From: an uncultured Gammaproteobacteria bacterium
Lineage (GTDB): Bacteria; Patescibacteriota; Microgenomatia; Levybacterales; UBA12049
DNA length: 64,000 bases
NCBI GenBank assembly: GCA_964525395.1
Contig: CAZGGU010000003.1
Coordinates: forward strand, 2,883-66,882
Direction: 5' to 3'
Shown here: piece by piece, positions 1-64,000 of the stretch
How positions within the stretch are numbered: the first letter of the stretch is position 1
Layout of the letters: each line of letters starts with the position of its first letter
The notes under the pieces: generated by a model
The model's input: the letters and a program-made list of their open reading frames with translations, nothing else
What the model was told of the DNA's origin: nothing
Database searches by the model: none
Position numbers and translations under genes: made by a program

Positions 1-79
1 ACAGTCTGCTCATATTGTCGAGAAGCAGGAGGGTTCAAGTGCGGAAATATTAGCCTTAGTTAAGGAATCAGCAGGGATC

Positions 80-757
80 ATGTTTCCTCAGTTTACAGAT
101 TTTGATCCAAGTGAGTTTGAAAATTATGATGAAGCTGCTGATGTGAATAAGAGGGGAAAGGTAGTAAGTTTGTATACAGAAGAAGGGCGAGCTGAAGAAA
201 GTCCAAGAATTCAATTTATTTTTCGAACAGATAATACTTTTGTTTTAAACTTTTATAACTCATCTGAGCCTAATACACCTTATACTCATAGAAATATTAC
301 AGATTCTTCCTATGCCCCAGGTGAAAGAAGATGGCGAGCGGATGAGGCGATGCTGGCACTGGGAAAAATTAAAATTAAAACAGAAGGAATTGATATTAAT
401 GACCCTAAGTTTCTTGGTCAGTATGTAGGCTGGAATGAAGCCGAAGAAAGATTTATTACCATGAAAGAGATCATTGATCAATCTGCTAATGCAAAAAAAT
501 TAAAGAAGAAGTTAAGAATAATTGATGCTTTAACGCCTGAAAAAGCTGCTCTGCTCGCAAGCGAAAGAATTAGACAGTCAGATACGGGTGAGCTTAGTGT
601 GTTCGCTACCCAGAGCGTGGATCATATTAATCTAAAGGATGATATAGGCAATAATTTAATTAGCACAGAGCTTAATAAAATCGATGCACAACTATGCTTA
701 CTAGGAGATAAGTTTGTAATTCCACGAATGAAAAGCGCGGTAGTGGTAACAGGCTAA
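80..757 (+). CDS. hypothetical protein; frame is open back to nt 2, so the true start may lie upstream of the window
   Basis: 678-nt ORF in AT-rich DNA. No in-frame stop between nt 2 and ATG 80. No recognisable motif. Confidence 0.45.
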   Translation: MFPQFTDFDPSEFENYDEAADVNKRGKVVSLYTEEGRAEESPRIQFIFRTDNTFVLNFYNSSEPNTPYTHRNITDSSYAPGERRWRADEAMLALGKIKIKTEGIDINDPKFLGQYVGWNEAEERFITMKEIIDQSANAKKLKKKLRIIDALTPEKAALLASERIRQSDTGELSVFATQSVDHINLKDDIGNNLISTELNKIDAQLCLLGDKFVIPRMKSAVVVTG

Positions 758-796
758 ATCTTTGATTAAAGTTATTTTTTATATTACTATTGATTA

Positions 797-1336
797 ATGG
801 ATAATAAGCCTACGATTACCAGAACTCCGATTGGATTATATCTGATAGATAGACCTACATTTTCAGATGATAGAGGTTTTTTTCGTGAACCAGTAAGAAT
901 AAAAGAGCTAGAGAAAGAAATGAACGAAGAGTTTGAGGTCGTCCAAATGAATCATGCAAGAAGTGAGAAAAATATCTTGCGTGGAATTCATATCGCTCCT
1001 TGGAATAAATTAATTTATGTACCTCGCGGTAAAGTTCAGTCTGTTCTAGTAGATCTTCGTCTTGGTTCTCCAACTTATGGTAAACATGAGTCATATATTT
1101 TGGGAGATGAAAATAAAACAGCGATCTTCGTTCCTAAGGGTTATGGTAATTCATATCTAGTTTTGTCTGATGAAGCAGATTATATTTATCTAACAGATAT
1201 GGAATGGGCTCCAGGACTAGAAAAAAGTTTAGCCTGGGATGATCCAAGGCTGGGGATTAAATGGGAAAGTTCGTCTCCAATTCTTTCAGAAAAAGATCAA
1301 ACAAATCCCACACTTCAAGAACTTCACCAGGCATAA
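797..1336 (+). CDS. RmlC-like cupin (dTDP-4-dehydrorhamnose 3,5-epimerase family)
   Basis: 179 aa. Segment RGIHIAPWNKLIYVPRGKVQSVLVDLR...FVPKGYGNSYLV resembles the RmlC double-stranded beta-helix core. Confidence 0.55.
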   Translation: MDNKPTITRTPIGLYLIDRPTFSDDRGFFREPVRIKELEKEMNEEFEVVQMNHARSEKNILRGIHIAPWNKLIYVPRGKVQSVLVDLRLGSPTYGKHESYILGDENKTAIFVPKGYGNSYLVLSDEADYIYLTDMEWAPGLEKSLAWDDPRLGIKWESSSPILSEKDQTNPTLQELHQA

Positions 1337-1358
1337 ATTCAGCAAAAATTAAGCAACT

Positions 1359-1367
1359 TGCTATAAT
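1359..1367 (+). promoter_or_regulatory. extended -10 element TGcTATAAT, 8 nt upstream of ATG 1376 (leaderless-type promoter)
   Basis: Perfect TATAAT preceded by TGn. No SD between it and the start codon. Confidence 0.5.
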
Positions 1368-1375
1368 CTAGTCTC

Positions 1376-2032
1376 ATGAGAATATTAATCGTCGAAGACG
1401 AACATAAAATCGCTAATTCCCTTAAGCAGGGTCTCACTCAGGAAGGATTCGTGGTGGATGTTTGTTTCGATGGTGAGTCAGGCTTGGATCTAGCAACTGA
1501 AGAAGAATTTGATTTGATTATTCTTGATCGTATGCTTCCTGGAATGGATGGAGTCGAGATTATAAAAAAGATGCGTGAGAAAAAAGTTCATACACCAGTT
1601 CTTTTTCTGACAGCCAAAGGACAAGTCACTGATAAAGTGGAGGGATTGAATGCTGGAGCTGATGATTATTTAGTTAAACCTTTTGCATTTACGGAGCTCC
1701 TTGCTAGAGTACGAGCGCTCATTAGAAGACCGAATAAATCTTTAGGAGATAAATTGATAATTGATAGTCTAACGCTTTCTCCAGATATTTTTGAAGTAAA
1801 GAGAGAAGGAAAGAAAATTGAATTATCTAATAAAGAATTTTCTCTTCTTGAGTATTTAATGCGACATCCAAATCAAATAATTAAAAAAGAACAAATAATT
1901 AATCATGTATGGAGCTATGAATCTGATGTCTTGCCAAATTCTGTGGAAGTTTATGTAAAACATCTTCGAGATAAATTAGGAAAACCGAATGTAATAACTA
2001 CTGTTAGAGGGTTCGGGTATAAAATAGGTTAA
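1376..2032 (+). CDS. OmpR/PhoB-family response regulator (receiver + winged-helix DNA-binding domain)
   Basis: MRILIVEDE...DLIILDRMLPGMDG...LTAKG...GADDYLVKPF receiver signature. C-terminal ...VRGFGYKI winged helix. Confidence 0.9.
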   Translation: MRILIVEDEHKIANSLKQGLTQEGFVVDVCFDGESGLDLATEEEFDLIILDRMLPGMDGVEIIKKMREKKVHTPVLFLTAKGQVTDKVEGLNAGADDYLVKPFAFTELLARVRALIRRPNKSLGDKLIIDSLTLSPDIFEVKREGKKIELSNKEFSLLEYLMRHPNQIIKKEQIINHVWSYESDVLPNSVEVYVKHLRDKLGKPNVITTVRGFGYKIG

Positions 2033-2033
2033 T

Positions 2034-3032
2034 ATGTTTTCTCGTGCAAGAATCAAATTAACTGCTTATTATCTTCTTATACTAATGTCGATTAGTATTT
2101 CATTTAGTGTAATTATTTTTCAATTAGTCAACGCAGATTTTAAAAGGTTAGAAAAAGTTCAAAACAGAATTCAGCGAGAATATAATCCAGAATTTATTGG
2201 TCCTCGACCGCCACATTTAACACCTCAAGAGTTAGAGCTAGTGGGAGAAGCGAGAAATAGATTTATACTTAATTTAATTTTTATTAATTTAGTGGTATTA
2301 ATGGGCGCTGGAACTGCTGCATATTTTCTTGCAGGAATGACATTAAAACCAATTAAAGAAATGATGGATGAGCAAAATAGATTTATTTCAGATTCTTCAC
2401 ATGAACTACGAACTCCACTAACCAATCTCCGTTCAGAAATAGAAGTGACGCTTAGAAATAAAAAATTAACTAAAGATGAAGCGGTAAAAATAATAGAGAG
2501 TAATTTGGAAGAAGTAATTGTTCTTCAGAAATTGTCAGATGAATTATTAGAATTGGTTCAAGGGAAAAATAAAATCGACAAAATAAATCTTGAGAAAATT
2601 TTAATTGGTAAAGTTATTGATCAGGCGTTAGATAAAACTAAAAGTATGGCGAAAATTAAAAATATAAAAATTGAAAATAAAGTAAAAAAAGGTTATACCT
2701 TGGCTGACGAATCAAGATTGACTCAGTTATTTACTATTCTTTTTGATAATGCCATTAAGTACTCGGATAGAAACGGTAAGATTCAAATTTCTTCAGTCAC
2801 TAATAAATCTAAAATTAAAATTAATCTAGAAAATGGTGGTACAGGAATAGACAAAGAAGACTTACCTTTTATTTTCGACAGATTTTATCGGGGAAGTAAG
2901 TCAAGAAGCGAAGACGGTCATGGTTTGGGTTTGTCAATTGCTAAGAAAATCACTGAAGAATTTCAAGGATCTATCTCAGCAAAGAGTGAAAATAATAAAA
3001 CCACTTTCATTTTAATCTTCCCTGCTGCTTAA
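2034..3032 (+). CDS. sensor histidine kinase (two TM segments, HisKA + HATPase_c)
   Basis: H-box SHELRTPLTNL. N/G boxes FDNAIKYSD and GGTGIDKEDLPFIFDRFYRG...GHGLGLSIAK. Starts 2 nt after the RR stop, so likely an operon. Confidence 0.85.
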   Translation: MFSRARIKLTAYYLLILMSISISFSVIIFQLVNADFKRLEKVQNRIQREYNPEFIGPRPPHLTPQELELVGEARNRFILNLIFINLVVLMGAGTAAYFLAGMTLKPIKEMMDEQNRFISDSSHELRTPLTNLRSEIEVTLRNKKLTKDEAVKIIESNLEEVIVLQKLSDELLELVQGKNKIDKINLEKILIGKVIDQALDKTKSMAKIKNIKIENKVKKGYTLADESRLTQLFTILFDNAIKYSDRNGKIQISSVTNKSKIKINLENGGTGIDKEDLPFIFDRFYRGSKSRSEDGHGLGLSIAKKITEEFQGSISAKSENNKTTFILIFPAA

Positions 3033-3084
3033 GCTTCATTTCAGTTTGCACTGCTAAATTATTCATATGAAAGGAGGTGAGAGA

Positions 3085-3561
3085 ATGAATAAAAAACTAT
3101 TACTACCAGCAGTAACTTTACTCGTAGTTGGAGCAAGTATTTTCGGTGTACATGGCGTTTTGGCGGCTGACACTGATAATCCAGAATCTACTCTTGTTCA
3201 AAAAATTGCAACAAAGTTTAATTTAAATCAAGACGAAGTTCAAAAAGTTTTTGATGAAGAACACGCTGTAAGAGAAGCAGAGATGCAAACTAAGAATGAA
3301 GATAGACTTTCTCAGCTGGTTACTGATGGAAAAATCACTGAAGCTCAAAAAACATTGATTTTAAATAAGCAGAAAGAGCTTAAAGCGAATAGGCCAGACA
3401 AAGACAGTTTTAAGAATTTGACGCCTGAAGAGAGAAAATCTCAGATGGAAGCGAAAAAGACTGAGTTAGAAAATTGGGCCAAGGAAAACGGAATAGATAT
3501 AAAGTATCTTTTCGGTTTCGGAGGTCATGGTTTTCGAGGCGGACCAGGAGTCAATAAATAA
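3085..3561 (+). CDS. secreted hypothetical protein (signal peptide, Gly-rich C-terminus)
   Basis: Strong SD AAGGAGGTGA at 3071-3080, 7 nt before ATG 3085. The track ORF starts at 3067, but the SD sits inside its first codons. N-terminus MNKKLLLPAVTLLVVGASIFGVHGVLA is signal-peptide-like. Confidence 0.6.
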   Translation: MNKKLLLPAVTLLVVGASIFGVHGVLAADTDNPESTLVQKIATKFNLNQDEVQKVFDEEHAVREAEMQTKNEDRLSQLVTDGKITEAQKTLILNKQKELKANRPDKDSFKNLTPEERKSQMEAKKTELENWAKENGIDIKYLFGFGGHGFRGGPGVNK

Positions 3562-3575
3562 TCATATATCGGATT

Positions 3576-3620
3576 CCCAAAAATCTCTTCTTTAACGGGA
3601 GATTTTTGGGTTTTTATTTT
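3576..3620. terminator. rho-independent terminator: 12-bp perfect stem CCCAAAAATCTC/GAGATTTTTGGG followed by TTTTTATTTT
   Basis: Inverted repeat read directly. The T-tract follows on the + strand. The hairpin overlaps the stop of the convergent minus-strand gene ending at 3592. Confidence 0.75.
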
Positions 3621-4620
3621 GAATAGACAAGCATCCAAAAATAAACAGACCGATGGATAGTAAAAGTTCACATGGTTCTTGCCACTGCCAATGTTTGCCA
3701 GAGAGGAAATTAATATGGATATAAAAAAAGAAAATTGGCAAAAAGTAAAAAATTAAATATTTAGAGGGAACAAAAGATTCATATTTTGTTCTTAACTTAT
3801 TAGGAAGAGCTGAAACAAGTAACCAAGCAAAAGAAAGAAAACCTGAGAAGACTAAATAAATATATGGTTGAAGTTCTTGAAGTCCATTTATGTTATGAAT
3901 GGTAGTCTCACCTTGAGCATTATTTACCTGAACTACTTCAGGAGAACTAATTCCAAAAATTCTTTGTCCCCATGAAATTTCTTCTCCTGTGATAAATAAT
4001 AATCCTAACCCAAAAATTAGAAAATAGATAAAAAATAATTTATTTGATTTGAAATATTTAAAAGAAATAGTAAAAAATAAAATTGATGAAAAGCCATAAA
4101 AAACTACTTGCAAATTTTCTAGTAAATTATCTTCTCGAATAATATCGTTAAAAACACCACCCGGCCAAGTTTTAATTAGAGCCATTATTCCTAAAAGTAG
4201 AAGAGAAATTAGAAAAATAAAGTTATTTTTGTTTTTGGTAATTTTAGATTTATCAAAAGTGAATATTCTTACGGAAAGGCTTATTAAAAATAGGAAAAAG
4301 ATTATTTCATAATGAATATGGAAATTTTGAAAAACAAAATTGGGATATGTAAATATTTCTAACAAAGTAAAAAGAATTGTGACACTAAAAGTTAAAGGTA
4401 GAATAATGAAAGAATTTATTTGATCAATTAATCTTGGGAGTTTGGTGGGTTTGTTTCTTAGTAAATTAAGTATAGAAAACAAGAATGTCATTAAGACCAA
4501 AAGTTGGATATTGAAGGGTAAATATTTTTCAATATATCCTTGATAAGAAAAAGATTCAACACCTACGAGAACAGTAGAAAGTGACGCAAGTACTAAAAAT
4601 AATAGGGCAGAGTAAGACAT
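3592..4620 (-). CDS. polytopic integral membrane protein, function unknown
   Basis: 342 aa with about 9-10 hydrophobic segments. No catalytic motif recognised. Confidence 0.55.
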   Translation of the reverse strand: MSYSALLFLVLASLSTVLVGVESFSYQGYIEKYLPFNIQLLVLMTFLFSILNLLRNKPTKLPRLIDQINSFIILPLTFSVTILFTLLEIFTYPNFVFQNFHIHYEIIFFLFLISLSVRIFTFDKSKITKNKNNFIFLISLLLLGIMALIKTWPGGVFNDIIREDNLLENLQVVFYGFSSILFFTISFKYFKSNKLFFIYFLIFGLGLLFITGEEISWGQRIFGISSPEVVQVNNAQGETTIHNINGLQELQPYIYLVFSGFLSFAWLLVSALPNKLRTKYESFVPSKYLIFYFLPIFFFYIHINFLSGKHWQWQEPCELLLSIGLFIFGCLSIQNKNPKISR

Positions 4621-5268
4621 TTATTTATCTTCGCTGATTAGTTTTTTAATTTCCTGAAGAGGATTGGGTGCCTCAGGTATGGTTGGGAGACTTATTTTTT
4701 TAAGTGGAAGAATAGGGGCTCCACTTTCCATCTGACGTTCAAGAGCTTTCTCAATTCCTTCAGTATTGGTTGGTTGAAGCATTTCAGCCAAAATTTCATC
4801 TTTGGAAATATCGATTTTATTTTTTTCAGCGATCTGGGTAACTAGCATAAGAATTTTAGTTATTTCTTTTTCTGAAATAAGCCCTATTTGATAATTAACT
4901 TCTTCTCGTAATTCATCTACTTTTGATTGTCTGTTTTGAGAGATTAGTACGAAAATAGCTAAAATAATTGCTTCAAGTGATACCGCGGTGGTTAATAGAT
5001 TAAAAGGATAAGGATCAAAAATTGGAAAGAATGGAATATAACCTTTATTTATTAATAACCAAAATACAAATACAATAAGATTAAATACAAGAAAGAGAAT
5101 TGTTCCAAAAGTTAAAGTCATCCAGTCAGCTAATTTTTCACTCGGTGTTCTATTCCTATTAGCTTTCGCTTTAAAACTTTTGATTACTCTTCGGCTTTTA
5201 CGAATTTCTTCCTGAAAAGGAGTATATGCTGACTGTTCTTTTGATATATCTTTTTCTTTGTTGCTCAT
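4621..5268 (-). CDS. DUF1003-family membrane protein with C-terminal coiled-coil region
   Basis: Motif FFPIFDPYPFNLLTTAVSLEAIILAIFVLISQNRQ matches the DUF1003 signature DPYPF...SLEA...SQNRQ. Paralogue of the 7020-7520 gene. Confidence 0.65.
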   Translation of the reverse strand: MSNKEKDISKEQSAYTPFQEEIRKSRRVIKSFKAKANRNRTPSEKLADWMTLTFGTILFLVFNLIVFVFWLLINKGYIPFFPIFDPYPFNLLTTAVSLEAIILAIFVLISQNRQSKVDELREEVNYQIGLISEKEITKILMLVTQIAEKNKIDISKDEILAEMLQPTNTEGIEKALERQMESGAPILPLKKISLPTIPEAPNPLQEIKKLISEDK

Positions 5269-5348
5269 AGTAAAAGCATCTCACTTTTCAATTTCTCTTG
5301 TCAAGCTCAAAAGTTGTAATTTATTGCAAATTATTTTATGTTTATAGG

Positions 5349-5978
5349 ATGCTTAAAAAGAAGCAAATAAATTTGATAATTGGAGTAATCGTTATAGTTT
5401 TTTCACTGCTGGCTGTCTTTTTTAGTAATCAGAATTCAAGCTTAATTGGAGTTGACTCCAGGGGCTCACTCAGTCCTACAGTAGAGGTTAAAGGAGAATC
5501 GGTAGTCCTCGAAATCACACCCTCAATTACTCCCGGGGAATCATTGCCTAATAAAACGCTTTATAGAGTCTTAAAGGTAATTGATGGAGATACTATCGAT
5601 GTAGCACTGGACGGTAAAAGTGAACGTCTTCGTTTGATCGGCATAAATACTCCTGAGACAGTAGATCCTAGAAAAGAAGTAGAGTGCTTCGGTCATGAAG
5701 CAAGTGATAAAGCTAAGGAGATTCTCAAAGATCAATTCGTAGTTCTAGAAAATGATCCTTCTCAGTCAGAGCGAGATAAGTATGGAAGACTCCTCCGATA
5801 TGTTTTTCTTCCAGACGGCACAAATTATAATTTGTTTATGATCGAAGAAGGGTTTGCATATGAATATACATATAATAGTGCTTATAAGTATCAAAAAGAA
5901 TTTAAAGCTGCTCAGGAGTATGCGCAAAATAATGGAAAAGGACTTTGGAGCTCCACTACTTGTTCTGGGGAAAAATAA
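5349..5978 (+). CDS. membrane-anchored/secreted thermonuclease (staphylococcal nuclease SNase-like)
   Basis: YRVLKVIDGDTIDV...ERLRLIGINTPET...ECFGHEASD...YGRLLRYVF resembles the SNase catalytic core. The track ORF begins with TTG at 5298. First ATG at 5349 gives MLKKKQINLIIGVIVIVFSLLAVFF, a signal-anchor. Confidence 0.8.
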   Translation: MLKKKQINLIIGVIVIVFSLLAVFFSNQNSSLIGVDSRGSLSPTVEVKGESVVLEITPSITPGESLPNKTLYRVLKVIDGDTIDVALDGKSERLRLIGINTPETVDPRKEVECFGHEASDKAKEILKDQFVVLENDPSQSERDKYGRLLRYVFLPDGTNYNLFMIEEGFAYEYTYNSAYKYQKEFKAAQEYAQNNGKGLWSSTTCSGEK

Positions 5979-6088
5979 ATTTTATAATAGATTCATGTTA
6001 ATCCGAGAAATTGTAAAGACCACCACCAACACCTTCCAGCTTAGCTGGGAGATGTGTTAGTGGAATAACTCCTAATTCCTCCAAGACA

Positions 6089-6113
6089 CCTCCCAACTAG
6101 CGGGAGGTTTTTT
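6089..6113 (+). terminator. rho-independent terminator CCTCCC-aactagc-GGGAGG + TTTTTT
   Basis: 6-bp GC stem, 7-nt loop, 6 T's. Lies downstream of the nuclease gene. Confidence 0.65.
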
Positions 6114-6124
6114 ATCATTAAAAA

Positions 6125-6153
6125 TTAACTGGTTAATAAATTAATGCGTTAAT
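6125..6153 (+). promoter_or_regulatory. two near-palindromes TTAACTGGTTAA and TTAATGCGTTAAT just upstream of the small acidic protein gene
   Basis: Same TTAAC-N2-3-GTTAA(C/T) motif family as the repeats around the four-helix-bundle gene at 58282-58310 and 58724-58736. Confidence 0.35.
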
Positions 6154-6175
6154 GAAATGAAGGGGGGTGAGTATT

Positions 6176-6373
6176 ATGGCAGAATTTGAAGGAAGAATTG
6201 ACGACGGTCATGAAGGTGAGGGAGTTTTATATTTCTCCTCAAGCTTGGATGAATTGCCAATGAACGTAGCTTTAGCTAAAAGATTGGATTCAATGAGCGA
6301 TGATGAATGGGAAGAAGTTCTGAAAAAGCATCTAGAGCTTGCTGAAAGATACGACGGACCAGGAGGCCCGTAA
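6176..6373 (+). CDS. small acidic hypothetical protein (65 aa)
   Basis: Strong SD GGGGGGTGA at 6162-6170, 5 nt before ATG 6176. Protein MAEFEGRIDDGHEGEG...DDEWEEVLKKHLELAERYDGPGGP. Terminator hairpins lie on both sides. Confidence 0.5.
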   Translation: MAEFEGRIDDGHEGEGVLYFSSSLDELPMNVALAKRLDSMSDDEWEEVLKKHLELAERYDGPGGP

Positions 6374-6381
6374 CATATTTG

Positions 6382-6408
6382 GCCGGGGCTAGTTCCCGGC
6401 TATCTTTT
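6382..6408. terminator. hairpin GCCGGG-gctagtt-CCCGGC followed by TATCTTTT; shared terminator for the convergent genes
   Basis: Inverted repeat read directly. Overlaps the stop codon of nth on the minus strand. Confidence 0.55.
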
Positions 6409-7023
6409 AACTATATATTCCCTTAAAGGACAATCAATATGTTTGCAGCGAGCGGTGCAATACTTCCTACCATACTCTGCGAATAGGTAAGAAATTTCTC
6501 CCCAATCTTTTTTAGGAAATGCATCCATAAGTTCTTTTTCAATTTTTACCACATCATCTGTATCAGCGAATCCGAACAGCTGAGCGAACCTTCTAGCATG
6601 AGTGTCAATGGCAATTCCCTCTGTCTTGCCATAAATAGTATAAAGAACCACATTGGCAGTTTTTCTACCTACTCCTGGAAGCTTGATAAGCTTTTCCATA
6701 GTGTCAGGCACAACTCCGTCATATTGTTCGTCTAGGATTTTAACTGCAGCCATAATATTTTTCGCTTTGGCTCTAAAAAGTCCAATTCGCCTTATATCTT
6801 GTTCAAATTCTAAGGGATCTGCTGCGGCGTAGTCTTTTACCGTGGGATATTTCTTAAAAAGATCGGCTGTGATGACATTTACCTGTTTGTCTGTGGACTG
6901 AGCAGACATGATGACAGCGATAAGAAGTTCATAAGGAGTGGTGTAGTTGATAGCAATATTAACATTAGGGAAAAGTTTTTCAAGCTTTTGGACTATTTTG
7001 ACGGCTTTTTCATTTTTGGTCAT
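6400..7023 (-). CDS. nth: endonuclease III (HhH-GPD DNA glycosylase with [4Fe-4S] loop)
   Basis: LPGVGRKTANVVL...IAIDTHARRF HhH-GPD motif with catalytic Lys/Asp context. C-terminal C-X6-C-X2-C-X5-C (CTARCKHIDCPLREYIVKR). Confidence 0.9.
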   Translation of the reverse strand: MTKNEKAVKIVQKLEKLFPNVNIAINYTTPYELLIAVIMSAQSTDKQVNVITADLFKKYPTVKDYAAADPLEFEQDIRRIGLFRAKAKNIMAAVKILDEQYDGVVPDTMEKLIKLPGVGRKTANVVLYTIYGKTEGIAIDTHARRFAQLFGFADTDDVVKIEKELMDAFPKKDWGEISYLFAEYGRKYCTARCKHIDCPLREYIVKR

Positions 7024-7520
7024 TTAATTTTCTTTTCTGGTGCAGGTGGAAGTTTTTCCATGGCGGCAATTTTTTGAGAGATAAATGTCATGGCATTTTT
7101 TATGTCATCAAGGTCTTTTTGGATATCTTCGACGTCTTCTTCAAGTTCTTCCTGCTCTTTATCTTCTTCTGCCTGCTCCTGATCTTCTTCCAAATCTCTA
7201 GCAGTTTCAATTAAGGCTTGTCGATTTTGACTAACCATAATAAAAGTAGCTAGAAATATGGCTTCGAGCGAAACAATCATGGTTAATAGTCCGAATGGGT
7301 ATGGGTCAAAAGGTGGGAACCAGCGGTTAATTCTAGGATCATTTAGGGCAAACCAGGCAATAAACCATATAGCATTAAGATAAACAAACCACATGCTACC
7401 CGCAAAACCGGTTATAAAGTCAGCTAGTCTACCTTCAAATGAGTGAAGTTTTTTAGCGATTTGTTCTGGAGTTGTGCTTTCCATCGGTAAGACTTGTGTT
7501 TCTTTTAGCTTTTTTTGCAT
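7020..7520 (-). CDS. DUF1003-family membrane protein with acidic coiled-coil tail
   Basis: WFPPFDPYPFGLLTMIVSLEAIFLATFIMVSQNRQ signature. Overlaps the nth start by 4 nt, so a likely operon. Paralogue of 4621-5268. Confidence 0.65.
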   Translation of the reverse strand: MQKKLKETQVLPMESTTPEQIAKKLHSFEGRLADFITGFAGSMWFVYLNAIWFIAWFALNDPRINRWFPPFDPYPFGLLTMIVSLEAIFLATFIMVSQNRQALIETARDLEEDQEQAEEDKEQEELEEDVEDIQKDLDDIKNAMTFISQKIAAMEKLPPAPEKKIK

Positions 7521-7661
7521 AATTTAATATTACCTTGCCTTGATTTGGTCAGTCAACCCAGGAGAATAAAGGAGCTTGTTTCTCTTGACCCCACCAATTT
7601 TAGCATTCAGCTTACCTACTATTCGTAGCGCGCTTCATGCTGCAATTTTGGAGGGGTCTTC

Positions 7662-7680
7662 GCTCCGATTAAATCGGAGC
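7662..7680 (+). other. 8-bp hairpin GCTCCGAT-taa-ATCGGAGC immediately upstream of the lon -35 box
   Basis: Perfect inverted repeat in the divergent promoter region. Confidence 0.3.
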
Positions 7681-7709
7681 TTGACACCTAGCAGGTCTTG
7701 TGATAGAGT
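7681..7709 (+). promoter_or_regulatory. sigma70-like promoter of lon: TTGACA-N17-TGaTAGAGT, ending 9 nt before ATG 7719
   Basis: Consensus -35, 17-nt spacer, extended -10. GAGTGCTAA at 7706-7714 equals the right half of a CIRCE element. Confidence 0.55.
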
Positions 7710-7718
7710 GCTAATACG

Positions 7719-10091
7719 ATGGAACGAGTGGTCCCCATAATCCCGATTAGGGACGGTATAATTTTTCCAAATACAGATTCAGTTTTGACTTTTGGCAGGC
7801 CAAAAAGTTTGGCAGCGCTTGAGATTTCTTTTTCCCAAGAAAGAATAGTTTGTTTCGTGCTGCAAAAGAGCGCTAGAATCAATGATCCGAGCCCAGCGGA
7901 TATATATAAAGTGGGAACTCTTTGCAAGATTGAGCGTATGATTAAGACTGACGGTGAGATTAATGCTCAGGTTCGAGGCTTGTCTAGGGTGGAGATTCAA
8001 TCATTTCATGAGAATGAAAACTTTCTTATTGGTCATGTTCGGGAAATTCCTGAAGATTTATCTGACACCCCTGAGATAAAGGCTCTTTGTAATCATTTGA
8101 CTAATGAATTTAGACGAGCAATGAATCTAGGAAAAACTGCTGACTTTTTAGTATTCATGAACATTATGTCTCCTGACAATCCGCCCTCACAGCTCGCTGA
8201 CTTAATAGCCTCTGTTTTAGATCTTAAACCTCCTCAGAAGCAAATCTTGCTAGAGGTTATGAATGTTCAGGAAAGACTCGAGAAGGTTACTGAGCTTCTT
8301 GCAAAAGAGATAAAAGTGCTTGAGCTAGAAAAGAAAATTACTTCGAAAACTCAAGAAAGATTTGAAAAAGGTGCAAGAGAGGTAATGCTTAGAGAGAGAT
8401 TAAAAACTATTGAGAAAGAATTGGGGGAAAGTGATGAAGACAGTGAGATTAGAGAATTAATGCAGAAAATTAAAGCCGCTGGCATGCCTGAGGATATTGA
8501 GGAGAAGGCTAGAAAAGAAGCAAAGAAGCTTGCGCAAATGACTCAGTTTAATCCTGAAGCAGGTTATATTAGGAATTATTTGGAATGGTTAGTAGATTTG
8601 CCATGGAGCAATGAAACAAATGGAAAACTTGAAGTAAAGGCCGCTGAGAAAATGCTAAATCGTGATCATTATGGCTTGAAAGATGCAAAAGAGCGAATAC
8701 TTGAGTACCTAGCGGTTCAAAAGCTTTCAGGAAAAATGAAAGGACCGATTCTTTGCTTCGTGGGACCTCCAGGTGTAGGTAAGACTTCAATTGGTAAATC
8801 AATTGCTCAGTCTTTGGGTCGAGAGTTTATAAAAGTTTCTCTCGGAGGAATTCGGGACGAAGCTGAAATAAGGGGACACAGAAGAACTTATGTGGGGGCA
8901 ATGCCAGGAAGAATAATTCAAGGAATCAAAGATGCAGGAACCAAAAACCCAGTCTTTATGCTGGATGAGATTGATAAGGTGGGCGCAGATTTCAGAGGCG
9001 ATCCATCATCAGCCCTTCTTGAGGCGCTGGATCCAGAACAAAATTCGGCTTTTTCAGATCATTATCTGGAAGTTCCATTTGATCTTTCTAATGTAATGTT
9101 TATAACAACTGCAAACGTCTTACATACTATTCCACCTGCATTGAGAGATCGTTTAGAAATAATTAACTTCGCAGGATATACTCATTCTGAAAAATTCCAT
9201 ATAGCGAGTGACTATCTTGTTAAAAAGCAGATGGAGCTACATGGACTAACAGAAAAAAATATCGAAATTAACGATAAAGGTTTGAAATTTATCATTGAAC
9301 ATTACACTCAAGAAGCTGGAGTAAGAAATTTAGAAAGACAGTTGGCAAAACTATTCAGAAAAGTAGCTAAGCTAGTCGCAGAGGGCAATAAGAGAAAAAT
9401 TACCATAACTGATGGAAATGTAACTAAATATCTAGGACCTATTAAAGTTCGCGGAAACCTCATTGAGAAGAAAGATGAAGTGGGGATGTCTACAGGACTT
9501 GCTTATACTGAAGCGGGTGGAGATATTCTTTTTATCGAAGTAGCACTCATGCCAGGAAAAGGAAGCTTAATTCTTACAGGCCAGCTGGGAGATGTGATGA
9601 AAGAATCTATGCAAGCTGCTATGTCTTACATCCGGGCTCGTGGAATTGAACTTGGTCTATCATCTAAATTCTTTCATAAGCTGGATGTTCACGTTCACGT
9701 TCCTGAAGGAGCAGTTCCTAAAGATGGTCCTAGTGCAGGAGCTGCTATCACTACAGCAATTATTTCAGCGCTCACAAAGATTCCAGTCAAGCGCACTGTA
9801 GGGATGACAGGAGAAATAACTTTGAGAGGTCGCGTACTAGAGATTGGCGGAGTAAAAGAAAAAGTTATCGCAGCTCATCGTTCAGGACTTAAAACAATAA
9901 TTCTTCCAAAAGATAATAAAAAAGATTTAATTGATGTGCCTAAAGAGGTAATCGATGATCTAGATTTCAGATTCGTATCTCATATCGATGAAGTGCTCGA
10001 TATAGCATTTGTAACTAAGCTACCAAAAAGTAAAATGCAGAAAGAAGAAAAGACAGTTAGACATACAGCAGCTCCATATAAGGCAGACTAA
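7719..10091 (+). CDS. lon: ATP-dependent Lon protease
   Basis: 790 aa. Lon N-domain. Walker A GPPGVGKTS. Catalytic Ser motif PKDGPSAGAA with downstream Lys. Collinear with LonA. Confidence 0.95.
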   Translation: MERVVPIIPIRDGIIFPNTDSVLTFGRPKSLAALEISFSQERIVCFVLQKSARINDPSPADIYKVGTLCKIERMIKTDGEINAQVRGLSRVEIQSFHENENFLIGHVREIPEDLSDTPEIKALCNHLTNEFRRAMNLGKTADFLVFMNIMSPDNPPSQLADLIASVLDLKPPQKQILLEVMNVQERLEKVTELLAKEIKVLELEKKITSKTQERFEKGAREVMLRERLKTIEKELGESDEDSEIRELMQKIKAAGMPEDIEEKARKEAKKLAQMTQFNPEAGYIRNYLEWLVDLPWSNETNGKLEVKAAEKMLNRDHYGLKDAKERILEYLAVQKLSGKMKGPILCFVGPPGVGKTSIGKSIAQSLGREFIKVSLGGIRDEAEIRGHRRTYVGAMPGRIIQGIKDAGTKNPVFMLDEIDKVGADFRGDPSSALLEALDPEQNSAFSDHYLEVPFDLSNVMFITTANVLHTIPPALRDRLEIINFAGYTHSEKFHIASDYLVKKQMELHGLTEKNIEINDKGLKFIIEHYTQEAGVRNLERQLAKLFRKVAKLVAEGNKRKITITDGNVTKYLGPIKVRGNLIEKKDEVGMSTGLAYTEAGGDILFIEVALMPGKGSLILTGQLGDVMKESMQAAMSYIRARGIELGLSSKFFHKLDVHVHVPEGAVPKDGPSAGAAITTAIISALTKIPVKRTVGMTGEITLRGRVLEIGGVKEKVIAAHRSGLKTIILPKDNKKDLIDVPKEVIDDLDFRFVSHIDEVLDIAFVTKLPKSKMQKEEKTVRHTAAPYKAD

Positions 10092-10101
10092 TTTCTTCCT
10101 T

Positions 10102-10128
10102 GTGTTACTTTTTCCGGAAAAGTAACAC
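10102..10128 (+). terminator. perfect palindromic hairpin GTGTTACTTTT-tccgg-AAAAGTAACAC, 10 nt after the lon stop
   Basis: 11-bp stem. AT-rich, with no clean downstream T-tract, so terminator function is uncertain. Confidence 0.35.
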
Positions 10129-10369
10129 AAAAACTCTTGCGATGAAGTCGAACTTGTTTCTATTCACTTGTTCGTCGGGTAATTTCACCCCTTCCTCGTC
10201 AAGTTTGCGAGGAATTCCCCTGATGTCACAAGTTCATAAAAACTTAACGTTCTATGTTCAATCGCAAAGGGGACGAAAATAGAAGAAAAACGTCTTTTGT
10301 TCTAGGATGTAAAGGGGAACTTTGGATACTGTATTGACAAAGGAGGGGAATTGTGGGAAAAATTAGTTA

Positions 10370-10516
10370 ATGCCTAAAAAGAAATCCAGATCCACAAGAA
10401 AAAGTAACGGCCTTCACAATGTAAAAAAGGGTTATGCGGGCTTCACTCCATTTCAACTCATTGTCGTCTTCTCAGTTTTTATAGTCTTCGCCGTCTTCGT
10501 AATGATGTATTACTAA
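10370..10516 (+). CDS. possible small tail-anchored membrane protein (48 aa), not in the ORF track
   Basis: MPKKKSRSTRKSNGLHNVKKGYAGFTPFQLIVVFSVFIVFAVFVMMYY: basic N-terminus plus a single C-terminal TM. AAGGAGG lies 22 nt upstream, which is too far. Confidence 0.3.
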   Translation: MPKKKSRSTRKSNGLHNVKKGYAGFTPFQLIVVFSVFIVFAVFVMMYY

Positions 10517-10573
10517 TTTGTACGCTGCAAATTATTTGTTTTGGTTTCAATTTTAAGGTAAAATAGAGGCTAA

Positions 10574-10647
10574 GCCCCGTTCGTCTAGTGGCCTAGGACG
10601 TCGGATTCTCATTCCGAAAATCACCGGTTCAACTCCGGTACGGGGTA
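10574..10647 (+). tRNA. tRNA-Glu (anticodon CUC)
   Basis: Cloverleaf read by eye. Acceptor GCCCCGT/ACGGGGT (G1-U72). D-arm TCGTCTAGTGGCCTAGGACG. Anticodon stem TCGGA/TCCGA with loop TTCTCAT. T-arm CCGG-TTCAACT-CCGG. Discriminator A; CCA not encoded. Resembles bacterial tRNA-Glu. Confidence 0.8.
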
Positions 10648-10678
10648 CATATTCAATTTGTTTGCTTTACTTCTTTTT

Positions 10679-10686
10679 TGTATAAT
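10679..10686 (+). promoter_or_regulatory. extended -10 TGTATAAT, 6 nt upstream of GTG 10693
   Basis: Perfect TATAAT right after the tRNA. Supports GTG 10693 rather than TTG 10678 as the start. Confidence 0.45.
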
Positions 10687-10692
10687 CCTAAT

Positions 10693-11454
10693 GTGGCTAA
10701 TAAAGTTTTTCTTTCTGTGGTTATTCCTTCATACAACGAGAAGGTCAATTTACGTAAAGGCGTCTTAGATAAGATTGATCACTACCTCTCCAAACAGAAG
10801 TTTTCCTACGAAGTAATCATTGTAGATGATGGTTCAGATGATGGTTCTGCTGAGTTTGCTGAGAAATATGCGAAAGAAAATAAGCATTTCGAGCTCATAA
10901 AAAGTCCTCATATGGGAAAAGCTGGAGCAGTCACACAGGGAATGCTTAGAGCTGAGGGGGAGTATAGATTGTTTACTGATATGGATCAGGCTACTCCGAT
11001 TGAAGAAGTAGAGCAGCTCTTGCCATTTTTCGAAGAAGATTTTGATATCGTAATTGGTTCTCGAAAAACCAGTAGAAAAGGTTCTCCGTTGTCTCGAAGA
11101 GTTATGTCTAGAAGTATGATTGTTCTTCGTAAAGCATTGGTGGGCATGAATAATATCGAAGATACCCAGTGTGGATTTAAAATGTTTAAAGCCAGTGCAT
11201 CTGACAGAATCTTTAAAAGAATTAATGAGCTGCATCAAGGGTTCACGAAAATTTCCGGATCTAATGTGACTGCTGGATTCGATGTCGAGCTTCTAATCTT
11301 GGCTACTAAAATGGGATACAGAATTATTGAAGTTCCAGTGGAGTGGTATTATGTAGAAACCAGAAGAGTAAGTCCGATTTCAGATTCCATAAATGGTTTA
11401 AAAGATTTAGTTTCTATCAGCATGAGTAAGCATGCAGGTAAGTACAATTCATGA
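10693..11454 (+). CDS. GT2 polyprenyl-phosphate sugar synthase-like glycosyltransferase (Dpm1/CsbB/GtrB-like)
   Basis: LSVVIPSYNE...YEVIIVDDGSDDGS...TDMDQATP...IVIGSR. The track ORF starts at TTG 10678. GTG 10693 is preferred because of the -10 position. Confidence 0.8.
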   Translation: MANKVFLSVVIPSYNEKVNLRKGVLDKIDHYLSKQKFSYEVIIVDDGSDDGSAEFAEKYAKENKHFELIKSPHMGKAGAVTQGMLRAEGEYRLFTDMDQATPIEEVEQLLPFFEEDFDIVIGSRKTSRKGSPLSRRVMSRSMIVLRKALVGMNNIEDTQCGFKMFKASASDRIFKRINELHQGFTKISGSNVTAGFDVELLILATKMGYRIIEVPVEWYYVETRRVSPISDSINGLKDLVSISMSKHAGKYNS

Positions 11455-12629
11455 TTAAGAGAAATTTAGCCTACACGTATTTTATTGCAGTTATTGCACT
11501 TTTCTTCTATTCTTTTACTCAAGTTGACCTAAGCTTAACTTTATCTAGTTCTGGTATTGCTCAAACAATTCAAAAAAGTTTTCAGCAGATCGGCTATTTT
11601 AATCGGCCACTTTCCACAGAAATATATATTATTATCTTAATTGCTCTTTTTGGGTTTTATATTTATTTTTTATATTTAGCTTATAAAAATAAGATTGATA
11701 AGAAAAAAATTTGGATACTTATTATTGGCACAGCCATAATTCTGGCACCTTCGTATACAGCATTTTCCTACGACATTTTTAACTATATATTTGATGCAAA
11801 AATAATTACCCATTATCACCAAAATCCTTATTTTCATAAAGCGCTAGACTATCCGGGAGATCCAATGCTTTCCTTTATGCACTGGACTCACAGGCTCTAT
11901 CCATATGGCCCCGCTTGGTTAGTAGTGACTGTTCCATTTTCATTTATAGGAATGAATATTTTCGTAGTAACTTATTTCTTGTTTAAGTTATTGATAGTCG
12001 CTTTTTATCTAGGGTGCGTTTATTTAATCGGTAAAATATCTCAAAAAATCGATCCTAAATCAGAAAAGTTTAATTTAATTTTATTTGCATTAAATCCTTT
12101 GGTAATAATTGAAGCATTAGTGACTTCTCATAATGATGTGGCGATGATTTTTTTAGCGCTTTTTGGAGTTTTTTTGTTCTTTTTAAGAAAAAGAATTTGG
12201 GCAATAATACTAATAATTATTTCTGCAATGATAAAGATACCGACTTTAGTTCTTCTTGCGCCCATTGTAATATCGTTTGCGCCAAATATTAAAGAAAGAC
12301 TTGATGACCAGAAATATATGTGGTTATTTTTGTTGTTCTCAGTTGGGGGGCTTATTTATTCTATGACCAAGCTTGAAATTCAACCGTGGTATTTCTTATG
12401 GGTGTTGCCATTCGCATGCTTACTTAAGCCAAACAGATATATAATTGCCTTAATAATTGGAATCACCTTCGGACTACTTATCCGTTATGCTGAATTTCTT
12501 TTTTATGGAAATTGGGACGATGTGATCTTGCGAAACAGTATGACGATTGCTGCGATACTTTTTCCAATCTCTTTAGTTTGTATTTATGATTTTCTTCCAA
12601 AAAATTTAAAAGTTGGAAGCAAAAAGTAA
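11451..12629 (+). CDS. polytopic membrane protein (about 10 TM), likely GT-C-like glycosyltransferase or accessory protein
   Basis: 392 aa and highly hydrophobic. Start overlaps the preceding stop. Confidence 0.55.
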   Translation: MIKRNLAYTYFIAVIALFFYSFTQVDLSLTLSSSGIAQTIQKSFQQIGYFNRPLSTEIYIIILIALFGFYIYFLYLAYKNKIDKKKIWILIIGTAIILAPSYTAFSYDIFNYIFDAKIITHYHQNPYFHKALDYPGDPMLSFMHWTHRLYPYGPAWLVVTVPFSFIGMNIFVVTYFLFKLLIVAFYLGCVYLIGKISQKIDPKSEKFNLILFALNPLVIIEALVTSHNDVAMIFLALFGVFLFFLRKRIWAIILIIISAMIKIPTLVLLAPIVISFAPNIKERLDDQKYMWLFLLFSVGGLIYSMTKLEIQPWYFLWVLPFACLLKPNRYIIALIIGITFGLLIRYAEFLFYGNWDDVILRNSMTIAAILFPISLVCIYDFLPKNLKVGSKK

Positions 12630-12632
12630 ACT

Positions 12633-14189
12633 ATGTATAATCAAATGATGGAAATGATACTGAAATATAAAAAAGAAATTTTAGCAGCTGTTGGGCTTAT
12701 TATTTTATATTTTGTAACACGCCTTGTTTTGCTCGGAAATTTCCCAATCTTCACAGATGAGGCAATTTATATTCGTTGGACACAAATTGCTGCCAATGAC
12801 GCAACCTGGAGGTATATTTCTTTGACGGACGGAAAGCAGCCTATGTTTGTTTGGTTGGGAATGCCACTGCTTAAGTTTATTTCTGATCCACTGGTTGCGG
12901 GTAGATTAGTTTCGGTGGCAGCAGGTTTTTTTACGTTAATTGGATTATTTCTTCTTACTTATGAACTGTTTAAAAATAGATTTACAGCGTTTCTCGTCTC
13001 CCTTTTATATTTAGTTTTCCCCTTCGCAGTAGTTTATGACAGAATGGCTCTGTATGATAGTTTGGTGGCAGCATTTGCTGTATGGGCGATTTATTTTTCA
13101 GTACTTTTAGTCAGAAAAGTAAGATTAGACATTGCTCTAATTTTGGGATTTATTATTGGCGGGGGGATGCTGACGAAATCTAATGCTAATTTTAGTATTC
13201 TAATGCTGCCATTTACATTACTTCTTTTTAATTTTAAAGAAAAAAAATGGAAAGCTCATCTAATTAGATGGGGAATTTTTGTTTTACTTGCTGTAGTAAT
13301 GGCAGAAGTCATTTATAACTTTTTAAGACTATCTCCTTTTTTCCACATTATTAAAGAAAAGAATCAGACCTTTATTTATTATCCATTAAGTATTCCAATT
13401 TCTCAAAATATTGAACTTTTCTTTGGAAATCTCAAGGGATTATTAAATTGGCTGCTAACTTATTTAACTCCTGCATATATTGTTTTAATTATTATTTCTA
13501 TTTTTACTTTTAAATTTTGGAGAGAAAGAATATTATTATTTTTATATTTCCTTGCCCCTTTTATGGCACTTGCACTTTTTGGTAAGGTAATCTTCCCAAG
13601 ATTTATTTTCTTCATGAGCATTTATCTTCTGCCGCTTGCTGCTTTTGGTTTAACAATAGCAATTGATTGGGTAAATAAATTTATGAAAGAGAGAAAAATG
13701 AATATGCCCTATGTAATTTCAGCACTGCTTATAATTGTTGTAATTATTTATCCTATTAAAATTTCACTGGATTTTATTTTCAGTCCTGCAAATGCAAAGA
13801 TTGCAGATGCTGATGTGAGGCAGTTGATTTCAGAATGGCCAGCAGGGGGAGGAGTGAAAGAAAGTGTGGAGTTTTTCGAAAATGAGTCTAAAAAAGGAAA
13901 AATCTTAGTAGCAACTGAGGGAACATTTGGTCTTATGCCAGGAGCACTAGATATCTATTTAGGAGATAATCCAAATATCAAGACTGTAGGAATTTGGCCA
14001 ATCGAGCAGTTCCCTGAGGAGCTAAGTGAATCCGCTAAGACGATGCCTGTGTACTACGTGTTCTATCAACCGTGTCCTTCATGTGAATTCTCAGGAGATG
14101 CTCCTAATGAATATCCTTTAGAGTTGGTAAAGCAATATAAGAAAGCAGATAATGTTTATTACTCAATCTATAAAGTGAAAAATCAATAA
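12633..14189 (+). CDS. GT-C family membrane glycosyltransferase (ArnT/PMT-like, GT39/GT83)
   Basis: N-terminal loop FTDEAIYIRWTQ...DGKQPMFVW resembles the ArnT/PMT DE...Y...KPP motif. About 11 TM plus a C-terminal soluble domain. TATAAT at 12636 suggests an internal start around ATG 12645/12648. Confidence 0.65.
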   Translation: MYNQMMEMILKYKKEILAAVGLIILYFVTRLVLLGNFPIFTDEAIYIRWTQIAANDATWRYISLTDGKQPMFVWLGMPLLKFISDPLVAGRLVSVAAGFFTLIGLFLLTYELFKNRFTAFLVSLLYLVFPFAVVYDRMALYDSLVAAFAVWAIYFSVLLVRKVRLDIALILGFIIGGGMLTKSNANFSILMLPFTLLLFNFKEKKWKAHLIRWGIFVLLAVVMAEVIYNFLRLSPFFHIIKEKNQTFIYYPLSIPISQNIELFFGNLKGLLNWLLTYLTPAYIVLIIISIFTFKFWRERILLFLYFLAPFMALALFGKVIFPRFIFFMSIYLLPLAAFGLTIAIDWVNKFMKERKMNMPYVISALLIIVVIIYPIKISLDFIFSPANAKIADADVRQLISEWPAGGGVKESVEFFENESKKGKILVATEGTFGLMPGALDIYLGDNPNIKTVGIWPIEQFPEELSESAKTMPVYYVFYQPCPSCEFSGDAPNEYPLELVKQYKKADNVYYSIYKVKNQ

Positions 14190-15851
14190 ATGAGAAAAGT
14201 ATTTATTTTTTATTTTTTTGTATTAGTTTTCTCACTGTTAATTTCTCTCCCTCTCTTAATTCCATATTTTCATCCCGGATATTTCCCTACTCATGATGGC
14301 GAATGGGCAGTAGTGCGTTTGGCGGATATGTTTCGTGAGGTAAAAGACTTGCAGTTTCCTCCACGATTTAGTGCAAATTTGAATTTCGGCTATGGCTATC
14401 CTCTCTTTAATTTCGCATATCCTCTTCCATATTATATGGGAGTATTCATTCATTCAGTCGGGTTTAACTTCGTCGACACCATAAAAATAATCTTTGCTGC
14501 CTCAATTCCTTTGTCTGCATTCTTTATGTTTCTGGCTTCACGTTCTATTTGGAAAAATGATTATGCTGGAATAATTAGTGCAGTTTTATATTTATATTTT
14601 CCATACCGATTAGTAGATCTTTATGTGCGAGGATCCATTGGGGAGTCAGTGACTTTTGTATTGTTCCCAATTATTTTATTCGCGCTAAGTAAATTAAATG
14701 AGAAGCCAAAAGCATGGGGTTATGTGTTGCTTGGAGGTGTTTCTTTTGGTTTATTAATTTTGGCTCACAATATTATGTCAGTGTTGTTTAGTATTTCAGT
14801 TCTTATTTTCTTTTTGGCATCTCTTATTTCAGGAAGTAAAAAGATTTTTTGGTCATATGTTTTTACTGGTGGTTTAGGTTTCATTCTTTCTGCATTTTTC
14901 TGGATACCAGCGCTTCTTGAGAAAAATAATATTTTGCTTTCTGTTGTTCCTATTTCTGATCGAAATTTATATTTCGTAAACATAAAACAATTGCTTTTTT
15001 CTCCATGGGGCTATGGGGTGCCTACAGATATACAAAACGGATTTACTTATCAAGTGGGCTGGCCATTCTTATTAGTTTTATTATTAGCTTTACTAATTAT
15101 TGCTTATAAAGCATTCCAAAAAATAAAAATTGATGAGATGGATAAATTTTCCTTGGTAATCCTTATAGGAATATTAGTCTTTTCAATCCTAATGTTCTCT
15201 TTCACGAAACCTATTTGGAAACTTCCTATGCTTTCTGAGATTAATTATCCTTGGACAATTCTTTCTCAAATTGGTTTATTAACTTCAATGCTCGCGGGAT
15301 ATTTAGTGCTGGGTAAGATTTCAAGATATGTAGCATTTGGGATCGCGCTTTTAGCTCTTCTTTTGTATTTACCACTTGCTAAGCCATCAGTTTATTTTGA
15401 TAAAGGTGACGGTTTTTATTTTACAAATCAAGGGACCACCACGTCATCAAGTGAGTTAATGCCGCTCTGGGTAAAATCTCATCCAGTTTCAAGCCCAGTA
15501 GAGAAGATTGAAATATTAAAAGAGAAAGGGAAAATCGAAAATTTAATGGTTAAGTCGAACAAGATTATATTTAATGCAAATCTTGAAAATCCAGCGACTG
15601 TACGAATAAATACTATTTATTATCCAGGGTGGAAAATTACAAATAATGGAAAACCTGTAGAAATTAATTATCAAAATCAGCACGGCGTGATGGAGGTTGA
15701 TCTTCCTCAGGGAGCAAATATTGTTGAAGCAAAGTTCGGGGAAACAAATTTACGTTTGCTTGCTGACTTAATGAGCTTAGTGGGTATTGGTGTTGTTATC
15801 GTTGTTGCAATATATTTAATTGTCCCTAAAATTAAAAAATGGAAAAAGTAA
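14190..15851 (+). CDS. YfhO-like polytopic membrane protein (GT-C fold)
   Basis: HDGEWAVVRLADMFRE...FPPRFSANLNFGYGYPLFNFAYP resembles the YfhO N-terminal loop motif (remembered, not searched). Paralogue of the next gene. Confidence 0.6.
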   Translation: MRKVFIFYFFVLVFSLLISLPLLIPYFHPGYFPTHDGEWAVVRLADMFREVKDLQFPPRFSANLNFGYGYPLFNFAYPLPYYMGVFIHSVGFNFVDTIKIIFAASIPLSAFFMFLASRSIWKNDYAGIISAVLYLYFPYRLVDLYVRGSIGESVTFVLFPIILFALSKLNEKPKAWGYVLLGGVSFGLLILAHNIMSVLFSISVLIFFLASLISGSKKIFWSYVFTGGLGFILSAFFWIPALLEKNNILLSVVPISDRNLYFVNIKQLLFSPWGYGVPTDIQNGFTYQVGWPFLLVLLLALLIIAYKAFQKIKIDEMDKFSLVILIGILVFSILMFSFTKPIWKLPMLSEINYPWTILSQIGLLTSMLAGYLVLGKISRYVAFGIALLALLLYLPLAKPSVYFDKGDGFYFTNQGTTTSSSELMPLWVKSHPVSSPVEKIEILKEKGKIENLMVKSNKIIFNANLENPATVRINTIYYPGWKITNNGKPVEINYQNQHGVMEVDLPQGANIVEAKFGETNLRLLADLMSLVGIGVVIVVAIYLIVPKIKKWKK

Positions 15852-17545
15852 AAAAACACATATTTTTTATTCTAGTAATCCTGCTTAGTTTTTTTGCTAT
15901 TGCTGCGCTTTTGCAGCCAGGTTTTTTTCCAATTCACGACGATGAGCAAGTCGGGAGACTTTATGAGTTAAATTATTCGCTTGAATCATTACACATTCCT
16001 CCAAGAATTTCTCAGAATTTAGGCTTCGGATATGGATATCCATTTTTTAATTTTTATCCCTCTTTTGTTTATTATGTAGGTGAGATATTTGTTCTACTTG
16101 GTTTTTCCTACATTGTCTCGATAAAAATAATGGTTGGCTTAGGTTTTGTTTTATCCGCATTGTTCATGTACTTATTCTCACGTCGGCATATAGGTGAGTT
16201 AGGAGGGCTGGTGGCATCTGTTTTGTATTTATATGCACCTTACCACAGCTTAGACGCTTATGTAAGGGGAGCATTTCCTGAATTTTGGTCCTTTGTTTTT
16301 ATTCCTGCTGTATTTTGGGCAATTGATAGGACTTATAAAAACAGTTCAGTAGGAAACATAGTTTTATTGGGATTCTTGGGAGCATTCCTAATGCTTACTC
16401 ATAATCTGATTACTCTAATGTCGATTCCTTTTTTCTTTTTATATTATTTATTCATTCTTTATAAAAATAAAGAAAAAAAGAATATCACTGTCTCACTTAT
16501 TTCGGGAGGGATTATCGCACTATTATTATCTGCGTATTTTTGGATTCCGGCAATTCTAGAAAATAAATATACAATGGTGAGTTTACTTACTAATCAATTA
16601 GCTAGTTATGGATTGCATTTCGTATCACTTCCACAGTTTATTAATTCTCCTTGGGGGTATGGTGGTTCCATTTTGGGGCCAATGGACGGATTTTCATTAG
16701 AGATAGGAAAGATTCAGTTAATTTTAGCTGGAGCCGTCGGAATATTTATTTTAATTAGTATTGCTCGAAAAAAATACAAAATCGATATTGCTTTACTTTT
16801 TCTTATTATGTTTGCTCTGTCTGTATTTTTGCAGTCATATTATTCAAAATTTATTTGGGATCATATATTTGCTCTTTCATATATTCAGTTTCCATGGAGA
16901 TTCATGCTTTTTTCTGTATTTACCTCAGCTTTTCTCGGAGGATATTTATTCTCTTTGAAATTTGACTCTCGACTTAAATATATCTTCGCAACAGGACTTA
17001 TTATTGGAACAATAATTTTTTATGGAAGTTTGTTTCAGCCATCTAAATACCTGACTTCAGTCACCGACAAAGATTATATTGATCAATCAGTAATACGATG
17101 GAAAACAAGCGCAATGGCTTTTGAGTACGTTCCTGCGGGAATTGCTACCAAGAATTCGAGCTTGAATACGACAATTGTGGATATTGATCAGTCAGGAGTT
17201 GCAAAAGAAACTGCAACAGCGCTTGATGAGAATACTCTTGTAAATACATTGGTAGATAAGCCACAGTATAAAAAGATTGAGATTAATTCGGAAAAGGGTG
17301 GAAAAGTAAGAATAAATACATTTTCATTCCCAGGATGGAAGGTATTTATTAATGACCGTGAGACAGTATATAATGATGAAAATAAATTGAAATTGATCGA
17401 TATTACTGTCCCGGAAGGGAAATCGATAGTCGAAGTAAAGTTGACTGACACAAGTATTCGCCTAGTTGCTAACTTGTTAACTTTAATTGGATTGATTCTT
17501 GTAATTATTTCAGTTCCATTTTATTCTAGGAAAGTGAATTTATGA
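15839..17545 (+). CDS. YfhO-like polytopic membrane protein, paralogue of 14190-15851
   Basis: HDDEQVGRLYELNYSLESLHIPPRISQNLGFGYGYPFFNFYP. Similar C-terminal YYPGWK...VEVK region. Confidence 0.6.
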   Translation: MEKVKKHIFFILVILLSFFAIAALLQPGFFPIHDDEQVGRLYELNYSLESLHIPPRISQNLGFGYGYPFFNFYPSFVYYVGEIFVLLGFSYIVSIKIMVGLGFVLSALFMYLFSRRHIGELGGLVASVLYLYAPYHSLDAYVRGAFPEFWSFVFIPAVFWAIDRTYKNSSVGNIVLLGFLGAFLMLTHNLITLMSIPFFFLYYLFILYKNKEKKNITVSLISGGIIALLLSAYFWIPAILENKYTMVSLLTNQLASYGLHFVSLPQFINSPWGYGGSILGPMDGFSLEIGKIQLILAGAVGIFILISIARKKYKIDIALLFLIMFALSVFLQSYYSKFIWDHIFALSYIQFPWRFMLFSVFTSAFLGGYLFSLKFDSRLKYIFATGLIIGTIIFYGSLFQPSKYLTSVTDKDYIDQSVIRWKTSAMAFEYVPAGIATKNSSLNTTIVDIDQSGVAKETATALDENTLVNTLVDKPQYKKIEINSEKGGKVRINTFSFPGWKVFINDRETVYNDENKLKLIDITVPEGKSIVEVKLTDTSIRLVANLLTLIGLILVIISVPFYSRKVNL

Positions 17546-18252
17546 AAAAGTTGGATTCTTTATCAATCTTTTTTCCTTTTTGGAATGAAGGCAAAAATGT
17601 AGAAAATGTCGTAATGAGTGCAATTCCAGTAGCGAAGAAGATTGCGAAAAAATGGGAGATACTGATTATTGATGACGGCTCTAGAGATAACACCTTGGAT
17701 GTAGCGAAGAAGATTGCGAAAAAAGAACCTAATGTCAGAGTTATTTCCCACAGTCCTAACAGAGGTTACGGTGCTGCTCTTAAAGAAGGTTTTGAAAATG
17801 CGAAATATGATTATGTAGTGTTTACTGATGGAGATGCTCAATTCGATTTCGCAGAAATTGATAATTTCATTGAAGAAATAGATAAATGCGATATTGTTAT
17901 TGGTTATCGTAAGAAGCGACAAGATAATATCATTCGCCATATTTTAATGAATATGCTTAAAGCTTGGGATTATATTTTCTTCGGATTTTGGTTTAAAGAT
18001 ATAGATTGCGGATTTAAAATGTTTAAAAAAGAAGCCTTGGTTGAAATAATGCCATTTAGAAGTGAGGGAGCGATGATTACCACAGAAATTTTGGCAAAAT
18101 CAGTAAGAAAGAGGCTGAAAATTAAAGAAGTCGAGGTCACTCATTATCCTCGAAAATTTGGCAACCAGACAGGAGCCAATTTGGCTGTTATAATTAGAGC
18201 AGTCCTCGAAAGTCTGATACTTTGGTGGGACATAAGAAATAAAAGGATTTAA
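17542..18252 (+). CDS. GT2 polyprenyl-phosphate sugar synthase-like glycosyltransferase
   Basis: ILIIDDGSRDNT...GYGAALKEGF...YVVFTDGDAQFD. Contains an in-frame 24-bp direct repeat. Confidence 0.8.
   Translation: MKKLDSLSIFFPFWNEGKNVENVVMSAIPVAKKIAKKWEILIIDDGSRDNTLDVAKKIAKKEPNVRVISHSPNRGYGAALKEGFENAKYDYVVFTDGDAQFDFAEIDNFIEEIDKCDIVIGYRKKRQDNIIRHILMNMLKAWDYIFFGFWFKDIDCGFKMFKKEALVEIMPFRSEGAMITTEILAKSVRKRLKIKEVEVTHYPRKFGNQTGANLAVIIRAVLESLILWWDIRNKRI
17631..17726 (+). repeat. 24-bp exact direct repeat GTAGCGAAGAAGATTGCGAAAAAA (17631-17654 and 17703-17726), in frame, encoding VAKKIAKK twice
   Basis: Read directly in the sequence. The copies are 72 nt apart. Confidence 0.8.
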
Positions 18253-19700
18253 TGGAAGATTTTGATTTAGAGCTTGTCGCACGAAAGTCCGTTAAGAGTG
18301 TATTCGCCCTAATCTCCAGAACGTTTTTTATCCAGGTTCTAGGAGTAGTTGCGAGTTTTATTCTCACAATTTATTTATCTCCTGCTGATTTTGGTGTATT
18401 TTTTATTGTTTCTTCGTTTGTAGTATTTCTTAATTATTTCGCTGATATTGGACTTGCGGCTTCTTTGATTCAGAAGAAGGAAGAACCCACGCTTAAAGAT
18501 TATAGAATCGCGTTTACTGTTCAGCAGGTTTTGGTTTTATCTATCGTTATTCCAGCCTTAATTTTGACTGAGCCTATTGGACACTTTTTTCATATAGATA
18601 GTCAGGGAATTTTTCTTTTCTTCGCATTTTTGTTTTCATTTGTGCTCTCATCCTTAAAAACAATTCCTACTGTGATGCTTGAGAGAAAACTTGATTTTCA
18701 TAAACTGGTGGTTCCTCAGATCGGTGAAAATCTCGTTTATAATTTAGCTTTAATCGTTATGGCGGTAGGTGGTTTTGGAGTCACAAGCTTTACTGTCGCA
18801 ATAGCTTTGCGAAGCATCGTAGGCCTTGCCATGATGTATTGGATTCAGCCATGGCAGGTAGGGCTTGCATATGATAAAAAGACTTTAAAAAGTTTACTTA
18901 CATTTGGCATACCCTTCCAAGCGAATAGTCTTTTAGCCTTAGTAAAAGACGACTTAATAAATGTTTATTTAGGAAAAGTATTGCCCCTTACTCAAGTGGG
19001 TTACATAGGTTTTGCTCAGAAGTGGGCGTTCTTACCTCTCAGGTTAGTTCTAGACAATGTAGTGAAGATCATGTTCCCATCACTCTCCCGTCTTCAGCAT
19101 GATACTAATGCGCAGCGCGTGGTAATCGAGAAATCATTATTTGTTATCTCTATGCTCATTATGCCTTGTGCAGTGGGTTTTATGATGCTTTCACCATATT
19201 TCTTAGATTTTATACCAAGTTATCAAAAATGGGAGCCAGCATATATAGCGCTGGTATTTTTCGCGCTAAATACTGTTTTTGGTTCAATCTCGACACCTAT
19301 TACAAATCTTTTATATGCGACTGGAAAATCAAAGATAACGCTTTATTTCATGGCTGGTTGGACTATTCTGACTTGGATTTTGACACCACTTTTAGTTATG
19401 AAAATCGGCTTTAATGGTGCCGCGATAGCCTCATTCTTAGTCGCTGTAAGTACTTTGAGTATTTATCCAGTGGCGCGAAAATACGTAAAATTCTCTTTAT
19501 TAGGTCCCATTTTGAAGCCTTTTATAGTAAGTATAATTATGCTTGTTTATATCTATTTAACTCAAAGATTTATTACAAATCTTTGGACTTTATTGTTAGA
19601 AATAATAATAGCGGGTATTATTTACCTGTCAATCATTTCACTTTTAAGTAGAGACGATATTAAGGCAATAATTAGATTTGTTCGTCATAACGAAAAATGA
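18252..19700 (+). CDS. Wzx-like oligosaccharide/polysaccharide flippase (MOP superfamily)
   Basis: 482 aa and about 12-14 TM. Architecture and composition typical of the polysaccharide-biosynthesis-protein family. Confidence 0.7.
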   Translation: MEDFDLELVARKSVKSVFALISRTFFIQVLGVVASFILTIYLSPADFGVFFIVSSFVVFLNYFADIGLAASLIQKKEEPTLKDYRIAFTVQQVLVLSIVIPALILTEPIGHFFHIDSQGIFLFFAFLFSFVLSSLKTIPTVMLERKLDFHKLVVPQIGENLVYNLALIVMAVGGFGVTSFTVAIALRSIVGLAMMYWIQPWQVGLAYDKKTLKSLLTFGIPFQANSLLALVKDDLINVYLGKVLPLTQVGYIGFAQKWAFLPLRLVLDNVVKIMFPSLSRLQHDTNAQRVVIEKSLFVISMLIMPCAVGFMMLSPYFLDFIPSYQKWEPAYIALVFFALNTVFGSISTPITNLLYATGKSKITLYFMAGWTILTWILTPLLVMKIGFNGAAIASFLVAVSTLSIYPVARKYVKFSLLGPILKPFIVSIIMLVYIYLTQRFITNLWTLLLEIIIAGIIYLSIISLLSRDDIKAIIRFVRHNEK

Positions 19701-19739
19701 TCTTTTCGACAAGCTCTTCAGAGTGAGCTCAGGATACTT

Positions 19740-19747
19740 TGTAAAAT
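19740..19747 (+). promoter_or_regulatory. extended -10 TGTAAAAT, 6 nt upstream of ATG 19754
   Basis: Same TGTAnAAT-N6-start geometry as at 10679 and 34255. Confidence 0.45.
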
Positions 19748-19753
19748 CGAAAA

Positions 19754-20668
19754 ATGAAAAAAATCTATATAATTCTTATAAATTATAATAGTCAAAAAAA
19801 TACTATTGAGTGTCTAGACTCATTATCAAAAATCAAAACTTCTGGATTTGAAATTTCTACAATAGTGGTTAATAATTCACCGGAAAATATAATTGTGGTA
19901 AATGAAGAAAGATACAAGAGTATTGGATTGAAATTAATTTTTAGTGCAGAAAATGTTGGTTTTTCAGGTGGCATGAATTTAGGTATTTCTGAAGCAATTA
20001 AAAATAATACAGACTATATTTTAATTCATAATAATGACACCCTTGTAAAACAAGATTTTCTTCAGAAGCTCTTTGATTTTGCTGAGAAAAATGAAAATGT
20101 TGGCATAATGTCTCCTAAAATATATTTTGCAAAAGGTTTCGAATTTCATAAAGACAGATATAGAAACGATGAATTAGGGAGAGTGGTTTGGTACGCCGGA
20201 GGAGAAATTGATTGGAAAAATGTAATAGGGCAAAATATGAATGTAGATGAAGTAGACAATGGGCAATTTGATAAAAATATTGAAGTAGATTTTGCCACAG
20301 GCTGTTCAATGCTGATCAGATCTGATTTAATAAGAAAGATTGGTTCGTTCAATGAAAAATATTTCCTATATTATGAGGATGCTGATTTATCAGTCCGTGC
20401 TAAAAAGAATGGGGATAAAGTTTATTTAGTAGCAGATTCTATAGTCTGGCATAAGAACGCAGGCTCAGCTGGAGGATCAGGGTCAAAATTACAAGATTAT
20501 TACATTACTCGAAATAGACTTTATTTTGGAAATAAATATGCTCCAGTTAGAGCCAAGATTGCATTAACAAGAGAGGGTTTATCCTTGATAAAAAAGGGCA
20601 GAGAGGGTCAGAAATGGGGAGCTGCTGATTATTTCAGGGGTAAAATGGGAAGAAGTAATCACTTTTAA
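19754..20668 (+). CDS. GT2 glycosyltransferase
   Basis: IYIILINYNSQKNT...VVNNSPEN...GFSGGMNLGI...DYILIHNNDTLV DXD-type GT-A motifs. Confidence 0.8.
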   Translation: MKKIYIILINYNSQKNTIECLDSLSKIKTSGFEISTIVVNNSPENIIVVNEERYKSIGLKLIFSAENVGFSGGMNLGISEAIKNNTDYILIHNNDTLVKQDFLQKLFDFAEKNENVGIMSPKIYFAKGFEFHKDRYRNDELGRVVWYAGGEIDWKNVIGQNMNVDEVDNGQFDKNIEVDFATGCSMLIRSDLIRKIGSFNEKYFLYYEDADLSVRAKKNGDKVYLVADSIVWHKNAGSAGGSGSKLQDYYITRNRLYFGNKYAPVRAKIALTREGLSLIKKGREGQKWGAADYFRGKMGRSNHF

Positions 20669-20672
20669 GATT

Positions 20673-21416
20673 ATGAAATTAACAACGATAATTATTACAA
20701 AGAATGAAGAAAAAAATATCGCAGATTGTTTGGACTCAGTTAAATTTTCCGACGAAATAATCGTAGTTGATAATAATTCAACTGACTTAACACCCGAGAT
20801 TGCTAAAAAATTTGGTGCAAAAGTCATAAGGGAAAAATTTGAAAGTTTTTCTGCTCAGCGTGAAGCAGGACTTAAAGCTGCTAAATCTGACTGGGTTTTA
20901 TATTTGGATGCTGATGAAAGAATCAGTGAGAAGTTAAAAGAAAATATATTAGAGACAATTAAAGACAATAATACGAAAGAGGTTTATAAAATAAAGAGAA
21001 AAAACTTCTATTTTTATAAATATGAATGGAAATTTTATGATGATTTGGAAAGGTTGTTCAAAAAAGATGCGCTTAAGAGTTGGTATGGGGAAATTCATGA
21101 AAGTCCTAATTTTATCGGTGAAGTTGGTAGTTTAAATGGATTTATAATTCACTATACTCATAATGATTTAACCTCAATGCTTAATAAAACTATAAAGTGG
21201 TCTGATACTGAAGCAAAACTTAGAATTGAAGCAAATCATCCAAATATGGGTTGGTGGAGATTTCCACGGGTCATGGTGCCCACATTTTTTAACTATTATG
21301 TTCGTCAGAAAGGATACAAGCTTGGGACAGCAGGGTTAATTGAATCAATTTTTCAGTCTTATAGCATGTTTATTACTTATGCGAAGTTATGGGAAATGCA
21401 GCAAAAGAAGTCTTAA
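20673..21416 (+). CDS. GT2 glycosyltransferase
   Basis: LTTIIITKNEEKNI...EIIVVDNNSTD...LDADERI. Paralogous in style to 33386-34240. Confidence 0.75.
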   Translation: MKLTTIIITKNEEKNIADCLDSVKFSDEIIVVDNNSTDLTPEIAKKFGAKVIREKFESFSAQREAGLKAAKSDWVLYLDADERISEKLKENILETIKDNNTKEVYKIKRKNFYFYKYEWKFYDDLERLFKKDALKSWYGEIHESPNFIGEVGSLNGFIIHYTHNDLTSMLNKTIKWSDTEAKLRIEANHPNMGWWRFPRVMVPTFFNYYVRQKGYKLGTAGLIESIFQSYSMFITYAKLWEMQQKKS

Positions 21417-21643
21417 GGTAGAAAATTAGTCTTTTTAAAATCTTCAATTTTAATTCTGGTTTTAGCAAATCTAAATAAATAAATAATCTCGAGTATTCCA
21501 AGAGTAATGGTATTTAAAATTAGCATAGCTACGAACCAATTTTTCTGATCATATTTTGCCGCGCGCCAAAGTGCTAGCGCTTTCCAGAAAAGGGTCCATG
21601 CGAGTATTACTATTCCAATTAAGGGGTTAAAGCCAGAATCCAT
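21413..21643 (-). CDS. small two-TM membrane protein (76 aa); the only minus-strand gene inside the glycosylation array
   Basis: PLIGIVILAWTLFWKALALW and WFVAMLILNTITLGILEIIYLF hydrophobic segments. Positive-inside loop. Fills an otherwise empty 280-bp gap. Confidence 0.4.
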   Translation of the reverse strand: MDSGFNPLIGIVILAWTLFWKALALWRAAKYDQKNWFVAMLILNTITLGILEIIYLFRFAKTRIKIEDFKKTNFLP

Positions 21644-21682
21644 ACCTGAATATTATCATTTCTTTCACAAAAGAGCAAAAAT

Positions 21683-21691
21683 TGTTAGAAT
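21683..21691 (+). promoter_or_regulatory. extended -10 TGtTAGAAT, 6 nt upstream of GTG 21698
   Basis: Same geometry as the other leaderless-type promoters. The transcript would begin at GUGAGUCCCGUU. Confidence 0.4.
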
Positions 21692-21697
21692 AAACAT

Positions 21698-22822
21698 GTG
21701 AGTCCCGTTGAGAATTGCGGTGATTTGAGTATGATTGATAATAAAAAAATATCTAACGGGTTAAAAATAGGAATTTATGATCCATATCTAGATGACATTG
21801 GAGGTGGCGAGAAATACATGATGACTATCGCCGAATTTTTATCAAAATCTCACGATGTTGATGTTTTTTGGGATGAAATATCTGTTATCGATAAAATATC
21901 CGAGAGATTTGGATTAAACCTGACTAATGTAAATATTGCTAATAACATTTTTAAGTACCCATTTGTTAAAAGACAGAAAGCTTCTAAAAAATACGATATT
22001 ATTATTTTTCTTTCAGATGGCAGTATCCCGATTTTGTCTTCAAAAAAAATCTTTATTCATATTCAGCAGCCAATTCTTAATAAAAAATTAACGATTAAGG
22101 ATAAATTAAAGCTCAAAAGGATAAGTGGTATTTTCGTTAATTCAGAATTTACAAAAAAATTCGTGGATCGGGTATTTGGGGTAAAAAGTAAAATTTTATT
22201 TCCACCAGTAAATATTTACGGAATGCATAACGAAAAGCAGAATATTATTTTACATGTTGGGCGTTTTAGGGTCATTCAGGTAAGTTCAGATGACTATAAA
22301 AAACAGTCAGTGATGATTAACGTTTTTAAGAAAATGGTTGATTCAGGCCTGAAAGACTGGAAGTTTGTAATTGCAGTAAGCCTCCCTGATGAGTTTGATC
22401 CAAAATTTGTGGCGATGAAAAATAGCGCTAAGGGATATCCAATTGAATTCCTTATTAATTCTTCAAATGAGTCACTTTGGAAAAAAGGAGCAAAGGCAAA
22501 AATTTATTGGCATGCAAGTGGATTTGGTGAGGATCTAGAAAAGCATCCTGAGCTTGCCGAGCATTTTGGTATCTCAACAGTAGAAGCAATGGGTGTAGGA
22601 GCAGTGCCAGTGGTAATTAATGCTGGAGGACAAGCTGAGATAGTTCAAGATGATAAAAATGGACTTCTATGGGAGAGTTTGGATGAATTTGAAAAAGATA
22701 CTTTTAAGTTAATTAATGATCCAAAGCTACTTAAAGAAATGTCAGTGAATGCTTACAAAAGATCACTCGATTTTGATAAAGAAAATTTTTATAAAACAAT
22801 TAAGCAAATATTAAATGTTTAA
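21698..22822 (+). CDS. GT4 (GT-B fold) glycosyltransferase
   Basis: N-terminal LKIGIYDPYLDDIGGGEKY. C-terminal FGISTVEAMGVGAVPVV EX7E-type motif. The start may be GTG 21698 or ATG 21731 (MIDNKK). Confidence 0.8.
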   Translation: MSPVENCGDLSMIDNKKISNGLKIGIYDPYLDDIGGGEKYMMTIAEFLSKSHDVDVFWDEISVIDKISERFGLNLTNVNIANNIFKYPFVKRQKASKKYDIIIFLSDGSIPILSSKKIFIHIQQPILNKKLTIKDKLKLKRISGIFVNSEFTKKFVDRVFGVKSKILFPPVNIYGMHNEKQNIILHVGRFRVIQVSSDDYKKQSVMINVFKKMVDSGLKDWKFVIAVSLPDEFDPKFVAMKNSAKGYPIEFLINSSNESLWKKGAKAKIYWHASGFGEDLEKHPELAEHFGISTVEAMGVGAVPVVINAGGQAEIVQDDKNGLLWESLDEFEKDTFKLINDPKLLKEMSVNAYKRSLDFDKENFYKTIKQILNV

Positions 22823-25052
22823 GAAATTATTACCGATCTTTGGATTTATTTTTATTTCCGTAATATTTTTTTGGCAGTTTTTTTTCAAAGGTCTTGTGCC
22901 AATTTCCTCTGACACAGTAGTTGGATTGTATCATCCGTATAGAGATTTCTATGCGAAAGAATTTCCAAGAGGATATCCTTTTAAAAACTTTTTAATCACA
23001 GATCCCGTTCGTCAACAATATCCTTGGAGAACCCAATCTTTGATTTCATTTGAAAATGGTAAGTTACCAACTTGGAATTCTTACGCTTTTTCTGGTACCC
23101 CAGGGTTAGCCAATTTTCAATCTGCTGCATTTTACCCATTTAATATTTTATTCTTTTTTCTGCCTTATATATATTCTTGGTCAATTTTAATATTTCTCCA
23201 ACCACTACTTGCTGGAATTTTTTTATATTTTTATCTTCGTAATTTAAAACTTGATGGCTATTCCAGTTTTTTCGGAGGAATTGTTTTTGCATTTTCAGGA
23301 TTTTTTGTTACCTGGCTTGAATGGGGAACGGTTCTTTCTACCGCTCTTTGGCTGCCATTAGTTTTACTTTCAATCGACAAAATATTTGAACATAAAAAAG
23401 ATAAAAGAATTATTTGGCCTATTTTATTATTTATTAGCTTAGCTTTTGCAATATTTGGTGGGCATTTGCAGACATTATTTTATTTGTTTATTTTTTCCTT
23501 TGTTTATTTTCTGTGTCGACTATGGCAATCCAAGAAAAAAATACAGTTTTCTTTTAGCGTTGGAGTTTCCATAATTTCAGCGTTAATTATTGGATCGATT
23601 CAATTGGTACCAACCTTTAAATTTATTCAGCTTTCTGGTCGTGGGATGGATATGATTTTATGGAAAGAAGAAGGATGGTTTTTGCCTTTTAGACACATGA
23701 TCCAATTTGTTTCACCTGATTTTTTTGGAAATCCTACCACTCTTAATTATTGGGGGGCTTGGAATTATGGAGAACTTACTGCTTATGCAGGCATTACCAC
23801 TTTAATGTTTGGTTTAGTGGCGATTCTATTTAGAAGAGATAAAAAAACTTGGCTATATCTTTCTGCAATTATTTTTTGCTTAATGCTAATTCTACCTAGT
23901 CCGATTTCTAAATTACCATTCATCTTAAACCTACCATTTATATCAACCTCGCAGCCTACAAGGTTAATCTTTGTCATCGACTTTTCATTGTCTGTTCTAG
24001 GAGCGCTTGGTCTTAATTATTTAATAGTTAAAGGAAAAATAAAAAATGTTGTTATACCAGTTGCTTTCATTTGTTTGATTTTGCTATTTCTCGTCGCCTT
24101 TGCAGTTTTAGGCGGAAGATTTGGAATAGATCCAATAAATTTAATGATTGCAAAAAGAAATTTAATTTTACCAATCGGAATTTTTGCTTTTTCTTCAATT
24201 GCTGTCATTTGTTTTTTACTTTTACCGAAAAAGTTTAAATCAGTTTTTCTTATTTTATTAATTTTTATCACAGTCGCTGATTTATTTAGATTTTCTGGGA
24301 AATTCAATACCTTTTCAAATAAGGAATTTTTGTATCCTCAGACTAAATCTACTGAATTTATGAGAAATAATTTAGGGCTTTACAGAATAGGGACAGCTGA
24401 CGCAAGACTTATGGCGCCGAACTTTCAAATTATGCATGGTCTTTATTCAGTTGAAGGCTATGATCCACTTTATATTGGTCGATATGCAGAGTTTATAGCA
24501 GCTATTAATAGAAATAAGCCTGATATCGCTCCTCCTTTTGGATTTAACAGAATAATTAGAGTGGAAAATTATTCTTCACCACTCATTAATTTACTTGGTA
24601 TAAAGTTTGTTATGAGTATGACTGATATGAACAATCCTGGTTTTGAAAAAGTATTCGAAGAAGGTGAGACAAAAATTTATCAAAACAATAACGTTTTACC
24701 TAAAGCTTATTTTGTGGAAAATATCTTTTTTGCAAATTCCAAGCAAGAAGTAATCAATAAGATGTTTGCTAAAAATTTTAAACCTATGTCTACCGCTGTG
24801 GTTGAGAATAAAATTAATGAAAAATTTGAGGTTGGCTCAGTTGAAATCTTAAGATATTCATCAGATGAAGTTGTTTTAAGAACTACTAATAATGGTGAAG
24901 GATTTTTAGTTTTGACAGATTCATATTATCCAACATGGCATGTTATGATAGATAATCAGAAATCAAGAATATATCAGACAAATTATATTTTTAGGGGTGT
25001 AGTAGTGCCAAGTGGTGAACACAAAATAACATTTGAAAATAATTTATTATGA
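22815..25052 (+). CDS. large YfhO-like/GT-C-like polytopic membrane protein with C-terminal extracytoplasmic domain
   Basis: 745 aa. N-terminal loop YHPYRDFY...LPTWNSYAFSGTPGLANFQSAAFYPFNILF. About 13 TM. Confidence 0.5.
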   Translation: MFKKLLPIFGFIFISVIFFWQFFFKGLVPISSDTVVGLYHPYRDFYAKEFPRGYPFKNFLITDPVRQQYPWRTQSLISFENGKLPTWNSYAFSGTPGLANFQSAAFYPFNILFFFLPYIYSWSILIFLQPLLAGIFLYFYLRNLKLDGYSSFFGGIVFAFSGFFVTWLEWGTVLSTALWLPLVLLSIDKIFEHKKDKRIIWPILLFISLAFAIFGGHLQTLFYLFIFSFVYFLCRLWQSKKKIQFSFSVGVSIISALIIGSIQLVPTFKFIQLSGRGMDMILWKEEGWFLPFRHMIQFVSPDFFGNPTTLNYWGAWNYGELTAYAGITTLMFGLVAILFRRDKKTWLYLSAIIFCLMLILPSPISKLPFILNLPFISTSQPTRLIFVIDFSLSVLGALGLNYLIVKGKIKNVVIPVAFICLILLFLVAFAVLGGRFGIDPINLMIAKRNLILPIGIFAFSSIAVICFLLLPKKFKSVFLILLIFITVADLFRFSGKFNTFSNKEFLYPQTKSTEFMRNNLGLYRIGTADARLMAPNFQIMHGLYSVEGYDPLYIGRYAEFIAAINRNKPDIAPPFGFNRIIRVENYSSPLINLLGIKFVMSMTDMNNPGFEKVFEEGETKIYQNNNVLPKAYFVENIFFANSKQEVINKMFAKNFKPMSTAVVENKINEKFEVGSVEILRYSSDEVVLRTTNNGEGFLVLTDSYYPTWHVMIDNQKSRIYQTNYIFRGVVVPSGEHKITFENNLL

Positions 25053-25981
25053 AAATTAGTGTAATTATTCCAAATTATAATGGTGAGGAATTGCTAAAGA
25101 GAAATATTCCTAAGGTCATTGTGGCACTTCTTGAATATTCAGGACCTAAAGAAATTATTATAGCTGATGATGCATCTACTGATAATTCAATAGAAGTAAT
25201 AAAAAAAATAATTCAAGAAAATAAAAACGTTGATATAAAACTAGTGGACTCAATCGTTAATCGCGGATTTTCTTCCAATGTTAATGCTGGAGTGAATGTT
25301 TCAGTGGGGGACATAATAATTTTACTTAATACGGATGTTGCCCCAAAGAAGAATTTTTTAAAGCCGCTTCTTGCTCATTTTTCTGACGAAAAAACATTTG
25401 CAGTGGGGTCTTTAGATGAAAGTATTGAGGGCAGTAGAACTGTTTTAAGAGGAAGAGGTATTGGACAATTTAAGCGAGGATTTTTAGTTCATAAAGCGGG
25501 AGAATTAGATAAAGACAATACGCTTTGGGTAAGCGGAGGAAGTAGTGCGTTTAGAAAAAGTATTTGGGATAAATTAGGAGGACTTGATGAAAACTTTGAC
25601 CCCTTTTATTGGGAAGATATAGATTTGTCATTTAGAGCATTGAAATCTGGATATAAAATTTATTTTGAGAAAGAATCTGTAGTTGTTCATGAGCATGAAA
25701 AAGGAAGTATAAAAAATGAATTTAGTTCAAAAAAAATTAAAAAAATCGCTTATAGGAACCAGATTATGTTTATTTGGAAAAATACTAATTTTGGTACTTT
25801 AATTTCTAACATTTTTTGGCTACCATATCATTTGATAAAAACTTTAGTAAATGGTGACAGTTCATTTGTTAAGGGATTTATCTTAGCAGTAATTAAATTA
25901 CCAAGAATAATAGGTGGTCGAAGAAAAGCTCAGAAATTATTTTCGCTATCAGATTCTCAGGTGACTCAAAGTATTCAATGA
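25049..25981 (+). CDS. GT2 glycosyltransferase
   Basis: ISVIIPNYNGEE...IIIADDASTDNS...LLNTDV...WEDIDLSFR. Confidence 0.8.
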   Translation: MKISVIIPNYNGEELLKRNIPKVIVALLEYSGPKEIIIADDASTDNSIEVIKKIIQENKNVDIKLVDSIVNRGFSSNVNAGVNVSVGDIIILLNTDVAPKKNFLKPLLAHFSDEKTFAVGSLDESIEGSRTVLRGRGIGQFKRGFLVHKAGELDKDNTLWVSGGSSAFRKSIWDKLGGLDENFDPFYWEDIDLSFRALKSGYKIYFEKESVVVHEHEKGSIKNEFSSKKIKKIAYRNQIMFIWKNTNFGTLISNIFWLPYHLIKTLVNGDSSFVKGFILAVIKLPRIIGGRRKAQKLFSLSDSQVTQSIQ

Positions 25982-26679
25982 AATTATCAATAATCATTCC
26001 GGTTTACAACGAAGAAAAAACAATTGCAAAAATAATAGATCGCGTAAATGCGGTTAAGATTCCCGGTGTGCAGAAAGAAGTTATTGTTGTTGATGATGGG
26101 TCGACTGATAAAACAGTAAGTAAGATTAATAAAAATAAAGTTAAGTTTTTTGAAAACCCAGTAAATATGGGAAAGGGTGCAGCTGTAAAAAACGGGATTG
26201 ATCATGCTACTGGGGATTATGTAATTATTCAGGATGCTGATCTTGAATATGATCCCGAATTCATTAAAATTCTCATGAAGCCAATATTGGATAAAAAGGC
26301 AAAGGTGGTTTATGGAACAAGGCTTAAAAGAATGCCGCATTTTAAAGGAGAAGAGAAAAACTTCAGATTTTTACTTCATTATTTGGGCAATAGAGGTTTA
26401 AGTTTGGTAACAAGTGTTTTATATGGAAGCTGGATCACTGATATGGAGACATGTTACAAATTATTTCCAACGAAAGCTGGTAAGAATTTTAAGTTAAGAG
26501 CAAAAAGATTTGATTTTGAACCAGAGATTACTGCAAAACTCTTAAAAAAAGGCTATAAAATTTTAGAAGTTCCGATTACTACAATTCCGAGAGGATTCGA
26601 TGAGGGAAAAAAATTAAGAACATTTCATGATGGTTCAATTGCACTTTACACCTTAGTTAAATACAGGATTTATGATTAA
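25978..26679 (+). CDS. GT2 polyprenyl-phosphate sugar synthase-like glycosyltransferase (ArnC/GtrB/Dpm1-like)
   Basis: LSIIIPVYNEEKTI...EVIVVDDGSTDKT...GKGAAVKNGI...YVIIQDADLEYDP. Confidence 0.85.
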   Translation: MKLSIIIPVYNEEKTIAKIIDRVNAVKIPGVQKEVIVVDDGSTDKTVSKINKNKVKFFENPVNMGKGAAVKNGIDHATGDYVIIQDADLEYDPEFIKILMKPILDKKAKVVYGTRLKRMPHFKGEEKNFRFLLHYLGNRGLSLVTSVLYGSWITDMETCYKLFPTKAGKNFKLRAKRFDFEPEITAKLLKKGYKILEVPITTIPRGFDEGKKLRTFHDGSIALYTLVKYRIYD

Positions 26680-28360
26680 TTCTGTCCTAAAATATAGGAT
26701 CTACATTTTGCTGGTTCTTATTTTTTTAATTGGAGCATTCTTAAGATTTTATAGAATAAGTGATGTTCCAGTTTCTTTATATTGGGACGAGGTGTCTTCT
26801 GCTTATAACTCATTTTCACTTTTGCATACTGGAAAGGATGAGTTCGGAAAAACTCTTCCACTTCTTTTTAGAGCTTTTGAAGACTATAAAACTCCAGCCA
26901 ATATTTATTTGATGATTGTCCCGGTAGCGCTATTTGGCCTAAATGAGTTTAGCGCAAGATTTACCTCAGCATTTCTAGGATCATTACTAATTATCGTTAC
27001 ATTTTTTCTCGTACGTGAACTTTTTGGGAAAAAAATAAGAGTCTATGGAAGAGATATTAATACAGATTTTGTAGGATTATTATCAGCATTTTTGCTTGGA
27101 ATATCTCCTTGGGCGCTGCAATTTTCACGTACTGGTTTTGAAGCAAATTCAGGACTTTTTTTCGTAGTTTCGGCAATTACATTATTTTTGGGTGGTATAA
27201 ATCGAAATAGTAGAAATTACTATTTTATTTCAATGGCCACTTTTGCTATTAGTTTATATTTTTATAGAAGTATATGGGTCTTTGTTCCATTAATGCTTCT
27301 TAGTTTATTTATTATTTTTAGAAAAGAGATCTTAGATAAGAAAAATATTAAAAATACTATTCTCGGGATAATTATCTTTGGTGTACTTGTGGCTCCTTTT
27401 GCTCCCACAATGATTTCTAAGCAAGGAATGACACGAACTAGGCAAGTTAATGTTATTTCTAATTCTGTTGAGAGAACATATGCAAATGCAAAACTTCAGG
27501 ATTCAGCAGGAAATACATTCATTTCAAGAATTGTCTATAACAGAAGAATCGCATATGTCGAAATAATAATCGGAAATTATACGAAACATTTTCGTCCAGC
27601 ATATTTGTTCTTGAGGGGAGATGCTAATAATAGACATTCTGTAGAGGGGATGGGGGTAATGTATGTTTGGGAATCTATCTTTTTATTATTAGGATTGTTT
27701 CTTCTTATGCATGTTAATAAAAGGACAAGATATATAATTGTTCTTTGGCTTTTAATCGCTCCAATTCCTGCTGCTTTATCTGTTCCTTCACCGCATGCAC
27801 TGAGGAGCATGAATATGCTTCCTACCTTACAAATACTAAGTGCCTTGGGATTAGTCTTTATTTTTTATTACCTAAGAGGGAAGATGAAATTTGTTTATTT
27901 AGTATTTATTTTTGGTGTAATCGCTATCTATTTTATTCGTTATTTTTTTTCTTATTATGACTATACCGCGTTTAAGACAAGCGCAGACTGGGCAGATGGA
28001 TATAAGCAGCTAGCGACATATATGGAGGAAAATGAAAATAAATATGACAAGCTGGTCGTTTCAGGACACTATTGGCAACCCTATGTCTATTTTCTCTTTT
28101 ATAAAAATTATGATCCGAAGTCTTTTCAGGAGAGCGGTTCAAAATCAGGTTTTGGAAAGTATATTTTTGGCGGAACAAGCTGGGATATGAATGGAAAAGA
28201 GCTAGGGGATCAGAATTTAGAAAAGCTCGCTGGTTCAAAAAAGATTTTAGTTGCCTTGTCTCCTATTGAGTATGAGCTTCAAAAAGATAATATAGAAGTT
28301 GTAAAAGAAATAAAAAACCATAATAATGAACTAGTGTTTATTATTGGCACTCTTAAGTGA
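26672..28360 (+). CDS. GT-C membrane glycosyltransferase (ArnT/PMT-like), paralogue 1 of 3
   Basis: LYWDEVSSAYNSFSLLHTGKDEFGKTLPLLF loop-1 motif. About 11 TM plus a C-terminal domain. Confidence 0.75.
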   Translation: MINSVLKYRIYILLVLIFLIGAFLRFYRISDVPVSLYWDEVSSAYNSFSLLHTGKDEFGKTLPLLFRAFEDYKTPANIYLMIVPVALFGLNEFSARFTSAFLGSLLIIVTFFLVRELFGKKIRVYGRDINTDFVGLLSAFLLGISPWALQFSRTGFEANSGLFFVVSAITLFLGGINRNSRNYYFISMATFAISLYFYRSIWVFVPLMLLSLFIIFRKEILDKKNIKNTILGIIIFGVLVAPFAPTMISKQGMTRTRQVNVISNSVERTYANAKLQDSAGNTFISRIVYNRRIAYVEIIIGNYTKHFRPAYLFLRGDANNRHSVEGMGVMYVWESIFLLLGLFLLMHVNKRTRYIIVLWLLIAPIPAALSVPSPHALRSMNMLPTLQILSALGLVFIFYYLRGKMKFVYLVFIFGVIAIYFIRYFFSYYDYTAFKTSADWADGYKQLATYMEENENKYDKLVVSGHYWQPYVYFLFYKNYDPKSFQESGSKSGFGKYIFGGTSWDMNGKELGDQNLEKLAGSKKILVALSPIEYELQKDNIEVVKEIKNHNNELVFIIGTLK

Positions 28361-29988
28361 AAAAATTCTTAAAACCTAAATATATCCTATTTGTCATTGT
28401 TTTACTCGCAGCATTTCTGCGATTTTATAATCTGTCGATAAATCCTCCAGCATTAAATTGGGATGAAGCAGCGCTTGGATATAATGCTTATTTGCTTGGA
28501 ATAGATGGTAAAGATGAATTCGGTAAGACTTTACCACTAGCCTTTATCGAGTCTTACGGAGATTATAAGCCTGTTGTTTATTCATACCTCTCGATCGTTC
28601 CGGTAAGAATATTTGGTTTGAATGAATTAGGTGTGAGATTTTTGAGTGCATTTTTAGGAACATTTACTGTTCTTTTAACATATTTTTTAGTTAAGCAAAT
28701 TTTTTATAAGAAAGAAAATGAAAATATTGAATCGATCGCTTTATTTTCTTCCTTTATAATTGCAATTTCTCCTTGGACGATAATGCTTTCTCGAGGCGCT
28801 TATGAAGCAAATGTCTCAACTTTTTTTATTGTTCTTGGAATTTTATTTTTTCTTTATGCAGTTAATAAAAAGATTTGGTTTTTAGTTCCTTCTGCTATTT
28901 CTCTGGCGATCACTTTTTACACATTTAACACTGCGAGAATATTCATACCTTTAGTCATAGTCGTTATGGCAATTGTTTTTAGAAAAGTTCTAATTAAAAA
29001 TTATAAACAGGTACTAATCTCAGGAATTGTAGGATTAATTATTCTTCTTCCTACGCTCCCTTTTTTATTTTCTCCTCAGGCTAAAATTAGATTTCAGGAA
29101 GTAAATATCTTTAGTAATCCGAAAATTGTTGAAGATTCTAATCAATACATTGTTAATGACAATGGTGCAATTTGGTCCAAGATTATTCACAACAGGAGAG
29201 TTTTGTATGGAATTGAATTTTCGAAACATTATTTTGATAATTTAAATCCTGATTTCTTATTTATAAAAGGAGATGGGAATCCGAGATTTTCAACTCAGGA
29301 CGTAGGTCAGTTATATTTAATTGAACTGCCATTTTTGATTTCGGGAATATTTTTACTTTTCAGAAAAAGAGAAGGGCATTATTGGCTCATACCTGTCTGG
29401 TTTCTTTTAGGAATTATTCCAGCTGCTACAGCACGAGAGACGCCTCATGCTTTAAGAATTGAAACTGTAATTCCGATGCTACAAATCTTGGTGGCTTATG
29501 GAGCAGTAAATCTAATCATCATGATGAAGAAATATAGAGGTGTAGCATATAGTTTGATTATACTTTTTATGTTAGGAAGTTTGATCTATTTTTATCATGG
29601 TTTGATTTTTCACTATCCAAGAGAGTATTCATCTGAATGGCAGTATCCGTATAAGGAGGCTGTTGCATTCGCAAATAAGAATAAAGATAAATATTCATCA
29701 GTTTTGGTCACAGAAAAACTTGGCAGACCTTATATCTACTTTTTACTTTATGGAAAAGTAAGTCCAGTAGAATTCAGACAGAGTTCTAAGATTGACAGGG
29801 AGGCGCTGGGATTTGTACATGTGAGAAGTTTTGATAAATATAAATTCGTAAATGAAATAGAGAAGGAGCAAGAAAGTGGCGTTTTATATATCGATGTTCC
29901 AAATAACTTGCCAAAAGACGTGAAAGTTTTGAAGGAATTCAGATTGTTAAATGGAGACCAGGGCTTAGTGGCATATGAAAAAAATTGA
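28357..29988 (+). CDS. GT-C membrane glycosyltransferase (ArnT/PMT-like), paralogue 2 of 3
   Basis: LNWDEAALGYNAYLLGIDGKDEFGKTLPLAF. Collinear with neighbours, including HNRR..Y, FIKGDGNPRFS and PHALR motifs. Confidence 0.75.
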   Translation: MKKFLKPKYILFVIVLLAAFLRFYNLSINPPALNWDEAALGYNAYLLGIDGKDEFGKTLPLAFIESYGDYKPVVYSYLSIVPVRIFGLNELGVRFLSAFLGTFTVLLTYFLVKQIFYKKENENIESIALFSSFIIAISPWTIMLSRGAYEANVSTFFIVLGILFFLYAVNKKIWFLVPSAISLAITFYTFNTARIFIPLVIVVMAIVFRKVLIKNYKQVLISGIVGLIILLPTLPFLFSPQAKIRFQEVNIFSNPKIVEDSNQYIVNDNGAIWSKIIHNRRVLYGIEFSKHYFDNLNPDFLFIKGDGNPRFSTQDVGQLYLIELPFLISGIFLLFRKREGHYWLIPVWFLLGIIPAATARETPHALRIETVIPMLQILVAYGAVNLIIMMKKYRGVAYSLIILFMLGSLIYFYHGLIFHYPREYSSEWQYPYKEAVAFANKNKDKYSSVLVTEKLGRPYIYFLLYGKVSPVEFRQSSKIDREALGFVHVRSFDKYKFVNEIEKEQESGVLYIDVPNNLPKDVKVLKEFRLLNGDQGLVAYEKN

Positions 29989-31624
29989 TTTTAAAATTAT
30001 CATATTGTTCTTAGGAATTGTTTTACTAGCAATTTTTTTAAGATTTTCGCATCTCGATCAAACTCCACCCTCACTAAATTGGGATGAAACATCATGGGGT
30101 TACAATGCATATTCAATTTTAATGACAGGAAAAGACGAGTATGGATCAAAGCTCCCATTGATAATTAGATCGTTTAATGATTACAAGCCTGGGCTTTATG
30201 CCTATTTACTAATTCCATTCATCTCTGTATTTGGGCTCTCAGATTTTATTGTTCGTTTTCCAAATGCATTATTTGGGGTTTTGACTGTAATTACTACTTA
30301 TTTCCTTGCAAAGGAATTGTTTAAAAATAGAGCTATAGCATTTATTAGTATGTTTCTCATGGCAATTTCTCCGTGGAGTATTCAGTTTTCTAGATTTGCT
30401 CATGAAGGTATCGTGGGACTTGAGTTCAACTTACTTATGGCGTTTTTCTTTATTAAGGGAATGAAGAATCCTAAATTGTTATGTTTATCAGCACTTTTTG
30501 CAGGATTGTCTCTGTATAGTTATCAAAATGAAAAAGTTTTTGTTCCTCTGTTTGGCTTAATACTTTTAGTTGCTTACATTAAAGATTTTATAATAGTCCC
30601 AAAGAAATATATAAGTGCAGCTTTTATGGTGGGTTTAGTCGTAGCTTTGCCTATTATTTATATAACTTTGACTAATCCTGCATCTTTAACTCGTGCCAAA
30701 GGAGCAAGTTTTCTAAATAATCCAATTGGAGTGCTTAGACAAGACCAGCCGGAAAGAATTTTAAAGGATAAGAATAATGGTGATGTCATAGGATTGGCAA
30801 TTGATAACAGGAGGATTTCATATGTCAAAGAAATTGTAGGGAATTATTTAGTTCATTACGATCCTAACTTTTTGTTTATAAATGGCGATGTTATTCCAAG
30901 ACATCAAGCATCAGGAATGGGCCACTTATATCTAATCGAACTGCCTTTCCTATTGTTGGGTTTGTATTTTTTTGTTTTCGGTAAATTTGACCGAAAAAGT
31001 AAGATTTTTGTAATTCTTTGGATACTCATTGTGCCAATTGCTGCGTCGATTACATGGGATGTTCCTAATTCAGGGAGGACATTAAATTTCTTGCCCACCT
31101 TCCAAATGATAATTGCGATAGGGATAGTTAGCTTCTATTTCATAATAAAAAATGCTAAATTCCACAGATATATTAAATATGGAATTTTTGGAGTGATAAT
31201 CTTACTTGCTACTTTTAATTTTATTTACTATCTAAATCAATACTTTGTTCAATATAGATACTTTAATTCTCAAGCTTGGCAATATGGCTATAATCAGATC
31301 ATTCCAGTAATAGAAAAAGAATATCCGAATTATAAAAAAATTCATGTAGGCACTATGGTTCCTCTTGATCAGTCATATATTTTCTTTTTATATGGTTTGA
31401 GATTTGATCCAGCTACTTATCAAAAAACATCATCTTCAGGTGAGTATCAGGCAAATCATAATTTCGATAAGTTTGAATTTTCAAATTTTGATTGGAAAGA
31501 CAGAAAATCTGGAGAACTTTATATAGGAAAAGCTAATCAATTTTCTGGAGTTGAGGAATCAAATATTATAAAAAGGATTAAATTCCTTGATGGGTCATCA
31601 GATATTTTAATAGTAAAAAATTAA
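29975..31624 (+). CDS. GT-C membrane glycosyltransferase (ArnT/PMT-like), paralogue 3 of 3
   Basis: LNWDETSWGYNAYSILMTGKDEYGSKLPLII. Same collinear motifs. Confidence 0.75.
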   Translation: MKKIDFKIIILFLGIVLLAIFLRFSHLDQTPPSLNWDETSWGYNAYSILMTGKDEYGSKLPLIIRSFNDYKPGLYAYLLIPFISVFGLSDFIVRFPNALFGVLTVITTYFLAKELFKNRAIAFISMFLMAISPWSIQFSRFAHEGIVGLEFNLLMAFFFIKGMKNPKLLCLSALFAGLSLYSYQNEKVFVPLFGLILLVAYIKDFIIVPKKYISAAFMVGLVVALPIIYITLTNPASLTRAKGASFLNNPIGVLRQDQPERILKDKNNGDVIGLAIDNRRISYVKEIVGNYLVHYDPNFLFINGDVIPRHQASGMGHLYLIELPFLLLGLYFFVFGKFDRKSKIFVILWILIVPIAASITWDVPNSGRTLNFLPTFQMIIAIGIVSFYFIIKNAKFHRYIKYGIFGVIILLATFNFIYYLNQYFVQYRYFNSQAWQYGYNQIIPVIEKEYPNYKKIHVGTMVPLDQSYIFFLYGLRFDPATYQKTSSSGEYQANHNFDKFEFSNFDWKDRKSGELYIGKANQFSGVEESNIIKRIKFLDGSSDILIVKN

Positions 31625-31634
31625 ATTAATAAAG

Positions 31635-31665
31635 TTGACAGAAATTATCTGTATCGTGCTAAAAT
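31635..31665 (+). promoter_or_regulatory. promoter TTGACA-N16-TGcTAAAAT, ending 5 nt before ATG 31671
   Basis: Consensus -35 at 31635-31640. Extended -10 at 31657-31665. Confidence 0.45.
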
Positions 31666-31670
31666 AAATT

Positions 31671-33386
31671 ATGAAGCTAAATAGAATTAAATTAAAAGTA
31701 AAGGAGTTAATAAAAAATCAGAATTTTTGGATATTTTTAGCCTTTTTTATCTTCGTAGCAGCGATATTTATAATTGATAGTAAGCATGAGAGATATCCTG
31801 ACGAATTTGACAATATTTTAGGTGGAAAGTACTTATTACAAGGTAAATTAATCTATAAAGATTGGTTTACTCATCATGGACCTTTTTCATATGTGGTTGC
31901 AGCTGTAGTAAATTTATTTAGCTTTAATTCCTTTGTTCTTTTTAGATTCTTCTATGCAATATTTTTACTTTTGCTAACATTTGGTTCATATTTTTATATC
32001 AAGTCTAGCCTTAAAACAGTTGAAACTAAATTTTATTTATTTTTTATATTCTTTTTGGGATTAGCATCAACATATTTCTGGGGACAAATGCTTCTCGCTG
32101 ATAATCTGGCAGCTTTTCTTCTAACTCCAGTTTTTGCATTGGTCTTTTTGAAATCAATCAATAATTTGAAGTTTAGTACAAAAGATTTTATTTTTATTTC
32201 AGTATTTTCATTCCTCGCGTTGATGAGCGCACTAACATATTCGTATTTAGTGGCGGGTGTTTATGGTTTTGTATTTATTTATTACTTATACCAAGAAAGA
32301 AGGAAGTCTGACCCAATATATTTATTGAAAATGATTGGTGTAATTCTATTGCCATTTGTTTTATTCCTACTTTATTTAATTGTCACGGGATCTTTAGGAA
32401 GCTATTTTTATGATGCAGTGAAATTTAATCGAGATTTTTATATCTACTATCCAGGATTTGAAGGAAAACCTCCCTCAAATCCAATTAGATACGGAATTAT
32501 CATGCTTCAAGGTTTTCATAATAATTTTTCTTCGATGATGCTAGGCGTTAGAGATTTCAATTTCACTTATCCATTTAACATTTCTCTAGGTGTCGCCAAT
32601 ACAGCTCTCGCAATTTATTTAATTCTTAAAAAGAAATATTTACCAGTTTTACTTCTCGTAGGTGTTTTAGTGTATGCAAATGCAAGAACTAATCCTTTTA
32701 GTTCTGCTGAAACTGACTATCAGTCAGCAGTTTACATAATGATCTCTCTTTTTAATCTTTGTTTCGTAATCCCTGCGCTTTATAGAGAAATAAACATTTC
32801 ATCAGATTCAGCTAAAAAAATTATTTGTGGAGTACTTTTTATACTGGTATTAGTTTATAGCTTTTTCTGTTTCACATTTATATTAAGAAAGTTTTCTTAT
32901 AAAGCTTATGATAAATATATGGGATTGGCTTCCTCTATCTATGACGGTCCTAGAATCGCACCTGTGATGAATAGAATTGTTCCTAGTGATCATTATTCCT
33001 GGATTGGTCCTTTTGCATTTGAAGATTTGTATTACTTAGATTCCAAAATCCCTTCTAGATATCAGGTTTTACTTCCAGGAATGGGTAAATCTGAGAAAAT
33101 TCCCGCTGAAATAATTTCAGATTTTGAAAAAAATAAACCTGACGTAATTTATTTTGATAAAGATTTCTTTATTTTAGGGGGTAATCCCGCAGTTTACGGA
33201 AAATTCTTTATGGACTTCTTAGGAGAGAATTATTACAAGCTTGATGAGATCGATAACGGAGCATATCAGTATTCCGATGGCGTTGATAGATCATTTTTAT
33301 TTGAACAAAAGCTTTATATAAGCAAAGATAAAGCGCCTGAGGTAGTTAAGCGACTTAAATCAGAAGGATTAATAATAAATAACTAA
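31671..33386 (+). CDS. GT-C-like polytopic membrane protein (ArnT-like N-terminal loop)
   Basis: DEFDNILGGKYLLQGKLIYKDWFTHHGPFSY fits the DE...Y...G...Y..(K/H)PP ArnT-type motif. About 12 TM plus a C-terminal soluble region. Confidence 0.55.
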   Translation: MKLNRIKLKVKELIKNQNFWIFLAFFIFVAAIFIIDSKHERYPDEFDNILGGKYLLQGKLIYKDWFTHHGPFSYVVAAVVNLFSFNSFVLFRFFYAIFLLLLTFGSYFYIKSSLKTVETKFYLFFIFFLGLASTYFWGQMLLADNLAAFLLTPVFALVFLKSINNLKFSTKDFIFISVFSFLALMSALTYSYLVAGVYGFVFIYYLYQERRKSDPIYLLKMIGVILLPFVLFLLYLIVTGSLGSYFYDAVKFNRDFYIYYPGFEGKPPSNPIRYGIIMLQGFHNNFSSMMLGVRDFNFTYPFNISLGVANTALAIYLILKKKYLPVLLLVGVLVYANARTNPFSSAETDYQSAVYIMISLFNLCFVIPALYREINISSDSAKKIICGVLFILVLVYSFFCFTFILRKFSYKAYDKYMGLASSIYDGPRIAPVMNRIVPSDHYSWIGPFAFEDLYYLDSKIPSRYQVLLPGMGKSEKIPAEIISDFEKNKPDVIYFDKDFFILGGNPAVYGKFFMDFLGENYYKLDEIDNGAYQYSDGVDRSFLFEQKLYISKDKAPEVVKRLKSEGLIINN

Positions 33387-34240
33387 TGAAAATCTCCGTA
33401 GCGCTAGCTGTATTTAATGAAGAAAAAAATTTAGAGAGGTGTCTTAAATCTGTCGAAGAGTTAGCTGATGAAATAGTTATAGTAGATGGGTCTTCTAATG
33501 ATAAAACAGTGGAGATTGCTAAGAAATTTAAAGCTAAAATTCTCATAAAGGATAATCCTCCCATGTTTCATATCAATAAACAAAAAGCGATTGATATGTG
33601 CTTGGGATCGTGGATCTTGCAGCTTGATGCGGACGAAGTGGTAAGTCACGAGTTGGCTGAAGAAATAAAGTTAATCAGCAGTTTAAGCGACAAGGAGATT
33701 GAAGAATATCAGGAAAGTGTTAAAAATATTGAAATGCTAAGGCGTCACCAGTCTCTAATTGATAAGCGAGATGGAAAAATTGGGGATGATAAAAAAGAGT
33801 ATGCAGCATTTTTCATTCCAAGAGCGAATTTTTTTCTGGGTCGATACTTAAAATATGGGGGAGTTTACCCAGATGGTGTAATCAGGTTATTTAAAAAAGG
33901 AAAAGCTTATTTACCTTGTAAAGATGTGCATGAACAGTTCGAAGTTTCAGGGCGTGTAGGGTGGCTACAAAATGATTTACTGCACTACGATTCTCCGACA
34001 TTCGAAAAGTATATTAAAAGAAATAATAGATATACGACCTTTATTGCATCGCAGTATAAGGATGAAAATCTTCCAAAGAATCCAATCTATTTTATTAAGT
34101 ATGTTTTTGTTTTGCCGATTAAATGGTTTTTCTTAACATTTTTTAGACATAAAGGTTTTCTTGATTCATGGCAAGGATTTGTATTTTCATTTTTTTCTTC
34201 ATTAAGATTTGCAATATCCTACATTAAATACATTAGCTAA
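33386..34240 (+). CDS. GT2 glycosyltransferase
   Basis: ISVALAVFNEEKNL...EIVIVDGSSNDKT...LQLDADEVV. Confidence 0.75.
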   Translation: MKISVALAVFNEEKNLERCLKSVEELADEIVIVDGSSNDKTVEIAKKFKAKILIKDNPPMFHINKQKAIDMCLGSWILQLDADEVVSHELAEEIKLISSLSDKEIEEYQESVKNIEMLRRHQSLIDKRDGKIGDDKKEYAAFFIPRANFFLGRYLKYGGVYPDGVIRLFKKGKAYLPCKDVHEQFEVSGRVGWLQNDLLHYDSPTFEKYIKRNNRYTTFIASQYKDENLPKNPIYFIKYVFVLPIKWFFLTFFRHKGFLDSWQGFVFSFFSSLRFAISYIKYIS

Positions 34241-34254
34241 TCTTCTTAACATTT

Positions 34255-34262
34255 TGTAGAAT
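34255..34262 (+). promoter_or_regulatory. extended -10 TGTAGAAT, 6 nt upstream of ATG 34269
   Basis: Lies in the 28-bp gap after the preceding stop. Confidence 0.45.
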
Positions 34263-34268
34263 AGAAAT

Positions 34269-35237
34269 ATGAAATATCTTGTCACGGGCGGAGCCGGATA
34301 CATCGGAAGTTTTATGGTTAAATCTCTTCTTGAGAGAGGAGAAGAGGTAGTTGTCCTAGATAATTTGGAGAGAGGCCATGACTGGGCTGTGTCTAAAGGG
34401 GCAATACTAGTCACGGGTGACATTCGGGATAAAAGTATTCTTCATAAAATTTTTGAAGAAAATAAGATTGAGGCTATTTTTCATTTTGCTGGATTAATTT
34501 CTGTTGAAGAGTCGACTAAAAATCCTAATATGTACTTCGAAAATAATGTATTAGGTTCAAAAATTTTGTTTGAAACAGCTGTTGAAAAGGGAATTAAGAA
34601 ATTCATTTTTTCATCCACTGCGGCGGTTTATGGTAATCCAGAGATTATACCTATTCCCGAAGATCATCCAAAAGCTCCTACGAGTCCTTATGGTGAGTCT
34701 AAGCTTGAGACTGAGCAGAATCTATCTGGGTTAAGAGAGGACAATCCTGATGTTAGTTTTGTATGCCTTAGGTATTTTAATGCTTGTGGAGCAGCTTTGG
34801 ACGGCTCTCTGGGGGAAGATCATAAGCCAGAAACACATATTATTCCTCTTGCCATTAAGGCTGCAAGGAGTGGTCAAGAATTTAAGATATTTGGCACAGA
34901 CTATGACACGCCAGATGGTTCGTGCTTGAGAGATTACATCCATGTTCTTGATTTAATAGATGCTCATTTCTTAGCTCTTGGGCATATATCAACAAATCCA
35001 GGCGGATATTTTTTCAATGTGGGAACTGGAAAAGGAATATCTAACCGAGAAATCATTGAAGAAGTAAAAAGAATTAGTGGGAAAGACTTTCCGGTCGTTG
35101 AATTTGAGCGTAGAGCGGGAGATGCAGATCGATTAATTGCTGATCCAACGAAAATTAATTCATTAGGATTTTCTCCAAAATATTCAGACATAAAAACTAT
35201 TATTGAATCTGCATGGAATTGGCATAATTCTAGATGA
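34269..35237 (+). CDS. galE: UDP-glucose 4-epimerase
   Basis: MKYLVTGGAGYIGSFMVKSLLERGEEVVVLDNL Rossmann. Catalytic YGESK. Full-length collinear with GalE. Confidence 0.85.
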   Translation: MKYLVTGGAGYIGSFMVKSLLERGEEVVVLDNLERGHDWAVSKGAILVTGDIRDKSILHKIFEENKIEAIFHFAGLISVEESTKNPNMYFENNVLGSKILFETAVEKGIKKFIFSSTAAVYGNPEIIPIPEDHPKAPTSPYGESKLETEQNLSGLREDNPDVSFVCLRYFNACGAALDGSLGEDHKPETHIIPLAIKAARSGQEFKIFGTDYDTPDGSCLRDYIHVLDLIDAHFLALGHISTNPGGYFFNVGTGKGISNREIIEEVKRISGKDFPVVEFERRAGDADRLIADPTKINSLGFSPKYSDIKTIIESAWNWHNSR

Positions 35238-36286
35238 AAATAGCAATTGATATTTCACCTTTAACTTCAGGACACAGTGTTCGTGGAACAGGTTTCTATT
35301 TATTAAATCTCAAGTCAGCACTCGAAAAATACTTTCCTGAAAACGAATATGTTTTTTTTAAAACTGAAGATGAAATCCCACACGATGCACAGCTAGTTCA
35401 TTTTCCTTATTTTGATCCCTTTTTCTTAAATTATCCTAAAACCAATTTACCTAGTGTAATTACAGTTCATGATTTAACGCCCATTGTTTTTAAAGATCAG
35501 TTTCCTGCTGGGATAAAAGGGAATATTAAATGGCAGGTGCAAAAAAGAAAGCTTAAGTCTACGAAAAATATAATTACAGATTCTCATGCTTCTAAAAAAG
35601 ATATAGTTAAGTTTGTTGGGCTACCTCAAAACAGTGTGGAGGTTGTCTATTTGGCTGCTGCAGAGCATTTTAAGCCAATTTCTAAATCGGAAAAAGAAAA
35701 AATAAATAAGAAGTTTAATCTTCCTAATAAATTTTTACTTTATGTGGGTGATGTTACCTGGAATAAAAACCTTCCAAACCTAATTAGAGCTGTTATTGAA
35801 TCTGATGTTAATCTAGTTATTGCTGGTAAAGCTTTTATAAATGAAGAGTATGATAAGGCTAATCCATGGAATAAAAGTTTTCACGAAGCTAAAGTGCTCG
35901 CAAGTTCAAGTGAAAAAATTAAAGCATTGGGTTTTATTTCAGATGTTGATTTAGTAGGGTTATATAACTGTGCCCTAGCTACCATTATGCCTTCATTTTA
36001 TGAAGGCTTTGGTTTACCTGTTCTTGAAGCAATGCAGTCAGGTTGCCCAGTTATCACATCAAAGCGAGGGTCACTTGAAGAAGTGGCTGGTAGCGCAGCT
36101 TATTTTATTGATCCCGACAGCACTCTTTCTATAAAAGAGGGGATACTGGAGGTTTTCTCTAATGATAATTTAAGAAAAGCAATGTCAAAAAAGGGCATTA
36201 TTCAAGCTAAGAAATTTAGCTGGAAGAAAACTGCAGAAGAGACACTAAAAGCTTATGAAAAAGTTATTCTTGAATCAGGAAGTTAA
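35234..36286 (+). CDS. GT4 (GT-B) glycosyltransferase
   Basis: MKIAIDISPL N-terminus. EGFGLPVLEAMQSGCPVITS C-terminal motif. Confidence 0.85.
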   Translation: MKIAIDISPLTSGHSVRGTGFYLLNLKSALEKYFPENEYVFFKTEDEIPHDAQLVHFPYFDPFFLNYPKTNLPSVITVHDLTPIVFKDQFPAGIKGNIKWQVQKRKLKSTKNIITDSHASKKDIVKFVGLPQNSVEVVYLAAAEHFKPISKSEKEKINKKFNLPNKFLLYVGDVTWNKNLPNLIRAVIESDVNLVIAGKAFINEEYDKANPWNKSFHEAKVLASSSEKIKALGFISDVDLVGLYNCALATIMPSFYEGFGLPVLEAMQSGCPVITSKRGSLEEVAGSAAYFIDPDSTLSIKEGILEVFSNDNLRKAMSKKGIIQAKKFSWKKTAEETLKAYEKVILESGS

Positions 36287-37421
36287 TGTTAGGATAATTG
36301 CAGTTTTGTTTATTGCATGGAAAATTTTAGATTTGGTTTCAATCTATTTTTCTTCACAAATTTTAAAACCTAGTAATTTCCCGTACAAGGATATACTTGC
36401 GAAATTTTACTTACCCCATACTATTACCTCTTTTGCTAATTTTGATGGAATTCAGTACATTACGATAGCAAAAGAGGGGTACTATAATTTCAGTCAAGCA
36501 TTTTTCCCTTTCTATCCTATCTTTATTAAATATGTAGCCTTGTTCTTGAACTACAATTACATACTTGCAGGCGTATTAATTTCAAATATATTTTTCTTCT
36601 TAGGACTTATTATATTTGCCAAATTATTAAGAGTGCTTAAATTTTCAGAAAATAACATATTATGGTCTATTTTATTTCTTTTATTTTTTCCTACTTCTTT
36701 TTACTTTGGCTCAGTATATGTGACTGGTTTTTTCTTCTTTCTATTAATAGTTTTCATATACTTAATGCATAAGAAGAGAATTATTGGGAATATTTTTATT
36801 GGGATAATAATGGGGCTCTCTACGATTAACGGTATTCTAGTTTCTATTTCTGTGATACCTCAGATAATACTGGAAAGAAAAATCGACAGAACACTAGTAG
36901 TCTATATTCTCAGTCCCATAGTCGGTCTTTTAATATATTCAGCATATTTATATCAATCTAAAGGAGATGCGATTTATTATTTGCATTCTCTCCCCGCATT
37001 TGGAGTGAATAGAAGTACTTCTATAGTATTTTTACCACAGGTTTTGTATAGATATATAAAAATATTCCTAACTTCCCAGATTAATTATCAATTATTTATT
37101 GCAGTATTAGAATTTATTTTTTTTAGTTTAGGTTTTTTCTTGATTCTTTATTTCCTTTACCTTGTTTTTAAAAAAAGAGAAAGTAAAAATTATAATACCT
37201 TGTTGTTTATTGGAATTTTTTCTTTAGCTAATATATTAATCTCAACACTAACGGGTACGTTGACCTCTACTCCTAGATATATTTTATATTCTTTGTCAAT
37301 ATTTGTAGTTTTACCTATCATTTTAAATAAAAGGTATGTTAAATTTATGGTTTTGCTGATATTCTTAGTATTGCATGTAATTCTTGTATCGTTTTTCTCT
37401 CAAGGGTATTTTGTTTCATGA
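36255..37421 (+). CDS. polytopic membrane protein, possibly PIG-V/GT-C-like mannosyltransferase
   Basis: FDGIQYITIAKEGYYNFSQAFFPFYP resembles the W/FDxxxYxxIAxxGY...AFFPLYP motif of that family (from memory). About 10 TM. Confidence 0.45.
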   Translation: MKKLFLNQEVNVRIIAVLFIAWKILDLVSIYFSSQILKPSNFPYKDILAKFYLPHTITSFANFDGIQYITIAKEGYYNFSQAFFPFYPIFIKYVALFLNYNYILAGVLISNIFFFLGLIIFAKLLRVLKFSENNILWSILFLLFFPTSFYFGSVYVTGFFFFLLIVFIYLMHKKRIIGNIFIGIIMGLSTINGILVSISVIPQIILERKIDRTLVVYILSPIVGLLIYSAYLYQSKGDAIYYLHSLPAFGVNRSTSIVFLPQVLYRYIKIFLTSQINYQLFIAVLEFIFFSLGFFLILYFLYLVFKKRESKNYNTLLFIGIFSLANILISTLTGTLTSTPRYILYSLSIFVVLPIILNKRYVKFMVLLIFLVLHVILVSFFSQGYFVS

Positions 37422-38701
37422 ATAAATATTTAAATTTAATAAAGGGATTCGGAAAGCACGAGCTGGTCAGTGGAAGTTTTTATGTATTTATTGGAACTAC
37501 GGTTTCAAGTTTCTTAGCCTTTGTTTTAAATATATTTTTTGCAAGAGAATTAACTTATGTTGAGTATGGTGTTTTGGCATCTTTATTGTCCCTCGTTACA
37601 CTTTTTACAATTCCAGCATCCTCACTTTCAGCAGTAATAGTACGATATGCCACAAATTTCTTTGCAGAAAAGAAAACAAAGCAGGCAGGAGCTCTTTATA
37701 AAAAATCATTTTTGTGGTTAATCGTCATCGGAATTGGTATAAATGTTTTATTTTTTCTTCTGTTTCCCATATTTTCTAATTTTCTAAAAATTGATAATTT
37801 GCCACTCGTAATGATTACAGCTATTTCTGTTTCCATGTTCTATTTCGCCACTCTTAATATGTCATTCATTCAAAGTATGCTTAAGTTTAGGTTGCTTGGT
37901 GTTTTGTATTCTATTGCCGGAGTCGGCAAATTAGTGGGTGGTGTGGTTCTTATCTTAATGGGATTTAATATTTATGGTGCGATTCTTGCAACATTTATTT
38001 TTTCATTTATTGATTTTGTTTTTGGATTATTTCCACTTAGGGAAACTATTAAAAATGCAGGAAAAGATGTGAAAATCGGAACTAGAGACTTTACATCCTA
38101 TGCAATTCCTACTTCTATAGCTGTGATTGCGCTTTCCTCGTTTATTGCGTCCGATGTGCTTTTAGTTAAGCATTTCTTTAGTCCATATCAAGCTGGCCTT
38201 TATGGAGGGTTAAATTTGGTGGGAAAAGTAATTTTTTACTTCACAGGTCCGATTGCTTTGGCAATGTTTCCTTTAATAGTTAAGAGGCATTCAAATAATG
38301 GAAATTTTAATAATCTTTTTTATCTTTCAATTGGGCTTGTTTTATTTTGCTCACTATTGATTACTGCATTTTATTTAATATTTCCAGAGTTTGTTCTTCA
38401 AATATTCTTGGGAGGGAAGCAGTATCTAACAATGGCGCCATATCTAGGAATTTTCGCTATCTTTCTAACAATCTTTAGTTTAAATAATGTTTTCGTTAGC
38501 TTTTTCTTATCAATTAAAAAAACGAATGTGTTTCCGATTGTAGTAATTTTTGCAGTTATGCAGATAGTTTTAATTTGTTTATATCATTCAAATTTTTATC
38601 AAATAATTTATATTTCTATTATCGTTTCGGCCTTGCTTCTGGCCTCACTTGTGATATATTATCTTAAGCTTTATGGTGGGATTTATCTTAAGAAAAAATA
38701 G
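37418..38701 (+). CDS. Wzx-like flippase / polysaccharide biosynthesis membrane protein
   Basis: 427 aa and about 12 TM. N-terminal amphipathic region plus hydrophobic repeats typical of the MOP family. Confidence 0.65.
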   Translation: MNKYLNLIKGFGKHELVSGSFYVFIGTTVSSFLAFVLNIFFARELTYVEYGVLASLLSLVTLFTIPASSLSAVIVRYATNFFAEKKTKQAGALYKKSFLWLIVIGIGINVLFFLLFPIFSNFLKIDNLPLVMITAISVSMFYFATLNMSFIQSMLKFRLLGVLYSIAGVGKLVGGVVLILMGFNIYGAILATFIFSFIDFVFGLFPLRETIKNAGKDVKIGTRDFTSYAIPTSIAVIALSSFIASDVLLVKHFFSPYQAGLYGGLNLVGKVIFYFTGPIALAMFPLIVKRHSNNGNFNNLFYLSIGLVLFCSLLITAFYLIFPEFVLQIFLGGKQYLTMAPYLGIFAIFLTIFSLNNVFVSFFLSIKKTNVFPIVVIFAVMQIVLICLYHSNFYQIIYISIIVSALLLASLVIYYLKLYGGIYLKKK

Positions 38702-38721
38702 TATTTATTCGCTTCTTTATT

Positions 38722-39459
38722 ATGGCAGTTGATTTGAGTCTAATCATGCCTGCCTACAAACAAGAAAAAACAATCGTTAAGGATATCAAAGAGATTGATA
38801 AAGTTCTCTCCACGCTTAAATTGAAATACGAAATAATCGTTGTTGTTGATGGGTTTGTCGATAAAACATTCCAAAAAGCCAAAAGAATTAAAAAAAGAAA
38901 AGTAAAAGTTATAGGTTACGAAAAAAATCTAGGCAAAGGATTTGCGATTAAGACTGGTGTTGAAAAAGCAAATGGAGATATTATTGGCTTCATCGATGCA
39001 GGAATGGATTTAGATCCCAGAGAGATAAAATATATGTTAGATATTATGTCCTGGAAAAATGCTGATATAGTTGTTGGAAGTAAACTTCATCCGGATTCAG
39101 TTGTAAATTACCCAATTAGCCGTAAAGTTATTTCATGGTGTTATAGATTGGTAACGCGTTCTTTATTTAATTTAAATATTAAGGATACACAGGTGGGTCT
39201 GAAAATTTTTAAGTATAAAGTTGCTAAGAAAGTTTTTCCCAAAATAGTAGTTAAAGCATTTGCATTTGATATAGAAGTTTTAGCAGTAGCTCACAGTTTT
39301 GGTTATAAGAAAATATATGAAGCACCTATTAGATTAAGATTTCGTCAAGGCAGTATTACGAATACCAATTTTTGGAAAGTGGGCTTTTGGACATTAGTTG
39401 ATACGATGGCCATATTTTACAGAATGCACATCATCAATTACTATAAAAAGAATGGGTAA
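38722..39459 (+). CDS. GT2 polyprenyl-phosphate sugar synthase-like glycosyltransferase
   Basis: LSLIMPAYKQEKTI...YEIIVVVDGFVDKT...GKGFAIKTGV...IGFIDAGMDLDP. Confidence 0.8.
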   Translation: MAVDLSLIMPAYKQEKTIVKDIKEIDKVLSTLKLKYEIIVVVDGFVDKTFQKAKRIKKRKVKVIGYEKNLGKGFAIKTGVEKANGDIIGFIDAGMDLDPREIKYMLDIMSWKNADIVVGSKLHPDSVVNYPISRKVISWCYRLVTRSLFNLNIKDTQVGLKIFKYKVAKKVFPKIVVKAFAFDIEVLAVAHSFGYKKIYEAPIRLRFRQGSITNTNFWKVGFWTLVDTMAIFYRMHIINYYKKNG

Positions 39460-40780
39460 GCTTCTTAAAAATAAATTTTTAGTTATTTTAGTGTCAATTT
39501 TACTTTTGGCATTTTTTCTAAGAGCTTATAACCTGACCAATTCTCCTCGACTTGGTGCAACTTTTGACGAATTCGCTTGGACATGGATAGGAATTAGTTT
39601 AATACAAGAGCATGTTCCTAGCTCTTGGTCTCCGCACCCTCAATACGAAGGACACAGGGAGTATAAGAAATACCTAAATGCAGATTTTTGGATAGTTAAG
39701 CCTTATCTTGAGCATCCACCCTTCTTTGGGCTTGTAGCAGGTTCTTTTGCGATCTTAAACGGGGCAGACGGGATGTTTGATGTGACTCTTGATAAAATTC
39801 GCCCACTGGCTCTTATTTTGGGTTTAGTATCAATTGGCACGTTATTTTTGCTAGTCAGAGAAATATATGATGAAAAAATTGCATTGCTCTCAACGCTTAT
39901 ATATGCCACTATTCCGACTGTGGTTATAGGATCACGCTTAGTCCAGAATGAGAATTTTTTTATCCCGATATATTTATCTGCTTTATTTTTAATTGCGAAA
40001 TATTTTAGAACAAAGAATAAGAAATTAATCTACATGTCAGCGGTATTGTGCGGATTGTTGGTTATTTCAAAAGTTCCTTGGATTGCAGCTTCAGTGGGAA
40101 TTATTTCCATATTGTTTTATAAGCAGAAATATAATTTGGGATTAAGAGTTGGATTGATTGTAGCTCTATTTTTCATTGGATATTTAATTTATGGATTATT
40201 TTTTAATTCTGATTTATTTTTGGGTCTTTGGGGTCTCCAGTTGCAAAGATATGACATTTCATTTAACAGCGTTTACGCTCTGTTTACAGAGCCGTATTTA
40301 ACTGATAGGTACTTCATTGATGGGTGGATATTTTTTGGGTGGTTTGCTTTTATTCTCTTATTGATTAAAGATTATAAAAAGAACATTGTAGTTATCCTTG
40401 GGCTGCTTGCATATTTAGGAATTTTTATTTTTGCAATTCCAAATGAAGCAGGTCATGGTTGGTATAGATATCCGTTTTATCCATTTCTTGCGATTTCTGT
40501 CGCATTATTTATAAAAGAATATTTTAATAAAAACATTCTTTTAACCTTTCTATTTATTTTACTTGTTGGATTGTCGATGCTTGAAGTTTCTTACGGAACA
40601 AAGTTTGGGTTTTCATTTTTAGTTTTTAGAGGATTTTTGTTTGTATGCGCTTTATCACTCTTGCCACTATTTTTTAGAAGTAATAATTTGTTAAAATTCT
40701 CGCACGGACTTAACTTTATATTGCTGATTGGAGTATTTGGTTTAAATGTCCTCGCTGTCCTCACATATCTAGAAATTTAA
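39452..40780 (+). CDS. GT-C-like membrane glycosyltransferase (ArnT-like)
   Basis: TFDEFAWTWIGISL...VKPYLEHPPFFG matches the ArnT YFEKPP-type motif. The track ORF starts at 39398. ATG 39452 (MGKLLKNKF) overlaps the preceding stop by 8 nt and is preferred. Confidence 0.6.
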   Translation: MGKLLKNKFLVILVSILLLAFFLRAYNLTNSPRLGATFDEFAWTWIGISLIQEHVPSSWSPHPQYEGHREYKKYLNADFWIVKPYLEHPPFFGLVAGSFAILNGADGMFDVTLDKIRPLALILGLVSIGTLFLLVREIYDEKIALLSTLIYATIPTVVIGSRLVQNENFFIPIYLSALFLIAKYFRTKNKKLIYMSAVLCGLLVISKVPWIAASVGIISILFYKQKYNLGLRVGLIVALFFIGYLIYGLFFNSDLFLGLWGLQLQRYDISFNSVYALFTEPYLTDRYFIDGWIFFGWFAFILLLIKDYKKNIVVILGLLAYLGIFIFAIPNEAGHGWYRYPFYPFLAISVALFIKEYFNKNILLTFLFILLVGLSMLEVSYGTKFGFSFLVFRGFLFVCALSLLPLFFRSNNLLKFSHGLNFILLIGVFGLNVLAVLTYLEI

Positions 40781-41880
40781 TGAATATTTTAATTCTCAAT
40801 TGGAAGGATATTAAGAATCCTACTGCAGGTGGGGCTGAAATTGTCACATACGAGCATGCAAGAAGATGGATAAAGGCAGGGCACACTGTTACCTGGCTTT
40901 CTTCAGCATTTAGAAAGAGTCTAAAGGAAGAGACTATAGAGGGTATTAAGATTAGAAGGTTCGGAAATATATATCAAGTATATTTATTTGCCCCCTACTT
41001 TTATTTGTTCGGCGGCCAGAAGTTTGATTTAGTGATTGATGAGGTCCATGGTATTCCTTTTTTTACCCCTTTTTATGTGAGAAAGCCTAAGTTAATTCTT
41101 ATCCACGAAATAGCAGGAGAGATTTGGGATTACATGTATAGTTTTCCCTTTAATTATTTAGGAAAAGTTCTGGAGCGATTTTATCTAACAATTTATAGAA
41201 ATCAATATTTTTGGACCGATTGTAAATCAACGATCGATGAGTTAGTCAAGAACGGAATTAAAAGAAAAAGATGTATTGCAATTCCTTGTCCTTCAAACGC
41301 CAAGCCTATTAGTAAGCCAATTATAAATAAGCAATTAATTTTCGTTTCGGTTTCCAGAATTGTAAAGATGAAAGGAATAGAAGATGTAATAAAAGCCTTT
41401 TCAATAGTGAATAAAAAATTTTTAAACTCAAAACTACTTATTATTGGAGACGGCGACAAGAGATATATTAATTACCTAAAAAAGGAATTAGTCAGAGCAA
41501 ATGGAATTGAGAAAAATGTACAATTTTTAGGTTATGTAGAAGAAAAGAAAAAACTTAATATTTTAAAAAAATCTTACCTACTTCTCCATGCTTCTGTGAA
41601 AGAAGGTTGGGGAATAGTTGTGATTGAGGCAGCCAGTCAGTCTACGCCTGCAGTTGTATATAACGTTCCAGGTTTAAGTGAGTCGGTTAAAAATAAATTG
41701 ACTGGAGTAGTTCTCTCGAAAAATTCATTCGAGGAGATGGCTAATAGTGTGATTAGATTGACTCAGCAGAAAAATACATATCGCAAATATCAAAAAAATT
41801 GTTTAGAATGGGCTAATGATTTAAATTGGGATGACCAAGTTAAAAAGAGTTTATCAATGTTAAATAAATTAAAGTCATGA
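40780..41880 (+). CDS. GT4 (GT-B) glycosyltransferase
   Basis: MNILILNWKDIKNPTAGGAE...EGWGIVVIEAASQSTPAVV. Confidence 0.8.
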   Translation: MNILILNWKDIKNPTAGGAEIVTYEHARRWIKAGHTVTWLSSAFRKSLKEETIEGIKIRRFGNIYQVYLFAPYFYLFGGQKFDLVIDEVHGIPFFTPFYVRKPKLILIHEIAGEIWDYMYSFPFNYLGKVLERFYLTIYRNQYFWTDCKSTIDELVKNGIKRKRCIAIPCPSNAKPISKPIINKQLIFVSVSRIVKMKGIEDVIKAFSIVNKKFLNSKLLIIGDGDKRYINYLKKELVRANGIEKNVQFLGYVEEKKKLNILKKSYLLLHASVKEGWGIVVIEAASQSTPAVVYNVPGLSESVKNKLTGVVLSKNSFEEMANSVIRLTQQKNTYRKYQKNCLEWANDLNWDDQVKKSLSMLNKLKS

Positions 41881-42896
41881 AATTATCTAAGCCATCTGTA
41901 ACAATTATTTTAATCACATGGAATGTAGAGAGAACAATAAGTAAAGTTCTTAAAACAATCGAGGAGCAGGAATATCCAAAAAAATTAATTGAGGTTATTG
42001 CAGTTGATGGTGATTCAGATGATTCAACAGTTAAAATATTAAAGAAATCTCCTCTAAAAATAAAAGTTCTGAATAGTCCTTATCCTAAAGATCCTGAGGC
42101 TTGTAGGGGCGTAGGGCTTAAAGCTGCAAAAAACGATATTATCTGTTTTATAGATTCTGACAATTATCTACCTCATAGGAAATGGCTCAGTAAGATGATT
42201 GAGCCTTTTAATAAAGAGCCAAACATAGTTGGAACAGAGACTTTAAGGTTTGCATATAGAAAGTCAGATAATTACTTAAATAGGTATTTTGCTCTTATTG
42301 GTTCGGCAGATCCTGTGGGCCTATATCTTGGGAAAGCAGATAAGCTCTCTTATTTGACTGATAATTGGAAGTTGTATGGAAATGTGATTGGTGATGAAAA
42401 AGATTACTTCGTAGTTAATTTTAGTCCTAATGAATTTCCAACTCTAGGTTCAAACGGATTCTGCGCGCGAAGAAAACTTCTTTTAAAAGGAAAATCAGAT
42501 CCTAAGCACTATTTTCATATTGATGTGCCTTTAGATTTAGCTAGGATGGGTTTTACAAAATACGGTGTAGTAAGAGACGTAATTATTCATGACACAGCTA
42601 CTACTCTGTCAAACTTTTTAAGTAAGAGAGCAAAATACATGAGACTTCATTATCAAAAGAGATCTCGAGATAGAAGATATAAGGTATTTGATCCAAATAG
42701 TCATGATGATTTGCTTAGAATATTCCTATTCATTTTCTTTTCATTAACTTTTGTTCAACCTACTTATGTGGCGCTTAAGGGATTTTTAAAAATTAGAGAT
42801 TTGGCTTGGTTTACTCATCCAATATTTTGTTTTTCCATTATGACAATTTATACATATGCTGTACTAGAGAAATTTATAAAAACAAAATTAAAATGA
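41877..42896 (+). CDS. GT2 glycosyltransferase
   Basis: VTIILITWNVERTI...EVIAVDGDSDDST...FIDSDNYL. Confidence 0.75.
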   Translation: MKLSKPSVTIILITWNVERTISKVLKTIEEQEYPKKLIEVIAVDGDSDDSTVKILKKSPLKIKVLNSPYPKDPEACRGVGLKAAKNDIICFIDSDNYLPHRKWLSKMIEPFNKEPNIVGTETLRFAYRKSDNYLNRYFALIGSADPVGLYLGKADKLSYLTDNWKLYGNVIGDEKDYFVVNFSPNEFPTLGSNGFCARRKLLLKGKSDPKHYFHIDVPLDLARMGFTKYGVVRDVIIHDTATTLSNFLSKRAKYMRLHYQKRSRDRRYKVFDPNSHDDLLRIFLFIFFSLTFVQPTYVALKGFLKIRDLAWFTHPIFCFSIMTIYTYAVLEKFIKTKLK

Positions 42897-44068
42897 TCCC
42901 ACTTATAAAATCAACATTCTATAACGAAACAAAAGTAAAAAAAGATTTGATAAGTTTTATTAAAAAATCTAAAAAATTAAGTTTTGGTAGAGAATGTGAA
43001 AAATTTGAAAAAAACTTTGCAAAGTATCAAGGTAGAAAAAGATGCGTTTTTGTAAATAGTGGAAGTTCGGCAAATTTAGCGCTCATTCAAGCTTTGTTAA
43101 ATCTCAAAAGATTGAAGAGAGGAGATAAAGTGGCTTTTTCAGCATTAACATGGGCAACCAATGCTATGCCGCTAATTCAGCTTGGCTTGGATCCGGTGCC
43201 CGTCGATATTGAAGTAGAAACACTTAATATTTCCAGTCAAAATTTTCTAGAAGTGATTAAAAAAGAAAAAGTAAAAGCATTATTTATAACGAATATTTTA
43301 GGGTTTTGTGGCGATATAGATAAAATTAAAAAAATATGTAGAGAGAAAAATATTATTTTGATTGAAGACAATTGCGAATCTCTTGGCACGATCTATAAAG
43401 GGAAAAAACTTGGTAATTTCGGCCTCGCTTCTACTTTTTCTTTTTATGTGGGACATCATATGTCTACGATAGAGGGCGGATCAATATGCACAGATGATAA
43501 TGAGCTGGCGGACATGCTTTCTCTGGTAAGGGCACATGGTTGGGATCGAAACTTAGATTTTTCAAAACAAGATAAAATTAGAAAAAAGTTCAATGTTAAT
43601 TCCACCTTTTATTCTAGATATACATTTTATGATCTGGGATATAATTTGAGGCCAACAGAAATTAATGGATTTATCGGAAACCAGGAGCTTAGGCATATAA
43701 ATAAGATTGTAAAGCAGAGAAACAAAAATTTCTTAAAGATTGCAAAGGAAATTTATGAAAACGAAAATTTTTATCCTCTTAAATACGATCATATTGATTT
43801 AATTTCAAACTTCGCAATTCCAATTGTTTGCAAGAGTAGGGAAATTAGGGACAGAATTGTTAAGGAGTGTGAGAACAAGATTGAGATTAGGCCGATTGTT
43901 GGCGGAGATTTAACGCTTCAACCATTTTTTAGTAAATATGTAAAAAAGAGATATAAAAATTCTAATGCCAGGCTAGCTCATGAGCAGGGTTTGTATTTGG
44001 GGAATAACCCAGAATTAACAGAAAAAGAAATAAAAATTATTACTAAATTATTATCTAATGCAATATGA
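42893..44068 (+). CDS. PLP-dependent sugar 3-dehydratase of the ColD/E1 type (DegT/AAT class V fold, His replacing the Schiff-base Lys)
   Basis: TFSFYVGHHMSTIEGGSICTDD...VRAHGWDRNL closely parallels the ColD active-site region. NSGSSANLALIQAL PLP region. The track ORF starts at 42806. ATG 42893 overlaps the upstream stop (ATGA). Confidence 0.75.
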   Translation: MIPLIKSTFYNETKVKKDLISFIKKSKKLSFGRECEKFEKNFAKYQGRKRCVFVNSGSSANLALIQALLNLKRLKRGDKVAFSALTWATNAMPLIQLGLDPVPVDIEVETLNISSQNFLEVIKKEKVKALFITNILGFCGDIDKIKKICREKNIILIEDNCESLGTIYKGKKLGNFGLASTFSFYVGHHMSTIEGGSICTDDNELADMLSLVRAHGWDRNLDFSKQDKIRKKFNVNSTFYSRYTFYDLGYNLRPTEINGFIGNQELRHINKIVKQRNKNFLKIAKEIYENENFYPLKYDHIDLISNFAIPIVCKSREIRDRIVKECENKIEIRPIVGGDLTLQPFFSKYVKKRYKNSNARLAHEQGLYLGNNPELTEKEIKIITKLLSNAI

Positions 44069-44766
44069 AGATACTAGAAATAGGATCTGGTCAAGGATTC
44101 CATTTAAGCGTTTTAGCAAGAGATGATTCAAACGAAGTTATTGGCATAGATTTATCCAAAAACGATTTAAAAATCTCAAGAAAGAGGTATCCAAATTTAG
44201 ATTTTAGATATATGAACGCCGAAAAGCTTAAATTTAAAAAAAATACTTTTGATGAAATATATGCGCTCGATGTATTAGAGCATGTCGATAATTTAAATAA
44301 GGTCCTTAATGAAATTACCAGGGTTTTAAAACCTGGAGGAAAATTTATTATTAATATTCCTTACCATAAATCTGAGCGTTGGCTTCTTAAAGTTCGCCCT
44401 ACATTTCATAAAGAAATTCACCATGTCCGAATTTTTGGAGAGAAAGAGCTTGAATCTATCTTAAAAAAGAAAAAATATAAATTGCTTAAGAAGGAAAGAA
44501 AAGAGTTTCTTCAGCACATTGAGCTATATGTCTTATTTAGACGAAAAATAAAATCAAAAACACAATTAAGTATTGGTAGTTGGAGAGACACATATTTTAC
44601 AAAATTTGTTCATGTAGCAGTCCTTTACACGAATCCAGCTGTATTAAAAACTCCATTAGTATATTTTCCAATTTGGATTATTACACTTCCGGTTGGAGGT
44701 GTTATTAACTTTATTGCTAATCAAAAATTTCCAAGATCTCTATATTACATATTTGAGAAAAAATAA
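44065..44766 (+). CDS. class I SAM-dependent methyltransferase
   Basis: ILEIGSGQGFH motif I. LDVLEHV...LKPGGKFII post-I motifs. Confidence 0.7.
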   Translation: MKILEIGSGQGFHLSVLARDDSNEVIGIDLSKNDLKISRKRYPNLDFRYMNAEKLKFKKNTFDEIYALDVLEHVDNLNKVLNEITRVLKPGGKFIINIPYHKSERWLLKVRPTFHKEIHHVRIFGEKELESILKKKKYKLLKKERKEFLQHIELYVLFRRKIKSKTQLSIGSWRDTYFTKFVHVAVLYTNPAVLKTPLVYFPIWIITLPVGGVINFIANQKFPRSLYYIFEKK

Positions 44767-44768
44767 AA

Positions 44769-45734
44769 ATGAAAAAAAACGAGAAAATTACTATCTTTAC
44801 AGTTAACTGGAATGGTAAGAAGTGGCTTAAAAAATATTTAGATTCTGTCGAGAATCAAACATATCCAAATATTGAAAATATTGTTGTTGATAATGCTTCC
44901 AATGATGGTTCAGTAGAATTTATTAAGAAATATTATCCTAAGGTAAAAATTATTCAAAATAAAAAAAATTTTGGTTTAGCAAAAGCAACACAAATTGGTG
45001 TTAAAAATGCAAAAGGGAAGTATATTTTATTTATTAACAACGATACTTGGTTTAATAAAGCTTTTGTAAGTGATTTATTTGAGTTTTATCAGAATAATAA
45101 TTATACGGTAGTCTCAGCTAGGGAGGAAAGATATTTTGATAATAAAAAATTCAACTGTAATACAACTATTGATCTAACAGGTAGTCCTGCATATTTTAAG
45201 CCTGCTTATTCAAAACCTCATAAAATATTTTATTTAACTGTATGTTTTTTATGCTTAAAAGATGACTTTATTAAATCGAAAGGAACTGACGAGGATTTTT
45301 TTATGTACTATGAGGATGTTGATTGGTTTTGGAGATTAACTTTATTAGGTAAAAAATTTAGAGTAGCAGAAAAAATAAAAATTCATCATGCAGGAGCAGG
45401 AAGTAGCGGCTCTGGAATTAGATATGATTTCTTCCTTTGGAGAAATCAAAACTCATTACAATCTTTAATCAAGAACTATTCATCAAAAATGCTATTAGTG
45501 ACGCTACCGTTATTTGTTCTGCAAAATATTTTTGAAATAATATTTTTTTTAGTAATTCTTAAGCCAAAAATTTCTTATTCATATATTGAAGGATGGATTT
45601 TTAATTTAAAGAATGTAAGGAGAACTTTAAAAAAGAGAAAATGGATTCAGAATAATCGAATCGTGGGGGACTTAGAGGTCATTAAGAAAATGTATATTGG
45701 GCCATCTAAATTAAAAACATTATTGAATCATTAA
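44769..45734 (+). CDS. GT2 glycosyltransferase
   Basis: ITIFTVNWNGKKWL...NIVVDNASNDGS...LFINNDTWF. Confidence 0.8.
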   Translation: MKKNEKITIFTVNWNGKKWLKKYLDSVENQTYPNIENIVVDNASNDGSVEFIKKYYPKVKIIQNKKNFGLAKATQIGVKNAKGKYILFINNDTWFNKAFVSDLFEFYQNNNYTVVSAREERYFDNKKFNCNTTIDLTGSPAYFKPAYSKPHKIFYLTVCFLCLKDDFIKSKGTDEDFFMYYEDVDWFWRLTLLGKKFRVAEKIKIHHAGAGSSGSGIRYDFFLWRNQNSLQSLIKNYSSKMLLVTLPLFVLQNIFEIIFFLVILKPKISYSYIEGWIFNLKNVRRTLKKRKWIQNNRIVGDLEVIKKMYIGPSKLKTLLNH

Positions 45735-45735
45735 T

Positions 45736-46731
45736 ATGAAAAAGAAATTACTCTTATCTATTATTACGCCTACATTAAACAACCAGAAAGATATTAAGAG
45801 ATTTCTGAATTATATTAATTCTCAAAAAAAAGAAACATTCAATACTGAAATAATTGTTTTTGATGGTGGATCATCTGATAGAACCGTAGAGATTGCAAGA
45901 AAACTTGGTGCAAAGGTATATGAAAACCCTTTTGTTTTAGCTGATTCTGGAGTTAATTTAGGAATTAAAAAAGCTAAAGGTGAAATCTTGATGATTCTTG
46001 CAGTGGATAATATTTTTTATGAAAAAGATTCACTTCAGAAAATGGTTAATGTTTTCAAAGATAAAACTATTATGGCAGCATTTCCCATACATTCAAGTTT
46101 AAAAAGTGATTCGCTATTTACGAAGTACATAAATAATTTTACTGATCCATTTAATAATTTTGTTTATGGTTACGCAGCAAACGGAAGAACATTTAAAAAG
46201 GTATTTAAAACACTTGAGTCAAATGAACTATATGAAATTTATGATTTCTCTTCAAGTAGTGAAAGGCCTTTAATTGCTTTTGCTCAAGGTTTTACAATCC
46301 GTAAAGGTTTTACAAGAAATAAAGATAGAAGTCACGATGATGTATTGCCGGTAATTGATTTGATAGTGCAAGGAAAGAAAATAGCATTTGTTTATTCTGT
46401 GCGACTGCATCATCACACAGTGCGAAATTTAAGTCATTTTATTAGAAAACAGGCTTGGGCTACTTTAAATTCTCTTCAAAGAAAAAAATATGGAATATCC
46501 TTTCGAAGGGTTTACTTGTCTGAAGGACAGCAGCTTCGGATGAATTTCTGGCCATTTTATTCACTGCTCATTTTTCCAGTAGTCATCAGGGCTTCTTACA
46601 AGCTTGTTAGAGATCGTGATAAATTATGGCTTTTAGATCCTATTTTGTGTATTATTTCTGCTTACACAAGCTTAGTAGTAGGATTATCATATTTATTTAA
46701 TAAAAAAATGGCATTTAAGAGACAAAAATGA
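45736..46731 (+). CDS. GT2-like glycosyltransferase
   Basis: LSIITPTLNNQKDI...EIIVFDGGSSDRT. The DXD equivalent is less clear. Confidence 0.65.
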   Translation: MKKKLLLSIITPTLNNQKDIKRFLNYINSQKKETFNTEIIVFDGGSSDRTVEIARKLGAKVYENPFVLADSGVNLGIKKAKGEILMILAVDNIFYEKDSLQKMVNVFKDKTIMAAFPIHSSLKSDSLFTKYINNFTDPFNNFVYGYAANGRTFKKVFKTLESNELYEIYDFSSSSERPLIAFAQGFTIRKGFTRNKDRSHDDVLPVIDLIVQGKKIAFVYSVRLHHHTVRNLSHFIRKQAWATLNSLQRKKYGISFRRVYLSEGQQLRMNFWPFYSLLIFPVVIRASYKLVRDRDKLWLLDPILCIISAYTSLVVGLSYLFNKKMAFKRQK

Positions 46732-47660
46732 AAACTTTTATTCACCCTTCAGCGATTGTAAAAACAAAAAAAATAGGTGATAAAACTACAATTTGGGCAT
46801 TTTGTAATATTTTAGAAAAAGCCTCAATTGGAGAGAATTGTAATATTAATGATAGGGTTTTCATTGAAAATGATGTTGTAGTAGGAAACAACGTGACAAT
46901 AAAAGTCGGTGTGTCTCTGTGGGATGGATTAAGAGTGGAAGATAATGTTTTTATTGGCCCGAATGCTACTTTTTCTAACGATATTTTCCCAAGAAGTAAG
47001 AAATATCTTAAGAAATATCCTCAAACGGTACTTAAGAAGGGATCTTCTGTCGGAGCAAATTCAACAATTCTCCCAGGGATTACAATTGGTGTAAATTCAA
47101 TGGTAGGGGCAGGTGCAGTTGTAACGAAAGATGTTCCTCAGAATGCAATAGTTGCGGGAAATCCGGCAAGGATAATTGGATATATTGATGCTAAAAATGA
47201 GAAGCTTAAGCAAGTCAATGCTGGAAATGGTCTCAAGAAAAGTAAAAGCCACATAAGAGTTAAAGGTGTTAAGGTCTATTCTCTTCCAGAATTTAGTGAT
47301 ATTAGAGGAGATTTAATTGCTGGAGAATTTCTGGATCAGATCCCTTTTTTAATCAAGAGGTTCTTTATTGTTCACAATGTGCCTAATCAGGAGGTAAGAG
47401 GAGAGCACGCTCATAAAAAATTACAACAATATCTTATCTGCCTGAGTGGCTCTGTAAGTGTAATCGTAGACGATGGTAAAAAATCGGCTGAGATATTGCT
47501 TTCTCCGCTTCAGACAGGGCTGTACATAGGACCAAAAGTGTGGAGCGTGCAGTACAAGTTTAGCAATAACGCTTCTTTGCTTGTTTTGGCTTCAGAAAAG
47601 TACAAATCGGAGGATTATTTAAGAAATTATAATGATTTCTTGGACTTTATTAAAAAATGA
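46728..47660 (+). CDS. WxcM-like bifunctional protein: N-terminal hexapeptide-repeat sugar N-acetyltransferase + C-terminal FdtA-like cupin (dTDP-4-keto-6-deoxyhexose 3,4-ketoisomerase)
   Basis: LbH repeats VVGNNVTIKVGVSL...IGVNSMVGAGAVV. C-terminal RGEHAH motif and cupin strands as in FdtA. Confidence 0.75.
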   Translation: MKTFIHPSAIVKTKKIGDKTTIWAFCNILEKASIGENCNINDRVFIENDVVVGNNVTIKVGVSLWDGLRVEDNVFIGPNATFSNDIFPRSKKYLKKYPQTVLKKGSSVGANSTILPGITIGVNSMVGAGAVVTKDVPQNAIVAGNPARIIGYIDAKNEKLKQVNAGNGLKKSKSHIRVKGVKVYSLPEFSDIRGDLIAGEFLDQIPFLIKRFFIVHNVPNQEVRGEHAHKKLQQYLICLSGSVSVIVDDGKKSAEILLSPLQTGLYIGPKVWSVQYKFSNNASLLVLASEKYKSEDYLRNYNDFLDFIKK

Positions 47661-48763
47661 AAATTAATTATCTTGATATTAAAAGGGCTCATAATTTTAT
47701 TCTTCCTGAGTTAAATAATTCACTTGAGAAGGTAATAAAAAGTGGATTGTTAATTTTAGGTAAAGAGCTAGAGGGGTTTGAGAGAAAATACGCTAAGTTT
47801 ACAGGGACTAAGTATGCTTTAGGAGTTGCTAATGGCTTAGATGCGCTCATACTTTCGTTAATGGCTCTTGATGTTAAGGAAGGAGACGAAGTTATTGTTC
47901 CATCCAATACATATATTGCTACAGTTTTAGCAATTTCTAGAGTTGGTGCAAAACCAATTTTAGTTGAACCAAACAAAGAAACGTATAATATTGATCCGAT
48001 GGAGATAGAGAAAAATATTTCTAAGAAAACAAAGGTAATCATTCCAGTTCATTTATTTGGTCAAGTTGCACAAATGGATGCAATTATGAAGATTGCTATA
48101 AAGCATAAGTTATTTGTCGTGGAGGATAATGCTCAGTCACACGGAGCAAAATATATGAATAAAATGGCAGGTAGCTTTGGGCATATTAATGCTACAAGTT
48201 TTTATCCTGGAAAAAATTTAGGTGCATTAGGGGATGGGGGGATGATCACAACTAATAGTAAATCTTTATATGAAAAAGTGAAGATAATGCGCAATTATGG
48301 TTCAAAAATAAAATACTATAATGAGATCAAAGGTTATAATTCTCGACTGGATGAACTTCAAGCTGCTTTTCTGAAAATAAAACTTAATTATTTGAAATCG
48401 AATAATAAATTAAGAAAAATGAAAGCTGATAAATATCTCTCTGAGTTAAAAAATATAGGAGATATTATTTTACCCATGACAGATTCAAATTCTACGCATG
48501 TTTATCATATATTCAACATCAGAACTAAAAAAAGAGATTCATTGAAGAAGTACTTAGATCAAAATAAGATTGGAAATTTGATTCATTATCCAGTCCCCCC
48601 TCATCTTCAGAAAGCTTATGCCGAATTAGGATTTAAAAAAGGAGATTTCCCCATCGCAGAAGAACTTGCTAGTACTTCGATAAGCCTACCGATTTATCCA
48701 GAATTAACCGATAATGAGCAAAATTTTGTTATATTAAAAATAAAGGAATTTTATGAAAAATAG
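47657..48763 (+). CDS. DegT/DnrJ/EryC1/StrS-family sugar aminotransferase (FdtB-like, PLP-dependent)
   Basis: GVANGLDALILSL...DNAQSHGA...SFYPGKNLGALGDGG, with the Schiff-base Lys present. Confidence 0.85.
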   Translation: MKINYLDIKRAHNFILPELNNSLEKVIKSGLLILGKELEGFERKYAKFTGTKYALGVANGLDALILSLMALDVKEGDEVIVPSNTYIATVLAISRVGAKPILVEPNKETYNIDPMEIEKNISKKTKVIIPVHLFGQVAQMDAIMKIAIKHKLFVVEDNAQSHGAKYMNKMAGSFGHINATSFYPGKNLGALGDGGMITTNSKSLYEKVKIMRNYGSKIKYYNEIKGYNSRLDELQAAFLKIKLNYLKSNNKLRKMKADKYLSELKNIGDIILPMTDSNSTHVYHIFNIRTKKRDSLKKYLDQNKIGNLIHYPVPPHLQKAYAELGFKKGDFPIAEELASTSISLPIYPELTDNEQNFVILKIKEFYEK

Positions 48764-49718
48764 TCCCTTAGTTTCAATTGTTATTCCGACATATAATAGA
48801 AAAATACTTGTTGAAAGATTGATTAAGAGCATATTGAAAAGTACCTATAAAAATCTTGAAATAATTGTGATAGATGACGCATCTGCTGATAATACTCTCG
48901 AATATATATCTTCAAAATTTAGAAAAAATAAAAATATAAAAATTTTTAGAAATAAAATTAATCAGTTTGCTGCAGGAAGTAAAAATATAGGTCAATCAAA
49001 AGCCCAAGGAAAATTTATTGCATTTATAGACGATGATAATGTTGTGGATCAACAAATGATAGAGAAGCTTGTAAATGTTTTGTTAAAAAATGATGTTGTG
49101 GGCGAGGTGGGTCCAATTAACTATAATTTTAATAAAAAAAAATTGGTACTTCTAACTAGATCTACTAGAAATATGTGGACGACCAAAACTAACCATTTAA
49201 GAACTTTTAAGCCGTTTGGGGCTCTTAAAGAATGGGAAGCAGATGATATACCAAATGCTTTCATGGTCAGAGCAGATGTAGTAATTAAAAATAAAATTAA
49301 ATTCAGACCAAAATATGGAATTATGTATGAAGAAAGCGATTATGCATATAGAATCAGAAGGGCTGGCTTTAAAGTTTTGATGGTACGTGAGGCTAAGATA
49401 TATCATGACATTGAGGATTCAAATTCTAAAGAGAATAGTAAAGATTACCTGTATCATTTTATGGAAGATAAAAGAAGACCATTTGTTTTTGCAAGAAACA
49501 GAGTAATTTTTCACTCCTTATATTCAACCCCTTTGCAAAAATTCGTAATTTATTTATTTTGGATTTGGTTTTTCACAGCTTATTACGTTTATAAATTTTT
49601 ATTTTATAATGGATATGGCAATTTTAAGTTTAAAAATAAATTATCTGCAGCAATTAGCTATATAAAAGGGACTTTTAACGGGTTTGGTTTTGCACTTCTG
49701 AAAACCTCTAAAATATGA
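48753..49718 (+). CDS. GT2 glycosyltransferase
   Basis: VSIVIPTYNRKILV...EIIVIDDASADNT...FIDDDNVV. Confidence 0.8.
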   Translation: MKNSPLVSIVIPTYNRKILVERLIKSILKSTYKNLEIIVIDDASADNTLEYISSKFRKNKNIKIFRNKINQFAAGSKNIGQSKAQGKFIAFIDDDNVVDQQMIEKLVNVLLKNDVVGEVGPINYNFNKKKLVLLTRSTRNMWTTKTNHLRTFKPFGALKEWEADDIPNAFMVRADVVIKNKIKFRPKYGIMYEESDYAYRIRRAGFKVLMVREAKIYHDIEDSNSKENSKDYLYHFMEDKRRPFVFARNRVIFHSLYSTPLQKFVIYLFWIWFFTAYYVYKFLFYNGYGNFKFKNKLSAAISYIKGTFNGFGFALLKTSKI

Positions 49719-50527
49719 AGAAATTCAATTATTCTAAGCAGTCAATTTTTAAGTTTTATTTCTTTTATTTATTTTATAAACTATTAATCCCATTTGAAGT
49801 AAAAAAAGGAAAAATAAATATTATTGTAGCGGAGTTTATATGGGTTAGTAGTAAGTTATTTAGATTTAAACCATTCCTCTTTAAAAATTTTACCTCTAAT
49901 TATTATGAAACAAAATTTGGGAAATTTTACATAAATCCAGACTTGATTAGTACAATTGCTGCCTCTCCTTCTTTTGAGAGGAAAGAGATTGAGATTCTTT
50001 TAAAAATGATAGAGTCTGACGTTTCGAATAATAAGAAAATATTATTTATTGATGTTGGGGCATTTTTTGGTCTATATACCGTATTGGTTGGTAATAGATA
50101 TAAAAAATATAAGAATTTGGACATCATGTCATTTGAGCCAGACACATTTTATCTGTCAGATGCCACATTTAATTTAATCAAAAAAAATATAAAGGTTAAC
50201 AATATAAAAAATTCAAAGTTATATCATTTTGGTTTGGGATCAATCAATTCAAACAAAAAAAATAAGAAAGGAATAATTACCAAAAAATTAGACACAGTTT
50301 TAACTAAAAAGATACTAGTTAAATACGATTCAGTATATATAAAAATAGATGTGGACGGTTCAGAAAAAGATGTATTATTGGGTGCAAAGAGCTCTATAAA
50401 AAATGCCAAGGAGATTACACTTCTTATTGAAGATTTTGTTGACCAAAGAATAGTTAAGTATTTATCGAAAGATTTTGAATTTATCTCAAAACCTTCTAGT
50501 TATAACAGTTTTTGGAAAAAGAAATGA
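49715..50527 (+). CDS. FkbM-family methyltransferase (putative sugar O-methyltransferase)
   Basis: IDVGAFFGLYTVLVG...FEPDTFYLSDATFNL resembles the FkbM domain. Confidence 0.55.
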   Translation: MKKFNYSKQSIFKFYFFYLFYKLLIPFEVKKGKINIIVAEFIWVSSKLFRFKPFLFKNFTSNYYETKFGKFYINPDLISTIAASPSFERKEIEILLKMIESDVSNNKKILFIDVGAFFGLYTVLVGNRYKKYKNLDIMSFEPDTFYLSDATFNLIKKNIKVNNIKNSKLYHFGLGSINSNKKNKKGIITKKLDTVLTKKILVKYDSVYIKIDVDGSEKDVLLGAKSSIKNAKEITLLIEDFVDQRIVKYLSKDFEFISKPSSYNSFWKKK

Positions 50528-52812
50528 AGAAGCTATTTTCTCTAAAGTTTTTCAATCTTTTAGCAATAATTTTTATTTTAGCGCTCCCATACTATTTATT
50601 TGATGGAAAGCTATTTTTAGGGGGAGATGACACCAGGCTTCTTTATTCTTATCCAGTTGAATTTGTGAAGAATATAACTTTTTTCTCATGGCATAATGTT
50701 TCAACGACAGGCATTAGTGCAGCAGATCAATATATACTGCCATTTTTATCAGTTTGGGTACTTCTTTCAGCAATCATTCCCTCAAAGTTAATTTTGGCTT
50801 ATCTCGCATTCTCACTCCCTGTGATAGTGGGCATGATTGGTTTTCAAAAATTAGTCAGAGAACTTTTTGAATTAGAAAATAATAATGTCGTGATTTTTCT
50901 TGGTAGCTTATTTTATGTATTTTCTCCAATTCTGATTCAAGATCAGTATTTTATTTTTCTCACAGCAATTTGGCTCATAGGGTTAATTCCTATTAATATC
51001 TATTTATTTATACGGTATTTAAAAACTTCTGATTTTAAATATGTATTTTTTGCCGCCACATTTTGTATATTCTTTTTAGGAATATTATATTCACTTCCAT
51101 GGGTTTTTGGAACATTTTTACCTCTATTTCTTGGACTGATTTTTGTTTCTATATTTTTCAGGAAAAAAGATATTTTATTTTTTATTAAAAAACTATTTAT
51201 TTTTTGTGGATTTATAGGATTAACTCAGTTTTTTTGGATCGCAAATTTTGCATTATCTTATTTTTCGAAGAGTTCAAATAGTTTTGCGCAAAAATTTGTT
51301 TCTCAAGATTTTCTTGACACGTTTACTCCGACTGTATTTACTACTGCAACAGGGAGCATATTTTACCCAATACTCAACTTATTTCATCGACAAATAGCAT
51401 TTGATTTTGAATGGACATTATCAGGAATATTTAATAATTATTATGATAAAACGTATATCTTTAACGTCGTTTTCATTTTTGTTCTTTTTATTGGTCTTTT
51501 ATACTTTCGAAAATATTCAAATAAAAAGAATCAGATTATCTTTATATTTTTATTCATAAGTTTTCTTATCTCTTTGTTTTTATTCACGGTTAACATAGGA
51601 CCTTTAAAAGATTTGTTTACATACTTGAGATATGTTCCCGGATTTATTATGTTTAGGAATTTCTATGACAAATTTGCAATTGGCTACATTCTAATTTACT
51701 CCTTATTAATAACTTACTCATTGTTAATAGTTCATTTGAAATTTAATATAAAATTTTGGCTAGTATTTGGAATATTTTCGCTAGCGATATTCTTTAATTT
51801 TTTACCAATTAAGCAAACTATAAATTCTCCTCTGTGGAAAACTAAGTCAATTTATCGTGTGATAAATATTCCAAATGAATATTTGGAAACTATGAAATTT
51901 GTTAATTCGGAAATTCCTTCTACGAACACAATTTTAAGTGTTCCTTTTGGAGCATCGATCTACACTGTGATAAAAGAAGATAAATCAAATAACGTTTATG
52001 TGGGTGCTTCTCCTGTCAGGATTTTTAGCGGAGTAAATGACATTTCAGGTCATTATTCATTTAATTTTAGTGATCAGGCAAATACAATAGACGCTGTATT
52101 TGTAGATAGAGAATTTGAAAAACTAAAGAAAATTCTTTTTGAATATAACATTAATTATATTCTGGTCACCAAGAATTTACCTGAAGAAGTAAAGAGGGCG
52201 AAGTGGCTTTATGATGAGCAAATGCTTTCTGTTCAGAATCAGGAATTTATAAATGGCATTGCAAATAAAAAGATATACACAAGCGATAATAAAAATTATG
52301 AGATTTATGATCTGAAAAATAAAAATACGATTCTTTCATCAAAAAACATTACATATCAAAAAGTAAGTCCAGTGAAGTATAGATTTTTTATTAGAAATAT
52401 AAATTCACAAAATTTAGACTTTCATGATACATATCATGGTGACTGGAAGATTTTTATCCAAAAAAATCCAAATTTAAATTGGTGTAAAAATAAAAAGTTT
52501 CTCAAAAGTGATGTAGTCGAATGCCAAGAAGCAAAAAAACTATTTGAAATTAATGATTTGAAGTATTTCTTTGAGAAACCAGTTTTTGATGACAAACATA
52601 GTACTGTTTTTGGATACGGCAATAGATGGAGTATAAACAATAAAGAAATTTCTACTAACTATAATCAAGATTTTTATGTAAAAAATAAAGATGGAAGTAT
52701 TGATGCAGAATTCGTTCTTTATTTTAAGCCGCAAACCTATTTTTATTATGGTTTTATTTTCTCATTCGTAGTCTATTTATTAGGAGCAATTTATGTCATC
52801 AAAAAAAGATAA
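50512..52812 (+). CDS. large polytopic membrane protein with C-terminal extracytoplasmic domain (GT-C-like, uncharacterised)
   Basis: 766 aa. About 14 TM in the first 450 aa, then a hydrophilic domain and a terminal TM. Confidence 0.5.
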   Translation: MEKEMKKLFSLKFFNLLAIIFILALPYYLFDGKLFLGGDDTRLLYSYPVEFVKNITFFSWHNVSTTGISAADQYILPFLSVWVLLSAIIPSKLILAYLAFSLPVIVGMIGFQKLVRELFELENNNVVIFLGSLFYVFSPILIQDQYFIFLTAIWLIGLIPINIYLFIRYLKTSDFKYVFFAATFCIFFLGILYSLPWVFGTFLPLFLGLIFVSIFFRKKDILFFIKKLFIFCGFIGLTQFFWIANFALSYFSKSSNSFAQKFVSQDFLDTFTPTVFTTATGSIFYPILNLFHRQIAFDFEWTLSGIFNNYYDKTYIFNVVFIFVLFIGLLYFRKYSNKKNQIIFIFLFISFLISLFLFTVNIGPLKDLFTYLRYVPGFIMFRNFYDKFAIGYILIYSLLITYSLLIVHLKFNIKFWLVFGIFSLAIFFNFLPIKQTINSPLWKTKSIYRVINIPNEYLETMKFVNSEIPSTNTILSVPFGASIYTVIKEDKSNNVYVGASPVRIFSGVNDISGHYSFNFSDQANTIDAVFVDREFEKLKKILFEYNINYILVTKNLPEEVKRAKWLYDEQMLSVQNQEFINGIANKKIYTSDNKNYEIYDLKNKNTILSSKNITYQKVSPVKYRFFIRNINSQNLDFHDTYHGDWKIFIQKNPNLNWCKNKKFLKSDVVECQEAKKLFEINDLKYFFEKPVFDDKHSTVFGYGNRWSINNKEISTNYNQDFYVKNKDGSIDAEFVLYFKPQTYFYYGFIFSFVVYLLGAIYVIKKR

Positions 52813-53755
52813 AAAAATAAAATATTTAATCTGCGCCACTATTTTTGGTTTATTAATTTTTTGGTGGAGCGCATCACTACTTTTTAACGAGAGTATAAGT
52901 TTTAAAGTATTAAGATACCATCATGAATTGTCTGGAGATGTTAATTCAAAAATATTAAAAGGAGATAAAATTAATAGTGAGTTTTATTCTAAGAGGCAAA
53001 ACTTAGGAATAGTAAATATCAAATTCAACAGGTATGTTAAACCTGATTTTGAAAAAGAAGATCAAATTATTTTCAGAATTAAAGAAAAAGGAATGAAAGA
53101 CTGGTTATATGAACAGAAGTATCAATCAGGGCTTTTCCAAGATTCGCCAATTTTTCCATTTGGATTTCCAATAATTACTAACTCAAGCGATAAAGACTAT
53201 CAAATTCAAATAGAATCCTTAAAAGGGAATAACTCTAATGCTTTAAGTTTAAGAAATAAAGATTATGAGGTGGATTACTTTAATACAAATCAAGATATTA
53301 AAAAGAACGTTCCTGAATATTTAATTCTAAAATCAATAAATTCTGTTTTAGATTTGAATTTCTTAATTTATTCGAGTGTTTTTTTGATTCCTTTATTCAT
53401 TTTTCTTTTTTTAATTTCTTTATTTAGGAAAAAAAATAAAAAAAACAAATATTTGCTGTTTGTCTCAATATCTTTAATTTTTATTGATATATTTATTGTT
53501 CCCGTTTATACATTTGGAATTCTGATAATTTCTATTTTAGTTTGGCTTATTAATATGAGAGTTAATAAAATAAGTAGTAATTTTAACTTTACATTTGCAT
53601 TCATTTTGTTTCTCATCTGGATTTTCTTGAAACTATTGAACATAGACGTATATACATCAAAGCTTAATATTTGGACATATGTATTTTTATCCATTGGCGC
53701 AGGAACGCTTTTATTAGAAAGTAAATTAAAAATAAGAAAAAATGCAAAAATTTAA
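52793..53755 (+). CDS. hypothetical membrane-anchored protein
   Basis: N-terminal TM, 180-aa hydrophilic domain, C-terminal 4 TM. Confidence 0.45.
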   Translation: MSSKKDKKIKYLICATIFGLLIFWWSASLLFNESISFKVLRYHHELSGDVNSKILKGDKINSEFYSKRQNLGIVNIKFNRYVKPDFEKEDQIIFRIKEKGMKDWLYEQKYQSGLFQDSPIFPFGFPIITNSSDKDYQIQIESLKGNNSNALSLRNKDYEVDYFNTNQDIKKNVPEYLILKSINSVLDLNFLIYSSVFLIPLFIFLFLISLFRKKNKKNKYLLFVSISLIFIDIFIVPVYTFGILIISILVWLINMRVNKISSNFNFTFAFILFLIWIFLKLLNIDVYTSKLNIWTYVFLSIGAGTLLLESKLKIRKNAKI

Positions 53756-54488
53756 TTACGAAAATAAACAATATCTTAGTAAATTGAATGATTTAGGGGA
53801 AAGTTATTATTCTAAATACATCTCGTTTATTAAGTTCTATTCGAAAAGAAAAGATAAAATTTTGGACGTAGGGTGTGGAACTGGGACAGTACTCTTTAAT
53901 TTGCAAAACAAAGGTTTTGTAAATCTTTATGGTATTGATGTTTCTCGGATGTTTATTAAGGAAGCCCAAAGGAAGAAGCTAAAAAATTTGAAATCTTTTT
54001 CAGGTAAAAAATTTCCTTATAAAAATGAATCATTTAATGTCGTAGGCTCATTTAATGTCTTAGAGCATACCCAGAATCCAAACTTTTTCATAAGCGAACA
54101 GATAAGGCTTCTTAAACCGGGTGGTAAATTAATAATAGCCTGTCCCAATTTCCTGTCGATCATGCTTATCAATAATTGGCATCCAAGATTGAGAGGTTTT
54201 AGGCAAAAATCAAAAAATTTTGTTTGTGTCCTTAAGAAAGTGCTTGATAAAAATTCTGAATTTGAAAAAATAAAACCGATTAAAATGAAAATCTTTAAAT
54301 ATGATAGCGATGCGATAGTCATTACTAATCTTATCGATTTAAAAAGACAGTTGAAAAAAGAAAAATGTGAAATAATATACGAGAGTGGTTTTATAAAAAT
54401 GGATTCATATATAGTTAAGATTTTGAATTTGGTTCCCTTGATAAGATATGTAAGTCCCTCCTGCTTTATAGTCGCTCAAAAAAAATGA
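53742..54488 (+). CDS. class I SAM-dependent methyltransferase
   Basis: ILDVGCGTGTVLFNL motif I. LKPGGKLIIACPNF. Confidence 0.7.
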   Translation: MQKFNYENKQYLSKLNDLGESYYSKYISFIKFYSKRKDKILDVGCGTGTVLFNLQNKGFVNLYGIDVSRMFIKEAQRKKLKNLKSFSGKKFPYKNESFNVVGSFNVLEHTQNPNFFISEQIRLLKPGGKLIIACPNFLSIMLINNWHPRLRGFRQKSKNFVCVLKKVLDKNSEFEKIKPIKMKIFKYDSDAIVITNLIDLKRQLKKEKCEIIYESGFIKMDSYIVKILNLVPLIRYVSPSCFIVAQKK

Positions 54489-56497
54489 AAAATATTTCTA
54501 ACTTGATTCAGCTCTCAATAATCATCGTACTTATTTTAATCGTATTTAGAGCATGGATTTTTGGCAGTATTATTTCAGCGGGGGATAATTGGTATTACTA
54601 TCCTTCGATGTACAGTAATCATTTTCTAAATCCTTACTCTTGGTATACTCAAGCAACGGCAAATGGATTGGGCGGTCAGGGATTCGCTTATATAAATACA
54701 TACATTGTTGTTGGATTCCTTTTAGAAATTGCTAAATTATTTCATCTTTCTTGGGATCTGACTTCAAAATTAGGCTTATATATTCTCTTTTTAATCATCT
54801 CCTCAATTTCATCAATATTTTTAATTAAAAAACTTTTTCCTGAAAATAGAGTTTGGATACTTGCCCCATTTATTTTTATTTTTAATACCTATGTACTAAT
54901 GACAGTGGGCGGGGGACAAATAATAACCGCACTTTCATATTCACTTGTTCCATTTTCTATTTATTCTGTAATTTCACTAATTGATCTAGAGAAGAGAAAT
55001 CTAAAATTAAAATTTGTTTTTTTAACATCAATATTATTTTTTCTTCAAGCAATTTTAGATTTAAGAATTGCATTTGTCACAACTATTGCTGTTTTTGTCT
55101 ATTTAATAATTTCTTTTATTCAAAATAAATTTAAATTAAATTTAATTAATTCTATTTACTTCGTATGTGCATTTTTATTGTTTGCATTGATGTGTTCTTA
55201 CTGGTTAATTCCAATTCTTTTATATGGAATAAATCCAATCGAACAGTTAGGCGTAGATTATAGTTCAGCGACAATTGTAAAATTTTTAAGTTTTGCAAAA
55301 TTAGAAAATTCATTAGGACTTATGCATCCATATTGGCCAGAAAATATTTTTGGAAAAATTGGATTTATGAAAGCAGAATTTCTATTTCTTCCAATTGCGG
55401 CATTTTCCTCATTATTATTTCTTGATAAAGAAAAAAGAAAATATATTTTATTTTTTGCACTGATTGGGCTTTTCGGTATATTTTTAGGAAAAGGAGCGAG
55501 CGAGCCATTAGGTGGTGTTTATTTATTTTTATTTGAACACGTCCCAGGGTTTCAATTATTCAGGGATTCAATAAAATGGTATGTTTTAATTGCAATCTCA
55601 TTTTCAATTCTCATTCCTTATTCCCTAGACAAGATTTCTTTATTGATTGAAGAAAAAATTAATAAGAAAAACTTTTACTTATTAGTTGAAATTCTATTTA
55701 TTATTTACATTTGCATTTTTCTTAGACCTGCTTTTATGAATCAATTAAGTGGAACATTTAAGGAAAGAATAATTCCTAAAGAATATATTTCTCTAAATAA
55801 TTTTTTATCATCTCAAAATAATTTTTACAGAACGCTTTGGGTTCCTAATACTATGCTGTTAGGTTATTATTCAAATATGAATCCTCAGATTTCAGCAAGA
55901 GATTATTTCAAAGAATATTCCCAAGAAAAATTGTATAAAGTTATTGCGAAAAATGAATCAAATAACTCTTTAGATTATGCTTCTGTTAAATATGTGATTA
56001 TTCCGAAAGATACAGAAAAGGAAATATTTTTAACTGACAGAGAATTTGATAAAGAAAAATATAAAAATGCAGTTAAATCTTTAGATAAAATTTCATGGTT
56101 GGAAAAGGTGAAAGCATTTGGAGACATAGTTGTTTATGAAAATAAAAATTATAAAGATCATATTTGGTGTGATTGTGATGCAAAGATTAATTATCAATTT
56201 GTAAATCCAACTTTATATAAAATTTCAGTTAAAAATTATAAGAAAGGGGATAAAATAATTTTCTCCGAAGCATATGATTCTTTATGGACAATTAATGATG
56301 GTAAAAATATAAAAAATTCAGAAAGATTTGAAAAAAGCCTTAACAGTTTTATATTGCCTGGAGATGGAAATTATACGATTGAATATTCTGCGCAAAAGTT
56401 GGTAGATAAAAGTTTAATAATAAGTTTAATCGCAGTATTTTTAACAATTAGCGGCCTAACATTTTTAGTAATAAAAAATAAAAATGAAAATAAATAA
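54485..56497 (+). CDS. large polytopic membrane protein with extracytoplasmic domain (GT-C-like, uncharacterised)
   Basis: 670 aa. About 13 TM, then a soluble domain and a terminal TM. Architecture parallels 50512-52812. Confidence 0.5.
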   Translation: MKNISNLIQLSIIIVLILIVFRAWIFGSIISAGDNWYYYPSMYSNHFLNPYSWYTQATANGLGGQGFAYINTYIVVGFLLEIAKLFHLSWDLTSKLGLYILFLIISSISSIFLIKKLFPENRVWILAPFIFIFNTYVLMTVGGGQIITALSYSLVPFSIYSVISLIDLEKRNLKLKFVFLTSILFFLQAILDLRIAFVTTIAVFVYLIISFIQNKFKLNLINSIYFVCAFLLFALMCSYWLIPILLYGINPIEQLGVDYSSATIVKFLSFAKLENSLGLMHPYWPENIFGKIGFMKAEFLFLPIAAFSSLLFLDKEKRKYILFFALIGLFGIFLGKGASEPLGGVYLFLFEHVPGFQLFRDSIKWYVLIAISFSILIPYSLDKISLLIEEKINKKNFYLLVEILFIIYICIFLRPAFMNQLSGTFKERIIPKEYISLNNFLSSQNNFYRTLWVPNTMLLGYYSNMNPQISARDYFKEYSQEKLYKVIAKNESNNSLDYASVKYVIIPKDTEKEIFLTDREFDKEKYKNAVKSLDKISWLEKVKAFGDIVVYENKNYKDHIWCDCDAKINYQFVNPTLYKISVKNYKKGDKIIFSEAYDSLWTINDGKNIKNSERFEKSLNSFILPGDGNYTIEYSAQKLVDKSLIISLIAVFLTISGLTFLVIKNKNENK

Positions 56498-57461
56498 TTC
56501 TGAAATTTTAATTACAGGGGGTGCTGGATTTATTGGTAGTAGTCTTGCTGATGAATTAGTAAAGCAAGGAGCAACGGTTACCATTCTTGATGCAATGATT
56601 GCCCCATATGGTGGCAATATGTTTAATATCAAACAAATAAAAAATAAAGTTAATTTTATTAAAGGAGATGTGAGAAATCACAAAGCTGTGGAAAAAGCAG
56701 TCAAAGGAAAAGATTTTGTTTTTCACCTGGCTGGACAGACAGGCAGAAATATTTCTATGGAGAACCCTATTCTAGATACCGAAATAAATATAATAGGGAC
56801 ATTAAATGTAATTGATGGTATTAGAAGGCAAATGAAAAAACCTAAACTTATTTTTGCTGGAAGTAGGGGAGCTTGTGGAATGCCAACATATTTACCAGTT
56901 AATGAGAAACATCCAGATAACCCTAGGGATGTCTATGGAATTAATAAAATGTCAGCTGAAAAAATGTGTCTACTTTTAGGAAAAGAAAACGATTTTGAAG
57001 TAGTATCCTTGCGACTTAATAATGTTTACGGACCAAGATGCCAAATAAAAAGTAACCATTATGGAACTATTAATTTGTTTGTTTCTTACGCATTGCAGGG
57101 AAAAGTAATGCCAATTTATGGAGATGGTTTACAAACAAGAGATTATGTGTACGTAACAGACGTAGTGAATGCTTTTATTAGTTCTATGAATCCAAAAGCA
57201 AATAATAATATGTATTATGTGGGAACTGGAGTTCCTACTTCGTTACTGGAAATAGTAGGGATAATTCAAGAAAAGATTCCTGATGCCAAATTTAAAAAGG
57301 TACCTTTTCCAAAAGAACTTAAAAGTGTAGATTTTCCAGAGTTTTATTCCGACTCATCGTTTATAGAAAAACAACTTGGTTGGAAACCAAAAATTAATAT
57401 AGAAAAAGGTATTGAAGAGACTATAGTGTTTTATAAAGAGAACTTGAAATACTATTTATGA
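56484..57461 (+). CDS. NAD-dependent nucleotide-sugar epimerase/dehydratase (extended SDR)
   Basis: ILITGGAGFIGSSLADELVKQGATVTILD. Catalytic YGINK. Confidence 0.8.
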   Translation: MKINNSEILITGGAGFIGSSLADELVKQGATVTILDAMIAPYGGNMFNIKQIKNKVNFIKGDVRNHKAVEKAVKGKDFVFHLAGQTGRNISMENPILDTEINIIGTLNVIDGIRRQMKKPKLIFAGSRGACGMPTYLPVNEKHPDNPRDVYGINKMSAEKMCLLLGKENDFEVVSLRLNNVYGPRCQIKSNHYGTINLFVSYALQGKVMPIYGDGLQTRDYVYVTDVVNAFISSMNPKANNNMYYVGTGVPTSLLEIVGIIQEKIPDAKFKKVPFPKELKSVDFPEFYSDSSFIEKQLGWKPKINIEKGIEETIVFYKENLKYYL

Positions 57462-57679
57462 AACCACAAGATATATTATTCTTAATAATTCTAGGTATAC
57501 TTTTATACAAAAGAGATTCTAGGTTGTTTGTCTGGGCAGGACTCATCTCTCTTTTAATCTCGATCCCTTTATTCGCAAAATGGATTTTCTTTACTGCTGA
57601 GAGATTTACTCTATATGCATTTGTTTTTCTTTTAATCGCGGTTCTTTTCAATTTAGCTAAAATTAGGCATAATAAATGA
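57458..57679 (+). CDS. small two-TM membrane protein (73 aa)
   Basis: Two hydrophobic helices. Start overlaps the upstream stop. Confidence 0.4.
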   Translation: MKPQDILFLIILGILLYKRDSRLFVWAGLISLLISIPLFAKWIFFTAERFTLYAFVFLLIAVLFNLAKIRHNK

Positions 57680-57682
57680 ATG

Positions 57683-57708
57683 AGTCCCGTTAGGATTTTA
57701 ATGGGACT
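57683..57708 (+). other. hairpin AGTCCC-N14-GGGACT containing the conserved TGAGTCCCGTT element
   Basis: The same 11-mer occurs at 21699-21709, also immediately 5' of a GT4 gene. Confidence 0.35.
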
Positions 57709-57747
57709 ATTTATTTATGTTGTTATTGAAAGGAAAAATCTAACGGG

Positions 57748-58293
57748 ATGAAAATCGGAATTGATATTAGCCAGCTTGCTTATCCAAATACAGGCGTAGC
57801 TAATTATCTCGAAAATCTTATTGATTCATTGTTGAAGGTGGACTCAAAGAATGAATATGTTCTTTTCTATTCATCGATGAGAAAAAATTTACAATTTACA
57901 ATTTTCAATTTTCAATCAAATCCAAATGTTTCAATTAAAAAATTTAAATTACCACCGACTTTATTAAACCTGTTATGGAATAAATTACATATTCTGCCAA
58001 TTGAAAGAATTATTGGTCCAGTAGACTTGTTTATCACTTCCGACTGGACAGAGCCTCCTGCGAAAGCTAAGAAGGCTACGATCATTTATGACATGATTGT
58101 TTATAAAAATCCTGAAGAAACAGCCAAAAGTATTGTAGAGACTCAAAAGAGAAAACTAAAATGGGTTAAGAAAGAATCAGACATAATATTTGCCATCTCT
58201 AAATCTACTAAGAAAGATATTGAAGAAATATTAGGAATTGATTCATCAAAAATTAAAGTAATTTATCCAGGGCTGAATAAATTAACTAGTTAA
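57748..58293 (+). pseudogene. GT4 glycosyltransferase N-terminal-domain-only fragment (C-terminal catalytic half missing)
   Basis: MKIGIDISQL... ends at ...KVIYPGLNKLTS, the inter-domain linker position in the intact neighbouring GT4 genes. Confidence 0.45.
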
Positions 58294-58310
58294 CACATTA
58301 ACTTGTTAAC
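58282..58310 (+). repeat. tandem palindromic repeats TTAACTAGTTAAC and TTAACTTGTTAAC upstream of the four-helix-bundle gene
   Basis: Read directly. The second copy is repeated exactly at 58724-58736. Confidence 0.8.
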
Positions 58311-58324
58311 GCGTTAATAACTTT

Positions 58325-58714
58325 ATGAAGATTACCAAATATGAGGAGTTGGAAATTTGGAATCTCAGCATCGAGATTGCATTAAAAGTTTATGAATTAA
58401 CTAGCAAGGGGAAATTCATGAAAGTTTATGGCTTAAGAGATCAAATTCGGCGTGCATCTGTTTCAATCAGTTCAAATATTGCAGAAGGTTTTGAAATGAA
58501 TAATAACAACGATTTTATTAGATTTTTGAGAATAGCTAAGAGTTCGGCTGGAGAAGTTAGAAGTCAACTTTATATTTCGTATGAGCTTGGTTATATTAAT
58601 TCAAGAGAATATAATGAATTAACCGATAAATTAATAACTTTATCCTCACAGAACGGAAAATTTATTAGTTATCTTTTGAGCAAGAAGAATAATAAAGAAT
58701 TTTTGAACCGATGA
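58325..58714 (+). CDS. four-helix-bundle protein (so-called 23S rRNA intervening-sequence protein family)
   Basis: 129 aa. YEELEIWNLSIEIALKVYELTSK...DQIRRASVSISSNIAEGF...SAGEVRSQLYIS typical of that family. Confidence 0.75.
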   Translation: MKITKYEELEIWNLSIEIALKVYELTSKGKFMKVYGLRDQIRRASVSISSNIAEGFEMNNNNDFIRFLRIAKSSAGEVRSQLYISYELGYINSREYNELTDKLITLSSQNGKFISYLLSKKNNKEFLNR

Positions 58715-58723
58715 AAGAACTTT

Positions 58724-58736
58724 TTAACTTGTTAAC
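58724..58736 (+). repeat. direct repeat TTAACTTGTTAAC (exact copy of 58298-58310) downstream of the four-helix-bundle gene
   Basis: 13/13 identical. Together the two copies bracket the 390-nt gene. Confidence 0.8.
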
Positions 58737-58751
58737 TTATTTAATTATCCG

Positions 58752-59882
58752 ATGAAGATTGCAATTAATGGTTACGAAGCCGCGGTTCCACGTTTTGGTT
58801 ATGATGAGATAACAGGACTTCCTAATAGGGTTGGTTCTAGTGCATATGTATTTGAATTACTCCTCAACCTGAACAGACTAGATCATGATAATGAATACGT
58901 AATTTATTTGCCGGTCAATCCGACAAAGGATATGCCTGCTGAATCTGAAAAATGGAAATACAATGTTCTTCCTGCGAGAAAACTTTGGACCCTTACTGCT
59001 CTTTCTCGAGAATTTGCATTGAAAAAACCATACTATGATGCTTTCTGGAATCCTGGACATTATCTTCCTCCCTTTGCTCCGAAAAACTCTATCGTCTCTA
59101 TACTCGATTTGTCCTATGTATATTTCCCAGAACTATTTGCTAAAACTGACCTTCTGAAGCTAAATAAGTGGAGTAAATATTCAGCAAAGCACGCAAAAAA
59201 GATTCTTACGATAAGTATTAGTAGTAAGAATGATATAATTAAAGAGTACAAGATTGACTCTGGAAAGGTAGAAGTAATCTATCCTGGAATAGGCATTGAA
59301 TCTAGAATTAAGAATAATGAATTAAGCATGGAGAATTTATCTAAAAAATATAGCGTCACTAGTCCTTATATTTTATTTGTTGGTACACTTCAGCCTCGTA
59401 AAAATGTAGCTCGTCTCATTGAAGCCTTTTCAAAACTTGATAGTGATATCTCTTTAGTTGTGATTGGAAAAAAAGGATGGCAATATGAAGAAATATTGGC
59501 TGCTCCAGCTAAGTTTGGCGTAGAGTCTAAAGTAAGATTTCTTCATAACGTAACAAGTGAGGATCTTCCATCCTTTTATAAAAATGCCGAGTTTTTTGTG
59601 CTCCCTAGTCTTTATGAAGGTTTTGGTCTACCTGTGCTTGAGGCAATGCAACTTGGTTGCCCAGTAATAACCAGTGACATTTCTAGCCTTCCAGAAGCGG
59701 GAGGGAATGCAGCTCTTTACTTTGATCCAAAAAACGTAGACGATATAAAAGAGAAAATGCAAAAAGTGTTGAATGACAAAGATTTAAGAAAAAAAATGAT
59801 TGACAAAGGGCATGATCAGGTGAAGAAATTTTCATGGGAAAAATCTGCTAAAGAAACATTGGCTATTATTGAATCTTTATGA
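58752..59882 (+). CDS. GT4 (GT-B) glycosyltransferase
   Basis: MKIAINGYEA...EGFGLPVLEAMQLGCPVITSDISSLPE. Full-length two-domain architecture. Confidence 0.85.
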   Translation: MKIAINGYEAAVPRFGYDEITGLPNRVGSSAYVFELLLNLNRLDHDNEYVIYLPVNPTKDMPAESEKWKYNVLPARKLWTLTALSREFALKKPYYDAFWNPGHYLPPFAPKNSIVSILDLSYVYFPELFAKTDLLKLNKWSKYSAKHAKKILTISISSKNDIIKEYKIDSGKVEVIYPGIGIESRIKNNELSMENLSKKYSVTSPYILFVGTLQPRKNVARLIEAFSKLDSDISLVVIGKKGWQYEEILAAPAKFGVESKVRFLHNVTSEDLPSFYKNAEFFVLPSLYEGFGLPVLEAMQLGCPVITSDISSLPEAGGNAALYFDPKNVDDIKEKMQKVLNDKDLRKKMIDKGHDQVKKFSWEKSAKETLAIIESL

Positions 59883-60430
59883 AAAGAGTAATGAGAAGAG
59901 GAACGACATTAATTCGTGAATTCGAAAATATGATTATGGCTTGGAGTGGCCATGTTCCATCGCACCATTTCCGCCGTTTTATTTATAGACTTGGGGGAAT
60001 GAGAATTGGTAAAGGTTCTACGATTCACTGCGGTGCTAAGTTTTACAACGCTCATAAAATAAGAATTGGGTCTGACACTATTATAGGCGAAGATGCAGTG
60101 CTTGATGGGCGAGATATGCTTGTGATTGGAAGCCATGTAGATATTGCTTCAGAAGTAATGATTTATAATGCTGAGCATGATGTAAACGATGCATCTTTCT
60201 CAGCAATTACTGGAGCTGTTGAGGTAGAAGATTATGTGTTCATTGGTCCGCGAGCAATAATTCTCCCAGGAGTAAAGATTGGAAGAGGTGCCGTAATAGG
60301 CGCTGGGGCAGTAGTCACTAAAGATGTAGAGCCGTTTAAAATAGTAGGTGGTGTGCCAGCAAAAGAAATTGGTGAGAGAACGAATAAAGATCCTCATTAC
60401 AGACTGGGAAGAGCTGCTTGGTTTAGATAA
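59879..60430 (+). CDS. hexapeptide-repeat (left-handed beta-helix) sugar O-acetyltransferase, WbbJ/WcaF-like
   Basis: IGEDAVLDGRDMLVIGSHVDIASEVMIYN...IGPRAIILPGVKIGRGAVIGAGAVVTKDV. GC looks higher than the flanks. Confidence 0.8.
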   Translation: MKRVMRRGTTLIREFENMIMAWSGHVPSHHFRRFIYRLGGMRIGKGSTIHCGAKFYNAHKIRIGSDTIIGEDAVLDGRDMLVIGSHVDIASEVMIYNAEHDVNDASFSAITGAVEVEDYVFIGPRAIILPGVKIGRGAVIGAGAVVTKDVEPFKIVGGVPAKEIGERTNKDPHYRLGRAAWFR

Positions 60431-61302
60431 TGAAATTATCAATTGTTATTCTTAGCTACAATACTCCGGATTTGATAAAAAATTGCTTAGATTCTCTCGA
60501 AAAATTCTACAAAGATGATTTAGGGAAAAATATTGAAGCTATTGTGGTAGATAATAAATCAGAAAAAGAGAACTTAGACAAAACTAAAAAATTTGTTTCA
60601 AGTAAAAAATTTGCATATTTTATCGAAAACAGTGAAAATGCAGGTTTTGGAAAAGGCTGTAATTTAGGCGTAGCTAAAGCGAAAGCAGACTATGTTTTAT
60701 TTTTAAATTCCGATGCAGAAGTAATTGACTCTAATCTGTTAGAAATGTCAGGTTTCCTTGATAAGAATCATGATATTGGAATCTTGGGTGGGAAAATTTT
60801 AAATCCTGATAAATCTCCTCAGAAATCTGCTGGCAAATTTTATAATCTATTAAATTTTTTAATTATGATTTTAGGCGGAGAAAAATTTGGTTTGCTTAGA
60901 AAAAGTCCAGAAAAAATTGAAAAAGTTGATTGGGTAAGTGGCGCATTTATGATGGTAAATAAAAAAATGTTTAATCTGATTGGTGGATTTGATAAGAATA
61001 TTTTTATGTACATGGAGGATATGGAGATTTCTTTTAAGGCAAAAAAGAAGGGAATTGAAACCTACTTTTACCCAGATGCGAAAGTAATTCATAAAGAATA
61101 TGGAAGCAGTAATCGTGGATTTGCCATTGTAAATATTTATAAAGGACTTTTATATTTTTACAAAAAATATAAAAGTCCTTGGGAATACGGGATTGTTAAA
61201 TTATGTTTATATACCAAAGCAATGCTTATTTACTTATTGGGGAAATTGACTAATAATAGTTATTACGTAAAAACATACGGGGAAGCATTAAAGATTATAT
61301 GA
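60430..61302 (+). CDS. GT2 glycosyltransferase
   Basis: LSIVILSYNTPDLI...EAIVVDNKSEKEN...LFLNSDAEV...YMEDMEISF. Confidence 0.8.
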   Translation: MKLSIVILSYNTPDLIKNCLDSLEKFYKDDLGKNIEAIVVDNKSEKENLDKTKKFVSSKKFAYFIENSENAGFGKGCNLGVAKAKADYVLFLNSDAEVIDSNLLEMSGFLDKNHDIGILGGKILNPDKSPQKSAGKFYNLLNFLIMILGGEKFGLLRKSPEKIEKVDWVSGAFMMVNKKMFNLIGGFDKNIFMYMEDMEISFKAKKKGIETYFYPDAKVIHKEYGSSNRGFAIVNIYKGLLYFYKKYKSPWEYGIVKLCLYTKAMLIYLLGKLTNNSYYVKTYGEALKII

Positions 61303-64000
61303 AAAAAGGTTTAGCTTGGCTTTGGGACAATATTTTATTTATCGAAACAATCTTTCTTTTAGTTTTTATTCCCCTTTTTCCCAAAATCCCAATTTTAGAT
61401 GTGAGAAACACATGGGTTTATATTCGTGCTGAAGATTTTATAGTTTTCTTTGTATTAATCTCATGGTTAATCTTGCTAATTAAGAATAAAGTTACCCTCA
61501 GAACCCCAATCACATTTCCAATACTCATTTTTTGGATTATTGGTCTTATCGCAACTGTTCATGGAGTTCTCATTATTTTTCCAGAAATTGCCAATGCCTA
61601 TCCGAATGTGGCATTTCTCAGCCTGCTTCGACATATCGAATATATGAGCATTTTCTTCATCGCTTTTGCTGGAATTAGAGACAAAAATCAGCTTAAGTGG
61701 GTTATTGCAGCTTTATTTGTAACTCTTCTTGGAGTCATTCTTTATGGATTTGGACAGAAATTCCTTGGATTTCCAGCTTATTTAACGATGAATGAGGAAT
61801 TTGCTAAAGGAATTCCTATTAAACTATCTGAACTTTCGCGTGTTCCTTCTACTTTCGCAGGACATTATGATTTAGCAGCTTATCTAGTATTAATAATTCC
61901 AATTATGGCAAGTTTATTCTTTGGAGTTAAAAATTATATAGCAAAAGCTTCATTTGTAGTTATCTCATTTTTGGGATTAATTCTTCTATTTATGACGGTT
62001 TCAAGAGTTTCATTCGCTGTTCTTTTTATCGCGCTTTTTGCAGTTTTATTTTTCCAAAAAAGAAAATTGGCACTTTTGGCCATTCCTTTGGGAATATTAA
62101 TGATCGTAGGCTTATTAACATTCCAGTCTTCTCTTACTGACAGATTTAAAAGTACAGTTTCAGAAGTGGATGTTTTAGTGGATGCAAAAACAGGAGATTC
62201 TCTCGGCCATGTGAGATTTGTAAACAAGGAAGAGCTAAAAGACAAAGTAGTTCTGCAAAGAAGAGTAAAAGATAAGACTGAACTAGAAGTAGCACTTAGT
62301 GGAGAAGATCCAAATGCTTATTCCACAACATCGGCTATTTTACCGTTTAAATATATTCCTGAAGAAGTGCCTTTGGTAACAGCAGTGAATATTTCAACCG
62401 GCGAAAGTCTTTCTCAAGGAACAGGCTATACAAATTTGTATCTTTCTCCTGTGGTAAAGCGTTTAGGAAATTTTTATTATGAACTTCCACCTGATTTTAA
62501 AGCCTCTCCTTCAGCGCAGATTCTAGTATTACATGGTGACTTTATTGTAAAGCGCGCGTCTGCTTATGATTTATCATTTACCACTCGTTTCCAGGGTGAA
62601 TGGCCAAATGCAATCCAAGCATTTAAGAGAAATCTTTTGGTGGGCAGTGGATATGGGTCAGTTAGTTTGGCAGTAGATAATAACTATTTAAGAATTTTAG
62701 GTGAAATTGGAGTTCTTGGATTCGTTTCATTTTTGTTAATCTTTATTTCCCTGGGAATTTATATAAGAAAAGTATTCTCTGATATCGATTCTATATTGGT
62801 TAGAAGTTACATAATTGGATTTGGGGCAGGTCTTATTGGTTTAGCATTAAATGCTACTTTGATCGACGTTTTCGAAGCATCTAAGATAGCATTTCTTCTT
62901 TGGACACTCACTGGTGTAACATTTGGAATATTAGTTTTCTATCAGAAGAAAAGTTTTAGTCTCAAAGATGAACTTATCAGAGTAGCCACTTCTTCTTACG
63001 CTATTTTAATTTATCTTTTCCTGTTTACTTTTGTAATTTTCGTACCAACCCTAGGAAATAATTTCGTGGGTGATGATTTCACATGGCTTAGATGGGTAGC
63101 TGATTGCAAAAATGCATGTGGTCCGGTTCATTCGCTTTCAAATTATCTGATTAATGCTGATGGATTTTTCTATCGACCGGGCACTAAAGCTTATTTCTAT
63201 TTCATGTATAACTCATTTTGGCTTAATCAAGTTGTTTATCATTTGGTTTCATTAGTCTTACATTTCGTGGTCGCAGCTCTATTTTATTTACTTGCTAGAA
63301 AAATTCTAAAAAATAATTTGCTTGCAACAATCGCTGCATTCTTGTTCGTAATTATGAGTGGATCTGCTGAAGCAGTACTTTGGGTTTCTTCAACGGGATA
63401 TTTATTTAATGCAGTTTTCGGTTTGATCGGTCTACTTTCATTTATCTATTGGGACGAGAAAAAGAAAATATATTGGTTAATAATTTCGATCGTTTCATTT
63501 TCTGCTGCGATGCTCTTTCATGAATTAGGTGTAGTTCTACCGTTCCTAGTCCCGGTTTACCTTTGGTATAAAGATTTTTCTATTAAAGGTTTGAAAAATA
63601 TTGTGAAGAGATGGGATGTATTAATCCTCTTGGTGCCAATGATTTTATATATTCTTCTTAGATTTATCGCTGGAAGTCATTGGTTTAACGGAGATTATAG
63701 CTATGATCCTCTTATGCTTCCGTTTAACTTTATAGGTAATTCAATTGGATACCTAATGCTTAGTACAGTAGGATCAATGTCGTTGTCTATCTATGAAAGC
63801 ATTAGGATGGTTGCAAGACAAAATATACTTGCAATGCTAGTGATTATTCCAATATTCGTTGCTGGAGTTTATTTAGCAATTCGATATGGCAAGAAATATA
63901 TTACAAATGAAGAAAAGAAGACGATAGTATTTGGAATTTTGTTCTTTATCGTGGCACTTTTGCCGTTCATTGCTCTGGGAAATATAACCTCAAGATATAG
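61299..64000 (+). CDS. Wzy/O-antigen-ligase-like polymerase domain fused to a C-terminal GT-C-like membrane domain; partial, runs off the window end
   Basis: Stop-free frame for at least 900 codons from an ATG overlapping the previous stop (ATGA); not in the supplied ORF track. Wzy_C-like motif GSGYGSVSLAVDNNYLRILGEIGVLG. Large hydrophilic loop around aa 280-440. Second module with DDFTWLRW...YHLVSLVLHFVVAALFYLLA. Confidence 0.7.
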   Translation, partial: MKKGLAWLWDNILFIETIFLLVFIPLFPKIPILDVRNTWVYIRAEDFIVFFVLISWLILLIKNKVTLRTPITFPILIFWIIGLIATVHGVLIIFPEIANAYPNVAFLSLLRHIEYMSIFFIAFAGIRDKNQLKWVIAALFVTLLGVILYGFGQKFLGFPAYLTMNEEFAKGIPIKLSELSRVPSTFAGHYDLAAYLVLIIPIMASLFFGVKNYIAKASFVVISFLGLILLFMTVSRVSFAVLFIALFAVLFFQKRKLALLAIPLGILMIVGLLTFQSSLTDRFKSTVSEVDVLVDAKTGDSLGHVRFVNKEELKDKVVLQRRVKDKTELEVALSGEDPNAYSTTSAILPFKYIPEEVPLVTAVNISTGESLSQGTGYTNLYLSPVVKRLGNFYYELPPDFKASPSAQILVLHGDFIVKRASAYDLSFTTRFQGEWPNAIQAFKRNLLVGSGYGSVSLAVDNNYLRILGEIGVLGFVSFLLIFISLGIYIRKVFSDIDSILVRSYIIGFGAGLIGLALNATLIDVFEASKIAFLLWTLTGVTFGILVFYQKKSFSLKDELIRVATSSYAILIYLFLFTFVIFVPTLGNNFVGDDFTWLRWVADCKNACGPVHSLSNYLINADGFFYRPGTKAYFYFMYNSFWLNQVVYHLVSLVLHFVVAALFYLLARKILKNNLLATIAAFLFVIMSGSAEAVLWVSSTGYLFNAVFGLIGLLSFIYWDEKKKIYWLIISIVSFSAAMLFHELGVVLPFLVPVYLWYKDFSIKGLKNIVKRWDVLILLVPMILYILLRFIAGSHWFNGDYSYDPLMLPFNFIGNSIGYLMLSTVGSMSLSIYESIRMVARQNILAMLVIIPIFVAGVYLAIRYGKKYITNEEKKTIVFGILFFIVALLPFIALGNITSRY

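Follow-up and report, generated by a model that had tools for sequence, protein, structure and literature searches.

In a 64,000-nucleotide stretch of DNA (hereafter the window), a gene for a four-helix-bundle (4HB) protein is located between two glycosyltransferase genes and is bracketed by two arrays of short tandem units. This array-4HB-array layout is the standard one for the gene family, and is also that of the 4HB-encoding 23S rRNA intervening sequence (IVS) of Coxiella. The gene that precedes it, GT4N, codes for no more of a GT4 glycosyltransferase than its N-terminal domain. An earlier reading of the sequence took this gene for a copy cut short by the 4HB insert, but GT4N is an old, selectively maintained N-domain-only GT4 gene, and nothing in the window has truncated it. 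We consider it probable that the locus is explained overall by a conserved operon, a genuine GT4N gene and a 4HB cassette whose arrays are its cis-acting sites.

Table 1. Features of the glycosylation locus and its 4HB cassette (window coordinates).
Feature	Position	Strand	Basis
tm73, 73-aa membrane-protein gene	57458..57679	+	tblastn of related loci; no Pfam match
GT4N, N-terminal GT4 Rossmann domain alone, 181 aa	57748..58293	+	Pfam Glyco_transf_4 only
4HB cassette, ~476 bp	about 58276..58751	+	set against relatives' empty junction; boundaries good to ~3 nt
Upstream array, five tandem 8-nt units (TTAACnnn)	58282..58321	+	TRF, pattern scan, sequence
4HB gene, 129 aa	58325..58714	+	PF05635 23S_rRNA_IVP, TIGR02436
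Downstream array, ~3.8 units of 8 nt (AACTTnTT; core GTTAAC)	58718..58748	+	TRF
GT4full, full-length GT4 glycosyltransferase, 376 aa	58752..59882	+	Pfam Glycos_transf_1 and weak Glyco_transf_4
Hexapeptide-repeat acyltransferase	59879-60430	+	Pfam
GT2 glycosyltransferase	60430-61302	+	Pfam

The genes form a glycosylation operon that is conserved in Levybacteria, in the order tm73, GT4N, GT4full, acyltransferase and GT2 (Table 1). The tm73 gene resides directly 5′ of GT4N in most of 80 related loci examined by tblastn. In 77 of these 80 loci GT4full comes after GT4N, and behind GT4full the acyltransferase and GT2 genes keep their order in related loci. Within 5 kb on either side of the 4HB gene, Pfam assigns genes for glycosyltransferases, epimerase, methyltransferase and acyltransferase functions. 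Neither GT4N nor GT4full has a match in a library of defence-system proteins.

The sequence-only reading was right to describe the GT4N ORF as the N-terminal half of a GT4 enzyme ending at the inter-domain linker (…VIYPGLNKLTS), and to describe the gene that follows as a complete GT4 gene. GT4N scores 35.9 bits against Pfam Glyco_transf_4 (cut-off 28.5) and spans profile positions 3-167 of 170. According to Pfam and to an alignment of homologues, the C-terminal donor-binding domain (Glycos_transf_1) is absent both from this ORF and from all of its ~177-aa orthologues. Among the 2138 homologues recovered, the best 120 are 172-208 aa long, most of them 176-180 aa, and are 67-88% identical to GT4N. 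When 28 sequences are aligned, 44 columns are invariant and every sequence stops after YPG(I/V). Relatives are present in at least 387 Levybacteria-type species, and the short form is kept whether or not an insert lies behind it.

The proposal that the first GT4 gene had been cut short holds that the cassette entered a GT4 gene, or took part in recombination of GT4 paralogues, thereby deleting the C-terminal half and leaving 13-bp repeats as a scar. An ORF that ends at the linker without a C-terminal domain, with a paralogous full GT4 gene coming next, is what such an event might produce. Moreover, because full-length GT4 proteins with a similar N-half exist elsewhere (although their identity to GT4N across this half is only 43-53%), the C-half was indeed lost at some stage of evolution. 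However, the ORF has the same short length in all of those species, with or without an insert, and the empty junction of relatives also ends in YPGV followed by a stop codon. A remnant of the C-half was sought by translating the three forward frames of 58294-58760, and none was found. Elsewhere in the window there is likewise no remnant and no C-half-only gene, as a tblastn search with the C-halves of seven full-length relatives matched only complete GT4 genes. Given that GT4N and GT4full are only 25% identical across their N-halves, no recent recombination between the two is visible. The short ORF was also sought in related genomes as a conserved stand-alone gene, and it is found there in exactly that form. 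We give almost no credence to the idea of a scar, and the annotation can be corrected: GT4N is a real, conserved N-domain-only gene paired with a full GT4 gene, and is neither a pseudogene nor a scar. A recent origin of GT4N by duplication of GT4full was also considered, and is excluded by the mere 25% identity between them.

What the earlier reading saw as a small cassette is borne out as a discrete element, one missing from this junction in most related genomes. The GT4N-GT4full junction is closed in 37 of 78 loci (the window counted), where the two genes are separated by no more than 19 nt or overlap by 4-7 nt. In the relative L163, whose GT4N is 79% identical, the junction is empty and reads CCAGGAGTA TAA TAT ATG, or …YPGV-TAA-tat-ATG; comparison of 58267-58760 with this site sets the extent of the cassette. 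The junction in L162, whose GT4N is 88% identical, is occupied by a GIY-YIG gene instead of a 4HB gene. A 4HB gene is present in seven of the 78 junctions, and others hold Fic, Bro-N, NYN, RelE-type toxin, DUF559 or GIY-YIG genes. In three loci (L075, L029 and L172), ORF-less hairpins composed of the same repeat units occupy this same junction. The cassette in the window abuts the GT4full start codon and supplies the end of GT4N, such that the last five codons (NKLTS, four of them inside the array) and the stop codon are cassette sequence.

The cassette may have been gained recently at this junction, or may be an old resident that most relatives have lost. Within the 129-aa subfamily, which is common in Patescibacteria, divergence of the 4HB gene tracks that of the adjacent GT4N-family gene with r=0.72 (28 non-independent pairs; two clades account for most of the correlation). 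The AGTAT-type subfamily gives r=0.25 in the same test, so that the overall result is mixed. The 13 cassettes examined in Patescibacteria, which represent two 4HB subfamilies, are all located just 5′ of a GT4-type start codon, and a cassette in L072 precedes a GT2 gene. The co-divergence in the 129-aa subfamily and the position at GT4 starts speak against recent insertion and for either a long-standing association or a preferred target. The 4HB gene is the sole ORF of the cassette, no transposase is detected with Pfam, and no target-site duplications are seen at the cassette boundaries. The window contains no rRNA; Rfam finds only one tRNA in its entire length and nothing between 57400 and 59000 at E≤1.

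Read in order, the units of the upstream array are TTAACTAG TTAACACA TTAACTTG TTAACGCG TTAATAAC. The upstream array overlaps the GT4N stop codon and ends 3 nt before the 4HB ATG, and the downstream array ends 3 nt before the GT4full start codon. A three-unit pattern, TTAACNNNTTAACNNNTTAAY, allowing up to one mismatch, has nine matches versus 0.15 expected, and these fall in only two places in the window. The flanks are inverted relative to each other, with 58277-58301 matching 58724-58748 at 76% over 25 nt (inverted repeat I1), and in the best local alignment the upstream flank agrees with the reverse-complemented downstream flank at 16 of 18 nt. No repeat pair longer than 25 nt surrounds the 4HB gene. 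A further array, consisting of four TTAAYnnn units, is present at 6118-6158, flanked on one side by a terminator-like hairpin and on the other by another small ORF.

These arrays change how the 13-bp repeats should be understood. As originally reported, exact copies of TTAACTTGTTAAC flank the 4HB gene at 58298-58310 and 58724-58736, with a near-copy at 58282-58294, and no further exact copy is found in the 64 kb. Such a pair of exact copies on both sides of a gene, and nowhere else, could be taken for target-site duplications left behind when the 4HB cassette transposed. However, the copies sit inside longer arrays of 8-nt units, five upstream and about four downstream: the upstream array holds the near-copy and the first 13-mer, and the downstream array holds the second. 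They are also off the cassette boundaries (~58276 on the left and ~58751 on the right), the empty site in L163 does not carry the 13-mer, there is no transposase, and cassettes of other family members have inverted flanking units with no common direct word. We judge target-site duplication to be very improbable. The 13-mers are two-unit pieces of the cassette's own terminal arrays rather than footprints of insertion, and they read alike on both sides only because the core, GTTAAC, is palindromic and thus its own reverse complement. Related cassettes carry inverted rather than direct arrays.

The same layout is shared by approximately 90 other 4HB genes from many phyla: most have a tandem run of 4-5 units, each 7-9 nt long, 5′ of the gene, and the reverse complement of these units 3′ of it. 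The sampled genes represent Patescibacteria, Bacteroidota and Cyanobacteria along with many metagenomic lineages. The layout is evident in all 10 of the 4HB genes from Levybacteria loci, in nearly all of 80 metagenomic loci, and in cultured Riemerella and Nostoc. For statistical comparison, 81 cassettes were set against 719 control ORFs. Cassettes have a median of 11 inverted shared 6-mers versus 3 in controls (p=2e-18), and an upstream tandem self-match of 0.78 versus 0.56 (p=1e-29). Unit periods are 7, 9 or 8 nt, and both arms have an equal period in 29 of 30 cases. Each arm most often contains 4-5 units, and the downstream array begins at the stop codon. A few cassettes, including L131 and the Pseudanabaena locus L174, carry direct instead of inverted arrays. 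Our search of the literature, in which a link to cyanobacterial STRR heptamers was also sought, yielded no general description of repeats flanking 4HB genes, only that of the heptamers in the Coxiella IVS.

This family-wide pattern also bears on whether the TTAAC arrays might be nothing more than regulatory sequence of the host, for instance a promoter or an operator serving a host factor, that does not belong to the cassette. The second TTAAYnnn array near a different small ORF would fit such a role. Against it, different 4HB clades across phyla have different unit sequences but a constant layout, an inverted copy lies 3′ of the gene, no sigma-70-like promoter site is scored within the arrays, and empty junctions have no array. 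We regard a host regulatory origin as quite unlikely, and view the arrays as probably the cis-acting sites of the cassette.

The proteins encoded by such genes, the 4HB ‘IVS proteins’, have been known since 1993 and are annotated in thousands of genomes. The assignment of the window protein to the 23S rRNA IVS family, as first proposed from the letters, is confirmed by matches to PF05635 (E=3.9e-35; 120.7 bits, cut-off 33.8) and TIGR02436 (113.3 bits, cut-off 24). In an alignment of 10 proteins, the residues R43, S47, N51 and E54 are invariant, and these correspond to the family motif RxxxSxxxNxxE described previously (PMC3936711). Among solved structures, the protein is similar in sequence to 2GSC (E=7e-16) and 2RLD, in each of which five chains are deposited, and a pentameric structure is known for a homologue (PMC4990558). 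There is no match to the protein in defence-system or phage protein libraries, and a search for phage-borne spread recovered no relatives from IMG/VR or GenBank phages.

The two arms are predicted to pair in most family members. In minimum-free-energy folds, 67 of 81 cassettes (83%) form at least 15 bp between the flanks, compared with 21 of 81 shuffled flanks and 34 of 150 other ORFs (23-26%). When the window cassette is folded in its entirety, the two arrays are left unpaired (z=-0.56). Arm pairing is weak in this copy: the prediction yields just two pairs from flank to flank, with a duplex z-score of -0.6, and an arm-pairing step is therefore not supported here. Family-wide, arm mismatches exhibit no bias towards G-U-compatible changes (89 versus 84, p=0.76) and are mostly transversions (232 of 405), and thus they provide no positive signature of selection for RNA pairing.

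These data must be weighed when considering a purely RNA-level IVS, wherein the arms would only form a long stem that is cut by RNase III to excise or insulate the cassette, and the 4HB protein would be idle at the arrays. The IVS of Coxiella and other rRNA IVSs are excised in this manner (PMC4990558), and the high frequency of predicted flank pairing is in accord with it. However, a stem requires neither tandem units with a conserved core nor an equal period in both arms, the mismatches lack a G-U bias, no pairing is predicted for the copy in the window, and some cassettes carry direct arrays. On balance, we find this explanation rather doubtful.

The mechanism we prefer assigns a role to the protein. 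Each of the 4-5 units per arm would be bound by one subunit of a homopentameric 4HB ring. Binding to the upstream array would most simply autoregulate 4HB translation, because this array reaches the 4HB start codon. In most members of the family, paired arms would additionally loop the cassette out of the transcript, as occurs in the rRNA IVS, which would explain why insertions are tolerated between tightly coupled genes or inside rRNA. The 4HB protein may bind its arrays in this way on grounds of stoichiometry (4-5 units and a pentamer) and of the conserved core of the units; the direct arrays of L131 and of the Pseudanabaena locus limit this idea, as does the conclusion that Coxiella probably does not make its 4HB protein (PMC4990558). 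The array pattern leads to a testable hypothesis, namely that a ring protein occupies the repeat arrays of its own cassette, whether or not the arms pair.

More tentatively, the 4HB gene and its arrays could represent a widespread class of self-contained cassettes, in which the pentamer would recognize its own units on RNA or single-stranded DNA and thereby control expression of the cassette, its processing out of host transcripts, or even how it spreads and is maintained in the absence of a canonical transposase. On this view rRNA IVSs and ORF-less hairpins would be special cases and derivatives. We put this forward as a possibility that is less likely than not. The array pattern also joins rRNA IVSs, 4HB genes embedded in operons (such as those found between cas genes) and repeat hairpins that lack an ORF into one kind of element.

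Several known systems resemble parts of this locus. Alg13/Alg14 is a split GT-B glycosyltransferase of family GT1, a relative of the GT28 enzyme MurG. As with GT4N, a separate, conserved gene is devoted to a single Rossmann half of a GT-B enzyme. GT4N differs in belonging to family GT4 and in that its adjoining gene is a complete two-domain GT4, with no C-half-only gene in the window.

MITE and REP-type elements are likewise intergenic and have inverted-repeat ends, and the ORF-less unit hairpins found at the same junction in three other species strengthen the likeness. In place of a unique terminal inverted repeat, however, the cassette has arms that consist of 7-9-nt units in tandem, and no target-site duplication is seen. 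We know of no transposase partner for 4HB cassettes. Ring proteins of the TRAP type bind tandem short RNA repeats, and the putative binding of 4HB proteins to their arrays would be comparable: a homo-oligomeric ring, a repeat number near the subunit number and an array that overlaps the translation start. The 4HB fold is unrelated to that of TRAP, and its cassette has a second, inverted array downstream. The diversity-generating retroelement (DGR) accessory protein Avd forms a basic pentamer with nucleic-acid-binding activity. Avd and the 4HB proteins share a homologous four-helix-bundle fold (PMC10053308). Unlike Avd and its DGR, the cassette has no adjacent reverse transcriptase or template/variable repeat pair, its neighbours are glycosyltransferase genes, and no relatives of it were recovered from phage and viral collections.

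The closest counterpart is the 4HB-encoding 23S rRNA IVS of Coxiella burnetii and Leptospira. The cassette in the window differs in lying between two protein genes of an operon rather than in 23S helix 25 or 45, in having 8-nt units with a palindromic core, and, for this copy, in its weak terminal complementarity (76% of 25 nt) with no predicted long-range stem. The Coxiella IVS has a 28-bp terminal stem that is cut by RNase III, and its 4HB protein was concluded to be probably not made (PMC4990558). Its start codon is preceded by two to three full tandem heptamers, GACAGAT, whose number varies with the strain, and by one degenerate heptamer (PMC4990558). Thus the Coxiella IVS and the cassette both carry short tandem repeats directly 5′ of the start codon. 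The two kinds of element further agree in encoding a PF05635 protein, in having inverted-repeat ends that enclose the ORF, in their size of ~430-480 nt, and in the existence of ORF-less versions.

The gene GT4N encodes only the N-terminal half of a family 4 glycosyltransferase, as the sequence-only reading had recognised, and the genes, coordinates and 13-mer copies (including the near-copy) on which that reading was built are all present as it described them. However, its proposal that an insertion had cut this gene short is contradicted by the finding, which that reading had itself listed as a refutation, that the same short ORF is a conserved stand-alone gene, with relatives in at least 387 species in a genome scan. 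A protein search returned 2138 homologues, and the best 120 of these, which come from Levybacteria, Roizmanbacteria and other Patescibacteria, are 172-208 aa long (mostly 176-180) and 67-88% identical to GT4N. An alignment (n = 28) has 44 invariant columns, and each sequence ends right after YPG(I/V), which is the inter-domain linker. A remnant of the C-terminal half, which the reading had proposed looking for in 58294-58751, was absent from the translated forward frames of 58294-58760, and no gene for a C-terminal half alone was found within the window.

Full-length GT4 enzymes (342-391 aa) whose N-terminal halves are 43-53% identical to GT4N do exist among 1.84 billion representative proteins searched, and it follows that the gene lost its C-terminal half or was split before the clade diversified; the short form has been retained since. 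All 100 of 100 full-length relatives are closer to GT4N than to the N-terminal half of GT4full, the complete enzyme encoded downstream, and GT4N and GT4full are only 25% identical. The strong conservation of GT4N and its fixed pairing with GT4full suggest that it may be a non-catalytic or trans-acting partner of the latter. Within its coding sequence, a tandem AATTTAC repeat encodes the conserved motif FQF(S/T)IFNFQ.

Features of the GT4N-GT4full region and of a second array in the window
Feature	Position	Strand	Description
Second TTAAYnnn array	6118-6158		four 8-nt units TTAACTGG TTAATAAA TTAATGCG TTAATGAA
68-aa ORF	6167-6373	+	acidic; no Pfam match
Spacer upstream of GT4N	57677-57748		68 bp
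Strong hairpin in spacer	57677-57713		-20.7 kcal/mol, z = -3.2
Inverted repeat in spacer	57685-57699 with 57734-57748		15 nt; 3' arm reaches GT4N start codon
GT4N	57748-58293	+	181 aa; Glyco_transf_4 only, profile positions 3-167 of 170
AATTTAC repeat in GT4N	57886-57916		4.4 copies, 95% matches
Insert	~58276-58751		extent relative to the empty site of L163
Upstream array	58282-58321		five 8-nt units TTAACTAG TTAACACA TTAACTTG TTAACGCG TTAATAAC
4HB gene	58325-58714	+	129 aa, PF05635 / TIGR02436
Downstream array	58718-58748		~3.8 units, period 8
GT4full	58752-59882	+	376 aa, complete two-domain GT4

Eighty GT4N loci were fetched for comparison (L numbers denote loci from other genomes or metagenomes), out of the at least 387 species with a relative, and they share a gene order of large membrane protein, 73-aa membrane protein, GT4N, GT4full, hexapeptide acyltransferase and GT2. 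In 77 of the 80 the next gene after GT4N is GT4full; with the window, which has the same arrangement, this gives a set of 78 junctions. In 37 of these GT4N and GT4full have an overlap of 4-7 nt or a gap of at most 19 nt, and in 20 the junction measures at least 267 bp. The long junctions hold a gene for a four-helix-bundle (4HB) protein in seven loci (the window, L002, L020, L054, L057, L058 and L060), a large membrane protein in five, Fic in two, Bro-N in two (one with NYN too), and a YafQ/RelE-type toxin pair, DUF559, GIY-YIG or non-coding sequence in one each. Small accessory genes thus recur at this junction, which is a hot spot for them. The locus with the most similar GT4N (L162, 88%) has a stand-alone 85-aa GIY-YIG gene there (L162:4557-4814) and no 4HB gene, and the junction of L163 (GT4N 79% identical) is empty, reading CCA GGA GTA TAA tat ATG. 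An 85-aa GIY-YIG gene also occupies the junction in one other species (L006, 6549-6817).

Two further observations concern the spacers of this operon. The one between the 73-aa membrane-protein gene and GT4N, which contains a strong hairpin and an inverted repeat, is missing from relatives such as L164. Hairpins of the GTCATCCTGAAC...GTTCAGGATGAC type recur in the GT4N-GT4full spacers of L010, L013, L046 and L072; they differ from the arrays of 4HB cassettes and are a candidate REP-like palindrome of Levybacteria.

The inserted cassette that the sequence-only reading had suspected is real. It replaced the ancestral GT4N stop codon, the NKLTS tail and new stop being cassette sequence, and on the right it stops 0-3 nt short of the GT4full start codon. 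The 13-mer TTAACTTGTTAAC has two exact copies in the 64 kb, at 58298 and 58724, and a one-mismatch copy at 58282. We reject the view that these are an insertion footprint in the form of a target-site duplication, since they are parts of period-8 arrays. A three-unit pattern has nine matches in the window against 0.15 expected. The flanks of the cassette are mutual inverted repeats (25 nt at 76%; best local match 16/18), and the arrays look like direct repeats because the core GTTAAC is palindromic.

The only other window site matching the three-unit pattern (0.15 expected) is the second TTAAYnnn array, which is preceded by a terminator-like hairpin and followed by a purine-rich ribosome-binding site and the 68-aa ORF. 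It may serve the 4HB protein as a target in trans, or it may be a relic arm or a promoter element.

All 4HB-occupied junctions carry tandem short units before the gene and reverse-complement units after it. One 4HB subfamily (window, L057, L070, L166 and L172; proteins 58-66% identical) has (R)GTTAAnn units of 8 nt; L002, L020, L054, L058 and L060 have AGTATnn units of 7 nt, the last of which, AGTATG, overlaps the start codon except in L058; and the unit of L035 is AGTTAGA. Eighty metagenomic 4HB loci that vary in GC content were used to assess generality, and nearly all of them have upstream arrays (for example GTTCAAn, GTCCAAG, TTTAGGA, GTTTGAA or GGTGGTTAG) and the complement downstream. 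Inverted 6-mers common to both flanks number 11 (median) in 4HB cassettes (n = 81) versus 3 in 719 control ORFs (p = 2e-18), and upstream tandem self-match is 0.78 versus 0.56 (p = 1e-29). At least 15 flank-flank base pairs are predicted for 67 of 81 cassettes, compared with 21 of 81 shuffled sequences and 34 of 150 other ORFs. Units have periods of 7, 9 or 8 nt, equal in both arms in 29 of 30 cases, and most commonly number 4-5 per arm; the upstream array typically ends ~19 nt before the ATG, and the downstream array begins at the stop codon. In 33 of 39 comparisons between nearest neighbours, the period goes with the clade of the protein.

The same layout occurs in cultured Riemerella anatipestifer and Nostoc. 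An exception is a Pseudanabaena galeata plasmid (pPg_01; L174, 1390-1980), where the 4HB gene is flanked by cas6 and cas4 and its arrays are direct, with ~16 copies of AAAGCTA upstream and, in the same orientation, AAAGCCA units downstream; L131 likewise has direct instead of inverted arrays. Some GT4N-GT4full junctions hold ORF-less hairpins of 7-8-nt cassette-arm units (L075:3146-3232, with 5+5 GTAT units and -28.8 kcal/mol; L029:2944-3012; L172:2415-2500), which are either deletion relics or MITE-like cassette derivatives. The window thus carries an unexceptional example of a widespread cassette.

Evidence on the history of the site is mixed between turnover and an old association or target preference. 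Turnover is indicated by the occupation of the same junction by two different 4HB subfamilies in different species, by one subfamily in two junctions (5' of GT4N in L070, L082, L086 and L172; 5' of GT4full in the window, L057 and L166), and by absence of the cassette from the window's closest relatives together with the ORF-less remnants. On the other side, 13 of 13 Patescibacteria cassettes examined, from the two subfamilies, sit just 5' of a GT4-type start (MKIGID or MKIGING), and within the 129-aa subfamily the identity of the 4HB proteins correlates with that of the neighbouring gene of the GT4N family (r = 0.72, from 28 non-independent pairs and largely a two-clade effect). The L072 cassette precedes a GT2 gene. 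No relatives were found in phage collections (IMG/VR, GenBank phages).

A near-identical copy with identical arrays and two amino-acid changes is present in a sister sample (L165). Up to ~430 nt into GT4full, cassette included, a contig from that sample is the same as the window; the two then diverge abruptly (window 59183-59487), with mostly synonymous changes giving way to an indel or misalignment, a pattern that suggests an inter-strain recombination breakpoint inside GT4full. In metagenomic L085 and L086 (~2500-4000), a cassette of the window's subfamily, built of GATTAACG units, immediately precedes a full-length GT4 with an N-terminal half ~49% identical to GT4N, and thus the link between this subfamily and the GT4N family reaches beyond short-form genomes.

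We infer that the arrays are cis-acting sites. Pairing of the arms, as in rRNA intervening sequences (IVSs), would set the cassette apart as a loop and might place the upstream stop codon beside the downstream start codon, and the predicted flank pairing in 83% of cassettes is compatible with this model. As the whole story, however, it sits poorly with the window copy, which lacks predicted arm pairing, and with arm mismatches that are mostly transversions and show no G-U bias (89 vs 84, p = 0.76). With moderate confidence we favour protein binding, possibly together with arm pairing. The 4-5 units per arm would suit a pentameric 4HB ring, and a unit core conserved with 1-3 variable positions and the shared period of both arms fit putative binding sites; by our own reasoning, the 7-9-nt spacing would suit a single strand passing round the ring more than duplex DNA. 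Given that the upstream array extends as far as the start codon, its binding by the 4HB protein would most simply repress 4HB translation.

A homologue from Xanthomonas is a homopentameric ring (PMC4990558), and the window protein matches its structure (2GSC, E = 7e-16) as well as 2RLD, each deposited with five chains. The closest described layout is that of the 428-nt Coxiella burnetii 23S IVS, whose terminal inverted repeats pair into a 28-bp stem that RNase III cuts and whose 4HB ('S23p') ORF is directly preceded at its start codon by tandem GACAGAT heptamers, in 2-3 full copies by strain plus one degenerate copy (PMC4990558). We found no literature description of flanking arrays as a general 4HB-family property, and beyond Coxiella the general layout appears to be undescribed. 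4HB ORFs are also known between cas genes (PMC3936711) and as Avd in diversity-generating retroelements (PMC10053308); the window gene has no reverse transcriptase nearby and is not a component of such a retroelement. 4HB ORFs are found in rRNA insertions of CPR bacteria as well. The window element is built like an IVS but lies outside rRNA, in a window with no rRNA, and so lacks the defining location of that class. The general array layout makes the long-standing question of the role of IVS proteins open to experiment.

Follow-up and report, generated by a model that had tools for sequence, protein, structure and literature searches.

The WaaL/PglL branch of the Wzy_C superfamily carries a His motif of the form H-[NSQ]-x9-G-xx-[GTY], and Wzy_C enzymes are also found in Gram-positive monoderms, where they include the polymerase TuaE of Bacillus subtilis and the S-layer O-OTases WsaB and WsfB, of which WsaB is a protein O-OTase. 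Polymers made by a Wzy or ABC route are decorated outside the membrane in the GtrA/GtrB/GtrC and CsbB/GtcA/YfhO systems, where a GT-C enzyme adds sugar to them from a polyprenyl-phosphate-linked donor. Little is understood of how a Wzy-type polymerase or ligase passes its product to the enzyme that acts next, in part because such partners tend to be separate membrane proteins of low conservation. The essential His is H338 in E. coli WaaL and H349 in PglL; R215 and R288 are likewise essential in WaaL, and the PglL_A motif is defined in the same study (PMC3643930).

Here, we describe a gene that fuses a Wzy_C-superfamily module to a GT-C module and thus probably places two outside-membrane steps of surface-sugar assembly on one polypeptide. 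It lies at the end of the 64,000-nucleotide stretch of DNA analyzed (the window; Table 1). An earlier, sequence-only reading had noted a stop-free frame of at least 900 codons from ATG 61299, which overlaps the stop codon of a GT2 gene and is missing from the ORF list, presumably as it is open at the window edge. Translation of the window bears this out: the frame comprises 900 codons without a stop, its ATG overlaps the TGA of the GT2 gene as ATGA, and it is absent from the ORF list because it runs past the window end. The overlap suggests translational coupling, and a Shine-Dalgarno-like run, GGGGAAG, is found ~14 nt 5' of the ATG. A database protein of 1,066 residues, P0001, supplies the full length; it is 100% identical across all 900 window-encoded residues, which implies a further 166 codons and a stop past the window edge and projects the gene end to ~64499. 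The motifs quoted in the sequence-only reading are all found, two at the positions in Table 1 (GSGYGSVSLAVDNNYLRILGEIGVLG and DDFTWLRW) and the third, YHLVSLVLHF..., from residue 647.

The fusion is genuine and conserved, and represents a membrane protein of the Microgenomates, within the candidate phyla radiation (CPR). Among 80 genomes taken at species level from the Levy-, Roizman-, Gottesman-, and Woesebacteria, 79 carry the fused frame intact as a single ORF, which excludes, for this family, a frameshift or stop that splits the gene in two. Among the database matches listed are more than 100 fused proteins of 1,050 to 1,090 residues; homologues come from Microgenomates/CPR, with 41 to 86% identity across orders, and some relatives are named “O-antigen ligase family protein” by NCBI. 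The surrounding cassette is kept in rigid order (GT4, acetyltransferase, GT2, fused gene, PMT_2 GT-C, GT4), with a GT2 orthologue directly 5' of the fused gene in 64 of 73 loci and a PMT_2 gene directly 3' in 63 of 68. The fusion is also a marker for a core surface-glycan pathway that is conserved vertically in the Microgenomates, organisms whose envelope chemistry is essentially unknown and whose lifestyle depends on cell-cell contact. Hundreds of “hypothetical” or “O-antigen ligase family protein” database entries could be reannotated, and a natural, highly conserved covalent fusion offers a ready stoichiometric complex for structural and biochemical work.

Table 1. Features of the fused gene and its upstream neighbor, in window coordinates; residue numbers refer to the fused protein.
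Feature	Coordinates	Strand	Basis
Upstream soluble GT2, 290 aa, no TM	60430..61302	+	Pfam, TM prediction, NCBIfam, synteny
Fused gene, codons 1-900 of 1,066	61299..64000	+	Stop-free translation, identity to P0001
ATGA start/stop overlap with upstream GT2 gene	61299..61302	+	Sequence
N-module, residues 1-552, 12-TM Wzy_C superfamily (WaaL/PglL/Wzy, SEDS-like)	61299..62954	+	Pfam in relatives, Foldseek, stand-alone relatives
Large extracytoplasmic loop TM9-TM10, residues 276-462	62124..62684	+	AF2 secondary structure, topology
β-rich insert within TM9-TM10 loop, residues 287-424	62157..62570	+	DSSP strands, AF2 model
Wzy_C signature GSGYGSVSLAVDNNYLRILGEIGVLG, residues 449-474	62643..62720	+	D460 codon 62676-62678
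Cytoplasmic basic linker QKKSFSLKDELIRVATS joining the modules, residues 549-565	62943..62993	+	Topology, K/R count; boundary from stand-alone relatives
C-module, residues 553-900 of 553-1066, 11-TM GT-C(A) glycosyltransferase	62955..64000	+	AF2, Foldseek, hhalign
DDFTWLRW, residues 592-599, candidate catalytic motif	63072..63095	+	Conservation, topology
Conserved outer loop SHW..GDYSY..LPFN..GN, residues 792-842	63672..63824	+	Conservation, topology

Topology prediction assigns 23 transmembrane (TM) segments in total (12 + 11), with the N terminus inside and the C terminus outside; short loops carry 25 Lys and Arg residues inside versus 6 outside. Of the invariant residues, 108 are outside, 63 within the membrane, and 3 inside; the predicted topology places the conserved polar residues of either module, like the large TM9-TM10 loop, on the extracytoplasmic side. 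The sequence-only reading had a second polytopic module begin at about residue 500. The module is real but starts at ~553, some 50 residues later, since TM11 and TM12 (499-548) are still part of the N-module; stand-alone relatives of the N-module stop just after TM12. At a pTM of 0.80, the full-length AF2 model suggests that the two modules occupy defined positions relative to each other.

Residues 1-552 form a Wzy_C-superfamily module, in agreement with the O-antigen-ligase-like character first ascribed to the N-terminal half. The fused protein itself falls below the Pfam Wzy_C (PF04932) cut-off of 31.7 bits, scoring 15.7 bits as a whole and 19.5 bits over residues 1-500, but the same profile matches 52 of the 53 relatives in alignment A3 (30-44% identical to the N-module) at E ≤ 0.01, the best at E = 5e-14. 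With the full AF2 model as query, Foldseek retrieves WaaL (7tpg_B; probability 1.00, TMt 0.58) and RodA (6pl5), and both matches disappear when the C-module model is searched by itself; across the Foldseek searches with either model, E-values are modest (1e-3 to 7e-5), and TM-scores are 0.37 to 0.52 (0.58, as TMt, for WaaL), with large rmsd. The N-module shares with WaaL (PDB 7TPG), PglL-type enzymes, and many Wzy proteins the 12 TM segments, the large outer TM9-TM10 loop, conserved Arg at the outer boundary of the membrane, and the signature (E)W..A...F...P..G.G ... xN x9 G xx G leading into TM10, and it resembles WaaL and RodA in structure.

Several features nonetheless set the N-module apart from WaaL and PglL, beyond the GT-C fusion and the subthreshold Pfam score. 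The TM9-TM10 loop, put at ~160 residues on first reading, is 187 residues long (276-462) and contains a β-rich insert of ~140 residues, whose median length is 149 residues in fusions versus 99 (range 3-171) in N-only relatives. The loop holds near-invariant R282, R430, D460, and N461, and the conserved outer-face Arg residues of the N-module include R282 together with R236 (211/227 homologues), R430, and R465 (225/227 each). The signature is spaced D460-N461-x9-G471-xx-G474, with Asp at position 460 in 224 of the 227 homologues, in the probable place of H338 of WaaL and H349 of PglL. In a profile alignment to PDB 9rmk (“Oligosaccharyltransferase”), a single weak match at E = 0.034, D460 stands opposite the H of HSHN; D460 may thus occupy the position of the essential WaaL/PglL His. 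An Asp-for-His clade is relevant to how catalysis works across the entire superfamily. The PglL_A family (PF15864) was not found in the fused protein by a Pfam scan at E ≤ 1.

Residues 553-1066 form a GT-C(A) module, a divergent relative of the PMT_2, ArnT, and oligosaccharyltransferase (OST) enzymes, as the sequence-only reading had anticipated in calling the second module GT-C-like. The C-module has no Pfam or NCBIfam match, and PMT_2 (PF13231) is detected not at all in the fused protein and only weakly (E = 6.9e-4) in 1 of 21 family members. The AF2 model of the C-module alone (pLDDT 82.8, pTM 0.84) retrieves the GT-C enzymes PglB, STT3, Pmt4, AftA/B/D, ALG3/6, and EmbB with Foldseek probabilities of 0.82 to 1.00, including PglB 6gxc at E = 7e-5 and Pmt4 9i5k with a TMq of 0.46. 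Among the best 21 matches, 20 are GT-C proteins (PglB, STT3, Pmt4, AftA, Pmt1/2; probabilities 0.96-1.00), and rank 19 is a chain of the GPI-transamidase complex. ArnT (5f15) is the best match of the full-length model. Profile-profile comparison with hhalign pairs the C-module with the five PMT_2 paralogues of the window (86.3%, E = 4.7e-6) and with 69 PMT_2 proteins encoded downstream of fused genes (90.1%, E = 1.6e-6), in alignments that are collinear over TM2-TM6; the N-module, as control, gives 2.4% and 0.2% against the same two profiles.

Like Pmt1/2/4, ArnT, PglB, and STT3, the C-module is polytopic, follows TM1 with a long outer loop that contains short helices and is headed by an acidic pair, and ends outside. 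This pair, D592 (162/168 homologues) and D593 (166/168), lies on the outer face 6 residues past TM1 of the C-module, where it opens the first outer loop, and by its position in the predicted topology is a candidate equivalent of the GT-C catalytic Asp. The PMT_2 paralogues of the window have (W/T/F)DE at the equivalent place, as opposed to DD(F)TW in the C-module. E691, E742, R788, D799, and R899 are each conserved in at least 162 of 168 homologues; D799, Y800, N810, and R836 are near-invariant in the 792-842 loop, and about a dozen charged outer-face residues are near-invariant in relatives down to ~30% identity. A small, conserved, extracytoplasmic α/β domain of ~90 to 115 residues with an invariant W..FPVG closes the module, outside the window. 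Differences from other GT-C(A) enzymes are the 11 TM segments with this small C-terminal domain, the lack of MIR and of WWDxG (no WWD in P0001, and WWD in the C-terminal half of only 2 of 120 relatives), the lack of a family match, and an occurrence observed solely in fusion with a Wzy_C module or immediately 3' of one. The C-module represents a GT-C family that is new and so far unannotated, and its candidate catalytic residues stand out clearly.

As for known Wzy_C enzymes, the fused gene belongs to an operon with an initiating phosphoglycosyl transferase (PGT) and repeat-unit glycosyltransferases. The PGT is of WbaP/EPS type (249 bits; Bac_transf by Pfam, WbaP-like), and is accompanied by GT4 and GT2 enzymes, a WcaF-like acetyltransferase, and a ManC-like enzyme. 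The nearest NCBIfam families of the GT2 directly upstream are EpsD and rhamnosyltransferase, both below cut-off. Wzx flippase genes are found elsewhere in the island, at 18252-19700 and 37418-38701, 23 to 43 kb from the fused gene; a 388-residue, 10-TM ORF at 36255-37421 adjoins the latter. Wzz/PCP Pfam families were absent within ±10 kb of the fused gene in L001 and L002 and from the window ORFs scanned between 10.7 and 61.3 kb; the neighborhood also holds unannotated genes, DUF4012 among them. With no Wzz/PCP recognized nearby and the nearest Wzx more than 20 kb upstream, a polymerase is not established over a ligase. Like TuaE and WsaB/WsfB, the N-module is a Wzy_C-family enzyme in a host without an outer membrane, and it carries a fused GT-C, which these are not known to have. 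CPR bacteria are reported to have no Gram-negative envelope, LPS, or outer membrane (PMC6744442), so that the name “O-antigen ligase” does not apply literally, and a literal WaaL role, with lipid A-core as acceptor, is unlikely in such a host.

On this evidence, we favor, with fair confidence, a 23-TM two-enzyme protein that carries out two outer-face steps in the synthesis of a conserved surface glycan of the Microgenomates, and we infer its chemistry as follows. A polyprenyl-pyrophosphate-linked, EPS-type repeat unit would be made in the cytoplasm and, once flipped to the outer face, transferred by the N-module, most likely in a Wzy-type polymerization and less likely in a ligation to an acceptor, with the pyrophosphate held by R236, R430, and R465 and with D460 in place of the WaaL/PglL His. 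Through its DD motif, the C-module would modify this polymer, or the acceptor of the polymer, with a sugar drawn from a polyprenyl-phosphate-linked donor, a decorating role like that of the GT-C enzymes of the GtrA/GtrB/GtrC and CsbB/GtcA/YfhO systems, which, unlike the C-module, are separate proteins. No polyprenyl-phosphate-sugar synthase was found next to the fused gene, the adjoining GT2 being soluble and not synthase-like, and neither a GtrB-like synthase nor a GtrA-like flippase was identified there. The two modules may be functionally coupled, in that fusion would let the product of one site pass straight to the other. More speculatively, the protein could be a cis assembly line, the first natural Wzy_C and GT-C pair to act on one polyprenyl-linked glycan (polymerize, then decorate or ligate). 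Under this tentative proposal, the N-module would belong to a distinct “Asp-type” clade in which His is swapped for Asp and which may use a base-catalyzed, SEDS/GT-C-like mechanism, with the C-module a new GT-C family that is the obligate partner of that clade only.

A serious, if on balance unlikely, alternative is that the N-module acts en bloc, as a WaaL/PglL/WsaB-like ligase or O-oligosaccharyltransferase, and transfers a finished polyprenyl-pyrophosphate glycan to lipid, cell wall, or protein (S-layer protein or pilin), with the C-module installing or modifying the acceptor sugar (“prime and ligate”). RodA aside, the solved structures that the N-module resembles are WaaL, a ligase, and 9rmk, an oligosaccharyltransferase, only; no Wzz/PCP is recognized in the cassette; 41 to 86% identity across orders is unusual for serotype-variable Wzy polymerases; and the 10-TM ORF beside Wzx could be the classical Wzy of the island. 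Yet the His essential in WaaL and PglL (PMC3643930) is Asp in nearly all homologues, PglL_A is not matched in the Pfam scan, CPR bacteria have neither LPS nor an outer membrane (PMC6744442), and the cassette looks like EPS/colanic-acid-type Wzy-dependent loci.

We find it doubtful that the N-module polymerizes while the C-module acts as a PglB/STT3-like enzyme that uses the polyprenyl-pyrophosphate polymer as donor for a final acceptor. Such a polymerase-ligase fusion would fit the best C-module Foldseek matches, which are OSTs (PglB 6gxc, 5ogl, and 3rce; STT3), and the outer α/β end domain with its W..FPVG, as OSTs have a C-terminal outer domain. That domain, however, spans only ~90 to 115 residues, the WWDxG motif is absent, rmsd is lowest and the mutual TM-score best for Pmt4, ArnT tops the matches of the full model, and at the sequence level the homologues are PMT_2-type enzymes, whose donors are polyprenyl-monophosphate sugars.

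It is quite improbable that the C-module is catalytically dead and serves the Wzy_C module as scaffold, chain-length ruler, or export partner: although no Pfam GT-C model recognizes it, it is never seen apart from its Wzy_C partner, and the cassette has no recognized Wzz, an acidic pair in the canonical GT-C place and a dozen charged outer-face residues, all near-invariant, constitute an active-site signature. Finally, an assembly or sequencing artefact that joins two neighboring genes, as the few split calls might suggest (a split at an A6 run in L084, an interruption within TM12 in L087, and two overlapping genes in L083), is effectively refuted by the 79 independent genomes with an intact frame and the more than 100 full-length proteins listed. 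Removal of one A in L084 gives back a 999-residue fused ORF, so that the split, not the fusion, looks like the error. In these three rare exceptions, the loci with a separate C-module gene for which upstream DNA is available, a Wzy_C gene lies directly upstream in the same cassette in every case.

The frame that begins at ATG 61299 had been read, from the sequence alone, as stop-free for at least 900 codons, as overlapping the GT2 stop and as missing from the mechanical ORF list on account of the window edge. All three observations hold: translation of 61299–64000 (+) yields 900 sense codons and no stop, the ATG shares an ATGA with the end of the GT2 gene (60430–61302), and the gene is absent from the list solely because its frame runs off the window. 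A purine-rich GGGGAAG lies ≈14 nt 5′ of this ATG. A protein search identified a database protein of 1,066 aa, P0001, with 100 % identity across all 900 residues, and its length and identity therefore place the expected gene end near window position 64499. The last 166 codons are taken from P0001, and the downstream neighbors in the source genome, predicted to be PMT_2 and then GT4, from synteny in relatives. The search returned >1,300 relatives, and the best 120 of these are nearly all 1,049–1,089 aa in length (one is 952 aa), derive from Levybacteria, Roizmanbacteria, and "Patescibacteria group" MAGs and, where named, are entered as "hypothetical protein" or "O-antigen ligase family protein."

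One genome per species was scanned, which gave 578 related stretches. The sequence-only reading had to reckon with a frameshift or stop that divides the gene in two; in 79 of the 80 homologous loci retrieved, the whole protein is instead encoded in one uninterrupted ORF of ≈3.1–3.2 kb. The hosts of these 80 loci are Levy-, Roizman-, Gottesman-, and Woesebacteria, which belong to the Microgenomates within the candidate phyla radiation (CPR). Rare split forms are found at L084, where the break falls at an A6 run and removal of one A gives back a 999-aa fused ORF; at L087, where it falls within TM12; and at L083, where two genes overlap and both contain a linker-like segment. Among the split cases, only L083 is a plausible candidate for a true two-gene arrangement. 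Since the ORF is so widely intact and all three split loci have the Wzy_C portion immediately 5′ of the GT-C portion, within one cassette, an artefactual merger of two genes is excluded. Apparent stand-alone C-modules, considered as proof of an independent family, were downgraded: P0139, P0170, and P0173 have starts within TM12, and P0191 is truncated by a contig end. The C-module occurs only together with its Wzy_C partner and was never seen apart from it. One MAG (H52-bin050_1) carries two paralogous full fusions (L036 and L070), 53–54 % identical to the query and each followed by PMT_2 and then GT4. Approximately one-third of the genome records with the Microgenomates-type cassette (L003–L082) are titled "uncultured Gammaproteobacteria bacterium," and that of L064 "Pacearchaeota archaeon"; these titles are probably placeholder or mis-binned labels.

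We modeled the full-length protein confidently with AlphaFold2 (pLDDT 78.7, pTM 0.80, from a 45-sequence alignment), as well as the C-terminal 514 residues alone (pLDDT 82.8, pTM 0.84). DSSP helices and hydropathy together predict 23 TM helices, 12 plus 11, with the N terminus inside and the C terminus outside; short loops predicted to be inside harbor 25 Lys and Arg residues versus 6 in those outside, and invariant residues number 108 outside, 63 in the membrane, and 3 inside. In relatives that consist of the first module alone, the protein ends directly after TM12, and the module boundary is therefore placed at about residue 552, which retains the second polytopic module of the sequence-only reading and moves its start ≈50 residues downstream. 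The large hydrophilic loop noted there is likewise present and predicted to lie outside, between TM9 and TM10, and comprises 187 residues rather than about 160; it contains a β-rich insert (residues 287–424) of variable length among relatives. The C-module ends in a small α/β domain (about residues 975–1066), also predicted to be outside. The high pTM of the full-length model fits an arrangement in which the two modules are fixed relative to each other.

The N-module (residues 1–552) scores 15.7–19.5 bits against Pfam Wzy_C, below the cut-off of 31.7, so that the proposed PF04932 search fails for the protein itself and succeeds for its family: 52 of 53 alignment members, mostly stand-alone relatives that are 30–44 % identical, match Wzy_C (best E = 5e-14). 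The full model also matches WaaL (7tpg_B, Foldseek probability 1.00, TMt 0.58) and RodA, matches that are absent when the C-module is searched alone; Wzy, WaaL, PglL, and SEDS proteins are considered to form a single superfamily (PMC10030265). Against PDB sequences, the N-module profile gives one weak match, 9rmk "Oligosaccharyltransferase" (E = 0.034), in which the signature ...EWP.A...F..N.L.G.GY......DN.YLR.LGE.G..G aligns with ...EWNKALAAFQSAPIFGHGW...HSHNIVLQLLAEMGISG and D460 falls opposite the His of an H-N dipeptide; the equivalence of D460 to this His is drawn from that single weak alignment and the motif spacing. Asp occupies the position in 224 of 227 homologues, R430, R465, and E469 are each found in 225, and R236 in 211. 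In Escherichia coli WaaL, R215, R288, and H338 are essential, and the His is conserved in PglL (PMC3643930). The N-module carries Asp where these enzymes have their essential His and, on that catalytic residue, is neither a WaaL nor a PglL; it further differs from PglL in that a Pfam scan of the fusion protein gives no PglL_A match, and from WaaL in that its hosts are CPR bacteria, which reportedly have no Gram-negative envelope (PMC6744442). The N-module is therefore a member of the Wzy_C superfamily, within a distinct "Asp-type" clade. Long relatives of 1,098–1,266 aa (represented by P0199, P0212, P0236, P0242, P0248, P0255, P0257, P0258, P0265, and P0267) were considered as GT-C fusions and rejected; their C-terminal extension harbors no GT-C but 3–5 additional TM helices together with a large soluble portion. 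In P0255, the one member scanned for it, this portion is a Metallophos-like phosphoesterase. The Asp-type clade has thus acquired different outer-face fusion partners on more than one occasion.

The C-module (residues 553–1066) has no Pfam or NCBIfam match, and an NCBIfam scan of the whole fusion protein returned nothing. Only 1 of 21 family members scanned singly matches PMT_2, weakly (E = 6.9e-4), and PDB sequence profile searches gave no match with the C-module alignment and chance matches only with the full-length alignment. The GT-C character suspected of this half emerges clearly from fold comparison and is supported at the sequence level by two independent profile–profile comparisons. 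Nearly all high-probability Foldseek matches of the C-module alone are GT-C enzymes, including PglB (6gxc, E = 7e-5), Pmt4 (9i5k, TMq 0.46, TMt 0.47), STT3 structures, AftA, Pmt1/2, AftB/D, ALG3/6, and EmbB, and ArnT is the top match of the full-length model. With hhalign, the C-module aligns to the five PMT_2 paralogues of the window (probability 86.3 %, E = 4.7e-6) and to 69 orthologues, from other genomes, of the PMT_2 gene that lies 3′ of the fusion (probability 90.1 %, E = 1.6e-6), in both cases collinearly over TM2–TM6, versus 2.4 % and 0.2 % for N-module controls. Neither module showed a relationship to the other GT-C and unknown polytopic ORFs of the window, namely PTPS_related, YfhO, 31671, 50512, 52793, and 54485 (hhalign probabilities ≤1.1 %). 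The first outer loop of the module opens with an acidic pair, D592-D593, six residues beyond TM1, which is conserved in 162 (D592) and 166 (D593) of 168 homologues; the PMT_2 paralogues carry DE at the same place. R626, K630, H648, E691, E742, R788, D799, R836, and R899 are similarly conserved, all on the outer face. Unlike OST, the C-module lacks a WWDxG motif. We conclude that it represents a divergent, unannotated GT-C(A) family closest to PMT_2/ArnT-type enzymes.

The fusion gene resides in a rigidly conserved cassette in the order short GT4-N, GT4, WcaF-like hexapeptide acetyltransferase, GT2, fusion, PMT_2, and GT4. GT2 is the immediate upstream neighbor of the fusion in 64 of 73 loci, and PMT_2 its immediate downstream neighbor in 63 of 68. 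On two long contigs (L001 and L002), more GT4 genes follow, then a ManC-like nucleotidyltransferase, a WbaP/EPS-type polyprenyl glycosylphosphotransferase (249 bits), and a DUF4012 protein. The DUF4012 family is overrepresented in CPR and Gram-positive bacteria and has been noted within CPS/EPS clusters (PMC6744442). The gene content of this context is that of a Wzx/Wzy-type pathway building a polyprenyl-PP-linked heteropolysaccharide. No Wzz/PCP was recognized in the gene context of the fusion; the DUF4012 protein could be a chain-length regulator, possibly the missing Wzz-like partner, or an envelope auxiliary protein. The adjacent GT2 is soluble. A role for it as a GtrB/DPM1-like polyprenyl-P-sugar synthase that feeds the C-module was considered and rejected as unsupported: the protein lacks TM helices, and in NCBIfam it comes nearest to families of the EpsD and rhamnosyltransferase types.

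Features of the cassette and of the surrounding glycosylation genes
Feature	Location	Strand	Remarks
DUF4012 protein, about 655–666 aa	L001:21688-23204, L002:21516-23177		closes cassette after initiating phosphoglycosyl transferase
23S rRNA-intervening-sequence protein (IVP) gene	window 58325-58714	+	PF05635, 120.7 bits; between short GT4-N ORF and GT4
181-aa ORF, N-terminal GT4 domain only (Glyco_transf_4)	window 57748-58293	+	fragment-like
Polytopic ORF without Pfam family, 766 aa, ~13 TM	window 50512-52812	+	
Polytopic ORF without Pfam family, 670 aa, ~11 TM	window 54485-56497	+	
Polytopic ORF without Pfam family, 571 aa, ~8 TM	window 31671-33386	+	
Polytopic ORF without Pfam family, 388 aa, ~10 TM	window 36255-37421	+	directly upstream of Wzx 37418-38701

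Both modules are enzyme-like and share one chain within a lipid-linked glycan pathway, with their conserved polar residues on the outer face. The N-module would take a flipped polyprenyl-PP-repeat unit and transfer it. We favor polymerization over ligation as its reaction, with about an even chance of being correct, because the cassette resembles an EPS/colanic-acid-type locus and the ligase-type His is missing. These same features weigh against ligation of the glycan to a lipid, wall, or protein acceptor, a somewhat unlikely reading that stays alive because there is no recognizable Wzz and the fusion family is unusually conserved. The C-module, via its DD motif, would draw on a polyprenyl-phosphate-linked donor to attach a sugar to that product or to its acceptor; that it instead works in the manner of an OST, moving the completed polymer, seems unlikely. 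Fusion of the two modules, or their encoding by neighboring genes that overlap in the rare split case, would allow direct hand-over between the two sites. Each module is a member of a known superfamily. Nothing relevant to a Wzy_C/PMT_2 or O-antigen-ligase/GT-C fusion in CPR appeared in the literature searched, where the module combination, the clade-wide Asp-for-His in Wzy_C, and a Pfam-invisible, partner-bound GT-C are not described; the lipocone paper (PMC12419801) does not treat the family. The fusion leaves current concepts in place. As a naturally stoichiometric polymerase/ligase–GT-C complex it lends itself to mechanistic studies, and it opens a way to the envelope glycans of Microgenomates.

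The surrounding island extends from ~10.7 kb (about 10678) to 64000, a span of >50 kb in which glycosylation genes follow one another on the + strand without interruption. For a small CPR genome, this is an unusually large fraction. It harbors approximately ten GT-C genes (including five PMT_2, two PTPS_related, YfhO, and GT87), two Wzx flippases, >10 GT2 and several GT4 genes, two DegT aminotransferases, FdtA, methyltransferases, and epimerases. The large polytopic ORFs without a Pfam family may be further unannotated GT-C-like enzymes, and the 388-aa ORF could be a classical Wzy; none of the four is related to either fusion module by hhalign. GT4-N is kept as a separate gene of 174–189 aa upstream of a full GT4 in most related loci (including L001, L002, and L084) and may encode a split-GT4 subunit rather than represent a pseudogene. 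An IVP gene is found just upstream of GT4 in five of 80 loci (L003, L017, L040, L053, and L081) and just upstream of the short GT4-N ORF at L084:375-794, a recurrent and unexplained association with the glycan operon. Finally, G+C is 0.26–0.29 across most of 44001–58000 (0.335 at 46–48 kb) versus 0.30–0.40 elsewhere in the window, which may mark a part of the island that is more variable or was acquired.
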